The notes beneath the pieces are model-generated. The model searched no databases. It saw only the letters and a program-made list of their open reading frames with translations, and had not been told where the DNA came from. The position numbers and the translations under genes are program-made. DNA of 62,939 nt, counting the filler, from Basidiobolus ranarum (Eukaryota): the NCBI GenBank assembly GCA_040143965.1. It is 20 parts of 20 records of this genome, joined end to end, with 100 filler letters (N's around TTAATTAATTAA, not from the genome) between each part and the next. Parts side by side here need not be neighbours in the genome. Positions count along the whole stretch, not along the records: positions 50,477 to 53,519 come from JASJQH010002770.1; 19 more parts are not named here. The stretch is one strand, 5' to 3'. Shown here piece by piece: positions 1 to 62,939 of the stretch. Position 1 is the first letter of the stretch, and every line of letters begins with the position of its first letter.

Positions 1-71
1 TTCTATTGATTTACTAGTAGAAGTTACCTATTCCACCTATACCCAACTTTCCTATTAATCGATCTTAGCAT

Positions 72-2160
72 ATGATTATTGCTTGGTGGCTGATAACTTT
101 GGCGACAAAGTTCCTCTTTGTCGACTCGATGATATATTCTTCTGACAAATTCTTGTTGTTTCCTGATAAAGAACCTTATTTCATATCCCAATTCAGCTTT
201 TTGTCTGAAGGGGAAGTACAATTCTCAGTTGGAAATTTTGGATTCTTAGACTCCAAGGTCAGCATCTAATACTGTCCCACTTTCATATATAGCCACTTAT
301 TTTAAGCTCGAATAGAACGATTCCCTAAGCCAAGCAAGCCAAATAAAACTTATTGTCCTTGACGATGAGACTTGGTCAGGGGTAAACCTAATTTAATGTC
401 TTTTTTGACAATACAATGCACTAACTCTGGACCTCAAGTTTGCTAATTATGTAATAGGTTCGCAAGGAAGCTACTGTTCTTCAATATCCTTCTTACCTGC
501 TGGAAATTATTTCTCCTTCGCTACTTTGAACCCAATCAAAGCTTTAGAGCCTTTAGATACACAAAACCCAACTTTTAAATATGTTGTTCGTAAAGAGGGG
601 ATTTATGATGTCTTACTGATGAATTGCTCTCCCGTATCAGTCCGATTTTCGGTAACTCATATAGTTCATAAATCGGAACCACTACCGTATTTGCCCAAAA
701 CTAACCCTTCGATAGTTCAAAGCTGCCCTTATAAACATGCAAAATGGGAATATCAATCACCTGGATTCTGGTGATATACCTTTACCTATCATCTACACAG
801 TTTTTGCACTCGGTATCTGGCCCCTAATGGCTGCCTTCTGGACCTTTAATTGGTATAAACATCGAAAGGTAATACTAGTAAAGATATGCACTTGCAGGAC
901 AACACAGAATTGTTAATAAGTTGTTGCTATACTTAGGCTTCGCTGTTGTTACACTCAATCCTTGCATCACAAGTGGTAATTAGTATCACGCATAGCCTCT
1001 TTAGTATATTCTTCTTCAATTCCATCTCCAAAACAGGTACAGCTCTCTCTATATATATATATTGCCCAGACACTTTGGCAAAATTCTGTTAACACTATAC
1101 TTTTAGGCGAGATATCAACTGTAATGCAAGTACTAAGAGCATTGTTGATATTCCTGACCAGCACTATATATTTTACATTTCGTATGCTGATTTCTAAAGG
1201 ATGGGGGGTATTGAGAATAAGCTTGACGTCTCAAGAAAAACGAATCATTTTTGGTAATATATAAGAATCCTCATGATATCCTATTATTTGATTCGATTAT
1301 AACGCAACAATTCAACTAGCTCTTGTAACGTTTACTTCATCAGCGTGTACATTTTATATCCTTCTAGGTGGCTCGTCATTGGTAACAGATAAAATATGCA
1401 ACAAGTCAAAAATTGAAAGTAGCTGACATTATGCCCTATAGATATCAGTGGTAGTATTCAACTTTATGGTATATTTCTACATGGCATGTAGCTTCAGACA
1501 TCATTTGTTTGCTCTACATGGTTATATTAACCAACTGAAGCGAGATAAAAGCACTCAAGAACTTATATCTGCGTACCAGAACAAATGGAAGTTACTACAG
1601 TATGTGATCTTTTGACTTTTGTATTACGAGATAAAGACTAACATGATCATTTCAGTGTCTCCTTCAAGATAACCCTGTTTATGGGGGTTGCGAACTACTT
1701 GGTAATAGGAAGTTTTTTGACGGCAAGATTTCTATCATGACTAGTTTAATCTAAATATACAACAGGTGCGCATCATGTTTTTTTTCTTTCTATCAACGAG
1801 CTACGAATATACGGAAGTCATATTTTTTGAGAGTATGATGGTTATAGAGTTTGGTATACTATGGTAGGTACATTTAACTTGTAAAAATATACATCAGTGG
1901 TCATTAAGCAGTTTGTTTTTAGTTATTTTTTCCGACTTCGTCCAGTCCCTCCTCGTATCATTATCTCATCGCCACCAGTTCTACGCCAACAACCAGAGCA
2001 TCAAATTGGAAGCAGCCAACGTAACAACTCGATAGCAGCTTCTTCAAGAAGAACAAACACTACCAGTAACACAGACTCAATGACCCAATACTCCGAGTCT
2101 GTTCGCAATAATATGCGAGTAAGAAGATGGGTATCCTCATGGTTTAGACGACGTCAGTGA
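72..2160 (+). CDS. Multi-exon GOST/GPR107-like (lung seven-transmembrane receptor family) membrane protein
   Basis: Signal-peptide-like N-terminus, then 'ISQFSFLSEGEVQFSV', lumenal 'GIYDVLLMNC', TM 'FALGIWPLMAAFWTFNWYKHRK' and 'LISKGWGVLRISLTSQEKR'. Many short GT-AG introns; the last exon ends at TGA 2158-2160. Family assigned from motif recall. Confidence 0.6.
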
Positions 2161-3068
2161 ACAAAAGATTTATCAAAGAAACACCTAGAGTTAATAATAC
2201 ATACACATATACGTACTAGGAAGCGCTGCTTTCACTCACTGCAATAGAATTTTTGGTTACGAGCTTGAATTTGTAAATAGAGTTCACCGACCATTTTGTA
2301 TTTTTTGTGTTTTTACAATAATAATTTTTGACTTACCTAACCCTAAAATCCCAGTATCTTTGCACCCTGTGTATCAGGTCATTCTGCCATACGCTAAGAT
2401 TAACATCAAATCAAGTATTCACTGCGCATAATCAATGCTGATAGCATGCAAGGGGGTTAGGGTAAAGATTTGTTGAGTCAGACGGGAGTGACGGGAAAGC
2501 ATAGGGGTCAGATATCAGATGAAATAATACGACTCTTGTATCATACTTTGCTTAGTCGGAATACATTTCTGCCAGTTGCCATCCGTGCTAGATCTTAATC
2601 TTGATTGAATTAACCTTACGCCTGATAGTACAACTGAGCTTTTTTGCTTGTTCACAAGTACATGCTATCTAAAGTGGGTTACAATATCTACCCTCGTTAA
2701 AGATTTAATCAACATCTGGGCAATAACTGATGAATTGGGCATTATTGATATTATTCCTTAATGACAGTGATTCCCTTATTTACGACTTTTCTCCTACAAT
2801 AAATATTGAGGATCTAAAAGAACTCGATAAATATTTCAATCCTCTTGAGCCCAATTTGTTTGGACGGTGAAAAAAAAAGAATCTAAGAAAAGCGTTACTT
2901 TGTGTCGATAGTAATATGTTTTTAGGTGAAGAATATGAAAATTGCGCACTCGGGTATGATCCCCTAGTAAGGGATAGTAAGGTCACTATATATTTCTCAA
3001 ACGCTCCCCTTTTACCTCATCCTTGTAACTTTAGTGTTTAGTTTTCTTTTAACTCATCCAAACGTATT

Positions 3069-3168
3069 NNNNNNNNNNNNNNNNNNNNNNNNNNNNNNNN
3101 NNNNNNNNNNNNTTAATTAATTAANNNNNNNNNNNNNNNNNNNNNNNNNNNNNNNNNNNNNNNNNNNN
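3069..3168. other. Artificial contig linker (44N-TTAATTAATTAA-44N), first of 19
   Basis: Identical 100-bp linkers start at 3069, 6235, 9399, 12560, 15721, 18880, 22038, 25194, 28349, 31502, 34653, 37800, 40945, 44090, 47234, 50377, 53520, 56661 and 59801. The linker has stops in all six frames. Confidence 0.99.
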
Positions 3169-4084
3169 TGATCAATAGAATGGGTGCGGCAAACAATACG
3201 TGAATGGTAATGGCGGCAGTGGCGGCATAGGTAAGTACAGCGCCTTGGGGGAAATTTTGAAAGATGGGTGAGACTACTGAGTTGCCATAGGCAAGATATC
3301 CGACAACACCAGCCAAAATATATAAAACCAAAGTGGTAAGCATGGCACATGTCAAAATCTTTGTCCAGGCCTTGGGAGTCTTCATTGTCTTTTCTACAGC
3401 TGGGAATACTGGACTACCTCCAAAAGATAAACTGATAGAGGCTAGAGCGATGGGAATACCAGAAACCTTGACAAACTCATGAGTGTACTTTTTACTTTCA
3501 TCCAAATCTTTCAAACCAACGATAAGAATGACAACGACGGTAAAGACGGTGGCAAGTGTTCCAAATACAGCAAGGATTTCGACTTCTTTCATGGTTCTGA
3601 AGATGACAAATGGTATCCAGATGACCACTGCTGCGATAATGGTCCACACTTGGCGAGATAAGTGGACACTGGTTTGGTCAACCATATCCTTTAGATTGAT
3701 ACCAATCAACATGATAAAGGCACATCCAACACCGAAGTAGAAGCATAGAAGGAAAACCTCGACTAAATATTTTCCAAATTTACCAAAAGCAGCTTCGCCA
3801 ACAGCAGAATAACCAGCTAGTCTGTCTTTTCCATTGTAGTATAGACATTTGATCAAAAGATGACCGGTATAGATGCAGAGGAAGCAGGAGAAGACGGTGA
3901 GGAAGGCGGCAAACCATCCACTTTGATTGAAGGCATATGCCATTTGAATGACACCCATACCAGCAATTACGCACACAACGTTGAAATAAGCACCAAAGTT
4001 GGAACTAGTTCCGGTATGAGGGTCATTGCATACCTCAAATGTGAGGTCTTTTTGACAGGAATCTTTCCCTTCAATATCTGACAT
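3169..4084 (-). CDS. Amino acid transporter, Aa_trans/AAAP family (AVT1-like), 3'-truncated
   Basis: 'AYFNVVCVIAGMGVIQMAYAFNQSGW', 'LIKCLY', 'GEAAFG', 'FPAVEKTMKTP', 'GYLAYG' and many TM helices. Intronless in the visible part. Confidence 0.92.
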
Positions 4085-5602
4085 TTTGAAATCGGCGATT
4101 TGTTGTTAGTTTTTCGGATTTTATCTCTTGATCCGGCAAGATTGTTGGTACAGAGAAGAGGAGTTTCTTGGTATCTTAATGTTTGAATGCTGAAAGACAA
4201 AAGGTGGGGTCTTCTTTTAAATGAAATTTATCTCCAAACTCGACAAACTCTATCTAGAAAATATCCGCCAATGCAGATGACTTTCTCCATGTCAATAAGT
4301 CTAACTGAAGTAGAGAAACTTCCAGTTTGTCACACTCTCAACAATTGACATTTAGGGACTTGGTGGCGGTTCCTATTGGATGAGCAATAAGGTTAGCAAA
4401 TATTCTACAGATTTTTGATCCACTCAGAGCTATGAGTCAGACATTGTCAACAGAAATGGAACAAAAAAGGGAATTCAAAAACCAAATTCCCAATTAATCA
4501 AGAATCACGAATTTTAACTCGTGAATAGTAGCACCTATCAGTACCAAATCATATATATATAAGTACATATATATTAATTATTGATCGAAAAGAAACTACT
4601 TATTGGTGTATACTACTGGGGTTGGCAATTAAGGTAATGCAAAGGAAAAAAACGTCCTAATATAGAAAGGGTCAAGTTACTAGTCATGCGACTAGAGATA
4701 GTGAGCTCTCCAAAACTGCGATTCAATATTGCCTTTAGCTATCCTTGGAATACTATCAGCACTATGGTTGTTTTGGATTGGGGTGCTCATACTAAAACTG
4801 TCTAAATTTAGTGGCAATAGCTATCGATAATGGAGGTTTTGCATTTGCCTAGCTCTATCTTTTTTAGTTACGCTCAGTATCTTGAGAATGTGTTACCATA
4901 GAAGTGCTGATAAAAAGCAGCAGCTTGAAGCTTAGGTACAACCGTAAGTTCGGTAATAGACACAGTACTAGTATTAATGACGGCAACACCTAGATCAATT
5001 ACAGGCTTGGCTATTAATCGTAAATCTACCGATTACATATTGTTGATATATACTAATTTACCATAAACGTATGCATGCATTTTTACAATAAATCAATTTT
5101 TCTGGATTGAGCACAGCAGGTTTAAATCATTCAAACTTATCCTAACCCTTGTAATATTTGTGCACATCTCGACTCATTTGCTAAAGATGAACTGTTTATC
5201 TTCAAGTATAAAACACAGAATTACACTACTAATAACCCACAAATATCTACAACATCTATGCACTTCTACCTGTAACTAAATCGTGTTAAAATGTGACATC
5301 TGAAATTATTCACTGTTTATTAGTTAAATATCACCAGGTTGAAAGTTGGAAAAAAGAAAGGATCTTTGTCTAAAAAGGCTGTGAGTAAAAAGTGTCATTC
5401 TGTATCAATTTGTATGGCTTTGAAATTCTAAATTCTTGGATAATTCACATATATCCCAAGTATATGTTCCGATTCTGAACTGTGCTATTTGACTAAATCA
5501 TGTTGACTTAGATGTAATATATGAAATAGTTAAGTGTATAAAGATAGAGACAATAAATATGCTAAAGTCTATATACTTGAATACCCGGACTCAACTAATT
5601 AT

Positions 5603-5901
5603 TGTTGTAATATTTTGGGAGTTTGTTGGAAGTGGTTTGGAGAACTACAAGAATTAGTGATTTTCACTTATTGAGTGGAAAGTTGATATTTATAGTTTTG
5701 TCAAAGGGTAAACAGACACACATGTAGAATGTATTAAGGAAGGCCCCAGGAACATGTGTACCAAGGTTAGGGCCTGTACGACAAGTGTCCAAAATGTTCT
5801 ACGTAAATTCCTCTTGAGGTGATATCTTAGTTCAATATGGATTAACTAAATACTAAGCTATGCATGACGATATAGATGTTTGGGCTATGTTAATTTCAAC
5901 C
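5603..5901 (-). mobile_element. Solo LTR, copia family B, with 5-bp TSD ATTAT
   Basis: TGTTG...TTTCAAC termini; ATTAT at 5598-5602 and 5902-5906; homologous to 30978-31316 and 48988-49334. Confidence 0.85.
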
Positions 5902-5929
5902 ATTATACATATATCGTAATCCTAAGTTC

Positions 5930-6050
5930 TTGGGTCTTAAATTTTTCAAATTTAGGCTTTGACAAAAGTATAGTTAGAATGTCAGCAATCATGTGCTCAG
6001 CTGGACCATAACTGAACATGCTCATTTTCAATGGCTTCCCTGACAAAGTA
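5930..6050 (-). mobile_element. Copia RNase H C-terminal remnant
   Basis: Minus strand reads 'FVREAIENEHVQL...HMIADILT', similar to 12660-12760. Confidence 0.65.
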
Positions 6051-6125
6051 AATCAAAATTATTGGATCCAACTTTAAACTTAAGGATATTTAACTAACAA
6101 ATATTGACTAGCATATATGTAATAT

Positions 6126-6234
6126 TGTTGGATAATTAATCTTTATTCAACATCATAGTTAACTTTAGTTATGATACATATATCAGAAACAGAAAGCAAC
6201 ATATCTATAGCCCCTATATTCTAAATAGGAATAT
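6126..6234 (+). mobile_element. LTR family A, 5' part, cut by contig end
   Basis: TGTTGGATAATTAATCTTTATTCAACATC..., near-identical to the LTRs at 49978 and 55056. Confidence 0.85.
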
Positions 6235-6334
6235 NNNNNNNNNNNNNNNNNNNNNNNNNNNNNNNNNNNNNNNNNNNNTTAATTAATTAANNNNNNNNNN
6301 NNNNNNNNNNNNNNNNNNNNNNNNNNNNNNNNNN

Positions 6335-6912
6335 GCCAAGTTTCTTGACACCATTCACATATGTCATCATATCCAATTCCTCAGACAGACAAGAGTTTAA
6401 GAATTTTCTTTGTAGTATCATCAAGTGAGCAAGCCCTTTTTGCTCATGATACTTCACTAAGGTTTCCCATGCATTCTTGGCTGAGTCAGCATCTCTGACT
6501 AGCATAAGTTGTTATGATCCCAGTCTTAGACATATTTCCCTAAATGCCAATTTGTCTATTTCTTTAAAGGTTGCCCTGAATTCACTTGCTGCTACCATAT
6601 TAGAGGATCTTGATATAATGGCGGTAGATTTGTATATTAGAAGCAACTTACAATGGTGCTTTTTGGCTACTTTATTCTTAAGTGAGTATGGTGACTGATA
6701 TAGTAGAAAAGTAAATCACTTGTTTGAGATATTCAGGAGCTTGTGTAATAAATTAGAATAGATAAGTGGAGTTAATTGGATATGCTTGTTATGTAGATAT
6801 AGAGACATTTTTACTAGGAATATAGGGGCTATTAATATATTGCTCCTTTTTTTGATATATATATCATAATTTAAGTTAGCTATGATGTTGAATAAAGAAT
6901 AATTAGCCAACA
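6335..6912 (-). mobile_element. Copia family A 5' LTR (6598-6912), PBS and internally deleted gag
   Basis: LTR A on the minus strand is followed by TGGTAGCAGCAAG and then gag 'MLVRDADSAKNAWETLVKYHEQKG...KFLN'. Confidence 0.85.
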
Positions 6913-7208
6913 CACAACATCTACCCTAATAGAGATAAATCTGGACTTGATCAAAAATGTGTCAAATTAGATTTTATTGGATCCAAATGATAGCCAGAAA
7001 TTTCCTTATCAATCTATGGCTTGTAGTTTGATATATATTGTGGTTGGAGCATAGCCAGATACTACATATTCTGTGACAGCACTGTGCTCAATATCTTCAA
7101 AAATATGGATCTGAATAAATCATAGGAGTCAAGTGGATATTCAGATTTTTTAAACATTTTGCACTCAAATATAAATATTCTTGACCTAACTTTGATCTGA
7201 TTGGATAT

Positions 7209-8797
7209 TGTTGCAAGATCTTGCCATAAAGGGGGTAGCTTTTGTTTATTTGAAGCAACTTATGATAGTGTGTTTTAGTTACTTTATTCTTAAGTGTATA
7301 TGGTGACTTAAGTAGCAGAAAAGGAAATCAATTGTTTAAGATATTCAAGAGTTTGTGCAATAAGATACAATTGATAAATGGGATTAATAAGACATACTTG
7401 TTATATAGATACAGAGATATGCCTATTTAGAATACAGAGGCTATAGATATGTTGCTTTCTGTTTCTGATATATGTATCATAACTAAATTTAACCAAGATG
7501 TTGAATAAAGATTAATTATCCAACACTTTCCCTAAATCCTATATAGCATTGTGCTTATGCTTGCAAATACCTATTCTTGCTCTTAACTTATCAAAGCTTG
7601 AAGTTTTGAATGGTTTTGTTAGTATATCTGCAAGCATGTTTTCAGTATTACAATAAATTAAGTTCACTTCTTTGTCTTGAACTTTCTCTTGTAAAAAATG
7701 ATGTCTTATCGCAATATTTTTCATCCATGAGTGATGCTCCAGATCTTTGGTGATAAAAATACAACTAATATTATCTTGATACATTGGGGTAGTGTTAACT
7801 TGAACATATCCTAGTTCCTTGAGAAGACTTCTTAGCCATATAGCTTCTTGAACAGCTATAGGGCTTGCCATATATTCCGCTTCTGTAGTTGATGATGCAA
7901 CAGTTTGTTACTTCTAGCTAGTCCAGCTTATTTGCCTACCTGCTAGCTTAAACACATATCCAGTTCTGGACTCACAGTCTTCTGCATCATTAGCCCAGTC
8001 TGCTTCAGCATATTCTTCCAAAATAAGTGACATGTTGTACTGCTTACTAAATTGAATACCATGATGTATTGTTCCTTTCAGATAGTAATTTATTTGTTTT
8101 ACAGCTAGCAAATGTTCCACTGCAGGATTTTCCATACATTTGCTTACTATGCTTACTACAGTAGCAATATCAGGCCTAGTAGCACTTGCTATATATACAA
8201 GACATCCAACTGCACTACAGTAAGGAACATATTTCATGGTTTCAATCTGCTCAGAGGTCTTTAGTTCCATATACTTGGTGAATTTAAGCATATCCAGTGG
8301 ATTTGAAGCTGTTTGATATTTGACATTGAATCTGTTTAAAGCATCTCCAATATATTTTTCTTGTGTAATACAGAGTATTCCAATATTAGAATTTTGATGT
8401 ATCCGCATTACAGGACAATATGCTAGTGATCCTAGATCTTGCATTTCAAACTTGGTAGATAGCCAAGCCTTAGTTTGTTTCCTGAGATTTTAGCAATTAC
8501 TAAGTGTTACCATGTTCTTAATATAGAGAGCAAGGGAGAAAATTCATTTTTGTCATCATCTGATGTCATTTAGGGTGAACTTTTTTCATTTCCATCAAAC
8601 AAAACATCCCTGGGCTTAATTAATATTGACATCTTGGTATCATAGAGTTTGCAGGCCTCAGTTTGAGTACAATAATGTGGAAATATGCATTTGTTACTTT
8701 TTGGTTCAAATTTAGACAAATTTTTGATCATAATTTTGACATAAGCAATGCATCCAAAGATCCTCAAATGTTTTACCAAAGGTTTAACTCCAAGCAA
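7209..8797 (-). mobile_element. Copia family A pol remnant (integrase C-terminus, RT, RNase H), PPT and 3' LTR (7209-7525)
   Basis: 'HLRIFGCIAY', 'VPYCSAVGCLVY..ATRPDI', 'YAEADWA..SRTGYVF', 'EAIWLRSLL..MLADILTKP'. Purine tract AGGGAAAG directly precedes the LTR. Stops and deletions present. Confidence 0.9.
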
Positions 8798-9398
8798 CTA
8801 TATCTGCAATATCCTAAGGGTTTTGTGAGGTGTGCAAAGGGTTCAATAACTATGATTGAATAACTCTGGGGTGCACTGTAGTATGGGTCTCTCTCTTGCT
8901 TCTTAGGTCTTTGTGTAAGGGAATCAAGCCTCTAGAAATGTCTAAGGACTGATAAACTACAATGCAATGTCCAGCTTTCTGTTTAATAATATGCTGGTGC
9001 CTGACAAAAGTACATACGGGCTTCAACATCCTTGGAGAATAATCAGATAAAAATGGCATATACAATCAAAAACAACTGTAAACTCAGCCAGCAGGGTCTG
9101 GAGTGAGGATGCACTAGTAGTGATTTATGGAAGGATATAAAAAATTCCTTGCCCATGCAGACAATACTAGGGAAAAAATATAAAGTATCAGCAAATAACA
9201 ACTTCCTGTCAGCACTTCCTTTAAGCTGGTGTAGTTGTTTTAGGGTGTTAGCAGCAACTATAACTGCAATATCCTAAGGGTTTTGCAAGGTGTCCAAAGG
9301 GTGCGATAACCACGGTTGAATAACTCTGGGATGTACTGTAATATGGGTCTGTCTCTTGCCTCTTGGGTCTTTGTGAAAGGGAATCAAGCCTCTAGAAA
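8795..9398. repeat. Direct repeat with ~460-bp period (8795-8938 repeated at 9255-9398)
   Basis: CAACTATA.CTGCAATATCCTAAGGGTTTTG...GGGAATCAAGCCTCTAGAAA occurs twice; the second copy is cut by the contig end. Confidence 0.8.
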
Positions 9399-9902
9399 NN
9401 NNNNNNNNNNNNNNNNNNNNNNNNNNNNNNNNNNNNNNNNNNTTAATTAATTAANNNNNNNNNNNNNNNNNNNNNNNNNNNNNNNNNNNNNNNNNNNNTT
9501 TCAGAATCTAAAAGGATTTGATTGGCTACTCGCACTTTCCAATTAGACTGATTATTCCAAAGAATAGGAATTTAGAGCATTGATCGATCAATTCCAATTT
9601 TAATACTTTCACTTTACCCAATAGCAATCACGCCATTCTAATTCATCGTTTGTCGTTGTGCTCCAAGTGGCGTGATGGTCCCAGCTTGTAAATGTGTTTT
9701 CTCTAATAAATATGCAATCCTTCCAATGTGCAAATAAGCAGTTCGAAAAAAGTGGGTGGTCTAGGAATATCATTTCACAGGTTTCAGTGGGTAAAGGAAT
9801 ATAGCTGGAGTGTCCATGTTAGAGAAAATTTTCATTGTCTGGTAATAAGTAATGGAAAAAACTTTACTTGAGCAAATAAAGACATCAACACTAATATCAA
9901 CA

Positions 9903-10186
9903 GTTTTCACTTGTTAATTTATTGAGTATTCAGTTGACATTTATAGTTTTGTGAAGAGGTAAACAAACAAACGTGTAGAATGTGTTAAAAAAGATCCTAG
10001 GAACATGTGTGCAATGTTTGGGGCTTGTAGCACAAGTTTGAAAAATCTATATATCTGAGAACTTCTAAGTTGGTGTCAATATTCTAAGTAAATTCCGATT
10101 GAGGTGATATCTCAGTTAAATATGGAATAACTAAATACTAAGCTATATATGGCTCTATCGGTATTTAGGCTATGCTTATTTCAACA
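9903..10186 (-). mobile_element. LTR family B, partial
   Basis: GTTTTCACTT...GGAACATGTGTGC...CTAAATACTAAGCTATAT...TTTCAACA. Confidence 0.8.
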
Positions 10187-10199
10187 ACTACAATAATAA

Positions 10200-11403
10200 A
10201 TTGCAGTCTTTGAACAACAGATTAGATATTTTGTAGCAGAAACAAAAGCCATTTCTTCTTCTTATCTTGCAGTATTGTTATGATGATTTTTGGGCTTTAT
10301 TTCCATATCCAAGCCTTGTAAAGAGATTCTATATATTTCTTTACAGGTGATATGTGAGATACTCCAGATAGATATTTCTAGTTACATAGTCATCTGAAAA
10401 GTAGTATGCCAATATGTAGGTAATTTACTCTTGTTGGTATCCATCACTAATAAAATATTGAAGACACCATCTGTCATTTAAAACTGTAGAAATAGTTACT
10501 AGTTGAGGTACAAAGATCAATTCACTTAGAATAGACGATTCTGAAGTGTGAAGATCATACCGAAGCTAGAGTTTTCACGATACAATTTATAAGATAGCTT
10601 CTTGTAGAAGTTCCTAAAGAGTCTGTATACTTGCAAATAGAACTTGTAATAGCAGCTTATCTTACAATGCTCGGTTTAAGTTTTGACAGTAATAGTAATA
10701 AGTCATACATTCTGAGTTCTGACAAGGGGAAAGCAAGGTTAATGGGTAGAATTTTGGCATTGCAAGTTATCTTGCTAGAAAGTCGGTGATCAAGGTTCGA
10801 TTTAACTACATCAACTACAAAGATTTCCAAGAAACTGCCAACTCTCCCATGTAAGAAAATTTCAGACTCTGACTCTTGTACCTTTACATATTGCATTCCA
10901 AACTAATAGATTTCGTTACGGAGTTTTCCGAATATTGCCTCCTCACGGATAAATAGGGGGTGAGAAAATAAGCTTCGAAATCACTCTATCGATGACTTTT
11001 ATTAGAAACATTGTATTGGACCAGGGTGAGAATATGGTGAAACGGTAGCAAAATCATCAATCTCAATACTGGGATTTGTTCTCACATAGTCATCGATACA
11101 AGCAGGCAGCTGATTACCAACTTTTTTCAAGAATATTTATCATGCAAATGGAATGGATATGCGTAAAAAAGTGGATTCAGTCGTTATACGTGCTATGATT
11201 TATCGAGGCACAAAACTTTGTGGTCAGATCTAACGCTATATGATGAGATAAATGGATAATGTACCGAATTCTTGCATAGTGACCATATTTTTTATTGCCT
11301 GATAGAGCTTTGCGTATCCATCTTGTTGAGGAGGTCGTATCAATGTTTCTAGAGAAATAAAGTGCTCTCTTGTTAGGAAAGATCGCCTAAGAACTGCCTT
11401 TTC
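10200..11403 (-). CDS. Putative multi-exon gene or pseudogene of unknown function
   Basis: Several open segments bounded by canonical splice sites, e.g. ttag|EKAVLRRSFL...MQEF|gtacat, the 10657-10896 ORF, ttag|..FYKKLSYKLYRENSSF|gtatga. No recognisable domain; boundaries approximate. Confidence 0.35.
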
Positions 11404-12277
11404 CTAAATTGTACATGGTACCACTTTCAAATTTGCTTCCATAAATTACACACATAATGCATTAGGCTCCTGATGTTACCACACTAACCGTTTCCTTCCT
11501 ACTCTCGGAGATCATGGGATTCGATCTTTGAATGATTTTGTTCTCAACATTTGTGCGGTGACTAATACATAGCATCAGTTGGCCCATTAGAAGTCAGGCG
11601 TTGTGGTAAAATCTGTTTAGTAAGTTTGAAATCAAATGTAAGTGGCCAGAGTTTGTGAGAAACATATGTCCATATTAAACCTCGCGCAGTTGGAATATGC
11701 ACTACTAAAGGAACCAATTGTCTATCAACTGTGCCTGTACTTGATGCATATTAGTCCACTAATCAGTCGCTTTAGAGGATTTCTCGGCACCAAGATAGAT
11801 ATCTCTTAGGTGCTCCAGGATGACGTGAAAATACTTCCAATGGTATTGTCTTATAATAAACGTGTTTGATTAAGATATCTTCGGTGACAAGTGGCCAAAA
11901 ACTCGATTTTGCTTTGGTAATCATTTTTCTGGGAAAATTGATCTGGTCGGCTCCAACCTATCATGTAGCTAGTGTACCAGGTTTGGTCATCGCATTGAAG
12001 TTAGTACGAGGGTAGCTTCATTTTTACTGCCGATACTAATCCCATTCTTTCCCAACGTGTCAAAGGAATATATGTTTCTAGGGACCTAGAATTCTCCCTT
12101 ATAGGGTGTGATCAACGAGTGAAAACTGGTTTCTACCAAAACATGCATGGATCATATGGTTTTTCTACAACATAAATGACCATAGCCGTTTCGCTGTTAG
12201 ATACGCATATATAAGCGTAAGCAGTGGTTGTTTATACTACACTCTCTCACATTGCTTCAATCTTCGCTTTTTGAATC

Positions 12278-12543
12278 ATGAGATTTGTATCCCTCACCAT
12301 TTGCTTCTCTGCTTTCTTGGCAACTCAGGTTGACGCTTGGGGCGCTTTAGGTATGTGATTTCTGCTTACTTTCTTTCTTCCTATGTAGAAGCGCGTAATT
12401 GACGTTTGCATTCTATTAATCAGGACATCAATTGACCGGCGCCATTGCTCAAGAATTGATCTCTAATAAGACCCTCCAACAGGTGTCTCTCCTATTACCT
12501 GCCACTTGGAATGGTGACTTGAGCAAAGCGGCTACCTGGGCTG
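12278..12543 (+). CDS. S1/P1 nuclease, secreted, 5' part (exons 12278-12350 and 12424-12543)
   Basis: Spliced translation MRFVSLTICFSAFLATQVDA-WGALGHQLTGAIAQELI...DLSKAATWA: signal peptide, N-terminal Zn-binding W..GH motif and the start of the WAD motif. GTATGT...CAG intron; TATATAA about 70 bp upstream. Confidence 0.9.
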
Positions 12544-12659
12544 GTATGTTATCCGGTCANNNNNNNNNNNNNNNNNNNNNNNNNNNNNNNNNNNNNNNNN
12601 NNNTTAATTAATTAANNNNNNNNNNNNNNNNNNNNNNNNNNNNNNNNNNNNNNNNNNNN

Positions 12660-15350
12660 GTAAGGATGTTAGCAATCATGTCCTCAGTTGTACAGTACTC
12701 TAGTTGGACATGTTTATTCTCAATAGCTTCCCTAACAAAGTGATGTTGAATGTCAAATTGCTTACTTCTAGCATGCAATTTGGTATTTTTAGCTAAAGAA
12801 ATACAACTTTGATTATCCTTAAAAATTATGGTGAGTGAACTTTGAAAAATTTCAAAGTCATTGAACAGTTTCCTTGACCACATGGCCTTCTTTGTTGTAT
12901 GTGATGCCACCGTATAATCTGCTTCAGTTGTTGAAAGTGCTAAGATGAGTTATTTCTTGTTATTACAAGATAAGGCTGCTTCACTATAGAGAAAGATATA
13001 TCAAGTGAAAGATCTTCTGTCCTCAATATCACATCCCCAATCTGCATCACCAAACCCAATTAGATCCTTATTCACATAAGAAAATGTGTATCTTAATTCC
13101 AGATAAATTGACCCCTCAATATCTGAAAATCCGCTTAACTGCTACATAATGCTCAGATCCTAGGTTTTGGACATGTTTGCTGACTATTCCCAATGCAAAA
13201 GAGATATCTGCCCAGGTTCCAGTCATAGCATAGATCAAACTACCCACCATAGATTCATAAGGGAACTCTGGACAATCAAATGTCATATTTTGCGCTATAT
13301 TTGGCTAATTTTCATCTTTTTTAATGGGATCTTTGACTAGTTTCACAACTGGATCCAGGGGAGTTGCTACCAGCTTACAATTTTCCATCCAGTAATGTCT
13401 GGGAATGTTTGAAAAGTAGATTTTAGATTGGAGTTACAGAATTGTTCAATATATCATATGGATCTGTATGCCTAAAAAATATGTAAATTCACCTAAATCA
13501 GTCATCTTGATTTGGACTGATAGATCTCTTTTGGTGTTCCTGAGAGCTTCATCATTATTTTAGCTATAATCAGAGCATTTACACATAAGGCAAGTATCAC
13601 TTTACTCTCCTTATCTGTCTTAAAGTAAATCCCAAAATCCACCATCCTCATTTGGAAATCAAGTGATTCCAAGTATGTGTCTATGTAAGTGTACCAGGCC
13701 CTAGGTGATTGTTTAAGTCCATAAAGTGAGTTTTGTAGCCTACACACATCCTCAGGGTGCTCAGGATCCACAAAACCATCTGGTTGATCCATGTATGTAT
13801 CCTCTTCTAAGTCCCCATTCAAAAAAGCAGTTTTAAAGTCCATTTGATGGATTTTTAAGCTGTGTTTTGCTGCTACTGCTAGTATGGTTCTGATGGAATT
13901 AAACTTTGCTGCAGGAGCAAAAGTTTCATTGTAGTCCACTCCTTCTATTTGAAAGTATCCATTACCCACAAGTCTGGCTTTATATTTCTCTTCAGATCCT
14001 TCAGCTTGCTGTTTGACTTTAAACAACCATTTATATCCAAATGATTTTTGGTCACAGGTAACTTAACCAAAGTCCAAGTTTGGTTATCTATGAATGACTG
14101 ATACTCATCTTCCATTGAAGCACTCCAAAACTTTGTGTTGGGACTCTCCATAGCCTCCTGTATTGATTTAGGCTCATCAGAAAAGGCTAAATTAGCACTA
14201 GACTCCTTTTGCTAGTGTGAGAGTAGTAATCAGGCAGAGATTTCATCCAATTGGATCTCCTATGATGGAAAATTGGCACTACAGCTTCTGGGACCAATTT
14301 AGGCAATGAAGCCACCTCATGCTTGGTTGAGGAGACTGCAGGTGAGGAATTTTCAATGTTTTTCTCATTGATCAGGGTCTGGTGGGAAAAAGAAGAATTT
14401 TGATCAATTTTTGGTTCTTTTTTCTTGATCCTGGATTGTTTTGAGTGAAAACTTTTCTTCTTCAGCAAATTCCATGTCCCTTGCCTTGATTAGCCTCTTA
14501 TTTTCAGTGTCATATAGCCTGTACCCTTTTGTTCCATCACAATATCTCAAAAAAATACATTTCTGGCTTTTTTGGTCTAATTTTGATCTCTTCTGGTCTG
14601 CAATCATTGCATATGCAGTACTTCCAAAAACTTTAAGATTAGCCACATCAGGTTTACTTGCAAACCAAGCTTGATAAGTTGTCATAGCCAATAGAGACCT
14701 AGAAGGACATCTATTTCTAATATATACTGCAGTTGCAATCAATTCAGCCCAGAATTGTTTTGGTAAATCTTGATCATAAAGCATTGATCTTACTTTTTCC
14801 ATTATTGATCTGTTTGCACATTTGGCTACTCTATTCTGCTGTGGAGAATATGGCACTGTAGTCTACTGTTTTATCCCAAGTGTTGAGCAAAAGTCAGAGA
14901 AGAGTTTTGAGGTATATTCCCCTCCATTATCAGTACATATAACCTTAACCTTTAGACATGTTTCAGTCTCCACCATTGCCTTGAACTTCTTGAAGGTATC
15001 AGAGGCATGATCCTTACTGACCAGAGAGTACACCCAAATATACTTTGTCTTATCAGCAATAAAGGTCATAAAATAGCTTTTTCTGCCTAAGAATTTTGTC
15101 TGCATTGGGCCACACAGATCTGAGTGTATCAGGCCCAATTTTTGATCAATTTTGCTCATTCCAGAGGCCACAAATGGCTGTCTGTGTTGCCTACCATATA
15201 GGCAACCTTCACATAGTTCCAGATCTGTGGAATTACAAAATTTAGTCCCAAAATCATTTTGTTTTTGTTCAAATTTCTCATATTTTCAGCTCCTAGATGA
15301 CCCAGTCTCCTGTGCCCAAATTTCCAGTCTATCTCTTCAGTGGTGGCAGT
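12660..15350 (-). mobile_element. Degenerate Ty1/copia pol (GAG-pre-integrase, integrase, RT, RNase H)
   Basis: 'HRRLGHLG', 'LIHSDLCGPM', 'TDNGGEY', 'PQQNRVA', 'YKARLV', 'HQMDFKTAFLNG', 'LYGLKQSPRAW', 'DNQSCI..RSKQFDIQHHFVRE'. INT-RT-RH order; frameshifts and stops. Confidence 0.95.
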
Positions 15351-15720
15351 ATTAGCATGATTAGGCACTATCCGGCACAATGTTATTTACTATTTTGGAA
15401 ACAGTTTATTTTACTTATGTGGTATATTTAAGAAAAGTACTTTTAGATGTTGTTACACATTTAAAAGATGATGAAAGCTTTAGTCATAGTGTTTATAAGT
15501 CTAGAGCTCTCAATGGAGATCTTTGAGGATGATTGTATTGAGAATTAATCAAGATTTTGACTGCTTTGCCTAACTCTGATTGAGGCCAGCAAAATAATTT
15601 TCCTCTATACTTTCCTGCTACAATGCTATATCTCTTTAGGAGACCAAAGCATTGTTCTACTCATGTTCTAAAATGGGAAAAATATCATTATAAAGCTTTT
15701 GCCTCTCTGTGAGTATCCCT
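15351..15720 (-). mobile_element. Fragment of the DDE_Tnp_4/PHIS-type DNA transposon
   Basis: The reverse complement aligns by eye along its length with about 60153-60520, and the start matches 62893-62939. Confidence 0.75.
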
Positions 15721-15820
15721 NNNNNNNNNNNNNNNNNNNNNNNNNNNNNNNNNNNNNNNNNNNNTTAATTAATTAANNNNNNNNNNNNNNNNNNNNNNNN
15801 NNNNNNNNNNNNNNNNNNNN

Positions 15821-16550
15821 ACAGAGAATGCATTCATAAAGACCATCCAACTTTTTGCGGTCTTCGATACTTTGAAGGTTTTCACGTGCTCCCTCCTTAA
15901 GTTGAGATTTTTGTTTGAGGTAAGGCTGGATGCTCTTATATTGCTTGTAAAAGTTATTCATGTCTGGTACAAGATCCTTAACAACGTACATATGAGGTAG
16001 AGGATAAATCTTGACCTCTGAATTGGCATCACGTCCAACTTTAGCGATGCAAGCTAGGGTATTTAACCCATCGATATTCATAGCGCATGAGCCGCAGATT
16101 CCTTCACGACAAGAGCGGCGGAAGGTTAAAGTAGGATCAACTTCGTTTTTAATCTTCAACAAAGCGTCCAATACCATGGGACCACAACTATTGATGTCAA
16201 TTGTATATTTCTGAAGTTGGGGCTTCTCTGTAGGAACATCAGGGTTCTGGGTAGATAACATTTAACTTCTCATTGGTAGTGGAACATGAACTAGAATACT
16301 TACCCAGCGATAAATAGAAAAAGACTTGTTCAGAGGAGGTTTACCAACGGGGGTACGTTCATCAGAAACAACATCAGCTCGAGGTGAAGAGGAAGTTTTG
16401 AATGTCCTAAGGCCTATGTTGTATGTCTAAAATAAAAGTTAATGTTGAACGTCGGAAATGCCTCTTAATGATAGATACCAGTGCAGTGGAGCTTCTCAGC
16501 ACAGGCCTGAACGCTGCCATAGAATAGAGACGGAGAGCAATTGAAGGCAT
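15821..16550 (-). CDS. SDH2: Succinate dehydrogenase iron-sulfur subunit, 3'-truncated (exons 16550-16479, 16426-16304, 16246-15821)
   Basis: Mitochondrial presequence, 'FSIYRW|NPD', '[19 protein letters not shown]', '[15 protein letters not shown]', '[10 protein letters not shown]'; canonical introns. Confidence 0.97.
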
Positions 16551-19431
16551 AGTGTATAAACTAAGGGGCACTATTGAACAGAGAATTTGGAGTATTCCTC
16601 ACTCTATATATCATGATCTTGCTCAAATATATCTACAAGTCAGCTCCTTTGAGGGGATAGAATTTCATTCTCATTGGTCAACGGTACATCATCACATAGT
16701 CATATGTATAGCATAATAGTATCTATTCAGGAGCCCCACAACATTCCCTGTTGTAGACCAATTGGTAGGAGATATTGAGGATCGCTGTGGGCCAGAATTC
16801 AGGGAATAGAGTAAGCCAGTTTGATCAATTAATGGTATTTTGCAGCACATGCAAGATAGATCGATGCGAAGACCGCTGAAGCATCTTCATGACTGCGATG
16901 CAGACAGCATGCTGACTGAGATGGCTGAGTCACGCCGAGTTCAGGATCTTCGGGATCATCCAATTAGATGGCACTAGTAAGCAAAGCCACTACTTTGGAA
17001 GGAAACTGGTGACTTTGAAACGTACCAAGAATGAATGAACCTAAGCAACCCAAGAGTCAGTTTTCCGATAGATATACCGGACTGCAGCAGGTCGGTGATT
17101 TCAGCCACTGCAAAGGACATATCTTTCTCTTGCACGTGAAATGCAACATTCACAGCGCCAATGCAGAGTTCAAATTAAAATAAACAATAATTCGTAGTTT
17201 AAAAAGGATAAAGTAATATATGTAAAAGTTGTAATTTCGATCTAGATTTGGTCATTTGGAACAGACAGTTGATAACCAAAAGATTAAATGTCAAGAGTCA
17301 TATATGTGATAGTTTGTGAGATGCTTCAACAACAATACAAGCGAGATCATTTGGAGCTTACAACCCCATTACCTACATCGACCAGGGAAGAGCCTCGCAA
17401 TATCCAAATGGGTTGCTTGCCTCATTCACGGACACAGGCACCGAAACTGTAGTGGACAGTTGAAATATCCCGTGCTAATGAAGGATACAATGGCATTTAC
17501 AGGGCTAGGGCCAAGAGTTCAGTGCATGGATGGAGTAAGCCACAAAGCTATCCAAGTGACAACAAATTAATGGTGACAAAACGGTGTCAAATAAAACGTG
17601 ACCACCTGATGTTGAAGTTCATTCTTACTTGCCCAATCCCATCCATACTCATCGCTACAGTATTTAGGTTGAGTTTGGGTCAAGGGGGCCAACAGCATTC
17701 TCTAGAAGCCAATAACTTCTTTTATCATATACAATACATCGCAGTCTCGTACACGGCCTCTCTTCTCGAAGAGATTTAGATTTTTACAGGCAGAAAAAGT
17801 CTGATCATTAACCTCTTCTCATTCGTCTCAAACTAATTCTTGTCTGTCTGAATTTTATTTTCGCTTCATCCAAAAAAGGTAAGCTAAACTGTACTTACGA
17901 CCATTCATTAACAATTTCAAACAGTGGACGATTGATGTGATGGATATGTTACAAGTTTATTTTGAAGCGAGACATCCATATTTAGCCAATGGTATCAACT
18001 AACTTCAGATTTAAAGCTAATAGCAATTAAAGACAAATGAAGCTGGGAATTTGGATAAGAACATTACTGTTCTTGTCTGCGGCCGACCATGTTTGGAGAA
18101 TTTACTACAGAAGACAAAGGAGTCAATCACAAGTTAGTATGTATAATGATTCGTTTAGTGTTTACTTTAGATCTGGCTCTCATCTTTCTTCTTCTACGCT
18201 TAAGACGTCTCTGTCTCTTTTTCTTCCACTTATCTCTCATACCTGTCAGAGTTCAAAGTAAGCTCTATGTTCTGGTGCAATACCACAATTGACTTACATA
18301 CCTGACAATTAGTCGATGCTATGAGATGAGGAAGGTACAACTGATTGTTTGCCCTCTCTATATACTACACATTTCGAACCTGACTGACCCCTCTCTCTTC
18401 TTTCACCCCTGCTCAACGAATCTTTTTCTGTACTTACCTTGCAGAAATCGCCACACTTGTATATATGCTATTTATTGGTGAAACATTGCCAGAGTGAAAA
18501 TCGGAGTAGGCTAAATTTTCACCACCAAAGCATGGCACATTTGATTCTTACTAGGATTTGGTATTAGATTGTTTCTGACAAATTCATGGATATAAAATCG
18601 GTCTCTCCTTGGGAGCAAGTTGACATAGTCAAGAGATTCATTACACCCAGAACAGTAGTGTACGAGAGAGGGACGCTCTGTCAAGATCAAAGGGCAAAAG
18701 TGATTGTGCTCATAATGAAAGTTTCATCCTTAGCCAAGTTACAAAACATGGGTAGTTCTGGGATAACTGAGCTTGAGGATTCGGTGATTTGGTAGAGAAT
18801 TATAGGTGTAATGCCAGGTTCTGGGTAAGTTTCTGGTAAGAATGGAATTTTGGGTTTTAATGGTAATCATGGCATTTTGNNNNNNNNNNNNNNNNNNNNN
18901 NNNNNNNNNNNNNNNNNNNNNNNTTAATTAATTAANNNNNNNNNNNNNNNNNNNNNNNNNNNNNNNNNNNNNNNNNNNNTTTGGTATTTTTAACGCAATC
19001 GACGTCCCATTTGGGAGTCATATATATTAGGGAGAGTCTGGAATAAGGCCATGTGAACAAATATACTAATATTCGCAGCCTAAATTCTTACTGGCAACTA
19101 ATTGTAGTTAGAAATCTCAGTGTGTACTGATTAGTGCCCTGGGAAGCAATAGGAAAGATTAGGACCAGTAGGATTCAGGAATACCACCAATAAGTACTAA
19201 AATGGAATGATCTGGAATACACTGGTGTGAAATGAGCTAGCAGGATTGCTGGCATTTCAATCAGGCCCAGGTTATATTCGTAAATCAACCATCAATCTTA
19301 CCTGATCAGCTCTAATGCGGATTAGCTGTGAGAGGTGATTAAGATAATCTATTATCTAATTGGTATTCGAGGTATAAGAGAGGAAAGACTCCAATCAACC
19401 ATCCGCCAATTTCATTCCGTTTAGTCGAAAC

Positions 19432-20521
19432 ATGTCCATAGAGGAAGGATCATCGGAGGCCTCGCCTCTTCTGGCAAGAAATGGAGACTTTCTGCCTCGC
19501 CCTAACGACCGCAAATCTGAAGTATCGGGATTGGCTGCCATGTGCTTCTCTTCATTTTTTTTCTCTGTCATGGCCATCTTCGTCAAATACTCTGCCCAAA
19601 CATTCCCCTCGATGGAAATTGTGTTTATTCGGAGTATTATTCAATTCGTACTCGCTGTCACGATGTGTCGTTATTTCCAGGTTCCGATATTTGGTGAGCG
19701 TGGATTGCGCTGGGCTCTGTTTATTCGGGGACTTTTTGGAGCCGTTGGGCTAGCTATGAACTACTATGCATTGACGCAATTGTATTTGGCAGATGCCACA
19801 GGTAAGCCTTTTTAGTAATATTCTACCGAAGCATCAGCCATCGGATTAATCACACTCCGCTTCACACCAAACAGTGCTTTTCTTCATCAGCCCTGTCTTG
19901 ACAGCGGTGCTGGCACGCATTTTCCTCAAAGAACCATATGGGATGTTCGAATCCATCGCATGTCTGCTGTGTACAATAGGCTTGCTGTTGATAGGGAAGC
20001 CGAGCTTTCTCTTTGGCCAGAACATACCCGATTCTACTGATATTGACGCTGAAAAGCGCTTATGGGCTACTGGGGCGTCGTTGTTGGGCGCTACAATGTC
20101 TTCAATCTCGGTTGTTATGTTGCGTCAAATGGGGAAAACCGCTCATTTTATGACTCACGTGGTCTATTTTGGTGGTAGCAGTATATTGTTCTCCGGATTC
20201 TTTACCTTCTTTATCACGACCAGCTCTTCAATCCCCAACAACTTTATATCGTGGGCGGTATTGTTAGTGATTGGGGTTACCGCCTTTATTGGCCAAAGTA
20301 TGCAGAACAAGGGAGTACAACTTGCCCCAGCTGGGCCCATTATGCTTATGCGTAACTTTGACATTGTGTTCGCCTTTACATTTGGTATTCTGCTGTTCAA
20401 CGAAGTCCCTGATGGTGTATCGATCATTGGTACCCTCCTTATTATTGGTGGAACTTTGACCATGGGCGTTGGGAAATGGTTTGGTTTCTCTAAGCCAGTG
20501 GATAATAGTAGACATTCATAG
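19432..20521 (+). CDS. EamA/DMT-family transporter (SLC35G-like); exons 19432-19801 and 19875-20521
   Basis: Two EamA repeats, 'EIVFIRS', 'LADAT|VLFFISPVLTAVLARIFLKE', 'GVQLAPAGP'; GTAAGC...ACAG intron. Appears complete. Confidence 0.92.
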
Positions 20522-21815
20522 GATGATGTATTTGTAGTTGTTTCGATCAAATTTCTCCCTCCACTCTATGGTGTAGTAACTAAAGCTCTTTATTTCCAAT
20601 TATGAAAGTTGAGTATTTGTCTGGATCAATTGTTGGGCTGAACTGTACCATTAGTAGAGGGAATAGTGAGACAGGCTACAGTTGCATTGGTAGTTGCAAC
20701 TATGTAATTTAGAAAGCTACACTTGAGTTTTATGCTGAGTTCCTGAAGTGCTTATTGGAAACTACGCTACAATATTACAACTACTGCTGGTTTCAGAATT
20801 AGCCATACTGATCGTAGATATCCATCGGTTACGTTACCTAAGCGATTGAGAGTTGACTCTTATCTGTTTGTTGACAGGTGCTTGAAGATGGTGATAGTGC
20901 ACAGAAACGATGAAGCAATAGTAGATTTACTGATGAGATTATCCATTAGCAAACACATCTAATCAAGTGAGGTTAATAAGAGATATTAGTGGTTGATGAC
21001 CATGTTGAACAAATAAATAATCGCAAAAAGGCACTGATTTCACTTGATTGAGTCAGACAAGTACTAAAAGCCCAATATCAAATGTTGTGGCACAAAAGTA
21101 AGCATTTCCAACTTCGTGGTGAATAAAGATAGAGTTTTGAATGCTTAATTCTTGATGGTGCTTACAACGAAGCAAACCACAATAACTAATTACTAATAGC
21201 TCCAATCTGGTTTTGCACATGTAACATCTAACTTTTATACAAATATGGCTTAGAGGAATATGTGCCTTAGTTAAGCATATTTATCAGGTTTCTTATTCAT
21301 ACCCTTAGATAATTAACTACACCATATAGCACATTCAAGCTAATTGATGCAAAAGTTGCAAATCATAAGGATCCATCCAAGGTGGTAGGCTCTGTTTATA
21401 TCCTTAGCGTATGTTCCACTCCGGATCAAGTGGCATTTGCAACATAATATTAGCTAAGATGTAATAGATGGAGTTAGGTTGGTAAAAATATTGATAATCA
21501 CTTTCAGTTTCAAATTTTCACTCAACAATAGCAACTACTATAAGCATTATGAAGTACAATTGGAGCTCTATCATTTATACATCTAATTCATATCTTGATA
21601 CACTTTACTCCTATTTTGCAAAGTTTGGGGCTCCTAGCGCAAGTTTGAAAAGTCTATATATCTGAGAACTTCTTGGTAAATTCTGATTGAGGGTTATGGG
21701 TGATGTCTTGGTGCAATATAGAATAACTGATTTGATCAGATCCATAATTTTGAAGATATTGGCACATAACTCCCACAGAATATGCAATATCTGGCCATGT
21801 TCCAAACATGATATA

Positions 21816-22037
21816 TGTTGGAGGATCTTGACATAATGGGGGTAGACTTTGAGTATTAGAAGCAACTTATAGTGTGTTTTAGTTAGTTTATTCTCAAGAG
21901 TATATGGTGACTTATATAGTAGAAATGTAAATCAATTGTTTGAGATATTCAGGAGTTTGTGTAATAAGATATAATAGATAAGTGGGGGTAATAAGACATA
22001 CTTATTATATAGATATAGAGATATTCCTATTTAGAAT
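21816..22037 (-). mobile_element. LTR family A, cut by contig end; LTR B and RT remnants at about 21615-21815
   Basis: TGTTGGAGGATCTTGACATAATGGGGGTAGAC... matches the other A copies. Confidence 0.85.
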
Positions 22038-22137
22038 NNNNNNNNNNNNNNNNNNNNNNNNNNNNNNNNNNNNNNNNNNNNTTAATTAATTAANNNNNNN
22101 NNNNNNNNNNNNNNNNNNNNNNNNNNNNNNNNNNNNN

Positions 22138-22368
22138 CAAACTAACATGTAGAATATGTTAAGGAAGGTCCCAGGAACATGTGTGCAATGTTTGGGGCTT
22201 CTAGCACAAGTTTGAAAAATCTATATATCTGAGAACTTCTAAGTTGGTGTCAATATTTTAAGTAAATTTTGATTGAGAATAATTGATAATATCTTAGTGA
22301 GTTATAAGATAACTAATTACTAAGTTATATATGACTGTATAGGTGTTTAGGCAATGCTAATTTCAGCA
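22138..22368 (-). mobile_element. LTR family B, partial
   Basis: GGAAGGTCCCAGGAACATGTGTGC...AATTTCAGCA. Confidence 0.8.
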
Positions 22369-22452
22369 ATGATGACCTTCACTCTGATACATTTTGCAGG
22401 TTACTTGTTATTTGATCTTGAAATTTTGTTCCTTCAATTATATTGATCATGG

Positions 22453-22899
22453 TATTGAAGTATTTTGGGAGTTTGTTTGAACTAGTTTGGAGAACTAGAA
22501 GATGATGGTTTTCACTTATGGATTTATTGAACAGAAAGTTGATGGAGGATCTTGACATAATGGGGGTAGACTTTGTATATCAGGGGCAACTTATGATATT
22601 GTTTTAGCTATTTTATTCTTAAGAGAATGTGGTGGCTTATATAACAAAGAAGTAAATCAATTGTTTGAGAAATTCAGGAGTATGGGTAATAAGATACAAT
22701 AGTGTTGAATATGTTAACGACCCAGGAACTTGTGTGCCAAATTTGAGGCCTCTAGGACAAATTTCAAAATCTATATATTTGAGAACTTCTAAGTAAACTC
22801 CTCTTGAGAATAGTGGGATATATCTTGGTGAAATATGAAATAACTAAATACTAAGCTATATATGACTATATAAGTGTTTAAGCTATGTTAATTTCAACA
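22453..22899 (-). mobile_element. Solo LTR B with TSD CATGG, containing an LTR A fragment (about 22543-22700)
   Basis: CATGG at 22448-22452 and 22900-22904; the B sequence is interrupted by GGAGGATCTTGACATAATGGGGG...AAGATACAATAG. Confidence 0.8.
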
Positions 22900-23283
22900 C
22901 ATGGAACACGGATTAATAATAATGTCAACAAATACATTAGACATACTGAGTAATGTATCAAGATTTATTCTACACATTAAGGGAAGAGGAGGAAGAGGGG
23001 GTCCAGGAAAACTAAATTCAAAAGCCACCAGTGCCAAAAGTGAAAGAAAAAAGGGGAATGAATTTAAGTAAAATCTTTGCATAGCAAATAACTATTTCTA
23101 CAAAGTATGTTGGGGAAAGGATGAGTGTAAGTGTGAATATGGGAACGGGTGGAATAAAAGCAGAATGCAATGTTGATATGGAACTTTTTGGGTAAAAAGA
23201 TTCAATATAAATACGACTATGATGATGGAGATGTAAGGGCAAGTGGTAAGCGGAAGTGAATATGCAGAAGGATGTTCGGTTGT

Positions 23284-23910
23284 TTATGCATCCTCACTAG
23301 AATCTGACGATGCTTCGTAATAGTTTGCGGTGCGACTTAAAAGTGCATAATGTGTGAGATTTTTTCCACCGCTACGAGGTGCCACTCGCCGAGAAGACGA
23401 AATATCCGAATATGATTCTTGGTCAGCTAATGAAGTCGTATTTCTCGCGACAGATTCGGTTTTAGAGGTTGTTCGCCGGTGTGGCTTGGTTTCTATATTC
23501 ACATTCATTAGTCTCAGAAATAAAAGTAGAGCAGAGTAAACTAAACTGTACCATATGTGGGAAGTGATTTGGCAGTTTTACGAGTTTGAGGTTTACGTGG
23601 TGATTCCGATCGTACTACTGTCTTTGGTTTGGTAGCGTCCGATGTAGACTTGGGACTGCACATCAAGGGCAATCGTTTTCTCGGGAGTTCAACCACTAGA
23701 ACCAAGTCAGAAGGATATTCAAGAAGATAATCGTATCATTGAAGTAGTATACATACCAATACGACGTTTTTTGATATTCTCAGTGCAAGCACCATCACAG
23801 AACCACGGTTTAATCCCGTTTACTGCGAAATGGAAGAATGGATTAAAAATCAAACGCTACTAAAGCTCGTTAGAAAAATATAGTTACCGATCTCATCCGA
23901 TATACCGCAA
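23284..23910 (-). CDS. 3' exons of a probable PHD/zinc-finger protein, 5' end missing (exons ..23888, 23822-23757, 23695-23552, 23492-23284)
   Basis: Three phase-consistent GT-AG introns give CGISDEIVNGIKPWFCDGACTENIKKRRIVVELPRKRLPLM...ETKPHRR...SSEDA*. WFC...C resembles the end of a PHD finger. Confidence 0.6.
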
Positions 23911-23912
23911 TT

Positions 23913-25193
23913 GATTTTTGGACATTGATCGATCTTCGCCTTGTCATGAAGATTGTGCATCTTGAGATATTTGCTGAAGAGAAGTCCAAATCAAACCAAC
24001 CTACCAATATTAGTCTGTGCAGCTTTTCTCTTAATAACCTGGAGCATCATTTCCAAATGCTGACCAACGGAGCTATGCAAGCTGATCTAAGAATACATTC
24101 CATGGTTATCATCGATACCAGACCCGTTACTAGTAACAAGTATAAAGAAATCGTTCCAACAATCGAGAAAACCAGTCCTCAGTTTAGTGTGAATGTTAGA
24201 ACTAAGCCCTCAGGAGCCATAGACGCGTCGGTATCTATTGACAGCCCAAAAATTACATTGGTTCTAGATCAATTATTTGCTATTCGAGACTTTTTTATGA
24301 GTGCGTTTGAGCATTCAGAAGGTACTCCAAATATCCATCCGGTTGACTTAGCCCCACCAAAGAATGACGAACCCCCTGGTGTTCAGAAAAATCTGAATGC
24401 TGAGCTCACTTACAACGTTCACATCATCGATCCAGAAATCGTTTTATTAGCGGACGCAAATAGTGCGTCAACAGAGGCGATCGTATTGTCAATAAGGTCT
24501 GTCACACTGCGACAAAAAGGAACCATTAATCTTACCATGAATTCTATCGCACTGTTCCTCTGCCGCATGGATAAAAGAGAAGATACGACGCTACGCGTTG
24601 TGGAGAACTTTGACATGATTTTATCGATGGATCGCAGAGTCACTCAAATGAGCCATACACTTACGAATATCCATACTGAAGTATTCCCGTTGATCATCAG
24701 GATCTCTTATAGAGATACCTTACTTTTCTCAAATATTCTGAACAAAGTATCGGAGCTACTCAATCATGTCAATCAACCTAAAGTTCAGGTCACTGCACCA
24801 GAGATCAAAAAGCCAACAAAATCATCTCCAAGTAAAGATGCGGTGGCGGACAAAAAAGCCGGGAAAAGGCGAGAGATGCGGAGACAGTCACTCAAAGCCC
24901 AGTCACAGCTAAAGGAGACGAACAAGATATTTTCAAGGGAAAACTTGAAATTGACATTTAATAGCGTTGAAATCATTTTTATTCGAGATTTGGACGACCT
25001 ACCGATCATTGACATCCAACTTCAGAAATTTGTGGTTGAGATGAAAGATTGGTCCTCGCAGGTACACATTGTCCAACGTATTTAATTCTGTCACCATTTC
25101 GATTTCTATACTAACTCATACTTTAGTTAATTGTCAAGACCGATATCCAAATGCTTGCAAATATGTGCAACATCAAGAACTCTCACTGGGAGC
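23913..25193 (+). CDS. VPS13: Vacuolar protein sorting 13, internal fragment (intron 25062-25126)
   Basis: RBG-repeat-like beta-rich sequence, 'DPEIVLLAD..STEAIVL', 'LFLCRMDKREDT.LRVV.NFD', 'DWSSQ|...NIKNSHWE(P)'. Confidence 0.88.
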
Positions 25194-25293
25194 NNNNNNN
25201 NNNNNNNNNNNNNNNNNNNNNNNNNNNNNNNNNNNNNTTAATTAATTAANNNNNNNNNNNNNNNNNNNNNNNNNNNNNNNNNNNNNNNNNNNN

Positions 25294-27596
25294 TCCAAAA
25301 CTCGAAGAGCATGGGTGGGTTGGGCGAATACTCGCTTAGAGCCTCTCTTTACCTGATTAGAGGAGTCGGCCAATGAGCGAAGAGTGACTCTACCAACTTG
25401 AACCCCTTCGTCGGTAACATTCATGGAAGGAACATAGGAAGAGGCGTACAAGTGAACACGTTCTTTAGGTAAACCAAGGGCACCACCGACCTTCTCTAAA
25501 ACAGTTACCCAACCTTCATAACTAGAGATCATGCTACAAAAGCAATCCACCGCTTCACTGAAAATGTCTTCTCTGGTTTTATCATCTACTGGCAACTCGT
25601 CCTCGGAGAATAGTTGGTGCTTGGAAGTATTGAACAGAGCCTCAATACGGGTGCACCATTTCATCAGATCTCTTGCTGAGATGAATCGACTCATGGTCGA
25701 TATAGTGATTGATGAGTATTGACGATCTTGAAAGATATCGGTAATTGTGGTAAACACCCGGATAATAACCGACGAAATTGATCGCAATCTAGGATATCTT
25801 TTCTCTATGACATCCTTCAACTCATTCATATCCAAAGGTTTGACCTCAACACGAGTCCATAAACTATTGGCCATCACGCTATTTCCAATAGAGCTGCGCA
25901 CTGCAGTACCGTTTGGCATTAAACTTCTGGTGGCAAACAATTGGAATCCATCCTTGGCGGCGAATCTCTCACCTCTACTGGGAATAAACAACTCGCGAGT
26001 TTCCAGGAGAGGGATCAAAACCGAGGTGACCTCCATAGGGGCAAGGTCTATATCTTCGATCAATACCCAGCGACCCTCTTTAACTGCGGTAGTCAAGACA
26101 CCAGGCTGCCACTTGAAAGAACCAGGTGTAGATGTCGAAACATAAGTACCCAATAAGACCTTGGAATCGGTTTGATCGCCCAAGTGGATCTTGACAATAT
26201 CCTTTTTACCAAGGAGGTGGGAAACCTCCTCAACAAGTGCAGTCTTTCCCGAACCAGTAACACCCTCCAACAATACTGGAGCACCAAGAGAAAGGGCTAA
26301 TCCAATAGCACGAAGATTCTTTATTGTGGTTGAGGTCAGTACCAAGTTATTTTCAATGGAACTAGCTTCAGATTGGCCATTGTGTGGAAGTAAAACACCA
26401 CAAAGATTGACAGTTGATGAAGAGAGATCCTCAGATCTGAGGGTGGCCGTAGTAGTCGAGGGTATCGGGTTACTCGCCTCGAGAATCATCTTGAGCTTCT
26501 CATTAGACAGATGCTCTTGCTCGGTCATACTAGAAACATAGACTTGGTTAACATGGGCGCTGGGTGAACGTCAAATGCTGGAGCTACTTACTTCAAGAGA
26601 GAAAGCTTCTCATCCCCAGGTTGGTAGATATCACCAACAAGAGACTGGATTGAATCATGGGTCTCTCGATCTGACATCTCCAACAACAGAGATAAACATA
26701 AAACAACATAATAACGGATCTCTTGATCTGAGTAGTTAATAAGCTGGAATAATGGGGTCCAGTTGAATAAGCCCGCGAATGAACGGACCGAAGATCTGAG
26801 TAGACGATAAGCAGAAACCAATAGAGCGGAAAGGTACTTTGTGAAAATAGGGTCCTAAAAGCGTATCTTGTAAACAAAAAGTGGCGCTAGAATGATCGCT
26901 TATATGTAAACGTACCTCCTCTGACATTTGCTTGGCAGAGTATAATGTATTGACGCGTTCAAAAAGAGAAGGTTGCTGCTGAAAAAATCGGATAGCAGAG
27001 CTAGTATATAGGTTCCTGATGTTAGCAATCATGTTATACTTCTTAGGATATATCTTCTCAGTGTGTATGCTAGAATGTACCTTTTCAATTGAGGTGCAAT
27101 GGGCAATAGCTTTGCATAAGCCATAGCTACCACCTCTACTTGGGTGAAGTTACTCAAGTCGTTTGATATTTGAGGGTAAGAGGATAGGATTTCTGAGTTT
27201 TTAAAAACAGGCGAAGAGTTAGTTTCGAAAACAAATTTACTACAAAGAGTATGAAGCACCTGATCTGTTCCAACGAGCAGATAAATCTATCAATAGCGGG
27301 CGGAAAAGATGTGCGATAGTAAAGGTTAACTCGGGAGAGACTAATAACTCTGCCAAGATATTCAGAACGTCTCCCTTCAAATTTTCGTCTTGGTGAAGTC
27401 TATATTTATCTAACACATGACGTTGTCTATTCGTGAGAAGTTGAATGGAAGAGGTAGAATCAAATTGAGAGATACGGTCGAAAAAGCTTGAAATGGCAGT
27501 GGAGAGGTCAAAACGTAAAGGGTCGAATGGTTGTGATTGTTGAATGAGTGAGGCAGCATTCTCTACTTCAACATTGTCTGGGCATGCGGTCGTCAT
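25294..27596 (-). CDS. MDN1: Midasin AAA-ATPase, N-terminal multi-exon part, 3'-truncated
   Basis: 'LFRPLLIDLSARW', Walker A 'GVTGSGKT', 'IHLGDQTDSKVLLGTY', 'FKWQPGVLT.AV.EGRWVLIEDID.AP', 'SARDLMKWC.R'. Confidence 0.95.
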
Positions 27597-28141
27597 TACG
27601 GATATGAATATGATTGTATCTGGCTTGTATGTATTATATTGAACAAGAATAAAACAAAAACTCTGACTATTTGAAATAAAACAAGAAAATTGGACCTCTT
27701 TGCGTTCAGACGCGTTTTTCGAACGGTAAAGCTCTTTAGAGTAGACTTCTCTTTGCTTTGTATGATATTGCAGTCAAACGAAAAAAAAAGCTTTGAATTT
27801 TTTTTTCTAATCAAGTTTATAGTCATCAAAGTCACTTTAGTAGGCTAAATTTTGTGACGCTTTTTCAGTAGTATATGGATTTTTTTGTGATTTTTCCGAA
27901 AAAAAGAATATTTTCTAATCCAAGTCACTGCAATAAGGTCACTGCTAACAATTGGTCGCTTGGAATACACTCTGGAATACACTCAAATTGAACCATATAA
28001 CTTGATGAAGATCAAGAATAGCCCAGATCAACATAGTAACTGAGTAAGACATGTATAATTAGATGCGGGCTTTATTTCAAGTTATAATATAAAGATTTGC
28101 ATGGATCTGCTGTGCTGTGCTGTTAGACTACACCATTAACC

Positions 28142-28348
28142 CTATTGCTCAGTCTTTCTTCTGGGAGCACGACGACCACGGTTAGCACCAGGAACGAAGG
28201 CTTGAGCAGGGGCAGCAACAGTGACACCGGGAAGGTTCTCCATGTTAAGAGCCTTGAGAAGCTCCTTAGTTTCAGGATCAACTTCAATGTTGGAGGTGTC
28301 CAAAGCAGAGAATTCAGGAACGTAGTTATCCTTGCGTTCTCTCTCTTC
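28142..28348 (-). CDS. RPS17: 40S ribosomal protein S17, C-terminal part
   Basis: Minus strand reads [42 protein letters not shown]...KTEQ*. Not in the ORF track. Confidence 0.95.
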
Positions 28349-28448
28349 NNNNNNNNNNNNNNNNNNNNNNNNNNNNNNNNNNNNNNNNNNNNTTAATTAA
28401 TTAANNNNNNNNNNNNNNNNNNNNNNNNNNNNNNNNNNNNNNNNNNNN

Positions 28449-29583
28449 GAACAGGCTCCGTAGCGCGACGGGGAACAACCTGTGAGGCCGATGGGTTTAG
28501 TCTCATAGACTCTTTCATTACCGCAGTAATGAAGGGAAGAGAGTTTTGTTGTTGTTCAAAAGTGGGATACAGATTCTTGGGTTGATCCCCCAGTAATCTG
28601 TTTGCCTCTTCTCGGGCCTGGTGCTGATATTCCGGGTGAATACTCAAGTAATAAATAGCAGACGATAGAGCATTGGCTGTAGTGTCATGACCAGCAACAA
28701 AAAAAGTGATAACATCGTTGCGAATCTCTTCTGGAGTTAATTTTTCCTTCTCCATCTCACCAGCTTGTATCATGAGCGTCACTAAATCAGCACTTTGAAG
28801 GTCCGTAACCTTTCCTTCCCGTAACTTTTCCACCTTACTTTGTATAACACTCATAATGAACTGATGGAATTTTGCAAGCTCAGTTTGATATCCACGACGA
28901 CCAACTAGAGGGGCATTCTCCAAGAATGGAAACATTGAATAAAATGGGTTGCCTATTTCAGTAAGGATAGTGTTGTAGAGTTCTACAATCTCTCCACCTT
29001 GCGTTTCGATGGAATTGAAATCATAATCAAAGATTACTTTTCCAAGGGCATCCAAGGTCATTCGCTGCATAAGTTCCTTAACAGGAACATGTGTACACTT
29101 CTTGTCGATTTCAGTAATCAACTTGGACACAAGCTCGCCAAAGGTAGTTGTAGTCCAGGAACGATGAAATGCTGGGTTAGCGATGCGGCGGTGTTTCCTC
29201 CACTCATCACCATTGGATGATACAATATTGACAGTAGAGAACTTTGCCCGTAGCGTATTAGGTTGCTCTTGACTTAATATGATTTTTGGGAAGATATCAG
29301 CCTTCATTAAAATGGTTTTTGCATAGTCTGGATTGGAAACCATCACCATCCATCTTCCAAGTACAAATTGTCTAGCCACTCCCTTTTCAGTTATCACTGG
29401 TACGACAAGTTTATCGAAGCGTTCCGCGGCATCCATGGCTTTGCCTGATGACCATAAGCTTTGCCAAAGGGACACGGCAGGGATGTGTTCAAGGTCTTTG
29501 GGACATTTAACTTTTTCATAGAAATACCGCGATATACCCACAATAGATGCGCAAACAAATATCGGAATTGACAATAAATCCAT
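28449..29583 (-). CDS. Cytochrome P450, 3'-truncated, intronless
   Basis: N-terminal anchor, 'WRKHRRIANPAF' (C-helix), 'FFVAGHDTT' (I-helix), 'KESMR' (ExxR). Confidence 0.95.
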
Positions 29584-30506
29584 AATTGTTGGTGGAGGTT
29601 AATACAGATAGAATATGATTTGGACTAGTGGTAAATTGGAGCCTTATATACATGAATTAGGATCCGTCATCTGGCTGTGGGCTAACTCTACATGTGTTCT
29701 CTGCTAATACACGCGGAGTTTCCTGTAGCGTATCAACTGCAGCTTGGGATAAACGGAGACTATCTGCCGAAAATCCGTAATTGTAGTACTTTTTAACTCT
29801 ATTACTATCAGTGCTTTCAGGTGTTCTTCAGGCGAATCATAACCTTTTTCTTGATAATTTCACTGATGTTAAAGGTTAGTAAATTGTATTCGACTTCCAT
29901 GTTGCTTGCTATTCACTGACGGATAGGGAGGCATTCAGTGTTGACCCAATCACACAGAGACACACTATTTTTAGTAACTTTGGTTTCTAATCCATCACAC
30001 GTCTTTCTACCAGGACCTGCGCGATGACAGTATAATGGCCACTGCTAGGTCTTAAATCTGCATCGCCTGGTTGAATATAAAATCGAAATCCCGAGACTGA
30101 AGAGAGAGATATGGATATAAAAGTAAACAGTGTCGCATGTTCCATGAAAGTTAAAGCATGGTACTTTGGACCTCTATATGGGCAAATTTATTCAGGGGTT
30201 CCCTTACATCCTTGAAGGGCTATGCCAAAGTTTCATTGTGGCCTGTGATGCATTGTTGGCATTTCTCACTACGCTCATTTGGATTTAGACCAGGCGGACA
30301 CTGGCAACTTTATGTAGTACATATGTAAAATGAGAAACCCCCTCACAACTGATCATAATGTATTTGCATTTTCAAAGAAGTTCTGTATGCTAAGCCCATC
30401 CTCTCACCACATCGGCAGTCATTATATACTCTGCAGAACCTTCAGAACTCATGGAGAACACCAAGTAATATGGATATAGTGTATATTTTTCTTTTAATGT
30501 CTTTAT

Positions 30507-30834
30507 TGTTGAAATATTTTGGGAGTTGTAGGTAGTGGTTTGGAGAGCTAGAAAAAATTAATGGTTTTCACTTCTTACTTTAATGAGTGGAAAGTTGATA
30601 TTTATAGTTTTGTCAGAATGTAAACAAACAAGCGTGTAGAGTGTTAAGAAAGGTCCCGGGAACATGTGTGCAAAGTTTGGGGCCTCTAGGACACATTTTC
30701 AAAATGTATATATCCTCCAACTTCTAAGTAAATTCCTCTCGAAAATAGTAGGAGATATCTTGGTTCAATAGGGAAAAGCTAAATACTAAGCTATATAAGG
30801 CTATATAGATGTTTAGGCTATGCTAATTTCAACA
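30507..30834 (-). mobile_element. Solo LTR family B
   Basis: TGTTGAA...TTTCAACA full length. No PBS or PPT adjacent and no clear TSD. Confidence 0.85.
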
Positions 30835-30977
30835 GACTTTACCAGCCTTTGAATTATTGGACAGCATAAATATGTTATCAATAACACAAAGTATATCAAT
30901 TAACACATCAACAAATTTTGCAATAAAAGTATTCAAGTCAATCTTTTTATATGCAATAGCAATGGAGAGGTTGTTAA

Positions 30978-31501
30978 TGTTGAAATTAGCTTTGCCTAAA
31001 CACCTATATAGTCATATATAGCTTAGTACTTAGATATTTTATAACTCACTAAGATATTATCCATTATTCTCAATTGTAATTTACTTAGAATATTTTTACC
31101 AACTTAGAAGTTCTCAGATATATAGATTTTTCAAAGAAGCCCCAAGCTTTGCACACATGTTCCTGGGACCTTCCGTAACACACTCTACATGTTAGTTTGT
31201 TTACATCTTGACAAAACTATAAATGTCAACTTTCTACTCAATAAATCAATAAGTGAAAACCACCAATTCCTCTAATTCTTCAAACCACTTCCAGCAGGCT
31301 CCCAAATACTTTAACAGGTTATGAGCCCCAAGCTTGCACTTTCTGTAATGTCTACTTCTCAGATCAATGGAACTTTTCCCTCTTCTGAATAATTGGATGG
31401 AACCAATTATCAAGTTTGGAAAATTAAAATGAAAATGCTGCTGCAAGAAAAAGGACTTTGGGACACTGTTGTAGGAGAAGAAAACAATGCAAAACTATCT
31501 G
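30978..31501 (+). mobile_element. Copia family B 5' LTR (30978-31316), half-tRNA PBS GGTTATGAGCCC (31317-31328) and gag start
   Basis: TG...CA LTR; gag 'MSTSQINGTFPSSE*LDGTNYQVWKIKMKMLLQEKGLWDTV'. Confidence 0.9.
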
Positions 31502-31601
31502 NNNNNNNNNNNNNNNNNNNNNNNNNNNNNNNNNNNNNNNNNNNNTTAATTAATTAANNNNNNNNNNNNNNNNNNNNNNNNNNNNNNNNNNNNNNNNNNN
31601 N

Positions 31602-32153
31602 TCCATTGTCTGCTACAAACACGTGATGTGGTGCAACGTGGTTGAATTATGCAGCGATGGTTCCTTTTAGTTTATCTGAGCTGGTATGAGCAACAATAAG
31701 AAACAGGTGTCGCTGAGAAGCAGGCTCTGTTTCAGGAGCTGGAAGAGGCTTCCACCGAGAAAGAACGCCAAATGCAAGATTCAGTACTAGTCCGAAGCTC
31801 AGAAATGTGTAAATATACAAGAACAGGTATACTTCCACCTGAAAGTTTTTGTAAGTCCGCCAATAATCACAAAAGCTCCACACGAACTGGAAAAATGCTT
31901 TGGGTGCGTGATTCTGAAACCCACCATCGGCCGCGTACTTTCCAATGAAAGCCGCTGGAATACCAACTCCCAAGATGAACGACAAGAAGATAGTGATAGG
32001 CCGTGATTTATGGGCATATCCATCTCGAAAGAAGCGTAACCCGAAGATATAGTTTCCTAGCGGTGCGACAATGCCACCATATAAGCCACCAAGAGTTAGT
32101 ACGCACAGCGCAAAGGCTACAAAGAAAGCGTGCCATTGTAGCATCCACTCCAT
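31602..32153 (-). pseudogene. GT2-family glycosyltransferase N-terminal part with an in-frame stop
   Basis: Three TM helices, then 'HLFLIVAHTSSDKLKGTIAA*FNHVAPHHVFVADNG'. The frame continues past TAA (31647-31649) into a GT-A-type DNG motif. Confidence 0.6.
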
Positions 32154-34277
32154 ATTGAAAAATCGCGTAGTGATAATGTAAGTCTACCCTGAAAACATGG
32201 TTTTCTTTTATACATTTGAATCCATCATAGCTTAGTAATATTTTCATTCCAAATCACTATCCTCAACAAATGGAATAGCACACATCGGAACTAATACAGT
32301 CCCTCTCTTACATTAGATAGTTAAAGTTTCCAAATACAGGTCAGCCCAGATAAGAGAATTAAACCGAGATTGGGAATTCAAAAGTAAAAGAAGCAATCTA
32401 TAAGAGACATGTCCGAGTTAAACTTCATTTTTCAGCGATGATTATTGGTGAATTTGGAAACAAGTTTTATTCCCCACCAATTCCTAAGCTGTACAAATTT
32501 CTGCGCCCATCTGGGATATACAATTCTCTGTCAGATTCTTATTATAGCATATTGCTACGGCCCATCAAACAATAAATCACTAGGATGAAAAGCAAAGGCC
32601 AGCTATGCTGAAATTACATCGCTAGTTAATTTTCACGCCTCCATCGGAGTGTCGGATTGATACCGATTGCTTTCCATATAAGGCTACTTAATCTTGAATC
32701 AATATCATTATGTGATCGGATCTGGCAAATTTCTCAAATCATTTCCAAGTCGCTCAACAAGGAAGCGGAGGGATATAACTACTCCGAAAGCCCCAATGTA
32801 CACTAGATTACTTTCTTTGATTTATTGTGGTGCTACTTGGGAAGTACTCCTTGAGACCTACAAAACCACACCACTGGATACTTTCCAAGTACAATGCTTT
32901 AACTTACTAAACGATGGCATCCTACAACATATCAGTGAGGATTTGGATGAATTGTGCAATACACAGAATGACCTTTCTGAAAAGAAAACACTTGAGCAAA
33001 ATGGGTTTCATTAGGTATCATGCTGGTAAACGGAGTCATTCCTCTGGTAAAGTCATCAAAACTGTTGATAGCCTGATTTATGTTAGTAGCGACCATCAAT
33101 CGCTCAACATCAAAAGAAAGTTGGTAGAAGCCTTAGTTGTAAAGCAAGTGACATCGGAGGGAATACCAGATTCTGAGACATTTCGACAGATCAGGCAATG
33201 TTGTGAGCTGCATGCCTTTTCCGGGAGGGCTGATAATTACCAACCTGTGATAGGAAGCAGTTTCTTTTTCTTGCCCAAAATTTGCTTATGAAAGCAATGT
33301 CAGAAATCAATGTTTCAACCAAAAGTAGTAACACGGGAAAGAGTCAAGCGATTCGAATGAGGATAGTAATTCTAATCATGTGTTTTCCAATCTGGAAGCC
33401 ACTAACTTGATATAGTAAACCGATTCAATAACCCTAACCCTGGAAGGCTACTTTGATTTCATTACTATTATTCAGCTGCTATTAGTGAGAAATATCCAAG
33501 CACTGCTACCTAAAATTAGGGATATATCAAAGAAGATTTTACTCAAGTGGCTACCTCTCATTAAGCTAGAGTGTGATTATAAGGATCCGAAAGGGATTTT
33601 GGAAGCCACTCCTTATCTCACTATTCTCCACAAACAAACGGAGAAGAATGTTAGTCTTTTTTCCGTATTTCATTATGATATAAAACACATCTGGATCACG
33701 CGCATAACACAACGTAACAAATTAAGACTAGGTTGGGTGTAACCTTATGACTTGTTTTATCTGGTGTGATACATTTAGGGTGGATCGTCTTATATATTGA
33801 TTAAGCAATTTGTTTTTTTTATAGTTCGATCACTTTCCTATTATTATATTGAAGTTCCGATCCAATCGGCGATGTAAGCCCCACAACTTGTAATTAGTTA
33901 AGCATAATTTCGACCCAATCATGTGATTTCACACGAAGTTCAGTATAGTCTGTCGGATGATCGTTACTCATATCATTGTAACCACCCCAATTGGACCTTT
34001 GAACTACAGTTAACGTTCAATCAAATAACTTGAAAATAATCATAATGAGGGTAAATCGGAGATTACCTCCCTGCAAGCAGCTGGGGACACCATGTTTACC
34101 ATTATTGGGGAAATATTATGGAACATTAACGGAACAGCCTTAGGACCATAATACTGTCAGTTGCATCAAAATCAATTCTGAATACTGTAGTACTAGTCCA
34201 ATTTCGAATCTCAAGGCATTCATAAAGTAGTCATTATCTTGATAGTTAGAACAATGAAGGCTAGGAATGTTTACCAC

Positions 34278-34652
34278 TTAGGTTTAGGGGGGATGAAAAG
34301 CACCATATGGTGAGGACTTTATTTAGCTTAAAAACTAATCTAAGCAAAGCGACAATCAAGACATCAATCTTTTAAGATATTATGACAATACTGGATCATA
34401 TCCATACTTAACTTGAAGACCAATGTTATCAAGTTCAGAGGATGTAAATATAGTGTCAAGAGGCAGAGGTGGTATGCAGAAAGGAAGGTACTCAGTACAA
34501 ACTAGATGGACAATAGGACAAAAACCTAGGGTTAGGGTTAGGGGGGATGAAAAGCACCAGATGGTGTGGACTTTATTTAGCTTAAATACTAATCTAAACA
34601 AAGTGACAATCAAGATATCAATCTTTTAAGATATTGTGACAATACTGGATCA
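34278..34652. repeat. Direct repeat with ~254-bp period, headed by TTAGGG-like units
   Basis: GGGGGGATGAAAAGCACCA...GACAATACTGGATCA at about 34287-34398 and 34541-34652. Confidence 0.8.
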
Positions 34653-34752
34653 NNNNNNNNNNNNNNNNNNNNNNNNNNNNNNNNNNNNNNNNNNNNTTAA
34701 TTAATTAANNNNNNNNNNNNNNNNNNNNNNNNNNNNNNNNNNNNNNNNNNNN

Positions 34753-37700
34753 TATTATAGCAACCAATGACTTGAAGACTTTGGAGAAAACCAAATCCAG
34801 CTTATCTGCCAAATCTACAATGACTGATCTTTGTGAACTGACATACTTTATTGGAGTCTAAATTTAGATAGATGGAACTACCAAAACAATAACTTTAAAC
34901 CAGTCTAAGTATATCCTAGATATACTAAAGAAGTTTGAAATGGAAGAATGTAATCCAAAATTTATCCCAATGGAGACAAATCTGAACTTGACCAAAAATG
35001 GCTCAAATCATAAGTGATCCAAATATAGTTGTTTTGTGCTCTGAACTTTTAATTTATTGCCAAGTTGAATCAGTGTGTAGACTGTATATGTGGAAGACAT
35101 CTTGGAGAGCTGCATTCAAGATCTCAAATGACTAAGTAAGATTGGAATTGTGTGTTATTTTATTTAAATTACTAGCAACCTATAAAGTGTCTCACTGGGT
35201 GGTAAGAAGTATTTATAACTAATTTGATGACAGTGCACCAAGCACTTAGGTAAACTTTCTCAAATCAAATTCATAAGCCTTAGCTATACTTACAACTACC
35301 AAGTAATAGAGCAGAGAGAATCTGCACAGAAAATGAGATACCAAGGAGTGACAATGCTGGAGAATACAGCTCTAAAATTTTGTTAGTTTTACTCTGGACC
35401 TGGAACTAGCAACAAAATATTATATCTTGCACTCTACTTCAGAGGGTTTGCCAAGATTGTAGCAGAAAGAGAGAGCTTGAGTAGCAAGAGACTGAAATTC
35501 ATATTACTTTCCACTACAAAATGTACATTCCATTACTCAATATCTATATATTTATCACTAACAAGGAAGTAGAAGTATTAGACAAGATTTGATGGTAGCA
35601 AACCTGCCTATAAAACATGGTTGAAAATTTTTGTAACTCAAAGAATTTTACAGAAAATAGTCAACAATAATAAAGTGTTGTAGTTGATATACAAATCAAC
35701 AGACAATAAACACATGTTTCATAATGCTAGAATTGATTGCTGAGTCATTGGAATATGAATAAACAGACTACTAAATGATCAGTTGCTGGTTAGCTAATTT
35801 CTGTATTTCTAACTAGCCTATAATCTGGCTTTTCTATGAACATATTACTAGTGCATTTTGGGCATACGCAACCAATTTTCAAGTTGTTGGCAATTATATC
35901 TCTAGTAGGACAATAAGCAAGTTCAACTATATCATTGTCAATTGCTTCTCCAGCAAAATGATGCCTGACTTTTATGTACTTTAATTTGGCAACAAATGAA
36001 GGGTGTTTGGCCTTGGTACTACAACTGTGATATCTTAAAATATTGTACTAGTATGCTTTGGCATGTATTAAAAGTCAGTGAATGAGTTTCTTAACCTTCT
36101 AACAACCCATATAGCAGAGTGGCAGCTATATATATGCTGCTTCTGTGGTGGAAAATGCTACAATGGGTTGCTTCTTGCTATTACAAGTTATGGCTCCATT
36201 ACTAATGAAAAGTATGCTTGTAGTTGTTGATCCTCTATGGACAGGCTACCTAACCAGCTGCATTGCTATAGCATTCATAACTTTGTCACCAAGAGGTCCA
36301 CAGTGTTCCATACCAGCTTTATAGTTCCTCTCACATGTTAGAATATATATCTTCCTGCTCTTTTTTTCCAAGATCTAGGATGTTTGAGGTAGTTACTGCT
36401 GAAGGCTTGCTATGCTCCATGATGAAGCACTTCAATATGTCTAGGATGTACCAATACTCATTCAGCTAAATGTTCTAAATGGTTTTGTCTCTATTTGTTT
36501 GAATTTAAAGAAAAAAACTTATTTCACCTTGATCAGTCATCTCACATCAGTTTGACAAGTTGAATTTGGCCTGACTGACTGGTTCTAGATCAATTTGTAG
36601 TAATTGCTAGTGAATCAACATAAAGTGTAAAGATAAAGATCCTTATTTTAGTTCTTCTGAATCAATGACTATGATATATATTCCTCATTTTTGGAATTCA
36701 AGTTATTCTAAACCGGTATTTATCTTGTTGTGCCTTGCCCTGGGTGATTGCTTGAGTCTATCCTGCAACTTTTGCATTTTATACCATAGCACAGTATTCT
36801 GTATCAATAAATCTTTCTTGTTCCGCCTTAAAGAAGTCTTCTAGAAGATTCCATTCAGAATGGTTATTTTAACATCCTTTTGATACAGTTTAACATTGTG
36901 GTTGGTAGAGTTTACCTGAACTGATCTGATGGAGCTCAAAGTACCTACTGGAGCAAATTTCTTCTAAAATTAACTCTTGTAGTCTTTAAGTAACTATTTG
37001 CAACTAATCTTGGCTCTCAACTTTTTTTGCCTCAATAGTTTTGTTTTGACTTGAATGATCAAGTTGCAACTTCTTGGCTCTTGTCCTGATTGTAGGGGAC
37101 TGAAAACAAATATCTAGTTGATCTTGAGTGAACAAAGATCATCAGACCTTGATGTGGCTCACAGTTTGATCCTGGCAACCCTGCTGATTATTGTAGATTC
37201 TATGGCTTGTCACAAAGGGTCATGAGCATTAAAATCATGAGTGAAAGTATTCCAGAAGTGCCTTGGCTTATTTATCCTACTACCTGGCTTGATCTGTTTG
37301 GCATTATTGGCTAAGTTGAGTTCATATGCAGCTGGAGTTTTGTGGAACACTTCCTTGATTTTGCTCATGGTATATTCTGGACACACCTGTAGCTTGAAGT
37401 GAATATGTTACTTTTTTATCCAAAATCACATCTTGCCATTTAACAAACTTCTGATTATGATTATCAAACAGGTTGCAGGCCTTAAATCCATCTCAGTAGC
37501 CAATACAACAGTCCTAATAGCACACTCTGCAACTACATCTTGCTCTGGAGTATGAGATTGGTGATAGTACATCAATCCATGCCAATCACCATATTTAGTC
37601 CTTGACATGTTGTATAGCTTACTGATTGCAGACTTTTAAGAATGTTGGGTACTTACCTAACTTCATTCAATCTTACTAATGATTTAGTTGAAAACTTGTC

Positions 37701-37799
37701 AAAACTAGGCATCACTGAGCCTATACAAACTGCTTCTGATGCTTAGATATCCATGTGTAGACTTAACTTGCTAAGCATCTTACTTATTTACCACAATCT
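34753..37799. mobile_element. Mosaic of highly decayed copia pol fragments on both strands
   Basis: Plus-strand RT 'MTDLCELTYFIGV..LNQSKYILDILKKFEMEECNP'; minus-strand RNase H 'SKKQPIVAFSTTEAAYIAAT' and integrase 'HTPEQDVVAECAIRT'. Confidence 0.75.
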
Positions 37800-38325
37800 N
37801 NNNNNNNNNNNNNNNNNNNNNNNNNNNNNNNNNNNNNNNNNNNTTAATTAATTAANNNNNNNNNNNNNNNNNNNNNNNNNNNNNNNNNNNNNNNNNNNNA
37901 ATATATCAAAGAGACTAGGGATTTCGAAGGTGACAAATTAGCGTTCAAGTGGTAATTGTGTAAAATTTGAGTTACGTTTTTCGCACATGTGTTGATCCAT
38001 AGTTTTCTGAGATTTTAGCCAATCATTCGCAACTATTTTGCGAGATCTTGAAATTTCACTCCTGAAACTGAAAAAATTGATTAAAATCAAATCTAACTTG
38101 ACGATTTTATGACGGTAAGTAAACGGTCAATCCCAAATGGATTAAAATTGTGACGGTTTTCCTACAATAACAATCCTCAAATTTCTGTTAGGGTGTGTAG
38201 GCTTAATGGTTCAGCACATATTCTGCTCTGCTAAATTGTCATGGTGACATTCATATGTATGGTGTGGGATTGACTGAAATCAATGGAGGGAAGTCTACAG
38301 GCAAGTATGGGTAGTCTGATCAAAC

Positions 38326-38700
38326 TTTCACAATAAGGAACTGGACAAGGACTAGGAACAATGACATAAGGCTAGAAGGCAGGAGAGTACTTGGGTGTAG
38401 ACCACAAGACAAGACTGGACAAGGAAGATACTTTGGCAAGGATCTTTATTGATAACTGGCATTGATCAGACTGAGGTCTGATCAAGGAATACATGGGGCT
38501 TATATAGATATTGCAAGGTAAGACATAATATACTGAATAGGGAATATATTGTGGCAAGTTTGAGAGTTGGGGTGTTGGGAACTACAAGGACCAATACAAA
38601 GAGGGATGATGTAAGGATGACATAAGGATGATCAGGTGACCTTCCATGGAAGGTCTTGGTGGAAATATACTATGTGTGGGATGCCATGATTGGTTAGGTT
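38326..38700. repeat. Repeat family D, LTR-like (end approximate)
   Basis: TCACAATAAGGAACTGGACAAGGACT...GGCAGGAGAGTACTTGGGTGTAGACCACAAGACAAGAC shared with 43988-44089. Confidence 0.55.
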
Positions 38701-38874
38701 TCATGGAATATTCCAAAGAACATGATTTCCATATAAGGTAATCTGGATTAGCTGACACCAGATTGCCAAGAAGGGATGAAACAGCAGATATGATGCCATA
38801 ATCTAATAATAGAAGAGTTCTATTTGCAATGGATCAGTATGCCAAGATCAGAATCATGACATTCATTGAGTAAA

Positions 38875-39596
38875 ATGTTAACATGTGGAGATTTGTCAAG
38901 ATGTAAATAAGCCAACTTGAAAAGTGTGTTAAGGAAGGTCCTGGGAACATGTGTGCAAAGTTTGGGGCTTCTTGCACAAGTTTGCAAATCAATATAAATG
39001 ACAACCTATAAGTTGGCAAATTATCACCTGACTTACCAAAATTGAATTTTAGCCCTTCTGAGATGGCCTTGCATAGAGATACTATTTTCTTAGCCATATC
39101 TAGAACATGTATTACATCCTTAAAAGTATATGCTTTTCCTTCAGCAACACCAGTTAAATTGACTTCAATTGTTCCCATTCCAATAGCATCCAATGAGCAG
39201 TCAGCTCCCATGAAAACCTTTCTAATTCAAATTTTTTCATAATTTACAAACCAATGTTTTACACTTGTAAAATGTTGGAATGCTGCAGAATAAATACATC
39301 ACATCTGAGAATTGTTGTTGGTAGTCATAGTGCGGCAGATATGAACAAGTGATCATCAGTTATAACCACATTTCCCAATTCAGTATGTTTTTCTTCTTTT
39401 GCAATTCTTTTAAAGCAATCTTTGCTTAAAGGACCAGTTCTTTTACAGTCATCACAGAATATGTTACTCTTCTTCTTAAAGTGCTTTTGACCTTCATAGG
39501 AAAGTTGGCCATAGCCTATTAAAACATTTCCTTCATTCATTTGGTAGGACCCTAATTTGCATAAATCTCTATCCAGAAGTCTGCAAAATATATAAT
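38875..39596 (-). mobile_element. Copia family B gag zinc-knuckle/protease remnant plus LTR B fragment
   Basis: 'CDDCKRTGPLSKDC', 'DDHLFIS', 'DAIGMGTI..FKDVIHV'; homologous to 48004-48420. LTR B piece at about 38875-38990. Confidence 0.8.
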
Positions 39597-40944
39597 AGAC
39601 TTGTTCCATTGGCCCAGGTTAGATTGTGCTGCTCAATCCAGCCTGCTAGTACAGGGTATAGGCAATCTGCCAAGCACCATGGCTGGGTCCCATAACACTT
39701 AATTGGATACTACAAGGAACAATATGGCACTATATCAACAAAATCAGACATTAACTTGTTGGAGATATTGAGCCTACACATACCAAGGTACCTGATTTAG
39801 CTTTGCAGAATTAAGATTTTGGGCAAATAACAAAGTTTATTCATCTCCTAGTTTGTAACTTATCACTTACCAAATGTGTAACAATAAACAATGTATACTC
39901 TGACTTATCCAGAAAAATGTTTAACCAAGCCATTCACATGTTTTTAGGCCATTCATTTGTCCCTTACTAACATAATATCCCAATTTTCAATTGGGCACAA
40001 CAGCTCTGGCATTACAAAACAGCAGTAATCTTACCACACTGGTGACAAATCACAGCACTCAATGATGAACTTATCTGCAGAATGATAGTAATGATCTGGA
40101 TTGCTTGATTCATCATTTTTACATCAACAAATTTTCCATTCAATAAAGTAAATTTCTAATTGGGTGAGAGTGTTGATGAATTGAGCCATATTAAGCCTTA
40201 AAGGCTGAACAAGGTTTTTATTGACATATATTTTTCATTATATTGTAGTGAAATCACTGGTATTACCCTAACAAAAGTAAAATTGACTTGATCCAGATCA
40301 GATCCACCCTTCAAAATCACAAAACCATCACAGAACCGTCACAATATTGGTGGCTTGCATTCTGCCAGGTATTCTGCTGGTATGACAATGGTTTCTTGAT
40401 GGTATTATAACAGTATTCATACATGTTAAAATGTTGATCCAAATATTCAGCATGTGTTATTAATTTCTGGCAATTTTTGCAAAAAAATACAGGTCAGATC
40501 CACCCTCCAAAATAGCAAAACCATCAGAGACCATCTCAATATTGTTGCCTTGCATTCTGCCAGGGATTTTGATTGTGTGATGGTGGGTTCTTGATGGTAT
40601 CTTAATGGTATTCATACATGTTAAAATATTGATCCTCCAATTTGGCATGCATTATTCAATATCCAGCAATTTTTGCAAAAATATAATTTTTGAATGGCAA
40701 ATTACTGGGTTTACTGCCATAGGAATTTGAATAAATATGAACACCTTTATTTAGATATTTTAGGCTTTGTATTCCAGCCATAATGGGAATCAAGAAGTAC
40801 AAGAATCTTGTTGTGTTTAGTCTTTACATATGGACATATTTGACTGATTAGACATAACTCTACAACATCAATATGCTTTACCAGCAAACTAACGGTGGAA
40901 AAATTGCTAAACATCTGAAATTTTGAATAGCACTGACACTTGGC
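39597..40944 (+). mobile_element. Terminus and interior of a TIR DNA transposon, with a ~195-bp tandem duplication (about 40300-40680)
   Basis: Starts AGACTTGTTCCATT after AAT and interrupts copia gag. 40266-40944 is shared with 43585-43987 and, reversed, with 47520-48003. That the interior belongs to the same element is inferred. Confidence 0.6.
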
Positions 40945-41619
40945 NNNNNNNNNNNNNNNNNNNNNNNNNNNNNNNNNNNNNNNNNNNNTTAATTAATTAA
41001 NNNNNNNNNNNNNNNNNNNNNNNNNNNNNNNNNNNNNNNNNNNNTCTGATAGAAAGTAAACCTTATATCCACTTTGGGTTCATGCCAATCTCTGGTTTTG
41101 TCTCTACAAACCCACAAGAAAGCCGCAATAGCGAGGACAAAACATGATCACTCTCCTCATCGAATCTCCTGTTGTTTTCTTTCACCATATCCATGGACCA
41201 TAATTGACTAAACTTTAACTCATTTGTACATAGCAATCCATTCATATTCTCATTTCTCTTTCTATCATGTCATCTGCTTTACGTCTGAGATATATCATTT
41301 GCATATACTGAGGCACTGTACTCTTCGACCGTTACAAATAAAGTAGTTTTTGAGATAGTTTACATGTTTTCATAATGATATATGACATTTGATACGATGC
41401 GTTTGACACTAATGATATTTGTGGAAACTTTGAAAGCCATGGGGTATGTCAGAGGTTTCAAGGTTAAGTAAAGTCTAACTGCTTTGCTAATTTCTTTTCA
41501 TATTAGCGAGAGTAATGGCAATTTCTAGGACTAAATATTGGGCATCATAGTTTTGAAACTAATGTGTAGTGGCGCATGTGTTATCTGGGTGTTCAAACAT
41601 TTGATTATTCTTAAACTGT

Positions 41620-42272
41620 CTGAACCTGGAGCGTGCAAATATGACTATGGCTTTACTTCAGCAGCCTCATTTCCAGCATTAAATACCATAATTGAGATAT
41701 CCAGTATGGCATTTCTGACTGGACTCATTCTACAAGCACAAACAAATATTACAAAGGCTGCCCTATTAGCAGTGGAGGAAACTGAATCTCGTCACGAAAT
41801 TTGGGGCCGAATCGACATTTGGAAGGCTGATCCATTTGGTGGACCATCTGATACTATCTATCCCTATGCAAATCAAATCCTCGATGTTACCAATGAATTT
41901 ATTGTCCCTGATTCTTGTCCAAAGGAGAATCCTACATATCTCGAGACATCCCAGCATCTACCCCAGCTCATTCGTCTCCAACTCCACATCATTAACACCA
42001 TGATTGCCAATCACCTCTTCGTATCGTAGTCCATCCTCTGTGCCCAACTTTCAAGAGGAAAAGGATTATTATGCAGTATTCTTCCACGGATTACTAAATA
42101 TCTCTATGCCATTTTATACAAAAACCAATTCTTCGATAATTCTCAAAGACTTTAAGAACAAGGGAGTATGCTAGCGGTCATTTGTGATGTATCAGGAGCT
42201 CCTACAGAGGCATCTGTACTTGCAGGGCCACTGACCATCTTACTACAGCCAGCAGAACTTACAAAATTGATT
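41620..42272 (+). pseudogene. Ferritin-like (Ferritin_2/Rds1-type) protein pseudogene, 5'-truncated and frameshifted
   Basis: 'CKYDYG..IEISSMAFLTGL..ETESRHEIW..DPFGGPSDTIYPYANQILDVTNEFIVPDSCPKENP'; other frames continue 'KDYYAVFFHGLLNIS' and 'SGAPTE..VLAGPLTILLQP'. Confidence 0.7.
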
Positions 42273-43584
42273 TATTTTTTTAGTTTTGAGGCTCTCCATC
42301 ACTACCATGATTGATATATTGACAGTCATTTCAGTTTACTAAGCTACACTGCTAGATCAGGAGTTCATGTAGAATACACTAAAGTTATATACTCACCATA
42401 AAGTTCTCATATCAGAGAATGACAAGGGTTAGGGTTAGTATTAAAGTATGCTGATAACGCACAATGTAGTTCCATTTTAAACGACTTTATTAGAGTAGTA
42501 AAGGGAAGAAGGTGCTAAAAATGCCCATGGTAGTCTTATACAAGTAATTTTGATAGAAAACTGACGCAGTCATTTTAAAATAGCGTTACTGAAGATTAAA
42601 CTTTTGCTCTTGATATATGAATACGAGTCTAAAACATGGGATATAATATTATAAACCAAATAAATTGCTATTAATTCATTGTTACATAGTATTCTCAATT
42701 ATAAGTAAGCAATTATCAGTGTCGTGCACTAACGCAGACAAATTCTTAAAGCAAAGTAAATGTTATTATAGCGTTAATAGCTCTTCCTCAATATGTTATG
42801 TGAGTAGTAGTATTGCTAACATTCTAGTTCCTTTAGCACCTGTCATAGGTTTATAAGTTCCGGTTGCATCCTTTGTACTTCATGTTACATTCAGTAGGTT
42901 CAGAATGCACTATTATTGTTTATTTTTTTGTTTCTGTTTGCGAAACAAAGCAAATAATGATACTAGGATTTCGCAATTGTCTAGTATTACCTCTTATACA
43001 GAATCTTTTTATTGATCAGTCAACAGAAAGAGGGTAATGAGAATGTGTAAGTTGGTATATACAGATTTATGAGAGATATTGTTAACTAGCCCTGTACCTC
43101 TTTTCTAATTGTATCTATATGCTGCTTGAATTGTGACATAACTGAATGGTTACAATGCATTGCCTGAATTGCAATTTCCTAGATTATTTATATGATACAA
43201 TCCAAATCATTTCTGGATTCAGCAATGGAATCCCTCCCCATAACTGTAGTAATGAATTAGCTATGGAGAGAGGATCATTTCTTGAAGAAGAAGGATATTG
43301 AGAGTTGATTGTCCTAAAAATATTACTATAGAACCTGCCTCCTCAACTACTGACCTTCTATTTAATGGGGAGATTACAAACCCTTCACCTGTTTTTTATA
43401 TATAAAAACACATATATTACCTTATGAAAGCAAATTTCAGATGGTCTGGATTGGATCCTGATCAAACTCACTAAACACCATAAGAATTCCTTCACAATCC
43501 TAGCAACTTGGACTCTAGCTACTTTTACATAGATTCCTTAATGATTTTCTGATGTGTCCTAACAAAAATTAAATCAACTTAATC

Positions 43585-43987
43585 CAGATTGGATCCACCC
43601 TTCTGAAGCACAAAACCATCATAGGACCATCACAATATTGGTGACTTGTATTCTGCCAGAGATTTTGATGGTGAGATGGCAGCTTTCTAATGGTATTATG
43701 ATGGTAATTGTACATGGTGAAACATTGATCCTCATATTTAGCATGCATTATTTAATTTCTGACAATTTTTGGAAAAACCAATTTTTAAATGGCAAATTAC
43801 CAGACTTACTGCTATAGGAATTCAAATTAATACATATGCCTTTATTTAGATATTTTAGGCTTTGTATTCCAGCCATAATGAAAATCAAAAAACACAGGAA
43901 TCTTGTTGTATCAAGTCTGTACATATGCATATACTTGACTGATCAGACCTAACTCAGAAACATCAATATACTTCACAGCAAACTGAC
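43585..43987 (+). repeat. Copy of the 40290-40895 repeat (putative DNA transposon interior)
   Basis: GATCCACCCT...AAAACCATCA...AATGGCAAATTAC...TTAGGCTTTGTATTCCAGCCATAATG. Confidence 0.75.
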
Positions 43988-44089
43988 TGTCACAATACGG
44001 AACTGGACAAGGACTGGGAACAACAACAAGAGGCTAGAAGGCAGGAGAGTACTTGGGTGTAGACCACAAGACAAGACAAGACAAGACTG
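43988..44089. mobile_element. Terminus of LTR-like family D, inserted in the preceding repeat
   Basis: Begins TGTCACA, a terminus typical of Ty3/gypsy LTRs; matches 38326 onward. Confidence 0.55.
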
Positions 44090-44189
44090 NNNNNNNNNNN
44101 NNNNNNNNNNNNNNNNNNNNNNNNNNNNNNNNNTTAATTAATTAANNNNNNNNNNNNNNNNNNNNNNNNNNNNNNNNNNNNNNNNNNNN

Positions 44190-44435
44190 TCAAGGATAAT
44201 CAAAGTTGTATTTCTTTAGCTAAAAATCTCAAATTTCATGCTAGAAGTAAGCACATTGACATTGAACATCACTTTGTTAATGAATCTATTGAGAATAAGC
44301 ACATCCAACTACAGTACTGTGCAACTGAGGACATGATTGCTGACATCCTTACCCAACCATTACCCAAACCAAATTTTGAAGAATTAAGATTTAAGATAGG
44401 TTTAAAATTTATGAATATTTAGTCGAGTGGGAGGG
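44190..44435 (+). mobile_element. Copia RNase H C-terminus and PPT, followed by a probable third LTR type
   Basis: 'KDNQSCISLAKNLKFHARSKHIDIEHHFV..DMIADILTQPLPKP' ends at TAG 44420-44422, then GAGTGGGAGG. Confidence 0.85.
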
Positions 44436-45784
44436 TTGAAGTTTATTATCTTTATCACATTTGTAATCTCTATCTTTATACACCTAACTACTTAATACAT
44501 CTCATATAAGTTAGTAAACATTACTTAGTCAAATATCACTTCACTGGAAATCAGAGCATATATTTTATATATATGTGACTAATGTGAGAATTAGCAATTA
44601 CATACTGGAAATTTCATACTTGTCCAAATTGCCCAATAGATAGCTCAATTTACTCCCACAGATGTTCTGAACACAACTCCAGTGTTAGTTTTCTGTAGTT
44701 ACACCAAAATGTATAAATGCTTTATTTCTGGACAATGAATAATTTTCTCACAAAGCTATTCACAACTCAACTTTTCTAAAGTTCCTCCAGACAGCCCATA
44801 TTTCCCCTATAGGTTCTTCTTTGGAGTGCAGGATGGGTTGTAACTGCTACTATTGTTATAACTCTCAAGTAGCTAAGAATCAGAAAGGATCAAGAAAGAT
44901 AGTATTGTTTCATTAACTGTGTACCAAAGTTTATTAAGAGAGACACTCCCGGACTTATCACAGATAAGGGTTATCATCATAAGATCTTCCTTGGAATATG
45001 AATATTAGACTATCATTTGACCAACTATGACTAACTACTGGAACATTGTATTACTGCTTACTAATACTGATTTGAAACTAGATAACAATTACTAATGGTA
45101 ATTAAAATACTGATCTGGGGACAATACTGATATATAGAAAATGCTAAATGTTGCATACTTAACTGATAATTAGGCTTTTTTGATTTAGCTAATGACAACA
45201 GCTATGATAGTGAAGATGCTATAAAAAATATGGGCTGCATTCTTCAAGATTCAACCCAGATTGAGTTGCAATAGAAATATATATTTTCCTACTATGATAC
45301 TGGATAAAATATCTAGGATAACAAAGAATGGAGGATATGTGTCAGTTTTGGGTGGTGCTACTACTAGAAGCTTTTTCACTTGGGGGAAGTGTAGCTTAAA
45401 TAAAGAAATGAACAAGATTAAATGCTTTGATTTGGTGGCTGATTTTAAAGCTATGAGTTGTGGGCTAAGCATTGAATTGCAATTAAGATTACCATTTTTG
45501 CAGCTGCTAATTTGAACCTTTGAACACATCAGCATCAGAGACTACCACAGCTCTGTGCAAATTTTGAAGTGAATCCATTGTTTTTCTTAACAAGATATTT
45601 CTGTTGGAAGTCTGGTGACTTGTGGTACAAGCAGTAATTCCAAAAGAGGAAAGTATGGAGCATGGTGACTGCATCTGAACACAAAGTCTAAGGCCAATCA
45701 GTTGCTTGTAAAGCTGAAAAGCTAAAGTTCCATACATTGACAGACTAGGTTAAGAATTCCTAGCAATATAGGAATAGCATAAAA

Positions 45785-45857
45785 GGACTGGTAGCTCAGT
45801 GGTTATAGTACCTTGCTAGAGTAAAGGATGTCTTGGGTTCAAATCCTGGCCAGACCA
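45785..45857 (+). pseudogene. Degenerate tRNA-like element (tRNA pseudogene or SINE head)
   Basis: A-box TAGCTCAGTGG, B-box GGTTCAAATCC, acceptor GGACTGG/CCAGACC with one mismatch; D and anticodon stems mispaired. Confidence 0.7.
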
Positions 45858-46099
45858 ATGTTTCTCCCTATATAATTTCAGCAATTTCAAACAATAAAGG
45901 TATTTGTTCTATGTCCAAGGATTGGGTTTTTTTGCAGTTATTACGCTCAAATATTGCAAACAACAAGCACATTGAAAAGAGCCCTGGGCTGGAAGGGTCA
46001 TATAAACTGTTGTTTCTTTAACCTATTGCATTACATCCATTACTGATTTTGCCAATACATTGTTAATCAGATTAGTATGTAGTAATGCTGACAATTTAA

Positions 46100-46600
46100 C
46101 ATGGTGCATCATTTTACAGCAGTTGTGCTTCATTGGGAGCTCCCACAATGTATAGCAAAAACCTATAATCTCTAAGCATTGTGAAAGATGTAGCAGGCAA
46201 TGTATTGAATGCTGGAATAGACTCAGCCTTTCTTTTTAAACTTGTAATAAAATTTTACCTATCCAATTACAAAATCTTTACATAGTTGCTGTATCTGCCT
46301 GAAATCTGCCAATGTGAGTTGATGCCATAAGAATAGATTGACAATATCCACCAATCACTCCCTACCTTGCCAATATTAATCAGGCAGAGATCTTTTCATG
46401 GTTGCACTTGAATATATATAAATCAAATACTTCCAGTTTTTGCATTTGAATAAATGCCCAGATGAGTGGATATTAATGGGAGCTCTGGTAAGGTAAGTTG
46501 GAATCTTGATATTTTCATGCCTTTTCCCAATCAATTCAAACTTTGACCATATCTCAGATGGCTCATTAACATCAAGTTTGCCTCTCTACAGCTAAGTAAG
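46100..46600 (-). mobile_element. CACTA/EnSpm-type transposase remnant
   Basis: 'LIGKRHENIKIPTYLTRAPINIHSSGHLFKCKNWKYLIYIYSS..LPD', then 'LLHLSQCLRDY..WELPM'; homologous to 49780-49965. Confidence 0.6.
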
Positions 46601-47333
46601 TAGTATTGAAATGTTGTTGAGCAATAAGTGCACAGTGCCCAATGTGAGGTGCTGGCTCAGCCTGATCTCCTTTAGTAAAATAATCTTTGGCTTATGGCTA
46701 ATCCCAAGCTTGATGTTAGACTAACTATTTGGTGAACAGATATCAGTGAGTATATTGAAATGCAACAGGTCTCTTGATGCTAAAATTTTGGCATTTAGTG
46801 TTGTATTTGGATAACAGTAATGGATATGCCTGGTAGAGTAAACTCTATTGATTTGACAGCATCTTCAGTAGAATACTGAGTAGTGTGCACAAGAACCTAC
46901 AGGTTTACTGATGGAAGGAATCTCACCATTACATACAATGATATTAGCTTTAAAAAGTATTCACCCATCTGAACTTCATCAGATAACTGTTCAAATTCCC
47001 AACCAAAGGCTCAAAGAAGCTATCTATAAGCTCTGGTCACTTAGGTCCAGATAAGATTGATAGTGTAAAAGTAGTATTACTCTTATAACCTTCAGAAGGG
47101 GGAAGATAGAAGGTAATTAAAATTTTGCCCAGCAAGCCTTTTTTTATTTATCTAATTCAGTAGTTGCTATTTGTGTGCAAACAGTACATGACTCAGGCTT
47201 TCCAGTGCAGTGGTGAAAGCCAAACAACCATTTNNNNNNNNNNNNNNNNNNNNNNNNNNNNNNNNNNNNNNNNNNNNTTAATTAATTAANNNNNNNNNNN
47301 NNNNNNNNNNNNNNNNNNNNNNNNNNNNNNNNN

Positions 47334-48003
47334 CTTCTTGGTGAGATAGATGGAGATATGCAGTATTATTGTTTTAGCCATGGGGTAATCTATTCAAGCC
47401 ATGACACATCTACTTGTGGCAGGACATTTGTTGACTGCAAGTTGGGGATAGATTGGCTGAATTTTTTACAGAAGTTTGCCAAAATCCAAGAGCTTATTCT
47501 CATTGTGAATGGTAACAAGAGTCAGCTATTTGCCAAGTGTCAATGCTATTTGAAATTTCAGATGTTTAGCAATTTTTCCACCATTAGTTTGCTGGTAAAG
47601 CATATTGTTGTTGTTGAGTTAAGTCTGATCAGTCCAGTATGTGCATATGTAGAGACAAAACACAACAAGATTCTTGTATTTTTTGATTCTCATTATGGCT
47701 AGAATACAAAGCCTAAGATATCTAAATTAAGGCATGCACATTAATTCAAATTCCTACAGCAGTAAACCCAGTAATTTGCCATTTAAAAATTTTAGTTTGC
47801 AAAAATTGCGGAAATGAATAACACATGCCAAATATGAGGATCAATATTTCAACATGTATGAATACCATCAAGAAACCACTATCACACCATTAAAATCCCT
47901 TGCAGAATGCAAGCCACCAATATTGTGATGGTTCTCTGATGGTTTTGCAATTTAGAAGGGTGGATCCAATCCAGATCAAATTGATTTCATTTTTGTTAGG
48001 GAT
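47334..48003 (-). repeat. Reverse copy of the 40266-40944 repeat
   Basis: The reverse complement matches contigs 13 and 14; it abuts family B protease sequence. Confidence 0.75.
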
Positions 48004-49334
48004 TCCAAAGCATCCAATGTGTGGTTGTCCCCTATGAAAACCTTTCTAATTAGGATTTCTTCACAATCCACTAACCAATGTTTTTCATTTGTGTAATGTT
48101 GGGAGGCTCCAGAATCAATATGCCATGTCTGAGAATTCTTGTTAGTAGTGATATATAGAGTAGATATGAACAAGTGATCTTCTGCTGTAACCACATCTCC
48201 AGATTCAGTATGTTTTTATTCTTTTTCAATTATTTTAAAGCAATCTTTGCTTAAATGGCCAGTTCTTTTACAATAATCACATAATGTGTTACTTATCTTC
48301 TCAACATGCTTTTGACCTTTATAGGATGATTTCCCATTGCCTATCAAGGCATTTTCTTTATTCTTTTGGTTGGATCCTGATTTGCACAAATCTTCATCCA
48401 GAAGTCGGCTGAATACTTAATTTGAGGTCAAATTTTCAGTTCTTGAATCTAGAGCCATTACTAGGCTCTGAAACCTGTGTGGCAGGCTAGTCAGAACTGC
48501 AACTATTGTATATTGATCAGTGCAAGGTACTCCAATGCACTTCATTTTATCTACTAAAATAGTGACACTACTGATTAGTGACTTGGTGTTTTCTTCTGGC
48601 TTCATCTTTAAGTTAAATAATTATCTTCTTAGAAACATTTTGTTGGCAGCAGAACTTGTTTGGTAGGTGTTTTTCACGCCTTTACATACCTTCTTGGTAG
48701 TTTAAGCTCTTGGACATTGAATTAGAAATTTTTCCTTAATATTAAGAAAAATTGTGTTAAAGGCACTTTGTTCTTTTTTAGCATGGAGTAAAACTTTGGT
48801 TTCAGATAGTTTTGCATTGTCTTCTTCCCCTACAACAGTGTCCCAAGATCCTTTTTCTTGCAGTAGCATTTTCATTTTCATTTTCCAAACTTGGTAATTA
48901 GTTCCATCCAATTTTTCAGAAGAGGGAAAAGTTCCATAAATTTGAGATGTAGACATAACAGATGGTGCATGCTTGGGGCTCGCTACCTGTTAAAGTATAA
49001 GGGAGCCTGTTGGAAGTGGTTTGGATAATTAGAGGAATTGGTGGTTTTCACTTATTAATTTATTGAGTAGAAAGTTGACATATATATTTTTGTCAAGATG
49101 TAAGCAAACTAGTGTGTAGAATGTGTTAAGGAAGGTCTCAGGAACATGTGTGCAAAGTTTGGGGCTTATAGGACTAGTTTGAAAAATCTATATATTGGAG
49201 AACTTCTAAGTTAAAAAAATATTTGAAGTAAATTCCAATTGTGAATAATGGATAATATCTTAGTGAATTTTAAGCTAACTTGGTCCTAAGCTATCTATGA
49301 CTATATTAGTGTTCAGGAAATGCCAACTTTAACA
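48004..49334 (-). mobile_element. Copia family B 5' LTR (48988-49334), variant PBS and degenerate gag-protease
   Basis: 'MSTSQIYGTFPSSEKLDGTNYQVWKMKMKMLLQEKG', 'VLTSLPHRFQSLV', 'WHIDSGASQH'. Confidence 0.9.
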
Positions 49335-49350
49335 GTCTAATGGGGTACAG

Positions 49351-49977
49351 ATGGGTGATTATTTTCTAAAAGCTTATATCATTGTCTGTATTTGTGACAC
49401 TCCTGCCATTAGTAAACATAGAGGGTTTTGTGGGCCCAATGCACTATCTTGCTGTAGATTTTGTTCAATCAATGGAGTTTATGCAACCAGACATATGCAT
49501 TACTACTACCCAAATACAACACTAAGCTCCATGATTTCACCATCAAGAGCCCAGTAAGATTTCAACATGCTTACAGATATCAATTTACCATATAGTCAGT
49601 CTAGCATCAAACTTAGTATTAGCCATAATCCTCAGATTATATTGCCAAAGGGGATCAGCTGGAGTCAGAGCTTCTCATTAGACACTATGCACTTGCTATT
49701 TAACAACATTCCAATATTACTTACTTGGCTATATATTGGAATATTCAGTATGAATGAGCCTTTTGAGATAGGATCAAAGTTTGAATCCATTGGAAAAATG
49801 TTTGAAAGTGTCAAGATACTATCATATTTTACCAGGACTTCCATCAATATCCACTAACCTAGGCATTTATTCAATTGCAAAGACTGGAAATATTGGATTT
49901 GTACATATTCAAGTAGCATCTTGAAAAGATTTCTGCCTGATAAGTATTGGCAACATTTGGAGTTGTGTGTGGATATT
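49351..49977 (+). mobile_element. CACTA/EnSpm-type transposase remnant
   Basis: 'CDTPAISKHRGFCGPNALSCCRFC..G', 'LDTMHLLFNNI', 'CKDWKYWICTYSSSILKRFLPDKYWQH'. Confidence 0.65.
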
Positions 49978-50376
49978 TGTTGTATAATTAATCTTTATTC
50001 AACATCATAGTTAACTTTAGTTTTGATACATATATCAGAAACAGAAAGCAATGTATATATAGCCCCTATATTCTAAATAGGAATATCTCTGTATCTATAA
50101 CAAGTATGTCTTATTACCCCCACTTATCTATTATATCTGATTACACAAACTCCTGAATATCTCAAACAATGGATTTACTTTTCTACTATATAAGCCACCA
50201 TAGACTCTTAAGAATAAAGTAACTAAAGCACACTATCATAAGTTGCTTCTAATACTCAAAGTCTACCCCCATTATGTCAAGATCCTCCAACATGGTAGCA
50301 GCAAGTGAATTAGAGTCTTCTTCCCAACAGGAGATTACTAGTATTCCAACATTCAATGGGGAAGATTTCCATGAAT
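49978..50376 (+). mobile_element. Copia family A 5' LTR (49978-50292), PBS TGGTAGCAGC and gag start
   Basis: TG...CA LTR immediately followed by TGGTAGCAGCAAG; reading frame MVAASELESSSQQEITSIPTFNGEDFHE. Confidence 0.9.
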
Positions 50377-50616
50377 NNNNNNNNNNNNNNNNNNNNNNNN
50401 NNNNNNNNNNNNNNNNNNNNTTAATTAATTAANNNNNNNNNNNNNNNNNNNNNNNNNNNNNNNNNNNNNNNNNNNNAGCATTAGCATCCATAGCTAACCA
50501 ATTCAGGAGAACTGAGTAACATTGGGATATATACATTGAATAAAACTAAATTAGCCTAAGGGGCTTAGAGTTGAAATATAAATAAAACTAATATAAACAT
50601 TCATAAATATATATCA

Positions 50617-50698
50617 GACAACATGGCCGAGTGGTTAAGGCGTATGACTAGAAATCATATGGGCTCTGCCCGCGCAGGTTCAAATCCTGCTGTTGTCG
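50617..50698 (+). tRNA. tRNA-Ser(AGA)
   Basis: GACAACA/TGTTGTC acceptor, TATGA-CTAGAAA-TCATA anticodon arm, long variable arm, TTCAAAT loop, downstream T5. Confidence 0.96.
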
Positions 50699-51394
50699 GA
50701 ACTTTTTAATTTTCACTCCTATTATTTTCAATGGGATGATGCGAGTTATTTTCCCAAATAGGCTGAAGCTACGCTTGTTTCTCATTTCTTGCTACCTACT
50801 ATTCATGAGAGAGTATACTAACTACGAAACAGACATCCGTCACTGGAATTTCTTGCATTCACCTGTTTGCTGGGTCGGATTTTTGTGATAGGTGTTTGTA
50901 AAACGTCATGGAAATATCCGAACTACACGCATGGCGATCTTTTTGGATAGTCCAGTACGCTATCACTCAGCATGTTAGCCTGGTTCAATGACTATCTAGT
51001 TTTAAGTTTCAGTGCACAGGATCAAGGGCAGAGGCACCGCCTACAGTTGTGTTGATGGTATAGCAGTAGAAGAACTGCCTAAAAAGCGATTGGCTCAAGC
51101 TTAACTTTTAATTAAAGTATTTATGTAAACTATAGCTTCTGGTATTTAGAGCTATACATGGTATATGCTAACCCTAGAAACATACTTTGTAGGGATGATA
51201 TACAGAGTTCCGTATCAAACACAGTGATGTACAACGATTATCGAATAGAAATGATTTCTTTAAGATCTTTGGAGGAAGATTGGTTTATTACTAATTCTCA
51301 TGATTCTGGATGTTCCATGCAATGGTATTTGAAATAGTTAGTAGACAAGAAATACAATCCTTATTGTAAGATGGCAATTGGTCAGAATGAAGTC

Positions 51395-51466
51395 GGTTTC
51401 GTGGTGTAACGGTTAGCACCCAGGACTTTGAATCCTGTAATCCGAGTTCGATTCTCGGCGAGACCT
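51395..51466 (+). tRNA. tRNA-Gln(TTG)
   Basis: GGTTTCG/CGAGACC, CAGGA-CTTTGAA-TCCTG, CCGAG-TTCGATT-CTCGG. Confidence 0.96.
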
Positions 51467-51699
51467 TTTCCTGGTAATAATAATTTTACATCAGCCACTG
51501 CCCAGTGTGAGATAATTATTAAGCTATCTTCAACCCTGAGTGTTGAGCCAATGTGCGTAAACTTGTCTTCTTATGTGTGGGGGAGGGAGAAGACACATAT
51601 ACGCTGAAGTGTATTTATAGGTCAAGTCATATTGTGTGTTTGTAAAGTTATCGATCTCTTTATAAATTTAAAAAACACCCACAGAGCAATTAACAGCGT

Positions 51700-51771
51700 G
51701 GCTCTATGGTCTAGTAGTATGATTCTCGCTTTGGGTGCGAGAGGTCGCGGGTTCAATTCCCGCTGGAGCCC
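51700..51771 (+). tRNA. tRNA-Pro(TGG), D-loop GG changed to AG
   Basis: GGCTCTA/TGGAGCC, CTCGC-TTTGGGT-GCGAG, GCGGG-TTCAATT-CCCGC. Confidence 0.92.
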
Positions 51772-51957
51772 TGCCATTTTGATCTTTTTGAGGTGTAAAA
51801 GAGATTAACAAATATTTCTATCATACACAAATCGTAGAATGCTTCTTTGAGTGATTGTCTTATGGCCCATAATCATCGAAGATGTTAATTTAGTTTGAGA
51901 ACATAGAGAAACACAAAATAGACTATATAGCTATCTGGATACCTGTTTTCAATTAAG

Positions 51958-52029
51958 TCCTCATTGGTCCAGTGGTTAGGATTTCTCGCTTTCACCGAGA
52001 CGGCCGGGGTTCGATTCCCCGATGGGGAA
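51958..52029 (+). tRNA. tRNA-Glu(TTC)
   Basis: TCCTCAT/ATGGGGA, TCTCG-CTTTCAC-CGAGA, CGGGG-TTCGATT-CCCCG. Confidence 0.96.
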
Positions 52030-52332
52030 CATTTTGACTAGAGAAAACGTTTTGAGGCTACTAATACGCTTACAATACACTAGACATATTTCTCTTCAAG
52101 CATGTGTTTCGTTTTGAATGGCAAAAAATAACTTTCAAAATCTCCTGGATATAATATTCCTATGAATATAATACACTGTGAGATAGGCTTTCTCATAAGG
52201 TTACTGTAACCATGAATAGCAACAAGATTCTTGGAGACAGCTTACTCACTGCACTTCCCACCGAGTATAAACTCAACTATAGGAGTATTGGTGTAATTAT
52301 ATCTTTAGTTTTCATAACATACACCTATACAG

Positions 52333-52406
52333 GTCTTCGTGGTGTAGTTGGTTATCACGTCTGTCTAACACACAGACGGTCCTCGGTTCGAATCCGAGCG
52401 AAGACA
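52333..52406 (+). tRNA. tRNA-Val(AAC)
   Basis: GTCTTCG/CGAAGAC, TCTGT-CTAACAC-ACAGA, CTCGG-TTCGAAT-CCGAG. Confidence 0.96.
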
Positions 52407-52673
52407 TGTTTCTTTTTGCTACTTAGGGGTTTTGTATGCCGATCTTGATCAAAGTATTTCAGAATGGGGATGAGATATACTTACCCCGGTTGAAAAATCC
52501 TACACCTGAATGTATTGATACTGCTGAATATTGCGTTGATAAAAAAATCAAATGAATAATTATATTGATATGTCTCTATGGTAAATAGTAATATGTATCC
52601 TACAGTTTTAATTACTTATCCTCTTGCAAAAGAGAAAACATAACACTTGATCGTTGCGAGCATTAAAAGGAAT

Positions 52674-52745
52674 GGGCTCAACTGGGAATTGAACCCAGGA
52701 CCTCTCCCACCCTAAGGGAGAATTATACCACTAAACCATTGAGCC
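52674..52745 (-). tRNA. tRNA-Pro(AGG)
   Basis: Reverse complement GGCTCAA/TTGAGCC, CTCCC-TTAGGGT-GGGAG, CTGGG-TTCAATT-CCCAG. Confidence 0.95.
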
Positions 52746-52947
52746 ATACATATACGGTCAATAAGCGGTCCTTTCTCTTCGAAAATTGCCATTATCATCT
52801 GTAGCATACTCAGTTAGCTTGATTCTATTCAGCTTGGTAGATAGTCTATATAATACTAAGGAAATGCAAACCGTCTTAAAGTATAAAAATACTAAATCAT
52901 TCATCGGAAGGGCTGAAGAAATATTTTTTCTCATATTAAACTATCAA

Positions 52948-53018
52948 GCCATTGTAGTATAGTGGCAGTACATCGTGTTGTGGCCGCGTCGACCTCGGTT
53001 CGATTCCGAGCAATGGCA
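52948..53018 (+). tRNA. tRNA-His(GTG)
   Basis: GCCATTG/CAATGGC, anticodon loop TTGTGGC, CTCGG-TTCGATT-CCGAG; no genomic G-1; T5 terminator. Confidence 0.92.
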
Positions 53019-53350
53019 ATTCCTTTTTCTTTAATTCCCAAGATTGACTAATTTCTTCAATCAATGGCTCCTTTTTTTACTTAAACAAGACGTATTTTTG
53101 ATCGATTGATAGATATTAGTTGCCTTACTTTGAGTCTTCCAAAATTGGCATTTCAGCTTTGACCAGCCCCTCATCCAATGAGCCTCTGGATGAAATTCTG
53201 ACCCAAGCACTCTTCACCAAATGCCTATATGAAGTTTTGTCCTTAACGAATGTATTGCACAAAGCTACAGAAAAGTAGTGATGGAATCTCGAATAAAACT
53301 TTGCAGTATACATATTTTATAAATCTGCCCGTCCTTTATATCGGCAACAT

Positions 53351-53433
53351 GGTAACATGGCCGAGTTGGTCTAAGGCGCCGCACTCAAGTTGCGGTCTCG
53401 TAAGAGGCGTGAGTTCGAATCTCACTGTTATCA
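53351..53433 (+). tRNA. tRNA-Leu(CAA), intronless
   Basis: GGTAACA/TGTTATC, CCGCA-CTCAAGT-TGCGG, variable arm CTC-GTAA-GAG, GTGAG-TTCGAAT-CTCAC. Confidence 0.95.
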
Positions 53434-53619
53434 ATTTTATTTCTTCAATTGAGGAATTTCTTTTCGTGCTTGCCCTAATCATTGTGTCGTATTTGACTGT
53501 ATTAACGGTTGTCAAGTCTNNNNNNNNNNNNNNNNNNNNNNNNNNNNNNNNNNNNNNNNNNNNTTAATTAATTAANNNNNNNNNNNNNNNNNNNNNNNNN
53601 NNNNNNNNNNNNNNNNNNN

Positions 53620-55976
53620 GGTGACCTAATTGGAGTAATTTTCCCGGCCTTGATCTTATCATTCTCACGGAGGTGAATATGCATGAATGCCTTTGGTTTG
53701 GTCGAGTATGGTGTGTCAAGATATTATCAGGATTAGTCCCAGGCCACTTATCCTCACGAACCTGAGTCATTTTTCAAAATTACATATGTAGAAATTGGAA
53801 TTGGATGTACCATAAGTGCAAGATTCAGACGTTTGGAATGTGCACAATGCTGATGAAAGCTTCTACTGTATTTGGTTTTTACTCACCAACTACAACATAT
53901 CAACTCTTTTGCCTCTATTTTTATATGATAGTTTCACACTATTATAGCTTAGATGACTCAAGTGCTGATGCCAAGTTATCAAGTTTCCTGAAGTACTTGT
54001 TTCAAAGTTAGAAACAATCTCAGTTGTTGGTGCAATATCCAGGTAATATAAATTCCCAATTCTTGTTCCAGTTGCTACTATCAAGTCCTTTGACTTATAC
54101 ATAGTTGCTTTTCCTTAGCTGAATTTGACATCATAAGGTTTCTTTTCAATTGCTCCAATTGAAAAAAGGTTTGTTGTAAATAATGGAATATACAAGTCAT
54201 CTTCCAAGGTTACTGTTACACTTTTGGTTTTACTTATTTGTAAGTCAAGTGTCACCTTGCCCATTCTATATGCAACCAGTTTGTTTCTTCCAGCTACTGT
54301 AATATCTAGAGGTTCTATTTCCTTATAGTCATGCATTATGATTCTATTATGACACATATGATCACTTGCACCAGAATCCAGAATCCATATATCAGCAGAG
54401 TCATTTCCTGATTTAGAAGTTGGCATATATGTATAGTGTTCATTTCCTCTTTTAGTGGTGCTGAATGCTTCCTTTCTTATTGGAACCCATTTCTTCTTTG
54501 ATCTGCAATAATATGCTGTGTGTGCCAGTTTTCACATTTGCAATATCTCATAATGCCCCTTGGTGGTTGGCTATTTTGAGAATAAGATACTTGTGTAGTT
54601 TTTGTTTCACTTTCAATATGACTTTTGTCTTTCCTTTTAAATTCCTCTTGACATAGACAAGTGTTCAGATAGTGCTGAGTAAGCTTATCCCCAATTGCTT
54701 CCATAGTGAGTATTAGAGCTGAATATGATTGAAGGAGCCATTAATCATGGTAAGAATTATATCCATTTCAGGTACTTCATAACTTACTGATTCCAGTTGT
54801 TGGTCAAGTGTCTTGACATCTTTCATATATATCATAATATCTGAGTTCTCAGACATATGAGAATTGAAGAATTATTTTGTAGCATCAACAAGTGAGCAAG
54901 CCCTTTTTGCTCATGGTGTTCCACTAGGATTTCCCATGCATTCTTGGCAGAGTCAGCATCTCTGACTAGCATAAGTTGTTATGATACCAGTCTTAGACAT
55001 ATTTCCCTAAATGTCAATCTATCTTTTTCTTTGAAGATTGCCCTGGCTTCTATACTGTTAGATAATTAATCTTTATTCAACATCATAGTCAACTTTAGTT
55101 ATGATACATATATCAGAAACAGAAAGCAACATATCTATAGCCCCTATATTCTAAATAGGTATATCTCTACATCTATATAACAAGCATGTCTTATTACCCC
55201 CACTTATCTATTATATCTTATTAAACAGACTCCTGAATTTCTCATTAATTGATTTACTTTTCTACTATATAAGTCACCATATACTCTTAAGAATAAAGTA
55301 ACTGAAGCATACTATCATAAGTTGCTTCTAATACTCAAAGTCTAACCCCATTATGTCAAGATCCTCCAACAGTTACTCAGAAGGTTTGTGCCTTATCCCA
55401 TGTGACTTATCCTGGGTTTTTGCAAGCAAATTGCAAATGGCCTAGTACAGGCCTATTCATGACATATCTCAACAATGTACATAATTATGGACTTGGAAAA
55501 GAAAGAAAAGCAGCTAAAGCAGTACTCAAGGATCAGGAAGTTAGTAAGCTAAAGCAAAAAGTGAGATGTTGGCTTCTTTGTTTTAGTGTCAGAATCTGTA
55601 CCTTGTTTTTGAGAAGTTTCTTCTTCATCTGGTTGAACTACTTCCTAGACATGTTTCCCTTCAAGCACAGGTTTCATCTTGAATTTCCATTCTTGGAAAT
55701 CTTCCCCATTGAATGAGGGAATATTAGTGATAATCTTTTGGGAAGAAGACTCTAATTAACTTGCTGCTACCATGTTGGAGGATCTTGACATAATGGGGGT
55801 AGACTTTGTATATTAGAGGCAGCTTATGAAAGTGTTTTTTAGTTACTTTATTCTTCAGAGAATATGGTGACTTATATGGTAGAGAAGTAAATCAGTTGTT
55901 TGAGATATTCAGGAGTTTGTGTAATAAGATATAATACATAAGTGGGGGTAATAAGACATACTTGTTATATAGATAG
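53620..55976 (-). mobile_element. Copia family A element: partial LTR (55773-55976), PBS, degenerate gag-protease-preintegrase
   Basis: PBS at 55760-55772; 'FNGEDFQEWKFKMK', 'WILDSGASDHMC', 'GNLYYLD..WHQHLSHLS'. Confidence 0.9.
55056..55371 (+). mobile_element. Solo LTR A nested in opposite orientation inside family A gag
   Basis: Full TGTTAG...CCAACA LTR, not followed by a PBS. Confidence 0.88.
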
Positions 55977-56099
55977 TAACTATGGTTCTGTAACTGATAT
56001 AGCAATAAACAAGTTTGGCCAGCAGTGATGGTAATTCATTGCAAATCTTGCACTTTAGCCCTACATATTATTACCTTTGAGTTGGCTTACAGTGTTTAC

Positions 56100-56395
56100 A
56101 ACCCTAAAATCCATCCATCGTCAAGGTTTCTAGATCATTCGCTAAAGCTGCTCGCATGGAGGGAACTGCCCGCTTGAATAAAAGGGAGGTAATCAACCTT
56201 TCATGCAGTTGTGACAATGGATCCAACTGCTTCTTGGATCTTGATGCTAAGAAATATCCTTTCGGCCTAGGCTCAAAAAACAATGCTCTCAAACATTTCG
56301 TCAGTATCTCCGTTGGCGACATTCCATTCGGAAGCACATTTATCGTCAAGCAGCTTCAAGAACTCAAGATGCCTAAAGGTCTAACTGATAAAGTT
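56100..56395 (+). pseudogene. 3D-domain-like (MltA-type double-psi barrel) protein remnant
   Basis: 'FAKAARMEGTARL..CSCDNGSNCFLDLD..YPFGLG..NALKHFVSISVGDIPFGSTFIVKQL..KMPKG'. No clear start, and the catalytic Asp segment is missing. Family from motif recall. Confidence 0.5.
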
Positions 56396-56505
56396 TGCCA
56401 CTTTTCTTTCAAATTAGTCTTTATTAAATACATATATTTACGTCGTTTGATTTTAATGGAATTACACAGGAGTTATCTAGATTATAACTTCGCATAACAA
56501 TAAAT

Positions 56506-56660
56506 CTATTTATCGCAGTCTGCTTCACCACCACCGTTTCCGCCCTTTCCAGAGTCGTAGGCACCAGTTCCGTTACCGCCATTGCCATTATCACCACCAC
56601 CATGGCCAGTGTCGCCGTTACCGCCACCATTTCCACCATTGCCAGAGTCGTAGGCGCCAG
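56506..56660 (-). CDS. C-terminus of a Gly/Asn-rich repeat protein
   Basis: GAYDSGNGGNGGGNGDTGHGGGDNGNGGNGTGAYDSGKGGNGGGEADCDK*. Confidence 0.7.
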
Positions 56661-57042
56661 NNNNNNNNNNNNNNNNNNNNNNNNNNNNNNNNNNNNNNNN
56701 NNNNTTAATTAATTAANNNNNNNNNNNNNNNNNNNNNNNNNNNNNNNNNNNNNNNNNNNNCTACCATCCATAATGAAGGCTTTGGCAGTGAGTGAATTTA
56801 CTTGATGAATGAAGTAAATAATAATACAGCGTCTTGAGTAATTACGAAATCGGTGGGTGGGATGGGTTTGAATGTGGGTTAGATAGGAATATCTAAATGT
56901 TCCTTTGGGATCCAAATGCCGATCTTAATCTAATATATGCAGGTCTGATGTTTTTGCAGTTGAATTTTATTACATGTATTGCAGAATATTCCGGACATAG
57001 TGAGAGCTGAATTATATTAGATTAAACTCAAACATCCTTTAT

Positions 57043-59800
57043 CTACACAAGAAACCCTTTTACTACAACTGTAGGTACTAATGTTTGCTTCTTGAATTGT
57101 TCGGATTCCACTGATTTAGGACTGGATACATCTTCCTTCCACACCGAATTGATGTTTTGCATCTTTGGCCCTTCGGATTCAGCATCCTTCTTTCCATTAA
57201 CCGTGATATCCAATGTTAATTTGGCGGGTACACTTTGAGTTATTGTTATAGGACCCGAGGGATGATCGAGGAATGCAAGTGTATTCATGTTTAGCTCAAC
57301 ATCGAACAAATCTATTACAAATCTGCGTGCGGTGATACGGAAATGGTAGTGACTTAGAATACGGATCACCTCGTAAAATAAAGATGATCTAGTGAAGTAT
57401 TCCGGCTGGTCATGTTTTAACCTGATGGATAAAATTTGGTATCATGAGGATACTAGCAAAGTTTTTGGTTAAAACAGTCACGCTTACTTGGTCAATACAC
57501 GCGAACTGGAGTTGGCGAGGATATGGTTGCTAAGATTTCCAATATTTCGTAGAATCTCCACCTCGGTAGTATCAAGATTTAGCTCTGGATTAAAAGGATC
57601 ATAGTTTGATTGCTTTCCTTGGAATTTCCATTGGGGTAGCTATACAGAGTGGAATGGCTGGTCAGAAAATCTCGGGTAAATGAAAAATACGGGTTTTCTT
57701 ACCATCAGGAATTTACTTGGATCTTCAGGTACGCATAGCCCTCTAGAGGTGCCTAGTGCGATGTTGGCAGTTTGCCACCCAAATTCTTCAAGAATGTCTG
57801 CTCCTTGCGAAGATCGAGAGATCAAACCGAGGACATAATAACTTGTACTAGTTTTTTTAAAGATGCAAAGTGGCATTTCCCATTCATTAATGAAGTTTGG
57901 CTGCAATGCAGATATATATATGTACATACCCTCTTAGTGATAGCACAGGTGAATTTTCTGCAATATTCACAATATTCTTGATAACATCTTCTTCCTCCAA
58001 GAATCTCAAGCCGATTTTGGTTGATCCAATATGGCCCTATAAATATAGTATAGTATTGATTATCGATTTTGCAGATCGTAGAAGCATTTCCATAGTATGA
58101 TTTCTTACCACTGCCCAGAGTACGGCCTTCAACTTGAGGATAATATGTTTGTCACTAAACTCGGACGAGTAAGTGCGCACGTATTCGGCAAAATGCTTGA
58201 AATGGCCCTTCTTACGCAAAAGGTCGCATCCTTCTTTGGTTCGAGTCAGCCCACCGTAAAAGTGTGGAGGGGTAATCAGAACTGAAGGTCTAAATGATAA
58301 ACATAATATGAATTCTAATCCTCAGAGAATATTACAAGAGAGCAACTTACGGATCAGGTTCTGAATCCACCTCTGCATCATCAAATTTCCCTACCATCGG
58401 ACTATGAACGGGCTGCTGTGAATCGTTGCTCAATGCTTTCGAGAGAGCAAGTTCCAAGTGAATAACATAATTCTTGTTACGTCGCTAACATTATAATATC
58501 ATATAAATGTTTTGGTTTCTAATGATATTTTTAAGAAATATGGTTATATATATCATTTGCTAACCTCAAACCAATCCTCCATTTCAGACTCAATATAATC
58601 TAATTCAAGAAGATACCGAAATCCAGTAGAAGTTGATAGAAACCTACACCGACATGCATCAATGAATTTCGTTTGTAAAACGAGGAACAATATCAGCCAT
58701 CCATGAAGAATAACACTCGAACATACCTTAACAAAAGTGGATTTCCAATGTCCCCCAGATGCTCTAAACTGGGTCGTAATCTGACCAAAGTTTCGAGATT
58801 CTGTTGATTCTTGCAAGCCTCATCTAAGACTTTCACTGCCATTTCGCAAACTTCTACTGACGGGTCATATAGCTTGAAGAAGGATGTGGGTAAATCAAAG
58901 ATAGGGAAGAGTGAGGAAAATAGAATTTACCTGAGTTATCAGCAGTCGAATGGCCCATTCATTAAACTCATTACCACTCGCTCGAATGATGGTTTGAAGA
59001 TATTTGGTGGCGAATAGTCGTATATGCTGATAAAAAGGATTAACAACTTTATGATGTAATGAATCTAAGCATGAATATGTATCACCTTATAAGCGGAAGT
59101 CATGATCTTGGACAAGATAATTCGAGGATGACCATCCCTGTGTTGAGGCACGCATAAATAAATGTAGGTAAGATAATTTCAAGAGGCTCTCTTACATGCT
59201 GTAATCCATGTTCCCGAGGATAGCTTTGATTAAATCATCACGACTACGCAATTCACTTAAATGGTAATACAAGCTGAAAATTTTGAACTGCTCCATTAGC
59301 CATACTCCCTCGTTGTGCTGACATAAAGTCCCAAGCAAGGTAAAATAACCGGAAGTTAATGTAGCCTCCATCCTTTCTCTCGAAAACATCGGTTCCTCTT
59401 CCGGACTTCCGTATACCTACGTTCATATTTCTACATGAGCTGAAACAAACTAGAAGCGCAGGTGAATATCTAGACAAAGGCAAATCAACTTACAGGATCA
59501 AGCTGACTTAAACATTCGCGGATTTGACGTAAAAACTTGTTTTCGGATAGATATCGTACTCCCTCGGGATTTGCTAGCAAAGTAGACATTAATGCGCATC
59601 CAATCTTCACATATTGCTTGTTTTTATAAAACGGACAGTCAATATCTAGCTGTTGTAACAACAACAGAATCCCATACACATACCTCGGTTTTGGGTATAT
59701 TTGAAAATAGCTGGTAAGATGGTCGATAAAAACAGATTAATCGTTTCAGGAATTTGGTGCCTTTAATGGCTTCTTCGAGGCGTTTGGAATTAAGCAAGGG
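57043..59800 (-). CDS. AVO3: TORC2 subunit RICTOR/Avo3/Ste20, C-terminal multi-exon part
   Basis: 'GVRYLSENKFLRQIRECLSQLDP', 'TLTSGYFTLLG', 'SRDDLIKAILGNMDYS', 'RFLSTSTGFRYL', 'PPHFYG.LTRTKEGC', 'KLKAVLWAV', 'LSHYHFRITARRFVIDLFD'. Confidence 0.93.
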
Positions 59801-59900
59801 NNNNNNNNNNNNNNNNNNNNNNNNNNNNNNNNNNNNNNNNNNNNTTAATTAATTAANNNNNNNNNNNNNNNNNNNNNNNNNNNNNNNNNNNNNNNNNNNN

Positions 59901-60575
59901 GGCAAGTACCAAGCTCCCTATGTAAAGTTCTATGCTTTGCCACATTTGGAAGGAAACATCATTTGGTCTAGTGGGCCACATCCAGGGAGACACCATGACA
60001 AAAGGCTTTGGGTTGAGACCCCATGACAAAAGGGTTTGGGTTGAGAGGCATGCACCATTTGTAAGTTATGGGAAGACTATGGCTGATTTGGCAAACATTG
60101 GGGAAGAATGCAGAAGGCTAGGATGTGTAACAGTTAACAAGAGGCCCACAGGAGGGATACTCACAGAAAGGCAAAAGCTTAATTATGATATTTTTTCCCA
60201 TTTTAGACCAAGAGTAGAGCATTGAAGTGATTTCCCAAAGAGATATAGCATTGTAGCAGGAATGTATAGAGGAAACTCGTTATGTGGGCCTCAATCAAAG
60301 TTAGGCAAAGTAGTCAAAACCTTGATCAATTTGCAATACATTCATAATCAAAGATCTCCATTGAGAACTCTAGACTTAAGATACTATGAAAAAAGCTTTC
60401 ATCTTCTTATGAATATACAAAAATGTCTAAAAGCACTTTTCCTAAATATACCACATAAGTGAAACTACAGTTTCTGAAATGGTGAATGACATTGTGCTGG
60501 ATAGTGCTCAATCTGCCAATTTGTGCTGGTAAACTTTTTAGCTGGCCTATCTGGCTCAAAAGATGGAACAAGTCT
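59901..60575 (+). mobile_element. DDE_Tnp_4 (IS5/ISL2/PIF-Harbinger-like) transposase C-terminal remnant and right terminus
   Basis: Across a 28-bp duplication frameshift: GKYQAPYVKF..GNIIWSSGPHPGRHHDKRLW...MADLANIG...KRPTGGILTERQKL..FSHFRPRVEH*..KRYSIVAGMYRG. Ends ATGGAACAAGTCT|AGT. Confidence 0.75.
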
Positions 60576-60739
60576 AGTAAGCCAAGCAACAATACAAGTA
60601 CTAAATATTATGCTCAGCAAGGCTGGATGCACTGTCACAGAACAAAATAATAACAAATTTGCTACTGGAATCAAAACTCAAAACCACCCAAGCATGAAAT
60701 CAACAATAGCATTTGAGCATACAAACTTGGCCAAATTTG

Positions 60740-62700
60740 GTGAAGTAAGTGGTTAACTATGGCAAAGAAGATTAGGTAACATCTAGGAGCAAAAACTGAC
60801 TCAAATGATCCAACATCAGCTTGTTACAGGCTCGGATATTGAAATTATTATTAAATTGAATCTTCATGAAGGTTGAATATATAGAAAGCACCACAGACAG
60901 CCATTTTCAAGCTCTGTAGAGATGAAATCTACTAGGAATTTTGGCCTAGATGCATTCTGACATATGTAGGCCAATGGCAAATGGCTCACTAGGTGGGAAA
61001 AGGTATTTTATGTATTCTATTGATGACAAAACAAGATATACATGGGTGTTCTTTCTCAAATCAATATCTGAATCCTTAGCTACATTCAAACACTACAAAG
61101 CAATGGCTGAGAAAGAATCAGCACAAAAATTAAGGGTACTAAGGGGCAATATTGGTGCAGAATATGACTCTATAGCCCTTGGTAGTTTTTGTTTTCAACA
61201 TACAATTAGGCAACAAACTACTGAACCTGATACTCCACAACAAGATGGAGTTGCAGAATATGCTAATAGGACCACAGTGGAGATGGCAAGAATAATATAA
61301 CATGATCAAAAGTTAGATTAGCACTACTGGGCTGAATTTATTTCCACTGCAGTTCATATCAAAAAAAGATGCCTGACAAGATTGTTGTAAGATATTACTC
61401 CATTTGAGGCCCTTTATGGAATAAAACCAAGTGTGGAGCTTCTTAGGATATTTGGTTGCACAGTGTGTTGTCTCATTCCATTATAAGAATACTTTAAATT
61501 GAGCCCAAAAGCAAAATATTCTTATTTCTAGGTTACTGTGATGAATTTAAGGCCTACAAACTTCTTGATACCAAAAATTAAAAGCCATTTAAGTGCTGAA
61601 ATATGGTTTTTGAAGAAAAAGCAAATTTAGCACCTCAAGTAACAGTTCTTGATCCAGAAAACACAATCAGCACTATTCAAGAAATATCCAACAAAATATC
61701 ACCTGTGCCTCAGCCCTATTTAACCAAAACTCCAGTCCCAATTACATCAGAGGAAAGTTTGGGACACAGAAGAGCATCCAAAAGGAGATATACGTCAAGG
61801 AACTGATTGAACCCTTCCAATGATGATGTATATTGTTGCACAGCATTCTGTAATGAGCTACAGGCTCTAGATTAAGCACTGGAGTGTCCAAAGTCAAAAT
61901 CATTGAAAAAAAGAATATCCGATGGGCTTTCTTTACTTCAGGACAAAGAAGCATGGGGTATAAGCCTCTACCATCAGTGAGAAAGCTAATAGGTTGCAAA
62001 TACGTGTACAAAGTGAAAAACCAAGCTGATGGAACCATTGAAAGGTACAAAGTAAGATTCATCAAATAAGTTGTTCCCAGACTCCAGGAGTTCAATTTAA
62101 TGAAACATTTGCACCAATAGCTAATTTAGCTCCATTAGATCAGCCCTGGCACACTCAGCCATCCATAACCTTGATTTACACCAAATGGATGTAAAAATAG
62201 CCTTTCTTCATGGAATTATTAAAGAAGTTATCTATATGGAGCAACCAGAGAGATTTGTTGAACAAAAACACCCTGATATGGTCTGTAAACTGCACAAATT
62301 GCTATATGGACTCAAGCAAGCACCCAGGTCACGGTACAAAATGATTGATATATATTCCAAAATACTAGAATTTCACAAATTCATAGTAGATGACAGTATT
62401 TACTTTCAAACAACTGAAAATAGAAGCCATATCTTGGCACTATAGGCAGATGACATGATTATAGCCACAAATGCTCTAGAAGCACTAACTCAGACAAAAA
62501 TTGGCTGATCAAACAATATTCAGATGACTAATATTGGTAAATTAAGCTATCTCCTTGGATTTCAAAAAGAGGGATAAACCCAATCAGGAAGTTATGCTGA
62601 TTCAATCAATGTACCTCCTGGACATCTTAAAATGCTTCAACATGGAGAATAGTAGGCCTGTATCAAGACCAACTGATCCCAATGTGACATTAATCAATAA
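60740..62700 (+). mobile_element. Degenerate copia pol (integrase-RT)
   Basis: 'MHSDICRPM..IDDKTRYTWVFFLK..TPQQDGVAEYANRT', 'CKYVYKVK..YKVR', 'MDVKIAFLHG..LYGLKQAPR'. Confidence 0.92.
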
Positions 62701-62833
62701 TTTGTCCAATTTTGTGCAGAATGACTCATAGCAAAGCCAGAAGCCTCCTTATCAATCCATGATGGGTAGTTCAATGTGATAAAAGTGTTTAGTGGATTTA
62801 AAAGTGTTTTGGACAAGATTTGGATTTGAGAAT

Positions 62834-62939
62834 AGACTTGTTCCATTTTATTGAGCCAGATCAGGCCAGCTAAAAAGTGTGCCAGCACAAATTGGCATGA
62901 TTGGGCACTATCCGGCACGATGTTATTTACCATTTTGGA
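62834..62939 (-). mobile_element. Second copy of the DNA transposon right terminus
   Basis: AAT|AGACTTGTTCCATT...GGCACTATCCGGCACGATG is the reverse complement of about 60470-60575. Confidence 0.8.

Follow-up and report, generated by a model that had tools for sequence, protein, structure and literature searches.

A mixed cluster of eight probable nuclear tRNA genes on a Basidiobolus ranarum contig

Clusters of nuclear tRNA genes are a recurrent feature of eukaryotic genomes. Bermudez-Santana et al. 2010 (PMC2888827) surveyed tDNA clusters across 74 eukaryotic genomes and describe heterogeneous clusters across eukaryotes in which adjacent tDNAs lie no more than 1 kb apart and are mostly parallel. 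In that survey, most clusters are small, with a frequency that falls fast with size, and Cryptococcus is mentioned among the fungi. Three further systems are known. Trypanosomatid clusters (T. cruzi, T. brucei, and L. major) hold 2 to 10 different tRNA genes; half of the adjacent pairs are antiparallel, isoacceptors do not occur in one cluster, and the loci, located at strand-switch regions, also have 7SL and snRNA genes (PMC12204681). The mixed clusters of fission yeasts are syntenic, hold up to 12 genes, and conserve gene order but not spacers; centromeric repeats and 5S rRNA genes surround them, and their positions mark transitions between CENP-A chromatin and heterochromatin (10.1101/2022.12.06.519325). 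Entamoeba has tandem tRNA arrays in which multigene units are repeated many times (cited in PMC2888827). Clusters elsewhere act as replication-fork barriers and chromatin insulators (PMC2888827 and PMC12204681). The original prediction had named earlier documentation of such clusters in the lineage as a possible objection. Clusters of this sort are on record in eukaryotes broadly and in one fungal genus. Within the literature searched, nothing was found on clustered tRNA genes in Basidiobolus or any other zygomycete; the per-species tables of PMC2888827 may hold relevant fungal data.

The window analyzed here, a stretch of 62,939 nucleotides, consists of 20 unrelated B. ranarum assembly contigs of about 3 kb each, with artificial spacers between them. 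The cluster-bearing contig (50477 to 53519; 3,043 bp) is filled by tRNA genes and their spacers, leaving margins of 140 bp on the Ser side and 86 bp on the Leu side, and artificial N44-TTAATTAATTAA-N44 joiners flank it on both sides. ARAGORN and Rfam RF00005 agree on eight tRNA genes with eight anticodons for seven amino acids, as had been predicted together with their anticodons, strands, and coordinates. The RF00005 scores are 56.8 to 64.7 bits (gathering score, 29), and the gene ends given by the two programs are 1 nt apart for the Glu and Leu genes only.

The first gene, tRNA-Ser(AGA) (50617 to 50698, plus strand, 82 nt, 64.5 bits), has a long variable arm, discriminator G, and A34, with no mismatch in the A box, one in the B box, and T5 at 50703-50707. 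The gene for tRNA-Gln(TTG) (51395 to 51466, plus strand, 72 nt, 63.5 bits; discriminator T) has three mismatches in the A box and two in the B box, and its terminator reaches T4 (51466-51469) only when the discriminator T is counted. It is followed by tRNA-Pro(TGG) (51700 to 51771, plus strand, 72 nt, 58.4 bits; discriminator C), with T4 at 51777-51780 and T5 farther downstream. The B boxes of tRNA-Glu(TTC) (51958 to 52029, plus strand, 72 nt, 61.1 bits in Rfam; ARAGORN end, 52030) and tRNA-Val(AAC) (52333 to 52406, plus strand, 74 nt, 64.7 bits; A34) are free of mismatches, with T4 at 52032-52035 for the former and T5 at 52413-52417 for the latter. The sole minus-strand gene, tRNA-Pro(AGG) (52674 to 52745, 72 nt, 57.4 bits; A34), has T4 on the minus strand at 52668-52665. 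The gene for tRNA-His(GTG) (52948 to 53018, plus strand, 71 nt, 58.2 bits; discriminator A) does not encode G-1, the base before the gene being A (upstream ...atcaa), and its T5 lies at 53024-53028. The last gene, tRNA-Leu(CAA) (53351 to 53433, plus strand, 83 nt, 56.8 bits in Rfam; 53350-53434 in ARAGORN), has a long variable arm, discriminator A, no intron, and T4 at 53435-53438. None of the eight genes has an intron, and none has CCA encoded at its 3' end. The sequence and the Rfam calls thereby bear out what had been proposed on introns, CCA, and the missing G-1 of tRNA-His.

The identity bases point to a eukaryotic nuclear origin. A34 occurs in the Ser, Val, and Pro genes, and the discriminators are G (Ser), T (Gln), C (Pro), A (His), and A (Leu). 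Such discriminators, A34, the absence of CCA, and a tRNA-His without G-1 are what we take to mark eukaryotic cytosolic tRNAs. Bacterial-type tRNA operons, by comparison, have short spacers, are cotranscribed, encode the G-1 of tRNA-His, often encode CCA, and have A34 in tRNA-Arg only. Neither the spacers nor the identity bases of the cluster are those of bacterial, organellar, or viral operons.

Each gene has its own promoter elements and terminator and shows no dependence on a neighbor. The A boxes deviate by zero to three mismatches, and the B boxes by zero to two, from consensus motifs. A run of T4 to T5 begins 2 to 7 nt past the 3' end in seven of the genes and is found at all eight if the discriminator T of the Gln gene is counted. 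Against a background probability of 0.068 for TTTT within 12 random nucleotides of the window, at least seven of eight has P = 5e-8. The earlier suggestion that every gene has its own T-run terminator is therefore clear for all genes except Gln, which needs its discriminator to reach T4. Internal A and B boxes, an oligo-T terminator, and unencoded CCA are the features of a Pol III type 2 unit, and the A34, CCA, G-1, and T-run observations all support the proposal of eukaryotic nuclear-type genes that are separate Pol III units. If established Pol III biology applies here, TFIIIC would bind the A and B boxes, TFIIIB would be placed upstream of each gene, and the T run would stop Pol III; inosine-34, CCA, and the tRNA-His G-1 would be supplied after transcription. 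We consider it likely that the locus is a heterogeneous nuclear tDNA cluster of B. ranarum comprising eight functional-looking cytosolic genes that are independent Pol III units.

The clustering itself lies far above chance, a comparison that the original prediction had called for. A single one of the 20 equal-sized contigs holds eight of the nine tRNA matches in the window (P = 6.7e-9), and fewer than 2e-6 clusters of this kind are expected in genomes of 90 to 350 Mb with 300 to 5000 tRNA genes, sizes and counts that are assumptions rather than measurements. The density is five to six tRNA genes per 2 kb, with eight in 2.8 kb. Seven of the eight genes are on one strand, a bias that is uninformative either way because it has P = 0.07 under random orientation. 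Too much weight had also been placed on the lack of redundancy: eight draws from 41 to 49 equally likely anticodon families would all differ with P = 0.48 to 0.55, so random sampling of tRNA families yields a set without repeats about half of the time. A special selective explanation for the nonredundant, mostly co-oriented layout appears unneeded.

Among the described systems, the locus fits the clusters of the 74-genome survey. Its spacers of 186 to 696 bp (limit, 1000 nt), more than one isoacceptor family, and above-random clustering are those of a cluster as defined in that survey (PMC2888827). Like the clusters described there, it consists of genes at most 1 kb apart, from different isoacceptor families and mostly parallel (five of the seven adjacent pairs); unlike most of them, it lies, with 8 genes in 2.8 kb, toward the larger and denser end for a fungus, to judge from that paper. 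The cluster resembles those of trypanosomatids in gene number (within 2 to 10), in the absence of repeated identical genes, and in its Pol III-type genes (PMC12204681). However, it is not of the trypanosomatid kind: it is mostly parallel, includes two Pro isoacceptors, and has no other Pol III genes. It shares with the Schizosaccharomyces clusters a fungal host, mixed genes, and a low-GC region (10.1101/2022.12.06.519325), but its 3,043-bp contig has no repeats or 5S genes. As in Entamoeba (PMC2888827), several different tRNA genes lie within a few kilobases; unlike in Entamoeba, there is no repetition within the 3,043 bp or in the other 19 contigs, a comparison that a longer or collapsed unit would escape. 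The cluster is real but is an ordinary kind of eukaryotic tRNA gene cluster, and it is probably one of several in the B. ranarum genome.

The seven spacers measure 696, 233, 186, 303, 267, 202, and 332 bp, exactly as first reported, and have a GC content of 0.31 to 0.37. No direct or other internal repeats were found within the 3,043-bp contig apart from the similarity among tRNA bodies, and no Rfam family other than tRNA look-alikes was found on it at E<=1 (no 5S, snRNA, 7SL, or snoRNA). Pfam domains were absent at E<=0.1 from 10 spacer open reading frames (ORFs), these being 10 of the 17 ORFs of at least 50 amino acids; most of the other 7 overlap tRNA genes or extend into the N joiner. No repeat is common to the cluster contig and the other 19 contigs at E<=1e-5. 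A single 40-nt match of 82.5% to the contig at 53620-56660 (E = 8e-5) was considered as a transposable element (TE) relic but was too short to count. The earlier description of unique spacers without a protein gene or TE therefore holds within the Pfam, self-, and 19-contig comparisons. It carries limited meaning: the lack of a protein gene or TE says little because the cluster fills the contig almost end to end, and the TE absence is not unusual because 5 of the other 19 contigs also share no repeat.

The two Pro genes are the only paralogous pair in the cluster, and they are inverted. They share 85 nt at 80% identity, confined to the gene body; the stems differ by compensatory changes, and the flanks are unrelated. 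Because the similarity ends at the gene borders, a recent local duplication as the origin of the Pro pair was ruled out. With one inverted pair at about 80% and unrelated flanks as the only paralogy, the cluster did not originate by simple tandem duplication, in agreement with the original prediction. It was probably assembled as tRNA genes of separate descent accumulated and were rearranged slowly, in a largely neutral process, rather than by recent duplication.

It is possible, although unlikely, that the contig is a slice of a larger organized tRNA domain, either an Entamoeba-like repeated unit or a tract at a chromosomal landmark. The landmark might be of the Schizosaccharomyces type, at a centromere or at a heterochromatin boundary, or it might be a border between chromatin domains like that proposed for T. 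cruzi (PMC12204681). The dedicated Pol III domain, larger repeated array, and heterochromatin barrier of the original prediction were neither supported nor refuted by the analysis, and the same holds for a centromere role. Because only 140 bp and 86 bp of the contig lie beyond the cluster, the cluster may run past the visible stretch and include further genes. Repeats are abundant in this fragmented assembly: dispersed repeats are shared by 14 of the 20 window contigs and make up 24% of the bases of the 19 contigs other than that of the cluster, and assemblies typically break in such settings. Fission yeasts (10.1101/2022.12.06.519325) and trypanosomatids (PMC12204681) supply precedents. However, there is neither a self-repeat in the 3 kb nor a match in the other 19 contigs at the threshold above, and a tandem array of short units would normally collapse or show overlap. 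The contig also has no 5S rRNA or other Pol III gene, and its size of about 3 kb is common to contigs in this part of the assembly and so is not specific to the locus.

To our knowledge, centromere structure and Pol III genome organization are essentially uncharted in Zoopagomycota. In a broader form of the same idea, which we regard as improbable, Basidiobolus, whose lineage branches deep among the fungi and whose genome is very large, would concentrate a considerable part of its tRNA gene set in long, mixed clusters free of TEs, and the contig would be a fragment of one. If true, the layout would be like that of trypanosomatids or fission-yeast centromeres, could mark centromeres or chromatin boundaries, and would be the first such organization described outside Dikarya. 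The finding would gain weight if Basidiobolus concentrates tRNA genes in such blocks or ties the blocks to centromeres. If the locus is instead one of many ordinary local clusters, its eight well-formed tRNA genes can help to annotate an early-diverging fungus that is medically relevant and poorly assembled, and it can serve as a compact repeat-free marker for scaffolding and synteny.

Contamination, with the contig coming from a different eukaryote coassembled with the fungus, is very unlikely. The contig has no protein-coding marker and lacks the dispersed repeats that link most of the window, as would be expected of a contaminant, but the same repeats are missing from the five other contigs noted above, one of which (25294-28348) encodes part of a midasin. 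This fragment has 100% identity to a B. ranarum protein at NCBI that comes from a contig of 3,055 bp, equal in length to the one here. The composition of the contig also argues against a foreign source. Its overall GC content of 0.381 falls to 0.343 once the tRNA genes are masked, the latter value within the 0.34 to 0.42 range of the window contigs, and the 3-mer and 4-mer composition of its spacers ranks 13th and 15th of 20 in distance to the rest, which makes it no outlier. Exact-match scans, which diverged relatives would escape, used pieces of the genes as queries and gave zero matches in metagenome contigs (tRNA-Leu and tRNA-His), in viral contigs (tRNA-Leu, tRNA-His, and tRNA-Val), and in prokaryote genome contigs (tRNA-Val and tRNA-Ser). 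Thus, with pieces of four tRNAs, no other source was identified. Membership in the same size-sorted assembly and this composition suggest that the marker-free contig originates from Basidiobolus.

A cotranscribed tRNA operon of organellar, viral, or bacterial derivation inserted in the nuclear genome is close to refuted: organelles, bacteria, and some giant viruses reportedly tend to have their tRNA genes packed closely in mixed clusters (PMC7589089 and PMC6409571), but the spacer lengths, the T run after every gene, and the empty viral-collection scans speak against such an operon. So do the identity bases, since A34 in Ser, Val, and Pro, absent CCA, C73 in Pro, and a tRNA-His with A73 and without G-1 are eukaryotic cytosolic features.

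No upstream motif beyond TATA was evident by eye in the 70-nt flanks of the tRNA genes. The 5' flanks are AT-rich, and a TATA tetramer starts at -45 to -25 in five of the eight, against a background of 0.14 to 0.20 (P = 0.002 to 0.01, a post hoc value for a pattern noticed before testing in an AT-rich genome).

ARAGORN placed all eight genes of the nuclear tRNA cluster (50617 to 53433) with the coordinates, anticodons, and strands of the original prediction, in the order Ser(AGA), Gln(TTG), Pro(TGG), Glu(TTC), Val(AAC), Pro(AGG) on the minus strand, His(GTG), and Leu(CAA). Nine tRNA-like genes were reported by ARAGORN in the whole window, eight of them in the cluster, and the Rfam tRNA model recovered the same eight at 56.8 to 64.7 bits against a gathering score of 29. 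The spacers were of the sizes claimed (696, 233, 186, 303, 267, 202, and 332 bp), with a GC content of 0.31 to 0.37 versus 0.51 to 0.57 for the tRNA genes. Each gene was said to have its own T-run terminator, and a T4-T5 run was present at all eight. The run begins 2 to 7 nt past the 3' end in seven of the genes, and in tRNA-Gln it consists of the discriminator T plus TTT. The background frequency of TTTT is 6.8% per random 12-nt stretch of the window, so that P = 5e-8 for at least seven genes of eight.

A boxes (at position 8; 0 to 3 mismatches) and B boxes (0 to 2 mismatches) were recognizable in all eight genes, relative to consensus motifs. The 60 nt upstream of the genes are 62 to 80% A+T, and five of the eight (Ser, Pro-TGG, Glu, Val, and Leu) have a TATA tetramer whose first base lies at -45 to -25. 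With a background of 0.14 to 0.20 per equivalent stretch, P is 0.002 to 0.01, but this enrichment is only suggestive because the interval was chosen after looking. In S. pombe and plants, upstream TATA elements of tRNA genes are used by Pol III.

As originally described, none of the eight genes has an intron or an encoded CCA, and A, not G-1, precedes tRNA-His. The Ser, Val, and Pro genes include A34 anticodons; His has A73, Pro C73, Gln U73, and Ser G73, and tRNA-Glu starts with U1. The A34 anticodons, the missing His G-1, these discriminators, and the Glu U1 are established eukaryotic cytosolic identity marks. The assignment to the eukaryotic nuclear type, made on the A34 anticodons and the absence of CCA and His G-1, is thus borne out, each of these features being present in the sequence.

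Clustering exceeds chance. Eight of nine tRNA matches fell on 1 of 20 equal contigs (P = 6.7e-9), and random placement predicts fewer than 2e-6 clusters of eight within 2.8 kb, assuming a genome of 90 or 350 Mb and 300 to 5,000 tRNA genes. B. ranarum is a deep-branching zygomycete with a haploid genome estimated at ~350 Mb (PMC3281927), and the allied fungus Entomophthora muscae has 793 predicted tRNAs in a 1.03-Gb genome (PMC11105155). The non-redundancy of the set does rule out recent tandem duplication, as was argued, but it was given excessive weight. A set of eight drawn from 41 to 49 anticodon families of equal frequency has no repeats in about half of cases (P = 0.48 to 0.55), and therefore non-redundancy is no mark of a selected set. 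The strand bias (7 plus, 1 minus; P = 0.07) likewise carries less weight than it was given.

The expectation that the contig carries no protein gene or transposable element agreed with our searches. The longest open reading frame (106 amino acids) overlaps the Leu gene and extends into the N joiner, and a Pfam scan of 10 of the 17 frames of at least 50 amino acids gave a single match, at noise level (E = 0.21). A permissive Rfam scan (E ≤ 1) returned only tRNAs and weak tRNA look-alike families, with no 5S rRNA, snRNA, 7SL, or snoRNA. The only repeats inside the contig are tRNA-body similarities. Among these, Pro(TGG) and Pro(AGG) form an 85-nt inverted match of 80% identity. In an alignment extended by 40 nt into either flank, similarity ended at the gene borders, and the acceptor, anticodon, and T stems differed by paired changes. 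The two genes are therefore old isoacceptors, and a recent inverted duplication was rejected.

The window's assembly is repeat-rich. Dispersed repeats (E ≤ 1e-5) are common to 14 of the 20 contigs, among them those at 3169-6234, 6335-9398, 9499-12559, 18980-22037, 22138-25193, 28449-31501, 37900-40944, 41045-44089, 44190-47233, 47334-50376 (81% repeat), and 53620-56660, and make up 24% of the bases in the 19 contigs other than that of the cluster. They belong to several families of 50 to 650 bp at 70 to 96% identity. The tRNA contig has no dispersed repeat in common with the 19 others at E ≤ 1e-5, which is unremarkable because five further contigs have none either. The best match elsewhere is to a 40-nt stretch of the Glu-Val spacer (52080 to 52119; 82.5% identity); the partner, at positions 2026 to 2065 of the contig at 53620-56660, lies right beside a repeat copy. 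This match could reflect chance or a small remnant of a repeat.

We infer that the tRNA contig belongs to B. ranarum rather than to a contaminant. With the tRNA genes masked, its GC content (0.343) and its 3-mer and 4-mer ranks by mean distance (13 and 15 of 20) are mid-range. The contig with the most deviant k-mer profile carries a midasin (MDN1) AAA-ATPase fragment (25294 to 26570, minus strand; contig 25294-28348), which, across 96% of its length, has 100% identity to the NCBI entry 'AAA ATPase midasin, partial [Basidiobolus ranarum]', the second-ranked protein match being at 51% identity. Other contigs hold ordinary eukaryotic gene fragments with Aa_trans, EamA, VPS13_M, p450, and Fer2_3 domains, the last from succinate dehydrogenase. 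Segments of four of the eight tRNAs, used in exact-match scans, had no match in JGI metagenome, IMG/VR viral, or GTDB genome contigs.

Clusters of this kind are already documented. In a survey of 74 eukaryotic genomes, which defined clusters as tRNA neighbors at most 1 kb apart, heterogeneous clusters occurred in many lineages, predominantly in parallel orientation; tRNA gene pairs exceeded the random-placement prediction, and large clusters were concluded to have originated independently many times (PMC2888827). The B. ranarum cluster fits the heterogeneous definition of that survey, whose per-species tables may list fungal clusters. Most trypanosomatid tRNA genes lie in clusters of 2 to 10 different genes (PMC12204681); compared with the clusters described there, the B. 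ranarum cluster has isoacceptors and mostly parallel pairs, and lacks 7SL and snRNA genes. A third of fission yeast tRNA genes are reported as centromeric; the mixed clusters there are syntenic, contain up to 12 genes, and lack spacer conservation (10.1101/2022.12.06.519325). Our literature search, which covered main texts, found no account of clustered tRNA genes in Basidiobolus or any other zygomycete; in the text consulted, Basidiobolus and zygomycete genome papers mention tRNA genes in passing or not at all (PMC7466969, PMC10079182, PMC11105155, PMC10234402). The B. ranarum cluster is a further example of a nuclear mixed tRNA gene cluster.

The best-supported reading is a heterogeneous nuclear tDNA cluster of eight independent Pol III genes, with its gene structures, internal promoters, individual terminators, freedom from other genes and repeats, and clustering beyond chance. 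The eight genes are presumably transcribed and functional, and the arrangement would have arisen by gradual accretion. The observation first made was genuine, its description was accurate, and its plain meaning was right. The data neither favor nor contradict the further proposals that the cluster is a dedicated Pol III domain, part of a larger repeated array, or a heterochromatin barrier. The outermost genes lie 140 and 86 bp from the contig ends, so more genes may follow, but contigs throughout this part of the assembly are ~3 kb long. The cluster is of modest interest unless an improved assembly places it in a larger organized domain.

The window is not one chromosome piece; it comprises 20 separate contigs ordered from longest (3,068 bp) to shortest (3,039 bp), all small pieces of a fragmented draft assembly and joined by artificial N44-TTAATTAATTAA-N44 spacers. 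Two features on different contigs are not genomic neighbors; the cluster lies wholly on one contig (50477 to 53519; 3,043 bp). RVT_2 and retroviral polymerase SH3-like domains were found at 13502 to 14062 and 14404 to 14862, both on the minus strand (E = 7e-52 and E = 5e-28). These two Copia-type retrotransposon fragments probably represent a degenerate element, because they occupy separate frames on one contig. The weak ninth tRNA-like sequence (45785 to 45857, plus strand; Rfam, 39.6 bits) was called 'Ser(aga)' by ARAGORN. It is 73 nt long, lacks a long variable arm, and is followed by only TTT, and by eye its acceptor, D, and anticodon stems are mismatched. The sequence is likely a tRNA pseudogene or a tRNA-derived relic.
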